Source: an uncultured Desulfosarcina sp.
GTDB lineage: Bacteria; Desulfobacterota; Desulfobacteria; Desulfobacterales; Desulfosarcinaceae
Assembly (NCBI GenBank): GCA_963674945.2
Contig: CAXXWQ010000004.1
Coordinates: forward strand, 803,806 to 827,805
Length of the DNA: 24,000 bases
Reading direction: 5' to 3'
Numbering within the stretch: the stretch's first letter is position 1; every line of letters starts with the position of its first letter. Below the pieces are notes generated by a model. The model did no database searches and was not told the DNA's origin. It saw nothing but the letters and a program-made list of their open reading frames with translations. The translations under genes and the position numbers were made by a program. Positions 1-24,000 of this stretch are shown here, in pieces.

Positions 1-416
1 AACACGAAATCGCAAAATTAATCAACAAATCAAAAAGTTATGTCAGTCAGGTCCTGGGCCTGGAGCGGCTTTCCGATGAGGCCAAAAAGAAGGTTCAGAC
101 GTCTGAACTTTCCAAAGAGGTTCAGATCCAGGCATCCCGGGAAACGGAGCCTGAAAAGCAAATTGAAATTCTGAAGATGGCATCCGATGAAAAAAAGACC
201 GTCCGGGATATCCGCAATCAAACCAGACAGGTTGGAGCCCAAGATCCGGATCACAATAAGACTTTCAGCCAGTGGACCTGGCGATCGAAGAAGGGACGGT
301 TTACAGTGTCGGTACGGTTTACGGAAAAGCATCCTTTCGAAAACAAGACGAAAATGGTTCGGGCTGCTTTAGAGGAAGCGGTCAGTCAGATTTCTACCAA
401 ACTCCCTGATGGCTGA
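1..416 (+). CDS. ParB-like partition / HTH DNA-binding protein, C-terminal part (5' end lies outside the window)
   Basis: The frame is open from the window edge. The translation HEIAKLINKSKSYVSQVLGLERLSDEAKKKV... is a ParB/Spo0J-type helix-turn-helix. The listed ORF 177..416 is only the portion after an internal Met. Confidence 0.6.
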   Translation, partial: HEIAKLINKSKSYVSQVLGLERLSDEAKKKVQTSELSKEVQIQASRETEPEKQIEILKMASDEKKTVRDIRNQTRQVGAQDPDHNKTFSQWTWRSKKGRFTVSVRFTEKHPFENKTKMVRAALEEAVSQISTKLPDG

Positions 417-478
417 AACAATTATTCAATAATCATAGATGTGTTTGCTCGAGTGTGTGGCCCGAACTCCCTATTAAA

Positions 479-1390
479 TCATTCCGCAAAAACCAATTCC
501 ACCAGCCTTTGTGTGGCTGACAAAGCGTCCACGAACGTAATAATCTCGTCAGGGCCGGCAAACGACACTTGCAGCACGAAGGTTTCATATTCCTTCGCCC
601 ACTTACTGTCATGGTGCAATTTGTCAAGCATGGTGGCAAAGCGCTCGACCGGGTCATGAGGCGCTCCACCTCCTCCCCGGCCAGCGTCCTTTTCCGCGAT
701 TTGCCGCACTAAGATCACGAATTCCGGCGCGCTTCCAATATGGCTTTCAAGAGCCGCCAGGTCGTAAAGGTGACGGATGACGGATGGATCGTCATTTTCC
801 GCCCCTCGCTTGCGCGTGCATACACGCCAAGCCAAGGCGCTCAATTTGTCGGCGGCTGTTTCTGTTGGGTCAACGCAGGGAAAACTCAGAACCTCGGGAG
901 GCTTCTTTTCAAACTGTGCGATCAAGGACCGAATAGGCCGGCTTATTGGTTGCAGCGCCGGCGCAATGAAAGACATTTCGATACGGATATAGGGCCTCAG
1001 GCCCGGACCTGTTTGGAAATGACTGTGATAGGCCAAGTCGGCCGTGAAAAAGCGGCTTTCATTACCTTTTTTAACGGCGATCAAATTAAAATCGGCAGCA
1101 GCCAGGGCCGATAAAACCTGCTCGCGGTAACTGCTGCGATGTTTTCGCTGCTTAGCGTTACTCGCGTCGGCGGGCATGGAGACCTTGAAGTCGATATCTT
1201 CGGAAAAGCGCTTGATATGCCCCCATCCCTTTGATAGCGACGTGCCGCCAGAAAAAACGGGTATCGCACCTGCACCGTCGAGGGACGAAATCACACGTAT
1301 GGCTTGAACGACATGCCAATCCTTTTCGACCAGGCGTTCATCGCTCAAAAACGCGCCAGCGACTCGCTCAATAAGTTTCCGCTCAAGCAC
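479..1390 (-). CDS. AbiEii/AbiGii-family nucleotidyltransferase toxin (type IV TA / abortive infection)
   Basis: 303 aa. The motif GGTSLSKGWGHIKRFSEDIDF is the hallmark N-terminal NTase motif of the DUF1814/AbiEii family. The start overlaps the stop of the upstream antitoxin-like gene by 8 nt. Confidence 0.85.
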   Translation of the reverse strand: MLERKLIERVAGAFLSDERLVEKDWHVVQAIRVISSLDGAGAIPVFSGGTSLSKGWGHIKRFSEDIDFKVSMPADASNAKQRKHRSSYREQVLSALAAADFNLIAVKKGNESRFFTADLAYHSHFQTGPGLRPYIRIEMSFIAPALQPISRPIRSLIAQFEKKPPEVLSFPCVDPTETAADKLSALAWRVCTRKRGAENDDPSVIRHLYDLAALESHIGSAPEFVILVRQIAEKDAGRGGGGAPHDPVERFATMLDKLHHDSKWAKEYETFVLQVSFAGPDEIITFVDALSATQRLVELVFAE

Positions 1391-1790
1391 GTTCGAAACT
1401 CATAAAAACCCCTTTGTAACCGATCTTACGGCGTACCCTCTTTCGGGTGGCGATCACACGGCCTGCCGGGACTTGGGTTGTTTTACCGGCATTATAGGCT
1501 TTTTCAAACCGTGTTGGGACGCTTTCTACCCCCAATCGGCTAAGCGCCTCGGCCGTCAATGAATAGAGCCCCTTGACCGGCGTCGGTGTACCGTCGAAGG
1601 GCGATGGCACGGCGCGCGTGTAAAGCCCTTGGCCTATTTTCATAAGCTTACCCTTCTTCACAAGTCCCCGAAGGGCACGACCCACCTGGTCATATCCGCC
1701 CAGGTCTTTAAAATCGGCACGTAGAAAGACGTCACCGCGCTTGCGGTCGATACGTTTCATCATGCGTGTTTCCAAATTTTGGGTTCTCAT
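1383..1790 (-). CDS. AbiEi-family antitoxin-like protein (winged-helix)
   Basis: RGDVFLRADFKDLGGYDQVGRALRGLVKKGKLMKIGQGLYTR matches the AbiEi N-terminal domain pattern, and the gene is operonic with AbiEii. The ORF is open to 1841, but Met18 (ATG 1790) or the MMKR Mets are more plausible starts. Confidence 0.7.
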   Translation of the reverse strand: MRTQNLETRMMKRIDRKRGDVFLRADFKDLGGYDQVGRALRGLVKKGKLMKIGQGLYTRAVPSPFDGTPTPVKGLYSLTAEALSRLGVESVPTRFEKAYNAGKTTQVPAGRVIATRKRVRRKIGYKGVFMSFERA

Positions 1791-1975
1791 CTTGCACCTC
1801 ACGTTCAATGTCAATTTACGACACTTATGCGATGATTTCAATAGCTAATCAATTAGTTAAGAGAAAAAAGCGCCAGTTCCCCTTACTATTCGCTCAGGGA
1901 TACCCGTGATGTTACGAAAATTGGTTTTGTCTGAAAAGCGACTATATGTGTGCTTGACGTAACTACATTATGTAG

Positions 1976-2158
1976 CTACTAAAAACAATTGAGGATGACC
2001 GCCTCGTTTATAGAGAGCATCGATTTATTTCATTCGGTTTTATGTACGACCACATAATTGCGGCTGTCCATACCGAAACTGAAGAAAAAATACGAATAAT
2101 ATCTGCAAGGAAGGCAACGAAAAATGAGCAAAAAGAATATATCAAGCAAATCCCGTAA
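1976..2158 (+). pseudogene. brnT: BrnT (DUF497) toxin remnant, N-terminally truncated
   Basis: Hand translation gives ...DDRLVYREHRFISFGFMYDHIIAAVHTETEEKIRIISARKATKNEQKEYIKQIP*. The IRIISARKAT tail is the conserved BrnT C-terminus. The frame is closed by TAG at 1973-1975, the only ATG is at 2042 (38 codons), and about 30 N-terminal residues are missing. It overlaps the brnA start, as in intact brnTA operons. Confidence 0.6.
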
Positions 2159-2396
2159 GGATTCTGAGATCGATCTTAGTGATCTTCCTGAAATCGTGCC
2201 GGAAAAGTTTGCTAAGGCTGTTGTTCGGAAAGGCCTGAAACCTGTGTCCAAGAAGGCTCAGATTACACTTAGAATAGATTCTGACGTGCTGGAATGGTTT
2301 AAAGGAACAGGCAAAGGGTACCAGACTCGCATCAACACGCTACTGCGTGCCTATATGGAAGAAAGCCAAGGCACAACCCACCATAGAGAAGCTTAG
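2124..2396 (+). CDS. brnA: BrnA-family antitoxin (CopG/RHH-like)
   Basis: 90 aa. ITLRIDSDVLEWFKGTGKGYQTRINTLLRAYME is the typical BrnA C-terminal domain. Confidence 0.8.
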   Translation: MSKKNISSKSRKDSEIDLSDLPEIVPEKFAKAVVRKGLKPVSKKAQITLRIDSDVLEWFKGTGKGYQTRINTLLRAYMEESQGTTHHREA

Positions 2397-2660
2397 AGTA
2401 ATTTTTCATTCCATTGGGTGGAAAGGTATAGAGATTGGAGAATGAATCCGTGAAAAAGAAAGTGATGAAAATCGGAATCCTCCATTTTCTATATCCAAAG
2501 CTTGGCATGTAGTTTTGTAATTAGCTGAGGGGTAGTGGAGTTTTTTCTTAGTCGAAAAAATATATAACCCATTAATATTAAACAATATTTTTGACTAGAC
2601 ATAAGCCCTTAAAATTGTTATGAATAATCTCAATGATTATAACAGCAAAGGAGATTATTC

Positions 2661-3017
2661 ATGCCCAGAAAAGCAAACAAGATCTCGACCCGCTGGATTC
2701 GTGAAAACCGTGAGGCATTCAGAGATTTTCTCGATGAAACCGACTTCCCCGATCCGGAACGGCTGGGAGAACGCGGGCCTAAGTTCAAGTATCCAGAATG
2801 GCTGATCATGTTCATTGCGATTCTGTCTGTTAAATTGAAAGTCAAAAGCTACGTTCAAATTCACAAGATGGCGGTCAAATACTGGGACATTATCGCCCAG
2901 GACATGGAACTGACACCCATCAGTGAAAAACAGCTCAGGGACCGGTTAAAAAAAATCCGTCATTTCCCTGGAAACCCAGCAGCGTTCATTTTTCAGCTAT
3001 TTCCTGAGCTTGAGTAA
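2661..3017 (+). CDS. IS transposase, N-terminal ORF (orfA)
   Basis: 118 aa lying directly upstream of, and 8 nt overlapping, the DDE-domain ORF inside the same IR-bounded element. Confidence 0.7.
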   Translation: MPRKANKISTRWIRENREAFRDFLDETDFPDPERLGERGPKFKYPEWLIMFIAILSVKLKVKSYVQIHKMAVKYWDIIAQDMELTPISEKQLRDRLKKIRHFPGNPAAFIFQLFPELE

Positions 3018-3663
3018 AGACCGGATTGTCAGCGCGGACAAGATGATGAACAGGGCCAAAGGTCCGGTCTGGCACAAGAAACAAAAAGATCAGGGCATTA
3101 TTCCCAAAGGGCTGCGCGGCATCGATAAAGAGGCCACCTGGTGCAAATCCCAGGCTGCCGGTTGGGTTTACGGCCACGGGTCATTTTCACTGACCTCGCA
3201 CAAGCATCCGGTGCTGGGCTGCTTTGTGTGGATGCGAAACAGCGCCAATGAAGCCAAACGCATGTGGTTGGAAACGTTTCATGTCAAAGATCAGGTGGAC
3301 TATATCGCCATGGACTCGAAAGCCGATGATGCTTTATTGTTCCGTGAGTTCAAGAGGCAACGTCACATGAACCTGATCACCAGTTGTCGTGCAACCATGG
3401 ATAAAACAATGCCTCGCAAGAAGATGATCGCTTTCATGAGTAAGCCGAAACACAAAAAGATCTACCGGGAACGTGCCTATAAGGTTGAGCCGATGCAAGG
3501 TCTGGTGAAAGACATCTTTGAGTTAGACCGTTGCTGGATGCGCGGTAACGATAATAATCGGTGGTTGTTTGCCGCCATGGGTCTAACCATTCAAATGCAT
3601 CAGCTTCAAGCATTTAAGCAAGGTCGATCAACTTGGAATATCAAAGAACAGGTCTTGGGATAA
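3010..3663 (+). CDS. IS transposase, DDE catalytic ORF (orfB), in the +1 frame relative to orfA
   Basis: DKEATWCKSQAAGWVYGHGSF, IAMDSKADD and YRERAYKVEPMQGLVKDIF match the D..D..E region pattern of IS5/IS1182-type transposases. The only start is TTG. The protein sequence appears continuous across the orfA/orfB junction (..FPEL/SKDRIVSADKM..). Confidence 0.75.
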   Translation: MSKDRIVSADKMMNRAKGPVWHKKQKDQGIIPKGLRGIDKEATWCKSQAAGWVYGHGSFSLTSHKHPVLGCFVWMRNSANEAKRMWLETFHVKDQVDYIAMDSKADDALLFREFKRQRHMNLITSCRATMDKTMPRKKMIAFMSKPKHKKIYRERAYKVEPMQGLVKDIFELDRCWMRGNDNNRWLFAAMGLTIQMHQLQAFKQGRSTWNIKEQVLG

Positions 3664-3685
3664 ACTCCCCGACCCCTGAATTAGC

Positions 3686-4228
3686 TCAAATGTGAATTAT
3701 TTCATGTTCATCAAACCAACCTTGTTCAAGAGTGAAATTTCTTACCTTCTGTGGCTCTTTGGTATAAGCAACAATAGCTAAACTTTCCTCGGCACGGCTA
3801 CAGGTGACATAAAAAAGTCTACGGGTACGATCAATGCTTGTTTCTTTTCCTTCTTCTTCATTTTTAAGGTCAGTAGAAGTAGGATCTTTAGCTCCGAATA
3901 GCTTTTCATAGTTAAACCAACGACCACGAGCTTCATCATCATCGAGAATCACCATAACACGAGGGAATTGAAGACCCTTGATGCCTTGATGGGTTCCAAA
4001 ACAGGATTCAGATTCATCGGAGATGTACCTAATATATTCTTCAAACTGGCTGAATTTGCATTGTAATGCCGTATCCCATGCCTCTATAACCGGGTCATTT
4101 TCCGGTTCCTCAGAGTGTTCCTCCGAAGCGCCTTCTTGATCCTCATTTAATCTATTGGCTATTGGAAGTAATGTGTCAGGAATCAGGAAAATACCACTAT
4201 TGAATACCTCTTTTAATACATCCCTGAA
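3686..4228 (-). pseudogene. UvrD/PcrA-like superfamily-1 helicase, C-terminal ~180 codons only
   Basis: The frame is open from 4228 with no start. It contains THQGIKGLQFPRVMVILDD (motif V region) and RRLFYVTCSRAEESLAIV (motif VI / UvrD_C). The listed 89-aa ORF 3686..3955 is only the part after an internal Met. Walker A and the N-terminal domains are absent. Confidence 0.7.
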
Positions 4229-4409
4229 TCAGTGGCCTAATTTTTGCTGTTAGGATTGGCGCGGGGCGATTGCCTCACACACCATCATTTGTTGATAATT
4301 TTTCTCACTATTTTCAAATTTCGAAGGAATTTTGCTCCTGTTTCTCATTCTTTAGCCATAGCAAATCACCAAGCAAATGCCTGTAAAATTGTTCTTTTAA
4401 AAATTATAG

Positions 4410-5780
4410 CTACTTCATAGCGGAAAGCAAATTCAGACGAAGATAAATCCGATCCATCAGTTTGGAAAATGGATTGAGTTGGCCAAAGGATATGTACCAT
4501 TTTCTACTTCTGGTTACTAATCGACCGGCCATATACATCAAGTCCTGCATGACTGTCCGGATTCGACGCCGGGTAACTTTCTTCCGGCGTATACCGGGCA
4601 ATTCAGTCGGATCACTCTCTTCGATGCTGATTTGTCCGATAATCCGTAGCATGTTGTACGTCAGCATCGCCAAATGAAGAATCAAGCTATTGGTGGAAAA
4701 ATGACCGCTCGGCAAGCGCTCCAGGCCCATGTCGGATTTGAGTTCGGAGTGAAACTGCTCGCTGGTACCGTGATCGTGATAAAGTCGAATCACCTCATCC
4801 GGTGGCAACTGTGCGAGGCTGCACCAATAGGTATCGATCTGATACTCGGGGAACAGCAGTACTTGGCCCTTTTTGGTATGCCTTTCGGTAACCTCAAAGA
4901 TGATTGGGTAGCGCAATGGATTGCCGTTGATGTCTTCAATCGTCTTTCCGATCCATACACATTTTCCTGAGCGGCAATGCTGTTGCTTGCCGGATTTTTT
5001 TGCCAGATCAACCCACTTTTGAACAGATTCTCTACGCAAATTGCGTTTGATGATAAAGTGGACATTCTTTCGTGAATCGTCAGGAAAGTTGTCTTGACTG
5101 TCGTTTCCTGAATCCAACCTCATCAAAATAGGCTGATCGGTAATTTGCCTGGCATAATCCAAGGTGGCGTTGATAAATTCGGGGGTGTTTTTCTGGCAGT
5201 GTTGTTTTCCTTCTCTGAACTCAAGATTCACCAGATACCCCTCGGTGCCCAGGTAGGCAAAGATCGGAGCGAAGCCATCCGTGCCTTTGTAGGTTCTGGA
5301 AACGCCTTCCTTTTGAGTCTTTGAGTTGTCAAACGGACTCACATCCATATCCAAAGGAAGGAAATCACCCGCACTGGTTTGGATGGGTGAAATCGCCGGA
5401 GCGCAGGATCGAACCAAATCAACGCCTGCATCCTTAATCAGCTTATCGGCTTGGTTGCCGATCAAATCGATTCGCTGACGCAATGTCGGGCTTGACGGGC
5501 ATGCACGATTGCCAATGGCCTTGTTGAAAAATTCTTGCTTCTCACGAAAAATCTCGATCGCATCGTAATCAGGTTTACCAATACTCATGAGAGCAATCAT
5601 CGAAGCTAAAATGTCACCATGAGAAATTTTCGGGTCTACACAATGGACGCCGTTGATCTTTTCGAAACGGAACCTGAAATTTATCGCATCAAGTAATGCG
5701 CCGATATTGATCAATCCGCTATGACTGGCAAGTTTTTCCATCTCGTGTTTTATGGTGATCGGACGCCGCATTGATTTCAC
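4410..5780 (-). CDS. IS1380-family DDE transposase
   Basis: 456 aa. DMDVSPFDNSKTQKEGVSRTYKGTDGFAPIFAYLGTEGYLVNLEFREGKQH and LYHDHGTSEQFHSELKSDMGLERLPSGHFSTNSLILHLAMLTYNMLR match IS1380 family signatures. A GGAGGTG RBS lies 6 nt upstream of the ATG. Confidence 0.85.
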   Translation of the reverse strand: MKSMRRPITIKHEMEKLASHSGLINIGALLDAINFRFRFEKINGVHCVDPKISHGDILASMIALMSIGKPDYDAIEIFREKQEFFNKAIGNRACPSSPTLRQRIDLIGNQADKLIKDAGVDLVRSCAPAISPIQTSAGDFLPLDMDVSPFDNSKTQKEGVSRTYKGTDGFAPIFAYLGTEGYLVNLEFREGKQHCQKNTPEFINATLDYARQITDQPILMRLDSGNDSQDNFPDDSRKNVHFIIKRNLRRESVQKWVDLAKKSGKQQHCRSGKCVWIGKTIEDINGNPLRYPIIFEVTERHTKKGQVLLFPEYQIDTYWCSLAQLPPDEVIRLYHDHGTSEQFHSELKSDMGLERLPSGHFSTNSLILHLAMLTYNMLRIIGQISIEESDPTELPGIRRKKVTRRRIRTVMQDLMYMAGRLVTRSRKWYISFGQLNPFSKLMDRIYLRLNLLSAMK

Positions 5781-5806
5781 CTCCGAAGTGAGCGTTTAGT
5801 GCCCTA

Positions 5807-5835
5807 ATATTACCATAATATATATGTTTTATCAA
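5807..5835 (-). promoter_or_regulatory. sigma70-like promoter for the IS1380 transposase
   Basis: The minus strand reads TTGATA (5835-5830), a 17-nt spacer, then TAATAT (5812-5807), about 25 nt upstream of the transposase ATG. Confidence 0.5.
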
Positions 5836-5839
5836 TTGG

Positions 5840-6283
5840 TTATAGTGTTTTAATCAGGTTTTGTGCCACGGAAACAGGTACATCATTGAGAGAAGGGTCT
5901 GAATTACCGGACCAGAGAGAATATAGTGCATTAACTGCATCTTTTGCCTTGGTGATTTCCCCTAATGATTTAGTAGAATTTTTTAGTGCATCTTTTTTAA
6001 TTATTGGCGAGTTCTCTCTCATTATCCTTGATACGGCGAATTCATCACCTGTTTGCTTCGCCTTTACTAAGGGCAATACTTTTTTTGAGAATAAAGAAAC
6101 TCCAGATAACTTACCATCAAGCAAGCCGGTTTTTAGTCTATTGACACGATATAAAGGATCAAAAAAGTCAGAAAAACCGCCACGATTAGCAGCCATATGA
6201 TGCTCTAATGTTAATATTTTAACTGATTCTTGAGAAGTATCCTCCCAGAGTTGATCGTCAGTTACCGTAACCGTTTTTCGCAT
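5840..6283 (-). CDS. hypothetical protein (147 aa), third gene of the XRE-ImmA/PIN operon
   Basis: ORF overlapping the PIN gene end by 22 nt. I recognise no motif and see no clear RBS. The last ~6 codons may derive from the adjacent IS end, so the gene may be 3'-truncated. Confidence 0.45.
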   Translation of the reverse strand: MRKTVTVTDDQLWEDTSQESVKILTLEHHMAANRGGFSDFFDPLYRVNRLKTGLLDGKLSGVSLFSKKVLPLVKAKQTGDEFAVSRIMRENSPIIKKDALKNSTKSLGEITKAKDAVNALYSLWSGNSDPSLNDVPVSVAQNLIKTL

Positions 6284-6750
6284 TCAGGAATTGGCAATCT
6301 TTTATTTACCTTCATCAACAAAGTCAGTTTCTCAAAAGCCTTTTTATGATCGATAATATTCTCTTTAACCAACTGATCCATCACCCAAAGGCTTCCATGG
6401 ACACGAATTTTCTCTTCACGAGCAGTTTTTCGAAGTGGTTTATCACCGGTCAGCAGGATTGCGGACAATTCTTTGGCAAGAAACAGGCAGGAACAATCGG
6501 GAAATGATAAAGCAGCCGAATACGTATTTTTCAATAGCACAACCTTTTCCAACTGGTCTGCGTTTAGAGGGTAAATTTCAATTTGGCCGCTTTCAAATGT
6601 TTTTTGGTAGCTTTGGAGCGTCTGATCGTCGAATTCACCCAATACGGCTTCCGTGATCATTTTCTCAAAGGGAAGTCTACAAAATTCGTCTATAAGATCA
6701 ATATCGAGCAGATCGAAAAGAATATTGGCATCGTTGACGATGATTTTCAT
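6262..6750 (-). CDS. PIN-like domain nuclease (DUF3368/DUF4411-like)
   Basis: 162 aa. Acidic residues sit at PIN-typical positions: an N-terminal IIVNDANILFDLLDIDL strand-helix, FPDCSCLFLAKE, and LLTGDKPLRKTAREEKIRVHGSLWVMDQL. The start overlaps the upstream stop as ATGA (6747-6750). Confidence 0.7.
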   Translation of the reverse strand: MKIIVNDANILFDLLDIDLIDEFCRLPFEKMITEAVLGEFDDQTLQSYQKTFESGQIEIYPLNADQLEKVVLLKNTYSAALSFPDCSCLFLAKELSAILLTGDKPLRKTAREEKIRVHGSLWVMDQLVKENIIDHKKAFEKLTLLMKVNKRLPIPECEKRLR

Positions 6751-7802
6751 GCAACCAACTGAAACTTTCTGCGAAACTGCGGCAATTTAACATTCAGCAG
6801 CTCAGCTCCTTTGGACATGGTGACAATATTTTCAGCCACAGCATAATAGATCAGTTGTTTGAAACGGTTTGCCCGCTCCTTTCCAAGATATTCGCCAGGC
6901 TCGTTCTGGCGCCATCCCATGGTATTCACATGGATACAAAAACGCCTATAGCGACTGTCGGTGATTAGCTTGAGGTGGTGAGCCCGGGCCATTATCGCGG
7001 CTAATGAAATTCCGTATATGCCCTTGAGCTTTTTTAGCTCCCATTCAACGATATTCTGACGTTTCCCGAATAATTCATTGGAAATCGCACTATTTGGCAG
7101 TAAAAATGCGCCGGCAAAAGCATGACACATCTTTTCTTTCAACCTTGGCTCCATGACTTCCCGCTTTGGGAATTTCAATAGGATATGTCCCAGTTCATGC
7201 GCCAAGGTGAACCGTTTTCGCACCAATTCGAAAGAGGCGTTTAAAATGATCACCGGAATCTTTCCGACAAAACCCGATAACCCATCGAAACGATCATTTG
7301 CCTCGATCTCGTAAATACAAATCCCCTTATCTTCCAACAACTCCATGAGATTGGAAATGGGACTTTCGCCCAAGTCCCATTCGTCCCTTAATTTTTCCGC
7401 TGCTGCATCGACATCATTGTAAGATCTGATTTTAAAATCCTGAAGCGGATTGTTGAAGAGAGCTCGTTGACCGACTATTTCCTCAATCTCAATATAGCGT
7501 TCCAAAAAATCGAGGGTCCGGCTCTCGATACGATCAATCTCCTTTTGGCTGAGTCTCGATTTTTTACGGAACTCGATCTTTGACAAGTTGACGGTTGATT
7601 CCCTGAAAAAATAACCGGTTCCAAGGTTCAAGGCATTCGCCAATGCCAATAGATTATTGCCATCGGGCTTCATCTGCCCCTTTTCGTACTTGCTAATCGC
7701 CTGTTTGGTTACCCGTTTGTCGGTTGCGTCTGCGAGCGCTTGCTGGCTCATCCCGGCCATTTTTCGGGCAGCTTTTAGGCGTTGTCCGAATTTTTCGCTC
7801 AT
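6747..7802 (-). CDS. XRE-family HTH fused to an ImmA/IrrE (M78, COG2856) zinc metallopeptidase
   Basis: 351 aa. The N-terminal segment QRLKAARKMAGMSQQALADATDKRVTKQAISKYEKGQ is a Cro/C1-type HTH. The central HELGH (HEXXH) motif sits in an ImmA/IrrE-like context (FTLAHELGHILL). Confidence 0.85.
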   Translation of the reverse strand: MSEKFGQRLKAARKMAGMSQQALADATDKRVTKQAISKYEKGQMKPDGNNLLALANALNLGTGYFFRESTVNLSKIEFRKKSRLSQKEIDRIESRTLDFLERYIEIEEIVGQRALFNNPLQDFKIRSYNDVDAAAEKLRDEWDLGESPISNLMELLEDKGICIYEIEANDRFDGLSGFVGKIPVIILNASFELVRKRFTLAHELGHILLKFPKREVMEPRLKEKMCHAFAGAFLLPNSAISNELFGKRQNIVEWELKKLKGIYGISLAAIMARAHHLKLITDSRYRRFCIHVNTMGWRQNEPGEYLGKERANRFKQLIYYAVAENIVTMSKGAELLNVKLPQFRRKFQLVA

Positions 7803-7825
7803 TATTTTTCCTCCAGTGGCTTTAT

Positions 7826-7863
7826 GGTTGACATATTATGACTTTTTATTATTTTTGTCAACC
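7826..7863 (-). promoter_or_regulatory. promoter with a palindromic operator for the XRE-ImmA operon
   Basis: GGTTGACA (7826-7833) and TGTCAACC (7856-7863) form a perfect 8-bp inverted repeat. The minus strand reads TTGACA, a 17-nt spacer, then TAATAT (reverse complement of 7833-7838), ~25 nt upstream of the gene start. Confidence 0.55.
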
Positions 7864-7894
7864 TTCACAAGAGACGATTATACAAATAAAATTT

Positions 7895-8942
7895 CTGGGG
7901 TATGCACTTAAATCCAGCACATACTATATGTTGTGGCCCAGGTCATCGTCAATTGGATCGAGATTTAAATTTGCTGCCCCTTCCAAAAACGGTAACGATG
8001 CACCTTTAAGAGTACTAGCTGGGGCAGGGTCCACCATCACGGCCTGTTGGACCAGCCTGTAAAATAGTTTTCCGCGAGACACTGATGTTCTACGGTTGAA
8101 CCTGAATGTGAATTCATCCAAATAGTACATCAAATGAGACGGTCTGACCGCCCCTTGATAAGTACCAAGTAACCATCGTTTCATGAGCGACGCTACCAAA
8201 TGTACAATCTTCAAGTCATGCGATGGAATCGCAATATGCTTAAATCCTTTATCGCCAAGGCTGCTATAGCCGGGCCAATCATCCGTCCTGATGGTGCTGC
8301 CTGGCTGGGCGATTTCTTGTACAAATTGAGTCAGACTATCTCCCGATGCGTCTTCGAGGTGCCAGAGTCTAATTCGCCCAATTCCTTTTCGGCCTTTATC
8401 CTCCACGGCAATACCGACCAAAGCTTTACCTTCAGCACCCCGACCGCGTTTTCCAGACTTTTTCCCACCGACATAGGTTTCATCAACTTCAACAATCCCG
8501 GACAATCGGTCACGTCCTGGACGAACCATTGCTCTTCGAAGTTTATGGAGCCATTGCCAGGCGGTATTATAACTCCCAAGGTTAAGTACTCTCTGAAGCC
8601 CAAGTGCATTAGCTCCGTACTTCTGACCTGTAATGTGCCACATAGCCCGAAACCAAAGAGACAAGGGCTTTCTGGTGCCGTGAAAAATTGTACCGGAAGT
8701 TATCGTAGATTGATTTCCACAATCAGTACAATGAAACTGGGATCGTTTAGTTCTCCACGAGGATGCAGAACCGCAATGAGGGCAACGGAAGCCTTCGGGC
8801 CATCTAAGAGCCATCAAATAGTCAGTGCATCCAGCTTCAGAGCTAAATCGTTTTTCAAATTCTATCAACGTTCTGGGGTAATCTTCCTCCATAGACTGGT
8901 ACACTATATGTTGTGGCCACTGGAGTCAAGTGCATACCCCAG
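7895..8942 (-). mobile_element. IS1595-family insertion sequence, 1048 bp
   Basis: 23-bp IRs are CTGGGGTATGCACTTAAATCCAG (7895-7917) and the reverse complement of 8920-8942, CTGGGGTATGCACTTGACTCCAG, matching 21/23. A perfect 8-bp TSD, TAAAATTT, lies at 7887-7894 and 8943-8950. Confidence 0.9.
7924..8904 (-). CDS. IS1595-family (ISXO2-like) transposase
   Basis: 326 aa. It has an N-terminal zinc ribbon (CPHCGS...CTDCG) and a DDE region (VEVDETYVGG, IRTDDWPGY). The ORF begins at GTG 8904, and an ATG at 8892 is an alternative start. Confidence 0.9.
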   Translation of the reverse strand: MYQSMEEDYPRTLIEFEKRFSSEAGCTDYLMALRWPEGFRCPHCGSASSWRTKRSQFHCTDCGNQSTITSGTIFHGTRKPLSLWFRAMWHITGQKYGANALGLQRVLNLGSYNTAWQWLHKLRRAMVRPGRDRLSGIVEVDETYVGGKKSGKRGRGAEGKALVGIAVEDKGRKGIGRIRLWHLEDASGDSLTQFVQEIAQPGSTIRTDDWPGYSSLGDKGFKHIAIPSHDLKIVHLVASLMKRWLLGTYQGAVRPSHLMYYLDEFTFRFNRRTSVSRGKLFYRLVQQAVMVDPAPASTLKGASLPFLEGAANLNLDPIDDDLGHNI

Positions 8943-8974
8943 TAAAATTTAAAGGTTTTTGAAAGAAGGAGGAT

Positions 8975-9238
8975 CTAAGGAAGGTTTTTACTTGGCTTGA
9001 ACTTCACTACGCTTCGCCCTTTGATTTTAATCTTTTCACCATTCTGGGGATTATGTCCCATGCGTGTTTTCCGATAAACGTTTCTAAAAGTGCCGAATCC
9101 AACTAATGTGACCTTGCTATTCCTTTTCTTTAGTCCTTCTTTTATGCCATCGAGAGCAGAATCAAATGCCGCTTTTGCAGTGGTTTTTGGGATGTCGGCA
9201 TCTTTGGCGATCTTCTCGATGAGTTCAGCTTTGGTCAT
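8975..9238 (-). CDS. HU-family nucleoid-associated DNA-binding protein
   Basis: 87 aa. MTKAELIEKIAKDADIPKTTAKAAFDSALDGIKEGL...VTLVGFGTF...RMGHNPQNGEKIKI is a canonical HU/IHF fold sequence. Confidence 0.85.
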   Translation of the reverse strand: MTKAELIEKIAKDADIPKTTAKAAFDSALDGIKEGLKKRNSKVTLVGFGTFRNVYRKTRMGHNPQNGEKIKIKGRSVVKFKPSKNLP

Positions 9239-9596
9239 GTGGCCTCCTTCTTGGTCTGGGATTATATTTGGCGGTTATCGGATATCCTCGTTTCTGAGGC
9301 AGGAACGCTACTTAACCTAATACAGATTGCCGAATGTCAACGATCTACTCTTTCCTTCAATTCTTTGCCCGCCTTGAAAAAGGGCAGCTTTTTCGGCGCG
9401 ATTTGAACCTGCTCACCCGTTTTGGGGTTGCGTCCAGTATAGGACTTGTATTCTTTCACGAAAATAGAACACAAGCCCCGAATTTCGACGCGATCCCCTT
9501 TGGCCAATGCATCTGATATTGTGTTGAAAAACAAGTTCACAACCGCCTCAGCCTCTGTTTTGGATAGGCCATTGGCGTCCCTCAGGGCTTGGATTA

Positions 9597-10529
9597 CAAG
9601 CCATCTCAAAAAAAGTAGTATTTCGCCGATGATAAATCGCAACGTAACCGGCTGAAGTTATATGAAATACGGATGACAGCCTGTAAGTGTTTGAAAAAAT
9701 TGAAAATAAATCTAGACATAACATCCTGAATATGCAATATAATCAGGATGGAACTCACAAAAGAACAATGGAAGCGGATAGAGCCTATTATAGAAGCGTC
9801 AACCCCATCCAAAGATCCCAGAGGACGACCGGCAAGGAATCCACGCGATGTTCTCAATGGGATTTTGTGGATCATGCGAACGGGTGCACCCTGGAAAGAT
9901 TTGCCCCAGCGGTACCCGCCGTACCAGACATGCCATCGGCGGTTCCAGCAATGGGTTCGGCAAGGGGTGTTCCGACGCATTGCCATTGAGCTGGTCGAAG
10001 ACCTCAATGAACGCGGCAAGATCGATATTCGAGAGGCGTTTATAGATGGCAGCTTCGCTCCGGCAAAAAAAGGGGTCTTGCTGTCGGCAAGACAAAGCGT
10101 GGCAAAGGCACCAAGATCATGGCAATCGCAGACGCTGCTGGTCTTCCTGTCGCCGCTCACGTGGAAAGCGCTTCGCCCCACGAGGTAAAGCTTGTTGAGG
10201 ATACCATAGACGCCAGTTTTACCGAGTATGCACCCGACAAGTTGGTTGGCGACAAGGCCTACGACAGCGATAAACTTGATGACCAACTCCTTGACGATCG
10301 TGGTGTTGAAATGATCGCCCCGCATCGTAAAGGCCGGAAAAAGCCAAAAACCCAAGACGGCAGGAAACTGAGGCGTTATCGACGCAGATGGAAGGTAGAA
10401 CGCCTGTTTGCATGGCTTCAGAACTTCAGGAGGTTGATTGTACGCTACGAATACCATGTAGAGAATTTCCTGGCTATGGTCCAACTTGGTTGTATCAAAA
10501 TACTACTTCGTTTTTTTTGAGATGGCTTG
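9597..10529 (+). mobile_element. IS5-family (IS427/IS1031-like) insertion sequence, ~933 bp
   Basis: The IRs are CAAGCCATCTCAAAAAAA...GTAGTATT at 9597 and its reverse complement ending at 10529. The first 18 nt are identical. TA is duplicated at 9595-9596 and 10530-10531. Confidence 0.85.
9748..10520 (+). CDS. IS5-family transposase OrfA/OrfAB (orfA 9748..10188; orfB frame to 10520, reached by a -1 frameshift)
   Basis: A slippery run of seven A's followed by G lies at 10065-10072. The -1 reading gives ..[33 protein letters not shown].., joining the HTH part to the DDE part ([18 protein letters not shown]). Confidence 0.85.
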
Positions 10530-10712
10530 TAGTTCAATTTTGTTCATGTGTTCGGCAATCCTGTTAACTCTAAGTGTTGGTACGATAGGGTGGGAATTGG
10601 CAAAAGGGTATACTTTGTATATATATTCTGTCAATGATTAAAATATGTTATCAATTGTCGTGAAGCCTGTTTCAGGACTCATACATACTTCTTTAGAGAA
10701 GTAAATTTTTAC

Positions 10713-10741
10713 TTGACGTTCCATGTTTGATTTCATAAAAT
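10713..10741 (+). promoter_or_regulatory. putative sigma70-like promoter ~360 nt upstream of ssb
   Basis: TTGACG (10713-10718), a 17-nt spacer, then TAAAAT (10736-10741). Confidence 0.4.
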
Positions 10742-11102
10742 ATGTACAATTATCTGCTCAATGAATTCCCCATTCATTGTTCCCTCCGCCACTGAGCGGA
10801 CTTCGGGATGACAGGTTATCACCTGAACAATCCTTTTTTCAGATCCAATCATTTCTTCAATGGATCGGTGTTTATCGATCAGCCGCCACTCTCAAAACGG
10901 TTTTAGCCAAACCTTGAGAAGAGGCATTTCTGCAGCGGCCAAGCCAAACAGCAGAATTGTCAATCGGCAGCAGTGTCACATCCACACACACAAATAATTA
11001 AAATATTCCATTAAAACATTCATTAACAAAGGGACCAAGGCACTTTTGCGCAATTTGGCGCCACAAGTGTTTTGTTTCCCACCAAAAGGAAAGGAGCATT
11101 TC

Positions 11103-11807
11103 ATGAACAAGTCAATCATCATCGGAAGACTGGGAAAAGAGGCCAAGTTTTTTAAAAATGGCGAGCATACCGCTTGCCGATTTCCATTGGCGGTGAAGGA
11201 GACATGGAAAAACAAAAACAATGAACTGCAAGAGCGGACCGAGTGGGTGAATGTAGCTGCCATAGGCAGTGATGCCGATCAAATGAAAGGCGTCTCCAAG
11301 GGTGCGCTCGTGTTTGTTCAGGGAACCACCAACACAGGTACCTACACAAAGGAAGATGAAACCCATTACTATTTCGAGATCCGGGCCAGAAGGCTTCGGA
11401 TTCTATCGGAAAAAGGTGAGCAAACATTCAAAGATCTGGACCAGAATGAAGTCGCTTTGGTCGGTCGTCTCGGACAAAATCCGCTGACACCCAAGGAAGG
11501 GATCACTCATTTCTCCATCGCATGCAATGATTATCGCAACGGTCAAGAAACAACCCAATGGATCAGCATTGCTACATTCAACGGTTTGTCCGACAGCGCG
11601 GCCAAAATTTTAAGCAAGGGCCGGATGGTCTACGTGGAAGGGAAAATACGGACGAGAAAATACGACAAGGATGGGCAAACTCGTTACGCCACCGGTATTA
11701 TCGCAAACAGGTGGCGAGCACTGGATGCCAATCCAAGAAAGCAAGAGGCGAAAGAATATCATGATTCCGCACCCCATGATTATGCGGATAGCGATATTCC
11801 GTTTTAA
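11103..11807 (+). CDS. ssb: single-stranded DNA-binding protein with two tandem OB folds
   Basis: The ATG at 11103 is preceded by AAGGAAAGGAG. Residues 1-105 (MNKSIIIGRLGKEAKF...ERTEWVNV...) and ~118-215 (VALVGRLGQNPL...TQWISIATF...GRMVYVEGKIRTRKYDKDGQTRYAT) each look like a complete SSB OB domain. The acidic tail ends DSDIPF. Confidence 0.85.
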   Translation: MNKSIIIGRLGKEAKFFKNGEHTACRFPLAVKETWKNKNNELQERTEWVNVAAIGSDADQMKGVSKGALVFVQGTTNTGTYTKEDETHYYFEIRARRLRILSEKGEQTFKDLDQNEVALVGRLGQNPLTPKEGITHFSIACNDYRNGQETTQWISIATFNGLSDSAAKILSKGRMVYVEGKIRTRKYDKDGQTRYATGIIANRWRALDANPRKQEAKEYHDSAPHDYADSDIPF

Positions 11808-11813
11808 ACCAAG

Positions 11814-11853
11814 CCCCTGGACTCTAAGTTTAATGACCTCTTAGATCCAGGGG
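11814..11853 (+). terminator. hairpin after ssb (weak terminator or leader hairpin)
   Basis: CCCCTGGA-C-TCTAAG (11814-11828) pairs with CTTAGA-TCCAGGGG (11840-11853). It is followed only by a short TTT. Confidence 0.4.
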
Positions 11854-11876
11854 TTTAACCGACTACGAGGATATCG

Positions 11877-12656
11877 ATGGAAAAAATATTTCAAAAGCTC
11901 GAGAGGTATTTTGGCCCATGGAAAATCGGTGTCTTGAATCCGGACAGAGGACTATGGTCGCTTTCACCATCTATGAACAAAATTGGATACCTGAAGGCAA
12001 TGAACGCCAGCGGCTATCACATCTTCATGAAACCTTTGAATGAACGGTACTACCTGCTTTTAGACGATATCCCGGAGACAAAGCTGAAACACCAAAAAGA
12101 GCCAAAAGGATTCAAACCCGGACGACTGGTGGTTGAAACCAGCCCCGGGAATTTCCAGGTATGGATCAAAGCCGGACGGAGTATGAGCAATCCGGAGAAA
12201 AGATACTGGATCCGATATTTCGGTGCAGATCGAGCCTGTGATCCCAATTTGCGTTGGGGCCGCTGTCCGGGATTCCGGAATTGTAAGGAAAAATATCGAG
12301 AAAAAGGACGATTTCCCCTTGCTCGGCTCATCTGGGTGGATTGGCAAAATGTTGCTCGTATTCCGAGTGTGTCTTTACCGGAGGAATCAGCCGACCGTAA
12401 AATCCCAGATGGAAAAGAAATACGGCGCACTCATACCAGCGAAGCCATTTTTCGCACAGACTATGAACGAGGGGATGAGTCGGCAACCGATTTTGCCTAT
12501 ACGCTGGCATTGCTACGGAGAGGCACTGACCCGAAAGTGATCGCCGATAGACTATTGGAAGAAAGAAAAGATTGGACCCACCACAATGGGCCAAGGCGCC
12601 AGGCCGATTACCTTGATCGGACGATCAGGCGCGCCGCCGAAATTATCAATCAATAG
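11877..12656 (+). CDS. RepB-type DNA primase-like protein
   Basis: 259 aa. The acidic pair in YYLLLDDIP, VVETSPGNFQVWIK, and the C-terminal DESATDFAYTLALLRRG helix bundle resemble the RSF1010 RepB'-type primase catalytic and helical domains, as far as I recall that family. Confidence 0.55.
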   Translation: MEKIFQKLERYFGPWKIGVLNPDRGLWSLSPSMNKIGYLKAMNASGYHIFMKPLNERYYLLLDDIPETKLKHQKEPKGFKPGRLVVETSPGNFQVWIKAGRSMSNPEKRYWIRYFGADRACDPNLRWGRCPGFRNCKEKYREKGRFPLARLIWVDWQNVARIPSVSLPEESADRKIPDGKEIRRTHTSEAIFRTDYERGDESATDFAYTLALLRRGTDPKVIADRLLEERKDWTHHNGPRRQADYLDRTIRRAAEIINQ

Positions 12657-12682
12657 AAGATATCAATCCATTTTTTAACAAA

Positions 12683-12771
12683 CCCCGGATCCGGGGCACC
12701 GCAATGGTTCCCCGATATGGTGGGTTTCTCTCTTTGGAGGGACCATTGCGGTTTTATCCAAAGGGAGGCAA
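12683..12771 (+). promoter_or_regulatory. structured 5' leader, copy 1 (upstream of DUF932 gene)
   Basis: P1 is CCCCGG/CCGGGG (12683-12696). P2 is an 11-bp perfect stem, 12698-12708 with 12742-12752. The pyrimidine tract 12727-12734 can pair either with GAGGG (12737-12741) or with the SD AAGGGAGG (12761-12768). Confidence 0.55.
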
Positions 12772-13575
12772 ATGATGAAATCACAAAACATCCCCCTCAC
12801 CAATGATCAGATCGTCAAATTGGCGCCGTCTGCAGGGGCAATATCCCCACATGAAATGGTTTCGAACCGATATAGTTTTGTGCCAACCATCGAGGCCGTT
12901 GATTTGTTGAGATCGGCCGGATGGGAACCCGTTCATGTGAAGCAGTCCGGAACGAGGAAAAAGGACCGCAATGGCTATCAAAAACATATCATCCGTTTCA
13001 TGCAGGGCGCCCTGTCAACCGACCAGGAACGCGTCGATCTGGTGATGACTAACTCCCATGACCGAGGCTGCGCCTTTCTGCTTTCCGCATCTATCTGGCG
13101 CAAAATATGCGGCAATGGTCTGATGGTGTCCTCAGAACTGTATAATTTTTCACACAGGCATGTAGGTTTTGAGAGAAATGTTTTCCTGGATTCTGCCTAT
13201 CGGATAGCCGAAGGCGCCGGAGATATCGCCGCACAAGTGCAAAATTTAAAGGTAATCGACCTTACCCCCAATGAAAAAGGCGTATTTGCCATGGCTGCGC
13301 ACAAATTGGTCTATGACGATGTCGAAAAGGCACCGATCTTGCCAGCACAACTACTGAAGGAGCGTCGCTACGACGACAACGGCAATGACCTGTGGTCGAC
13401 ATTCAATGTGGTTCAGGAGAACATCATGAAGGGGGGTATATATGGAAGAAAACGAAGTGCAAATGGCCATATTCGTCATGTCAAAACCCGTCCCGTGAAA
13501 TCCATCGATCGAGACATCAAACTCAACAAGGCATTGTGGGTCCTGACTGAGGAGATGGCCAAATTAAAATGCTGA
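12772..13575 (+). CDS. DUF932 domain protein (typical of conjugative-element and prophage antirestriction regions)
   Basis: 267 aa. YSFVPTIEAVDLLRSAGWEPV, YQKHIIRF, LVMTNSHDRGCAF, CGNGLMV and RPVKSIDRDIKLNKALW follow the DUF932 pattern. The second ATG (12775) has better SD spacing. Confidence 0.85.
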   Translation: MMKSQNIPLTNDQIVKLAPSAGAISPHEMVSNRYSFVPTIEAVDLLRSAGWEPVHVKQSGTRKKDRNGYQKHIIRFMQGALSTDQERVDLVMTNSHDRGCAFLLSASIWRKICGNGLMVSSELYNFSHRHVGFERNVFLDSAYRIAEGAGDIAAQVQNLKVIDLTPNEKGVFAMAAHKLVYDDVEKAPILPAQLLKERRYDDNGNDLWSTFNVVQENIMKGGIYGRKRSANGHIRHVKTRPVKSIDRDIKLNKALWVLTEEMAKLKC

Positions 13576-13635
13576 AGGAGTAAACAGGTAACGCTATACG
13601 GTTCTTCAAAGAATGCGTTAAATCAAACAAAAAAT

Positions 13636-13720
13636 CCCCCGAACCGGGGAACCGTAAAGGTTTCCCGATGGGGATGTCCTCCCTTTTCTTGGGAGCCTTT
13701 GCGGCTGACAATAGGGAGGG
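13636..13720 (+). promoter_or_regulatory. structured 5' leader, copy 2 (upstream of radC-like gene)
   Basis: P1 is CCCCG/CGGGG (13637-13649). The P2 stem pairs 13652-13661 with 13695-13704. The anti-SD CCTCCCT (13678-13684) is perfectly complementary to the SD AGGGAGG (13713-13719). An alternative hairpin pairs CTCCC (13679-13683) with GGGAG (13691-13695). Confidence 0.55.
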
Positions 13721-14263
13721 ATGAAAGTGAACAAAAAAGAATATCGTTTTTATGCTTATAAGCTGCATATGGTCAAGGAACAAGAAATCCATTTGTGCAG
13801 CGGCCAAACAATCCACAGCAGTTTTTCAGGTTCCAAATTAATCAAAAAAGTGATCCGCCAACTCGGTCAGACAGATCGAGAAAACTTCGTAGTGCTGATG
13901 CTGAACGCGAAATTTAAACCCATCGGCACGAACCTTGTGTCCATCGGAACTCTTACCCGGAGTATCGTACAGCCCAGGGAGATCATCAAAGCGGCATTGA
14001 ACATGCCCTGCAAGGCCTTGATCCTTGGACACAATCACCCATCGGGAGATCCCTCGCCTTCCATGGAGGACAAGCTGATCACACTCATGGTAATGGCGTC
14101 CGCGCATCTGTTCGATCTGGAGATTCTGGATCACATTATCGTGGACATGGATTCTGATGCCTACCTTTCTTTTGCGGACGAAAAGATCATTGAGGATACG
14201 AAACACAAAGTGTCTTCCGTATTGGATCAATTTTATAAAATGGAAAGCAGAATACGACTATGA
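13721..14263 (+). CDS. radC: RadC-like JAB/JAMM domain protein (short, mobile-element type)
   Basis: 180 aa. LILGHNHPSGDPSPSMEDKLIT is the JAMM H-x-H-P-S-G motif context of RadC-like proteins, and there is no N-terminal HhH domain. GTG at 13727 is an alternative start with better SD spacing. Confidence 0.85.
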   Translation: MKVNKKEYRFYAYKLHMVKEQEIHLCSGQTIHSSFSGSKLIKKVIRQLGQTDRENFVVLMLNAKFKPIGTNLVSIGTLTRSIVQPREIIKAALNMPCKALILGHNHPSGDPSPSMEDKLITLMVMASAHLFDLEILDHIIVDMDSDAYLSFADEKIIEDTKHKVSSVLDQFYKMESRIRL

Positions 14264-14277
14264 AATAAGGTGACATC

Positions 14278-14631
14278 ATGACCGATATTATAAGGAAGCA
14301 TTCCCAAAATCCTTATGCACATGTAGTGGAATGGATCGATCGGCATGAAGGAACCGGCTCGGCCAATGGACTGGCGAAACTGATTCTCTCTTTATGGTCT
14401 GAAGATGCCGCTTTTAGCCTACGTGAATGCATCTCTTCATTCGACGATACACGTTTGGCATGGGCCGAAGAAATGACCTCGCACTTTTTGCGTTATCGTT
14501 CGGATCGTTTCTTGGATGATGCTGCAAAAAAAGTGGCTTTCAAATGCCCTCATATCATTGAAAAGGGGCTTGCCGGAAGCCATGCCAAATGTGATTGGGA
14601 ACGCGCTAAAATCGTTATAGAGAAAAGCTGA
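14278..14631 (+). CDS. hypothetical protein (117 aa)
   Basis: The ORF starts 14 nt after radC-like with a GGTGA RBS-like sequence and is followed by a strong terminator. I recognise no motif. Confidence 0.55.
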   Translation: MTDIIRKHSQNPYAHVVEWIDRHEGTGSANGLAKLILSLWSEDAAFSLRECISSFDDTRLAWAEEMTSHFLRYRSDRFLDDAAKKVAFKCPHIIEKGLAGSHAKCDWERAKIVIEKS

Positions 14632-14632
14632 T

Positions 14633-14697
14633 CAATCAAATGATCCGACCGTCTGTTTTTGAAATAAAAAAAACAGACGGTCGGAAATCATGATTGA
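14633..14697. terminator. long perfect hairpin, bidirectional terminator-like
   Basis: TCCGACCGTCTGTTTTT (14644-14660) pairs with AAAAACAGACGGTCGGA (14669-14685). The outer arms TCAATCAAATGA and TCATGATTGA extend the stem. A/T runs lie on both sides of the loop. Confidence 0.7.
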
Positions 14698-14842
14698 TGA
14701 TGAAATATCTCAATGCCAATAACCATTTGTAATATCATATACAAATTCACGGATTCCCTTATTATTCTCCTTTATTTTGTAAGCCGAAAAAAACAAATTG
14801 TCGACTGATGACTATTTTTTTCGGCACACGAGAAGGGCAATA

Positions 14843-14999
14843 GGGAAAAAATCGCATTTGCCAATATCCCATTCTTTGTAACCGCTGGTAATTACATCAG
14901 CGTCAATAATAAAGCGATTATCCTTACCCTGAACCTGTTTCTCAGGGCGTCGTCTATGGCGATGCGGGGTAAAATCGCATTAACCAATCTTTGTTATTA
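14843..14999 (+). repeat. two ~30-bp imperfect direct repeats upstream of the integrase-like gene
   Basis: The two copies are GGGAAAAAATCGCATTTGCCAAT..CTTTGTAA (14843-14881) and GGGGTAAAATCGCATTAACCAATCTTTGTTA (14966-14997). An inverted AATCGC half-site lies at 14914-14919, and the hairpin CCCTGA..TCAGGG lies at 14927-14947. Confidence 0.5.
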
Positions 15000-15053
15000 A
15001 TTCGGTAGCATTTCTCCGTATTAATAGATCGCTATAAGATTACAAAAAAGGGG

Positions 15054-16016
15054 GTGATTGATTTGAGTAACTCAACGAGAACCGATACGTTGGTAATGCA
15101 AGCGATACGAGTGATACAAAAAAACAAATCAGGATCGGCAAAAACCAGACACAACCATATCAAAGAAGCCAGAAGATTTGTTACGACGATTCGAGAGTTG
15201 GGTTACGGTGTGAAAAGATGGAAGAATGTCACCAACATTCACGTACAGAAGGCGGTCAACAGGTGGAAAGAAGAAGGCCTTCAGACGGCAACGATCAAGG
15301 AATATTTAGCCGGCGTAAGGACGGTTTGCAGAATGTATGGAAACGACAGAATCAATCCGAACAATGCAACATTTGGCATCGCAAATCGTGTGTTCGTGGA
15401 TAATCGAGATAAATCATTGCCCCAGGAAGTATTTGAAAAAGCGGTAACAGAGTTGAAGAAAAGCGATCACAGTGATGATAAAAGAGTGGCTGCCCAATTG
15501 CAATTAGAACGTTATCTTGGTTTGAGGGTGGAGGAGTCGTCAAAATTTAATGCGCATCAGGCATTGATGACAGGTGGAAGAGTGTTCATACAGCATGGAA
15601 CCAAAGGTGGAAGAGAGCGGATAATAAACGACCTCACGGAGAAAGGGAAAGAGGCGATTGAATATGCAAAAAATATATCCGGGATGAACAATCTGATACC
15701 AAATAACCACAGTGAAAAACAGTGGATTCAAAAATATTATCGGATAACAAGATCCAAGGGAATCTCAAAAAAAGAATGCGGCGCATCGAGTCACGGATGT
15801 CGACATGCTTATGCACAGGAACGTTACGAAGAGATCACGGGATTTAAAGCCCCATGTAAATTTGAATCAAAAACAGAATTTAGACAAAATGCGGCAACAA
15901 TAGCCGGAGAAAAATGGAGGAAACTAAACCAGGATGCAAGGCAGATAATAAAGGCCGAGTTGGGTCACGGCCCGGATCGTGACGATGTTGTAAGCCAATA
16001 TTTGGGAGCAACATAA
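15054..16016 (+). CDS. integrase-domain protein (tyrosine recombinase-like)
   Basis: 320 aa. Candidate catalytic residues appear in order: R in YLGLRVEES, K in HGTKGGRER, H-x-x-R-H in SSHGCRHAYA, and H plus Y in LGHGPDRDDVVSQYLG. The start is uncertain (GTG 15054, TTG 15063 or ATG 15096) and follows AAGGGGG. Confidence 0.8.
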   Translation: MIDLSNSTRTDTLVMQAIRVIQKNKSGSAKTRHNHIKEARRFVTTIRELGYGVKRWKNVTNIHVQKAVNRWKEEGLQTATIKEYLAGVRTVCRMYGNDRINPNNATFGIANRVFVDNRDKSLPQEVFEKAVTELKKSDHSDDKRVAAQLQLERYLGLRVEESSKFNAHQALMTGGRVFIQHGTKGGRERIINDLTEKGKEAIEYAKNISGMNNLIPNNHSEKQWIQKYYRITRSKGISKKECGASSHGCRHAYAQERYEEITGFKAPCKFESKTEFRQNAATIAGEKWRKLNQDARQIIKAELGHGPDRDDVVSQYLGAT

Positions 16017-16043
16017 ATTGCATCATCATAGCTTAAAGTTGAA

Positions 16044-16073
16044 AGCCCCAGCTTCTATAGCTGGGGCTTTTTT
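16044..16073 (+). terminator. rho-independent terminator
   Basis: AGCCCCAGC (16044-16052) and GCTGGGGCT (16059-16067) form the stem, followed by TTTTTT (16068-16073). Confidence 0.8.
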
Positions 16074-16240
16074 ATGCAGACTAGTCAGATTAAGAAAGAT
16101 GAATAAATAAAAATTACAATTGATTACAGCTATCGACTGGCATGTTGGAGAAATCATCCTGGGTCCAGTTCAGTTCAGGGTACCTCTCAGATTCGTGTGT
16201 AATTTGCCAGGTCCCTCTTCAAAATAATTTAGACGCCTTT

Positions 16241-16990
16241 TTATAACCATACAGCCCAGTCGCCGTAGTCAAATGTTCCGGCGCCATGATGCAATTTACC
16301 CTCAGCCTTCAGTTGCCGAAAAGCGTCACGCATTCGGCCCAGAATTTTAGACTGAATATTTAGTGTGTGATGTGCAGGAAACACGTATTTCACCGGTAGA
16401 GCCGATACCCGCTCTAGGGAATTAAGATACGCCTCTGGATCAGTGGATGGGAAGTAGGCAAACAGTGTGTCTTTATAAATCAAATCGCCGGTGAAAAGAT
16501 ACCCGCGCTCCTTTTCCCAAAAGCACATATGGCCGGGTGTATGGACTATTTGAACAAGGCGGTCTCCAATATCAATTGTTTCATTATCCTTCAGAACCTT
16601 TGTCGGATTCCCCTGAAAGAAAATATAGTTGTTTACGTCATAACCTTTCGGCAAGTCGCAACGGTCAACGACCATGCCTTTAATTTGCTCCATTGTCAGA
16701 GGAAATTCTCCGTTAAGCCAGTTCAGTTCAGCCCCATGAGCGTAAAAGTCCGGGAGAAATCCATGACCGCCAATATGATCCCAGTGAATGTGGGTAGCGA
16801 TGGCAGTAATCGGCTTGTCAGATAGCTTTTTGACTTCATCATAGATATTAGATATTCCAAGCCCGGTATCAATTAGCAAACTGCGTTCAGAGCCATTTAA
16901 GAGATAACAATGTGTTTCTTCCCAGTGGGAGTATTCACTTATGATATAAGTTCTCTTGTCGATTTGATCAATTGTAAACCAATTATTCAT
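16241..16990 (-). CDS. MBL-fold metallo-hydrolase
   Basis: 249 aa. It has the HIHWDHIGG (HxHxDH) motif, a downstream TPGH, and further conserved Asp/His positions. Confidence 0.85.
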   Translation of the reverse strand: MNNWFTIDQIDKRTYIISEYSHWEETHCYLLNGSERSLLIDTGLGISNIYDEVKKLSDKPITAIATHIHWDHIGGHGFLPDFYAHGAELNWLNGEFPLTMEQIKGMVVDRCDLPKGYDVNNYIFFQGNPTKVLKDNETIDIGDRLVQIVHTPGHMCFWEKERGYLFTGDLIYKDTLFAYFPSTDPEAYLNSLERVSALPVKYVFPAHHTLNIQSKILGRMRDAFRQLKAEGKLHHGAGTFDYGDWAVWL

Positions 16991-17473
16991 TTGATTTTAT
17001 TTTCAATGCTTTTTTCAATAAATTCTTGTCTGGCAATTTACAATTATCGTCCGCGCCGAACATTAATTCTATATAGTCAGCTTGTTTTCGTTCCTGAAAT
17101 CCAAGATTCAGCCTCATTCACGATAGTCAATAAAATTGAAAGATACAAGGAAATGGCATGAATACTATAAGATGTTTAGAGCTACAGGGATTCAGTAGCT
17201 AAGCTGTTGACCGCATCCGCATCGGTTGAGTTTACATATGGAACCAAAAAGCTCTGCAATTTATCGATAGTGCCCCCGGTGAATATGCTGAGAAAGGAAC
17301 ACACGTCTTAGATCCTTGGATGCAATAAAAGGGACAAGGGCTCACCATTGAGGACCTTGTCCAAGAGGTTGTGAAAAAATCCGTAAACAATTTATATTAT
17401 CGGCTGGATGCAGAAATCCCTTGACGACCTGCCTGATGTCATGGTTGACCATGACAATTAAAGGAGAAAAGGG

Positions 17474-17662
17474 GTGCTTATGGAGCAAGAATACAGAGAA
17501 ATCAAGCAACAACAGTTAAGAAACAGGAAAATTTTTGCCAAATTTGGCTTAGATCAAGAGATAGCCGACAAATGTTTTGACATAAGAAAGCTTGGGCTTG
17601 GCGATGAGTTGCACCGGATCTTAAAGGAAATGATGGCGGAAAAATCGACGTCTTTGTCTTGA
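17474..17662 (+). CDS. small hypothetical protein (62 aa)
   Basis: The ORF is preceded by AAAGGAGAAAAGG. No recognisable motif. Weakly supported. Confidence 0.3.
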   Translation: MLMEQEYREIKQQQLRNRKIFAKFGLDQEIADKCFDIRKLGLGDELHRILKEMMAEKSTSLS

Positions 17663-17942
17663 TCTTGGCATAATCGATAGGGACACACATCAACTATGAT
17701 GGATTGCCTGACTTTTCGAAATTGAATCAGAAAAATTGTCAGATTGTAATGATAGACAGGCCGTATCTGGAAAGATGGTTTTTGGGACTACGGTATTGTA
17801 ATCATCGGCGGCGGATAAGCTTCTGGCGCTTGGGATAGATCGCCTACCTGGAACTGCATTTACAACAGCCGGTACCGGCCATGGTGAGGTTAGCGGGTAG
17901 CGCGGGGGGGTAAACTGCCTATCAAACAGCATGGAGGGAGCG

Positions 17943-20378
17943 ATGAAATCGTTAAAGACCGCAATGCTATTTTTAACCACGCTTTCTATTGTGCTCTGCA
18001 GCCAGGCGGCTGCTGGGCAAAAGAGTAAAGGCGCCAACGCCATTCCCTATCCTAAAGGGGAATGGAAAGGGGTCCAGGGAAAGACCCTGGCGGACTCGAA
18101 ACCCGATTTTATCGGACAACCAAAGGCGCCCGACGGTGCTCCCAATGTCCTGGTCATCATGCTCGATGACGGCGGCTACTCGAGTGCAACATCCTATGGC
18201 GGCGTCATGAAGACGCCCACGTTCGACCGTCTGGGTGATGAAGGCATCCGATATACCCATATGTCCGTGGCTGCGGTATGTTCCCCCACCCGGGGCTCGC
18301 TGTTGACCGGCTACAATATTCACCAAATCGGCACCGGCATCATATCGGAGTTTGCCACCGGTTATCCGGGGTACAACTCTCAAATCGACTACACCACCCC
18401 ATCCATTGCCAAGATTTTAACTGACAACGGATATGCCACGGCAGCCTTCGGCAAATGGCACAACACCCCCATGGAAGAGGCCTCGCCTGCCGGTCCGTTC
18501 GAGAGCTGGCCCACCGGTATCTGGGGTTTCGAGTATTTCTGGGGATTTCTGGGCGGTGAAACAAACCAGTTTCATCCCTTGTTGTACGAAAACACCACGG
18601 CCATTGAAACCCCTAAAACCAATGCTGATGGATCGGAATTCCATCTTTCCCAGGGCATGGCCGACCAAGCCATAAAATGGCTGGACAACTGGAAAGGCCT
18701 GCGGGATGTTCCATTCTTTATGTACTATACACCGGGTGCCGTGCATGCTCCCATCCAGGTACCCAAAGAGTGGCGCGACAAGTACAAAGGACAGTTTGAT
18801 GACGGCTGGCATGCCTACCGGGCGAATCTGCTGGAACGCCAAAAAAAAATGGGGTTGGCGCCTGAAGACGCCCAAATCGTGGACTGGCCGGAAGTCCTGC
18901 CCAAATGGGATTCCTTCAGCAAGGAGGGGAAAGCGTATCTGGCACGGCAGATGGAGGTCAATGCCGCTTTTCTGGAACATGTGGATTATCACATCGGGCG
19001 TCTCATTGAACATCTTAAGGAAATGGGCGAGCTGGACAATACCCTGGTTATTTATATGACCGCTGACAACGGCTGTACCGCGGAAGGAACCCCCACCGGG
19101 ACATTTTCCGAGCTGTTGTTTCAGAACGGGTTCCCGCCGCTGACCATGGAGCAGCAACTGGAAAAACTCGAAGAGTTCGGAGGAATGGATGCCTGGGGCG
19201 GGCCGCACATGGCCAACCATTATTCCGTCGGATGGGCGTATGCCTCATCAACCCCGTTTCAGTGGACCAAGCAGATAGCGTCCCATTTCGGCGGAACCAT
19301 GGTCGCCACGGCCGTCCGGTATCCCAAAGCTATAAAGGCCAGAGGAGAATGGCGAAGACAATTTCAGAACGTTATTGATTTAGTTCCCACGATTCTGGAA
19401 GTTACCGGGGTTCCGGCGCCCGACTATGTAAATGGTCAGAAAAGAAAAGCCTATCCGGGCAAATCGCTTACCTATGCCTGGAACGATGCGGATGCCAAAA
19501 CCAATCATCCCACCCAGTATTTTGAAATGCTGGGCTTCATGGGTCTCTATCATGATGGGTGGACCATCTCCGGGAAACCCTACCGTATCCCCTGGTCAAC
19601 AGATCCCGCAGCCATGGCAAACTTCGATCCCCTGAACACCGAATGGGAGTTGTACAATATCAATGAAGATCCCATCCAGCAGGTGAATGTGGCGGACAAG
19701 TACCCGAAAAAAGTTAAAGAACTGGATAAACTGTTCTGGGAAGAGGCGGACAAGTATGATGTCTACCCTGTCGGCGGTTCCCTGGGCCGCCTGCTGCAGC
19801 CGGCATCCAATCCGCAACGGGCCGCCAAAAGACACTGGGAGCTGACACCCAATGTATACCGGGTTCCCGAACTGGCCGGACCCGAGATCAAATCCACCAA
19901 CTATGAGGTCAATGCCTATATAACGGCTGATGATACGACCCAGGGGGTGATTTATGCGGTTGGCGAACATATCGGCGGACAGGCGCTGTTTATCAAAGAC
20001 GGAAAGCTAAGATACAGCTACTCCACGCTCGGCCTTTACTGGCACGATTTTGACGGGAATGTGAAAATACCGCACGGTGATATTAAAATCACATTGAAGC
20101 ATACCATGAAAGAACCCCGGTTGAACGGCCCGTCCACCGTTGAATTCTTCATCAACGACGAAAAGGTAGGCGCAATGGACATTACCGCGACGGTTTATGC
20201 GGCCTTTACCGGTCACGAAACCTTTGATATCGGCCGTGATGAAGGCCTGCCGGTGAATGAGGAATATGCAGACAAAGGTAAATTCATATTTACACCGGGA
20301 CAGTTGCACAAGGTCGTGTTCGATATCAAGAATCCCGAAGAGAAAGTGGAAGCCTCCGAGTACAGCATTATTGACTAG
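17943..20378 (+). CDS. secreted Cys-type arylsulfatase (sulfatase family, long form)
   Basis: The sulfatase signature CSPTRGSLLTG has its Cys codon at 18279-18281, with N-terminal LDDGGY metal-binding and GKWH motifs. The signal peptide is MKSLKTAMLFLTTLSIVLCSQAAAG. The ATG at 17943 follows GGAGGGA, and the ORF is open from 17931. Confidence 0.9.
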   Translation: MKSLKTAMLFLTTLSIVLCSQAAAGQKSKGANAIPYPKGEWKGVQGKTLADSKPDFIGQPKAPDGAPNVLVIMLDDGGYSSATSYGGVMKTPTFDRLGDEGIRYTHMSVAAVCSPTRGSLLTGYNIHQIGTGIISEFATGYPGYNSQIDYTTPSIAKILTDNGYATAAFGKWHNTPMEEASPAGPFESWPTGIWGFEYFWGFLGGETNQFHPLLYENTTAIETPKTNADGSEFHLSQGMADQAIKWLDNWKGLRDVPFFMYYTPGAVHAPIQVPKEWRDKYKGQFDDGWHAYRANLLERQKKMGLAPEDAQIVDWPEVLPKWDSFSKEGKAYLARQMEVNAAFLEHVDYHIGRLIEHLKEMGELDNTLVIYMTADNGCTAEGTPTGTFSELLFQNGFPPLTMEQQLEKLEEFGGMDAWGGPHMANHYSVGWAYASSTPFQWTKQIASHFGGTMVATAVRYPKAIKARGEWRRQFQNVIDLVPTILEVTGVPAPDYVNGQKRKAYPGKSLTYAWNDADAKTNHPTQYFEMLGFMGLYHDGWTISGKPYRIPWSTDPAAMANFDPLNTEWELYNINEDPIQQVNVADKYPKKVKELDKLFWEEADKYDVYPVGGSLGRLLQPASNPQRAAKRHWELTPNVYRVPELAGPEIKSTNYEVNAYITADDTTQGVIYAVGEHIGGQALFIKDGKLRYSYSTLGLYWHDFDGNVKIPHGDIKITLKHTMKEPRLNGPSTVEFFINDEKVGAMDITATVYAAFTGHETFDIGRDEGLPVNEEYADKGKFIFTPGQLHKVVFDIKNPEEKVEASEYSIID

Positions 20379-20401
20379 GTTGATAATTCATCTAAAAAAA
20401 G

Positions 20402-20444
20402 CCGCAAGGGCTGTGGCCACGATCCGGTGGCCTCACCCTTGCGG
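20402..20444. other. GC-rich hairpin between the sulfatase and lipoprotein genes
   Basis: CCGCAAGGG (20402-20410) pairs with CCCTTGCGG (20436-20444), and an inner stem is formed by TGGCCAC/GTGGCC. An A-run precedes it, but no T-run follows on the plus strand. Confidence 0.4.
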
Positions 20445-20510
20445 GCCTCATCCCCGTTGCACTGGCCGGCGTATACCACCAGGCGGCGACGAATTCAAAG
20501 GAGACAGATT

Positions 20511-21320
20511 ATGAGAACGATGAATGTGGCCTTGCTGGCGATCTTCCTATCAGGGGCCTTGTTGTTGTCCTGCGCACGACAAGCCCCTGCACCACCCGCC
20601 ACCCCTGCGCAACCCGCGGTGCTTGGCGACGGCGCCGGTGCCAAGTACGATCGTGTTGAAAATGTGCACCAGGTGCGATTCATCGAAATCTTCCTTGTCG
20701 GCCGCGAGGCAAGCACGGGGAACGTAGTCGCGGCCGTCTACAACACCATGTACACCCCCCAGGGCATCCCGGCGTCGAGAGACACTGCTCCGCAAGCGCT
20801 GCTCGAGGGCCTCAACTTCGACCACATTAAGAAGGAATACGGCGTCCTCGGTGCGTCCTTGAACGGCCCGAAACTCTGCCTGCCCGGTTGGGTTGAAATC
20901 GATGTCGGGGTCGAAAGAGATTTCAACGGTCTTGCCGCCGTGTGGGTCGCCCAACTGAACATGGGCAACAACACCAGCGTCGGTGAAATCGCGCCCTACA
21001 AGCCCGTGACTATCGCCCGGCACAGTGGGTTGGGTTGGAACAAGGGCAGGACCGTGATTCTCCTTGACGATGCTGAAGGCAACACCTGGATCATGAAAGG
21101 ATTCGAGTTGGGCCTCAAACCGCAACATACTTACGATGAATTTCTTGCCGCCTTGCCAAGCGTTTACCAGAAGCTCCCGGAGGGCTGGAAGGTGCGGGTC
21201 AAGACGCTGGAGGAGGATCTGATCGAAAAGCCGGAAGGCGGAGTCGCCACCATCATGTCGGACGAGTTCTTCAATGTCTATGACAAGACCGGGTCAGGCA
21301 TGACCAACTACAAGCCCTAG
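20511..21320 (+). CDS. putative lipoprotein of unknown function
   Basis: The ATG at 20511 follows AAAGGAGA. The signal peptide ends in the lipobox-like LLLSC, followed by a Pro/Ala-rich linker (APAPPATPAQPA). The region is very GC-rich. The ORF-track start at 20427 is rejected. Confidence 0.65.
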   Translation: MRTMNVALLAIFLSGALLLSCARQAPAPPATPAQPAVLGDGAGAKYDRVENVHQVRFIEIFLVGREASTGNVVAAVYNTMYTPQGIPASRDTAPQALLEGLNFDHIKKEYGVLGASLNGPKLCLPGWVEIDVGVERDFNGLAAVWVAQLNMGNNTSVGEIAPYKPVTIARHSGLGWNKGRTVILLDDAEGNTWIMKGFELGLKPQHTYDEFLAALPSVYQKLPEGWKVRVKTLEEDLIEKPEGGVATIMSDEFFNVYDKTGSGMTNYKP

Positions 21321-21427
21321 TCATCCGACATTGGGTCGACCTGACCACTCAGTCGTGGGTTGGCGCTCATCTCCTCCGTGATAGCTCTATTTCCGGACGT
21401 GCGGTCGTCGGAGGTGCGATTGACTCC

Positions 21428-22503
21428 TTGGGGTCGGAAGTGGGCAAGGCATTGGCTGCGTCAACTAAAACGCCGCATAATATCAGTCTTACACTGCGCA
21501 ACTGGATGATCGGTTTCTACATTACCGAATATGAGCAGAACGGCGCCGACCGTGCTAATTATGGTGACCGATTACTTGGTCGACTTTCCGAGAGCTTGGC
21601 CTCCAAGGGAGTCAGTCGTATCGAAGAACGCGAATTGCGGCGCTATCGACAGTTTTATCAAACTTATCCGCAGATTCGGGAGACAGTGTCTCCCGAATTG
21701 TATCAACGCCTGCTCGGTCCGCTGGTGACGATTGATGAAAAAAAACGGGAGACAGTGACTCCCGAATTGTCTCTTCCGGGAAAGGATCTGATAGCAAGAT
21801 TGTCCTTTAGCCATTTTGCTGAACTGCTCAAATTCGAAGATCATATTCAACGGGCTTTCTATGAAATAGAGTGCATCCAAGGAAATTGGTCAGTGCGGGA
21901 ACTAAAACGCCAGGTTGGTAGCCTCTATTATGAACGTTCCGGGCTCTCTAAGAACAAAAAGAAGTTGTCTGAAATGGCGCGGCAATGCGCCCAGACGATC
22001 AATCCCATGGTGACGGTTCGTGATCCTTATGTCTTTGAGTTTTAGGGCTCAAATCAAAGGAAGTGATGAGCGAATCCCACCTGGAAGACCAGTTGTTGGA
22101 CAAGCTGCAAGAATTCCTGTTGGAACTTGGCCATGGTTTTTGCTTTGAGGCGCGTCAAAAACGCATATTGATCGGTGATGAGCACTTTTTTGTGGACTTG
22201 GTCTTTTACCATAGAATACTCAAGTGCCATGTGTTGGCCGAGCTAAAACTGGAAAAATTCAACCATCAAAACATCGGACAGCCTAACACCTATGTGAGCT
22301 GGTATCGTGACAACATGATGGCTGACGGCGATAATCCGCCTGTGGGCATCTTGCTCTGTACCGGCAAGAACCTGACACTTGTCGAATATGCTCTGGCCGG
22401 CATGGACAACCACTTGTTTGTATCAAAATACATGTTGGAACTGCCCAAGAAAGAGCAGATGCAACAATTCATTGAACAGCAGATCAAAAAATCAGGCGTT
22501 TGA
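21428..22503 (+). pseudogene. DUF1016/YhcG-family PD-(D/E)xK nuclease gene, frameshifted and probably 5'-truncated
   Basis: Two ORFs (21428..22045 and 22063..22503) together match one DUF1016 protein. The junction ..DPYVFEF / LGLKSKEVMSESHLE.. is restored by adding one T to the T4 run at 22040-22043. The nuclease core is FVDLVFYH...LAELKLEKF. The first ORF has only a TTG start and a short N-terminus. Confidence 0.8.
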
Positions 22504-22586
22504 CAGAATAGATATTTAATCATTGGCCAGCCGATATTGGAAAGATGCATCTACATCATATGATATGAAAAATAGTCATTTGACCG

Positions 22587-23036
22587 ATGGCTGGAAAGAT
22601 TAACGGACAAAGGAGAAAAAAGTATTTGGAATCTGAATTAACTTGGACAGTATATCTGGTTAAATGTTCCGACAATTCTCTGTATTGCGGAATCACAAAT
22701 GACTTAAAAAGACGTTTACGCGCCCATGATCTCGGGAAAGGCGCAAAATATACGAGATCAAGAAATCCTGTCGAACTAGTGGAAAAAAGCGCCAGGATGA
22801 CCAAAAGTGATGCCCTCAAGCTCGAAAATCACATTAAAAGTTTACCCGCAAAACTCAAACTTTCTGAGCTTAAACATTGGGAACTTTATAATGAAATAAA
22901 AAACCGGCAGACTGGCCAAAAAAAGATGAGAGACGCTCTCCCAATTGTTGAGACACTTCAAGATGTTTGCGACAGCCTAAAAACTCTTGCGACTTCGGTA
23001 GATAAAATTGCCAGGGGTCATAATTTTAACAGTTGA
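22587..23036 (+). CDS. GIY-YIG nuclease-family protein with a C-terminal extension
   Basis: WTVYLVKCSDNSLYCGITNDLKRRLRAH..GKGAKYTRSRNPVELV matches the GIY-YIG (UPF0213/YhbQ-like) domain. Confidence 0.75.
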   Translation: MAGKINGQRRKKYLESELTWTVYLVKCSDNSLYCGITNDLKRRLRAHDLGKGAKYTRSRNPVELVEKSARMTKSDALKLENHIKSLPAKLKLSELKHWELYNEIKNRQTGQKKMRDALPIVETLQDVCDSLKTLATSVDKIARGHNFNS

Positions 23037-23061
23037 TTTTGGTAGGAACTATAGTCGGTAG

Positions 23062-23271
23062 ATTGGATGGGAATTTAATCGGCGGTCGCAAACCGTCCGA
23101 TTATGCGGGAATCTGAAGGGACACCCCAAAAGGCCGATGGCATTGAAAATCCTCGTATATAACGGCCAAGGATTCTGGCTTTTTCAAAAACGGCTATCGA
23201 AGGGGCGGTTTACCTGGTGGCCCAAGCCATGGCACGATTCAATTCAAAGTACCACTAACATTCACGCTTAA
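23062..23271 (+). pseudogene. IS66-family accessory protein TnpB (orf2) fragment
   Basis: Hand translation gives ..FNRR...LKILVYNGQGFWLFQKRLSKGRFTWWP.., which resembles the conserved C-terminal half of IS66 Orf2. The N-terminal half is missing, and no IS66 transposase gene follows. Confidence 0.45.
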
Positions 23272-23824
23272 ATTGATAAGAGCAAATAGAGCAGCTTCTG
23301 TTTTTGTGGTCTATTCTGCACATAGCCTTTTCAATGAATCTATCTCGATTGATCGATCGCAGATTTTCATGTGGAATACAGAAAATAATGCTGAGTTGAA
23401 ACCAGTGGCCCCGAAAAGAGCACTATTGGCAATTAGTGCTCAGCCGACATCCTAAACATACATGCAGTTTTACCTGATTTGCGATATAATCGGGCACCCG
23501 TTAAAAGGCTCCTGTCAACAAAAAACACCCTACCATCGCAAAAAGGATACATTTTTTGCAGGGACAAATTCAATACAGCGTTCATCCTGTTTTTACCTGC
23601 ACCCGATATTTCTGAAAACTTACTGTGCAGACCTAATGAATCTGCTTACAGGCACCCATCAGGATCAAGGCCAAAGCAGACAATACCTTTGAAAAGCTGT
23701 TCCGTAGCATAGAAGCCATAACGCCTTGTAGCGGAATAACCGTATTCTCTTTTAGCTCCTGCTCCACCATCGGACCCCAGAAAAAAATCGGTGCCTTGTC
23801 AAAACCAATGGGTTGTTACAAGAT

Positions 23825-23990
23825 CTAAAGCTCCTCATGAAATGGGACCCGATCTCGCATAACGTAGTAGCAGAGATGCGGGCCAATTTGTTGCCCAGCG
23901 CTTTGATTGCCAGGCTTGAATTGGCCTGGTCAACTTTCCGGTTATCTTTCGGGACGCGTATCTAAGGGCCTTATGTTTCCCGGCGTATTA
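23825..23990 (-). pseudogene. possible IS110-family transposase C-terminal remnant (frameshifted, runs off the window)
   Basis: Minus-strand translation gives ..LAIKALGNKLARI in one frame and CYYVMRDRVPFHEEL* in the next. Joined, these resemble the A..A.KLARI.Y.V.RD..PF tail of IS110-type transposases. Multiple stops lie upstream. Confidence 0.3.
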
Positions 23991-24000
23991 ACCTTTACTG

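What the first reader, a model, noticed from the sequence alone, without database searches (positions are those of the whole stretch)
12683..13720. Two diverged copies of a ~90-nt structured leader precede the DUF932 and radC-like genes, with a compensatory base-pair change and Shine-Dalgarno sequestration
The intergenic regions 12683-12771 and 13636-13720 align as the same element: CCCCG-RA-YCGGGG-MACCG-YAAWGGTT-YCCCGAT ... pyrimidine tract ... TTGGRAG ... TTGCGG ... AGGGAGG-ATG.

Structure seen directly in the sequence:
- **P1.** Each copy starts with a GC hairpin.
- **P2.** In copy 1 the long-range stem is 11 perfect bp (12698-12708 with 12742-12752). In copy 2 the same stem forms between 13652-13661 and 13695-13704.
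- **Covariation in P2.** One position is a double compensatory change: T12705-A12745 becomes A13658-T13698. Two positions become T-G, which is tolerated as a G-U wobble in RNA but is a mismatch in DNA.
- **Anti-SD tract.** Inside the P2 loop, a pyrimidine tract is complementary to the downstream SD. Copy 2 pairs CCTCCCT with AGGGAGG in 7 Watson-Crick pairs. Copy 1 pairs TCTCTCTT with AAGGGAGG in 8 pairs, including 2 G-U.
- **Alternative pairing.** The same tract can instead pair locally with an SD-mimic: CTCCC/GGGAG in copy 2 and CTCTC/GAGGG in copy 1.

This is the architecture of a translational on/off switch, and no annotated feature explains it.

A degenerate relative may precede the primase-like gene, at the hairpin 11814-11853 followed by TTTAACCG.

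The gene context (DUF932, radC, ssb, integrase) is the one reported for the radC and STAXI candidate RNA motifs. I do not remember their consensus well enough to say whether this element is one of them or a new class.
Basis: partly seen in the sequence, partly recalled or inferred. Interest (0 to 1): 0.75.

Follow-up and report, generated by a model that had tools for sequence, protein, structure and literature searches.

The report
Repeated RNA leaders hiding ribosome sites
Two related ~90-base stretches sit in front of two genes of an integrated mobile element and are predicted to fold, as mRNA, so that the ribosome-binding site is hidden. They belong to a leader family absent from the RNA-family database searched here, found before many early genes of mobile elements in sulfate-reducing bacteria, and may gate or time production of those proteins.

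Summary
The stretches 12683-12771 (before DUF932) and 13636-13726 (before radC) are two copies of one element. Both copies are kept at both positions in six related Desulfosarcina-type loci.

**Structure**
- The pairing of a pyrimidine tract with the Shine-Dalgarno (SD) sequence is present in all 13 aligned copies (7-11 bp).
- P2 competes with two local hairpins whose 5-nt loops are complementary. The data fit either two exclusive folds or a kissing-loop fold.

**Database status**
- No Rfam 15 family matches, so this is not the radC, STAXI or traJ-II motif.
- The hairpin at 11814-11853 is not a relative.

**Main new result**
- The two copies are an elaborated subtype of a large family.
- A covariance model built only from Desulfobulbaceae DUF932 leaders finds both window copies as its two best hits.
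- The same model gives 162 matches in 95 loci. Of the best 150, 130 lie on the gene strand and 129 of those end at a start codon (DUF932, radC, ssb, a helicase, unknown genes).
- Each copy carries a gene-specific strand complementary to its own SD and spacer. Pairing is 93.6% against 78% in shuffles.

**Best reading:** an mRNA leader that controls translation. Whether it switches, and what would trigger it, is unknown.

The parts
12683..12774 (+). Leader copy 1 (c1), between the RepB-primase-like gene and DUF932
   Evidence: R1 gives 104 bits. The independent model R2 gives 12.8 bits, E 0.029. Conserved in 7 other loci.
12683..12696 (+). c1 P1: CCCCG/CGGGG hairpin (C1:G1). It is the alternative partner set to the nested D1 fold.
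   Evidence: Seen in sequence and in the P2-state fold. Pairs are invariant in 13 sequences, so there is no covariation.
12692..12714 (+). c1 hairpin A (G1:C2 stem, loop GCAAT 12701-12705), the inner part of 5' domain D1. The outer stem is C1 12683-12686 with G2 about 12719-12724.
   Evidence: Centroid and MFE folds. 98.5% of cells paired in A9.
12698..12708 (+). c1 strand a, the 5' strand of P2
   Evidence: 11 bp with 12742-12752. Covariation at 24:75 and 27:72 of A5.
12727..12737 (+). c1 anti-SD tract TCTCTCTTTGG
   Evidence: Pairs with 12758-12768. Masking it raises predicted SD accessibility.
12738..12741 (+). c1 SD-mimic (A)GGG(A). It pairs with C2 in the P2-extended fold or with the anti-SD locally.
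   Evidence: Folds. Not conserved in L003_c1.
12742..12752 (+). c1 strand a', the 3' strand of P2. It is also hairpin B, with loop ATTGC 12745-12749.
12758..12768 (+). c1 SD region CCAAAGGGAGG, sequestered in the closed fold
   Evidence: Baseline P(unpaired) is 0.11-0.13.
13636..13726 (+). Leader copy 2 (c2), between DUF932 and radC
   Evidence: R1 gives 94 bits. R2 gives 18.6 bits, E 3.6e-4. Conserved in 6 other loci.
13645..13667 (+). c2 hairpin A (9 bp, loop GTAAA 13654-13658). The outer stem is 13634-13639 with 13670-13675.
   Evidence: MFE equals centroid.
13651..13661 (+). c2 strand a (P2 5' strand)
13678..13684 (+). c2 anti-SD CCTCCCT
   Evidence: 7 Watson-Crick pairs with 13713-13719.
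13695..13705 (+). c2 strand a' (P2 3' strand), also hairpin B with loop TTTGC 13698-13702
13713..13720 (+). c2 SD AGGGAGGG. The start codon is GTG 13727.
   Evidence: Alignment with homologues. Baseline P(unpaired) is 0.03-0.07.
11103..11807 (+). ssb, first gene of the operon
   Evidence: Pfam SSB 8e-37. Start codon checked.
11877..12656 (+). RepB-primase-like gene, upstream of c1
   Evidence: Pfam RepB_primase 2.7e-21.
12775..13575 (+). DUF932 gene controlled by c1
   Evidence: Pfam DUF932 2.7e-30.
13727..14263 (+). RadC-like JAB gene controlled by c2
   Evidence: Pfam RadC 2.9e-33.
14631..14698 (.). Long inverted repeat at the end of the operon, after orf117 (14278-14631). Terminator-like on the minus strand; the plus strand has no such hit.
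   Evidence: Inverted repeat I1, 30-nt arms. The terminator-like hit is on the minus strand only.

Best explanation
Each element is a cis-acting, intercistronic mRNA leader that sets translation initiation of the gene behind it, DUF932 or radC.

**Closed fold (shown by comparative data).** A conserved pyrimidine tract (anti-SD) pairs with the Shine-Dalgarno sequence and adjacent bases, so the ribosome site is occluded in the ground-state fold. This fold is 5' domain D1 plus an anti-SD:SD helix.

**Family.** The leaders are an elaborated subtype of a multi-copy family placed before many genes of establishment or leading-region-type operons of Desulfobacterota mobile elements. The family has a shared 5' module: C-tract, G/C hairpin, G-tract. 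Each copy also has a strand complementary to its own gene's SD, spacer and sometimes start codon.

**Open fold (inferred).** Pairing of a with a', together with P1, gives an alternative fold in which the anti-SD is held away and the SD is free. The leader would then be a two-state translational switch.

**Trigger (inferred from prefix folding only).** The open fold is the most stable one just before the SD is transcribed. Nascent transcripts may therefore be briefly translatable before relaxing to the closed fold. Alternatively, a factor that binds the G1/C1 module could flip the leader. The trigger is not known.
For: **Same element in both places and conserved:**

**SD pairing**
- Anti-SD:SD pairing of 7-11 bp in 13 of 13 aligned copies, with a compensatory T-A to A-T change in L003_c1 and L002_c2.
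- In the wider DUF932 leader set, the SD-sequestering helix is 94% paired, 4 of 10 pairs show double changes, and 0 of 500 shuffles reach the observed value.
- Across 143 distinct CM matches, 93.6% of cells are paired against 78% in shuffles. 15 of 16 pairs show double changes, and 327 cells changed on both sides against 101 expected. Slid controls give at most 74%.

**Membership in the wider family**
- Reciprocal model hits link the window to the family: R2 hits the window at E 3.6e-4 and 0.029, and R1 hits Desulfobulbaceae leaders at 14-20 bits at the exact leader coordinates.

**Orientation and position**
- 130 of the best 150 matches lie on the gene strand.
- 129 of those 130 end at a start codon, and 126 are followed by an ORF of 40 aa or more.

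**Sense-strand RNA rather than the complementary strand**
- 212 of 2036 paired cells are G-U wobbles. They would be A-C mismatches on the other strand (arithmetic).
- The plus strand folds better than the minus strand.

**Two-state behaviour**
- The a:a' pairs covary: CG/UG/UA and AU/UA/UG.
- Constrained folds differ by 3 kcal/mol or less in 10 of 14 sequences.
- In silico masking of G1 opens the SD in 11 of 17 sequences. Masking a or a' closes it.
- Prefix folds run P1, then D1, then P1+P2, then D1 + anti-SD:SD, in both copies.

**No competing feature inside the elements**
- No promoter hexamer pair.
- No conserved leader ORF (sequence inspection).
Against: - There are no expression, probing or transcript-end data. 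All folds are predictions.
- The Desulfosarcina-type set has only 17 related sequences in three paralogue groups, so covariation counts are not independent events.
- A8 and A9 were aligned to the model structure, which inflates pairing.
- The a:a' covariation lies in bases that are also hairpin loops. A static kissing-loop closed fold explains it equally well.
- The proposed C1:G2 and G2:C3 pairings show no covariation beyond base composition.
- One copy (L081_c2) has a degraded anti-SD.
- Four copies are predicted SD-open at equilibrium, while the third paralogue is closed by about 14 kcal/mol. A uniform switch energy is therefore not conserved.
Confidence: 0.6

Rival explanations
1. Static structure, no switch. 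The leader always occludes the SD. It simply keeps translation of DUF932 and radC low, or stabilises or punctuates the polycistronic mRNA. The a and a' loops form a kissing contact that locks the closed fold.
For: - The closed fold is the MFE in 10 of 14 copies, and by about 14 kcal/mol in the third paralogue.
- Hairpin B covaries: 68:80 and 69:79 in A5, and 73:98 and 74:97 in A9.
- No ligand-like conserved unpaired core and no known trigger.
- The simpler Desulfobulbaceae leaders lack a and a' altogether.
Against: - Five-base loops fully paired in a kissing complex are sterically strained (general RNA structural knowledge).
- In the third paralogue, hairpin B of the c1/c2 type cannot form, yet 8 bp of a:a' plus the C2:G3 extension are kept.
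- The P2-extended helix is 94.6% paired across 17 sequences.
Confidence: 0.25
2. Translational coupling relay. A ribosome terminating on the upstream gene covers the 5' C-tract, the chain of C/G tracts re-pairs, and the SD is released. The downstream gene would then be translated only when the upstream one is.
For: - The upstream stop codon lies 5-7 nt before the C-tract in 24 of 42 DUF932 leaders, 9 of 13 unk110 leaders and 3 of 6 helicase leaders.
- The C- and G-tracts are conserved although they are not part of the modelled helices.
Against: - In the window the distances are 26 nt (c1) and 60 nt (c2), beyond a ribosome footprint.
- RadC and SSB leaders show no preferred distance.
- Masking the C-tract raises predicted SD opening by only about 0.05 on average.
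- There is no covariation for C1:G2 or G2:C3.
Confidence: 0.07
3. A single-stranded-DNA element of the transferred strand. It would be either a compact ssDNA promoter of the Frpo type or a priming signal (ssi) for the RepB-like primase encoded just upstream.
For: - The gene context is that of leading or establishment regions: ssb, antirestriction, DUF932, relaxase.
- Several ssDNA promoters per island, upstream of ORFs, are known (PMC11541004).
- A RepB-primase-like gene is adjacent.
Against: - No -35/-10 hexamer pair lies inside either element.
- The helices are 6-16 bp, too short to mimic a promoter duplex.
- The conserved helix includes each gene's own SD and sometimes its ATG, which has no role in priming or promoter function.
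- About 10% of pairs are G-U in the mRNA sense and would be A-C on the template strand.
- Which strand is transferred is unknown.
Confidence: 0.05
4. A ligand- or protein-sensing riboswitch-like leader. The shared 5' module (C-tract, G/C hairpin, G-tract) would be the sensor that flips the SD helix.
For: - The 5' module is shared by leaders of unrelated genes, while the SD-pairing strand is gene-specific.
- Masking G1 in silico opens the SD.
Against: - The conserved positions are almost only C and G runs, with no conserved junction or loop typical of an aptamer.
- No Rfam match.
- No candidate RNA-binding protein was identified: orf117 and the unknown proteins have no Pfam hits.
Confidence: 0.03

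Closest known systems
Rfam radC (RF01754), STAXI (RF01728) and traJ-II (RF01760) motifs (Weinberg et al. 2010, PMC2864571)
   Same: - Structured non-coding elements next to ssb, antirestriction, integrase and radC genes of mobile DNA.
- STAXI is also repeated.
- The same RNA-versus-ssDNA question was raised for STAXI.
   Different: - No match of the window or of 21 related loci to any Rfam 15 model, even at E up to 10 in the region.
- STAXI is a tandem pseudoknot repeat in Enterobacteria. Here there is one leader per gene, tied to that gene's SD.
Translational attenuation and refolding leaders with alternative hairpins (ermC-type leaders; hok mRNA tac/fbi/ucb/dcb refolding in plasmid R1). Comparison from general knowledge.
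   Same: - A chain of mutually exclusive helices decides whether the SD is free.
- hok mRNA uses metastable co-transcriptional folds and long-range pairing on a plasmid transcript.
   Different: - No leader peptide ORF is conserved here.
- No antisense RNA partner is known.
- The element is intercistronic and multi-copy within one operon.
- Sequence and architecture are unrelated.
RNA thermometers (ROSE, fourU). Comparison from general knowledge.
   Same: A short 5' leader hairpin occludes the SD.
   Different: - The SD helices here are long and G/C-rich (7-11 bp, with an extra 16-bp alternative helix), not weak U-rich stems.
- No Rfam hit to ROSE or fourU models.
- Gene context is mobile-element establishment, not heat shock or virulence.
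Frpo / ssi single-stranded DNA promoters of plasmid leading regions (PMC11541004)
   Same: - Located upstream of leading-region genes such as ssb.
- Several per island.
- Rely on intrastrand pairing.
   Different: Frpo elements are long hairpins that rebuild -35, -10 and UP elements. The elements here have no such hexamers and pair with the SD instead.
Intercistronic RNase III processing hairpins of the phage T7 early operon. Comparison from general knowledge.
   Same: One structured element before each gene of an early, anti-defence-containing polycistronic transcript.
   Different: - T7 sites are roughly 20-bp irregular duplexes recognised by RNase III and do not carry a gene-specific anti-SD strand.
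- Processing was not tested here.

Membership tests
Rfam radC RNA motif (RF01754) | Match to the Rfam covariance model at or near its gathering score | tested here: not met
   No hit at gathering in the window. No hit at E up to 10 in 11750-14350.
Rfam STAXI motif (RF01728) | Match to the Rfam model. Tandem pseudoknot repeats, often with UUCG loops (PMC2864571). | tested here: not met
   No hit. The copies here are about 950 nt apart, one per gene, with no UUCG loops.
Frpo-type ssDNA promoter | A long hairpin whose paired arms rebuild -35 and -10 hexamers, plus a UP element (PMC11541004) | tested here: not met
   No promoter-like hexamer pair within 12683-12771 or 13636-13726. The longest helix is about 16 bp.
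Frpo-type ssDNA promoter | Structure forms on the transferred (template) strand | tested here: inconclusive
   The transferred strand is unknown. The minus strand folds less well, and about 10% of pairs would become A-C mismatches.
ssi priming site for RepB'-type primase | Recognition and primer synthesis by the primase on ssDNA | not testable with these tools
   Only adjacency to a RepB-primase-like gene is known.
Intrinsic terminator / transcription attenuator | G/C stem directly followed by a U-run on the sense strand | tested here: not met
   - The only plus-strand hit is a weak 5-bp stem at 13670-13684 in copy 2. Copy 1 has none.
- T-rich tails after the G2:C3 hairpin are absent in many family members.
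Desulfobacterota establishment-operon leader family (defined here, model R2) | Significant match to a covariance model built from 35 Desulfobulbaceae DUF932 leaders | tested here: met
   - c2 scores 18.6 bits at E 3.6e-4, and c1 scores 12.8 bits at E 0.029. They are the two best hits in the window.
- E-values are rough, and the c1 hit is marginal and poorly aligned.
Desulfobacterota establishment-operon leader family (defined here, model R2) | Sense-strand position ending at the start codon, with a strand complementary to the gene's own SD | tested here: met
   for the window. for the family.
Desulfobacterota establishment-operon leader family (defined here, model R2) | 5' module: C-tract, G/C hairpin, G-tract | tested here: met
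   CCCC / CGGGG..CCCCG / GGGG are present in both copies. Family profile.
Riboswitch (ligand-sensing) | A conserved aptamer core with invariant unpaired nucleotides, and ligand-dependent structural change | tested here: inconclusive
   Conserved positions are mainly C/G runs. Ligand binding is not testable here.
Two-state translational switch | Two mutually exclusive helices, each under selection | tested here: inconclusive
   Both folds are about 94% paired and both have a few covarying pairs. The P2 covariation can also be read as loop-loop kissing.

The most novel reading that the evidence does not exclude
The leaders form a modular family of self-timing translational switches placed before each establishment gene of conjugative or integrative elements. 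The nascent transcript folds into an SD-open, metastable state (P1 + P2). It then relaxes into the SD-closed state once the SD has been made, so each transcript gives only a short pulse of protein. Alternatively, all leaders of an operon are flipped together by one factor that recognises the shared C/G-tract module. Either way, early mobile-element genes would be gated after transcription by a reusable RNA device with a swappable gene-specific strand.
Probability: 0.25. Interest if true: 0.8.

Novelty: new variant of a known kind. Interest (0 to 1): 0.6.

Why it matters
Work on how conjugative elements express their first genes after entry has focused on transcription, through ssDNA promoters and antitermination. 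A conserved, multi-copy RNA leader that hides the ribosome site of each establishment gene would add a translational layer to that picture. The genes concerned include ssb, radC-like, DUF932, a helicase and several unknown genes.

The leader's modular build is a shared 5' module plus a strand matched to each gene's own SD. That makes it a clean natural system for studying how RNA switches are duplicated and retargeted, and a possible template for engineered leaders.

The family also marks DUF932, a widespread mobile-element protein of unknown function, as tightly controlled. A second, unrelated structured leader precedes DUF932 in Verrucomicrobiota.

Tried and rejected
- **Rfam membership.** No radC, STAXI or any other family matched, at gathering or permissive thresholds, in the window or in 21 loci.
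- **DNA-pattern scan of viral contigs** for the conserved hairpin A. The four matches were all unrelated hairpins or coding sequence.
- **Primase-upstream hairpin 11814-11853 as a degenerate copy.** Rejected at 5.8 bits. It is a separately conserved hairpin.
- **R1 hit at 21664-21740.** This is a plain palindrome inside the DUF1016 gene and is spurious.
- **Leader peptide idea.** The ATG at 12716 is ACG in homologues. A 4-codon mini-ORF before c1 exists only in L002 and L081.
- **Internal promoters.** No hexamer pair lies inside the elements. One 9/12 match at 13543-13570 is within the chance expectation.
- **Relay through C1:G2 and G2:C3.** No covariation and only a small modelled effect.
- **G-quadruplex idea.** The G-runs are separated by about 20 nt, and the simpler family members have too few runs.
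- **Plasmid database.** No match.
- **Metagenome protein scan.** Only 9 loci were returned.
- **One contig had no retrievable DNA**.
- **PADLOC scan.** It failed because of a coordinate error and was not repeated.
- **PDB sequence search** for DUF932 and orf117. Nothing useful was found.
Full report
**Setting**

The window carries a small mobile-element module on the plus strand:
- ssb, 11103-11807
- a conserved hairpin
- a RepB-primase-like gene, 11877-12656
- DUF932, 12775-13575
- a RadC-like JAB gene, 13727-14263
- orf117, 14278-14631
- a long inverted repeat
- a tyrosine integrase, 15054-16016

The closest DUF932 relatives are in Desulfosarcina and other Desulfobacterota. In relative L003 an AbiEii/AbiEi pair lies directly upstream of ssb. 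In the window the same pair sits at 479-1841, separated from ssb by transposase genes and an IS with inverted repeats at 9589-9614 and 10512-10537. More distant DUF932 loci show the order ssb, antirestriction, DUF932, then a MobA/TraI relaxase. That is the layout of a leading or establishment region.

**Checking the observation**

- The two intergenic regions align with each other.
- As RNA they fold better than shuffled controls, with z-scores of -3.0 and -3.9. The plus strand folds better than the minus strand.
- Both copies are kept, each at its own position, in L001, L002, L003, L081, L082 and L083. Copy 1 is also kept in L098/L099.
- A third, more diverged copy precedes a 108-aa gene in L083 and L098.
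- Homologues move the radC start to GTG 13727 and favour ATG 12775 for DUF932.

**Structure of the window subtype**

Two nested folds compete.

- It consists of P1 (CCCC:GGGG), then P2 (a:a', 11 bp), extended by C2:G3.
- It is 91.5% paired in 13 sequences and 94.6% in 17.
- Double changes occur at two P2 positions: CG/UG/UA and AU/UA/UG.

*Fold II* has a 5' domain D1 and a second domain.
- D1 is an outer C1:G2 stem around hairpin A.
- The second domain is the anti-SD:SD helix enclosing hairpin B.
- It is 91.7% and 94.3% paired in the two alignments.
- Hairpin B and the SD helix both show double changes.

The covarying P2 positions are exactly the five loop bases of hairpins A and B (GCAAU and AUUGC). 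The data therefore fit either a switch between folds I and II or a kissing contact within fold II.

The anti-SD:SD pairing is 7-11 bp in all 13 aligned copies. It includes a T-A to A-T compensation in L003_c1 and L002_c2. The later-found copy L081_c2 has a degraded anti-SD.

Modelling results:
- Constrained folding puts the two folds within 3 kcal/mol in 10 of 14 sequences.
- The predicted SD is mostly paired, with a mean unpaired probability of 0.16.
- Blocking the G1 tract in silico opens the SD in 11 of 17 copies. Blocking a or a' closes it.
- Prefix folding gives the same order in both window copies: P1, then D1, then P1+P2 once a' exists, then D1 + anti-SD:SD once the SD exists.

These last results are model outputs, not measurements.

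**What the element is not**

- No Rfam 15 family matches the window at gathering score, or the region at E up to 10. None matches 21 related loci.
- The radC, STAXI and traJ-II motifs are Rfam families RF01754, RF01728 and RF01760, so membership in them is not supported.
- The hairpin at 11814-11853 scores 5.8 bits (E about 5) against the element's own model and is not a relative. It is conserved in its own right between ssb and the primase gene.
- No sigma-70-like hexamer pair lies inside either element. Only a weak 5-bp terminator-like stem occurs, in copy 2.
- No leader ORF is conserved.

**The larger family**

Upstream of DUF932 in about 35 Desulfobulbaceae and Desulfocapsaceae loci lies a simpler leader. 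It has four parts:
- a C-tract
- a G/C hairpin
- a G-tract
- the strand GTCTTGYCCC, which pairs with GGAGRCAAGAC, meaning the SD plus the spacer up to the ATG

That helix is 94% paired with four covarying pairs, and 0 of 500 shuffles reach the observed value.

Model R2 was built only from these sequences.
- It ranks the two window copies first and second in the window: 18.6 bits at E 3.6e-4, and 12.8 bits at E 0.029.
- It also hits the Desulfosarcina copies in other loci.
- Conversely, the window-type model R1 hits the Desulfobulbaceae leaders at their exact coordinates with 14-20 bits.

R2 gives 162 matches in 95 loci.
- Of the best 150, 130 lie on the gene strand.
- Of those 130, 129 end at a start codon, and 126 have a downstream ORF of 40 aa or more.
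- The downstream genes are DUF932 (47), RadC (20), SSB (10), an SNF2-like helicase (6), two unknown families (14 and 13), and DUF3846, DUF2786 and DUF6927 proteins.
- A locus can carry five or six copies.

Each copy has its own SD-pairing strand. For radC leaders, CATTGGTTCCCC pairs with GGAGGAAGCCAATG and so also covers the ATG.

On the model alignment:
- 93.6% of cells pair, against 78% in shuffles.
- 15 of 16 pairs show double changes.
- 327 cells are changed on both sides, against 101 expected.
- 212 of 2036 cells are G-U wobbles, which would be mismatches on the complementary strand.

Because this alignment was fitted to the structure, the numbers lean towards it. The MAFFT-based result points the same way.

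**Mechanism**

*Supported by comparative evidence:* the leaders act in the mRNA sense and occlude the SD.

*Inferred:* the window subtype can adopt an SD-open fold through a:a'.

*Unknown:* whether this fold is used and what selects it. Three ideas were examined.
- A terminating upstream ribosome could free the chain of C/G tracts. The stop codon lies 5-7 nt before the C-tract in many DUF932, unk110 and helicase leaders. In the window the distances are 26 and 60 nt. The modelled effect is small, and the relay pairings do not covary.
- A kinetic trap of nascent RNA in the open fold is suggested only by prefix folding.
- A factor that binds the shared 5' module is suggested by that module's conservation across leaders of unrelated genes. 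No candidate was found.

**Rivals**

- A static closed structure, tuning translation or stabilising the transcript, is the main alternative.
- A single-stranded-DNA role, as an Frpo-like promoter or a primase signal, is unlikely. The helices are short, lack promoter hexamers, include each gene's SD, and favour the mRNA sense.

**Novelty and weight**

SD-sequestering leaders are a well-known kind of regulator. This family is absent from Rfam 15, and nothing similar turned up in the literature searched. Its organisation is unusual: many copies per operon, a shared 5' module, and a gene-specific SD-pairing strand.

I rate it a new variant of a known kind, with interest 0.6. The structural claim is well supported. 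The switching claim is plausible but untested.

Noticed in passing
L064-L080 (e.g. L065:3848-3973, L073:3845-3970), upstream of DUF932 in Verrucomicrobiota: A different conserved structured leader precedes DUF932 there. It contains GTGCCGCC...GGCGCC...CCGG-loop-CCGG...GGCGGCR. RNAalifold finds 23 pairs, 12 with compensatory changes. There is no Rfam hit in the four such loci scanned (L053, L059, L065, L069). Alternative long-range pairing of GCCGCC with GGCGGC looks possible.
   Followed up: partly
L090-L093 (e.g. L090:2658-2793, 3061-3196, 3605-3740): DUF932 loci at 69-73% identity carry yet another per-gene leader type. It is a G/C hairpin with a GGCCAAC or GCCAGGA loop, then AACCCCAAC, then the SD, placed before ssb, ardA, DUF932 and following genes. 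A strong TTGACA-17-TATATT-like promoter with a perfect palindrome (ATATAACAGACTGTTATAT) lies upstream of ssb.
   Followed up: no
window 11814-11853 (and L001:2124-2165, L002:3040-3079, L003:3049-3081): There is a conserved intercistronic hairpin between ssb and the primase gene: CCCCUGGAUC...GAUCCAGGGG with a variable apex. In predicted folds the last codons of ssb (ATTCCGTTTTAA, the DIPF tail) also pair with the primase start region (CGATGGAA). That arrangement would suit translational coupling.
   Followed up: partly
window 11042-11075: A terminator-like hairpin, CACTTTTGCGC...GCGCCACAAGTG, is followed by TTTTGTTT about 30 nt before the ssb SD. It is conserved with compensating changes in L001-L003. 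It may be an attenuator at the head of the operon. The best promoter-like site is at 10713-10741 (TTGACG-17-TAAAAT).
   Followed up: partly
window 14840-15050: A roughly 150-nt non-coding stretch upstream of the integrase is highly conserved in L001-L003. It carries repeated AAAATCGCATT / AAAGCGATTATCC / TAGATCGCTATAAG motifs, for example 14843-14865 and 14966-14988. These may be integrase arm sites or operators.
   Followed up: no
window 479-1841 versus 3010-10537: The AbiEii/AbiEi pair is adjacent to ssb in L003. In the window it is separated from ssb by about 9 kb holding three transposase genes, an HTH-M78 peptidase, a PIN protein, and an IS with 26-nt inverted repeats (9589-9614 and 10512-10537). 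These look like secondary insertions into the island.
   Followed up: partly
window 13721-13729 and 12772-12777: Start codons probably need re-annotation. radC starts at GTG 13727, not ATG 13721. DUF932 starts at ATG 12775, not 12772. ssb starts at ATG 11103, not the TTG at 11046.
   Followed up: yes
L081:1517-1616: The radC leader copy in L081 has two substitutions in the anti-SD (CTCCC to ATACC) and the lowest model score, 76 bits. It may be a decaying or relaxed copy.
   Followed up: no
window 13633-13653, minus strand: On the minus strand, the P1 hairpin of copy 2 followed by the A-run of the 5' flank reads as a terminator-like site (stem + TTTTTGTTT). It could block antisense transcription into the operon. 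The 5' flank AATCAAA-N5-AAT is conserved among copy 2 homologues.
   Followed up: no
L042:5167-5331: A group II intron domain (RF02001, 130 bits) lies downstream of the DUF932 region in Desulfopila aestuarii.
   Followed up: no
window 21664-21697: A perfect palindrome, TTCGGGAGACAGTGTCTCCCGAA, inside the DUF1016 gene produced a spurious 20-bit hit to the leader model.
   Followed up: yes
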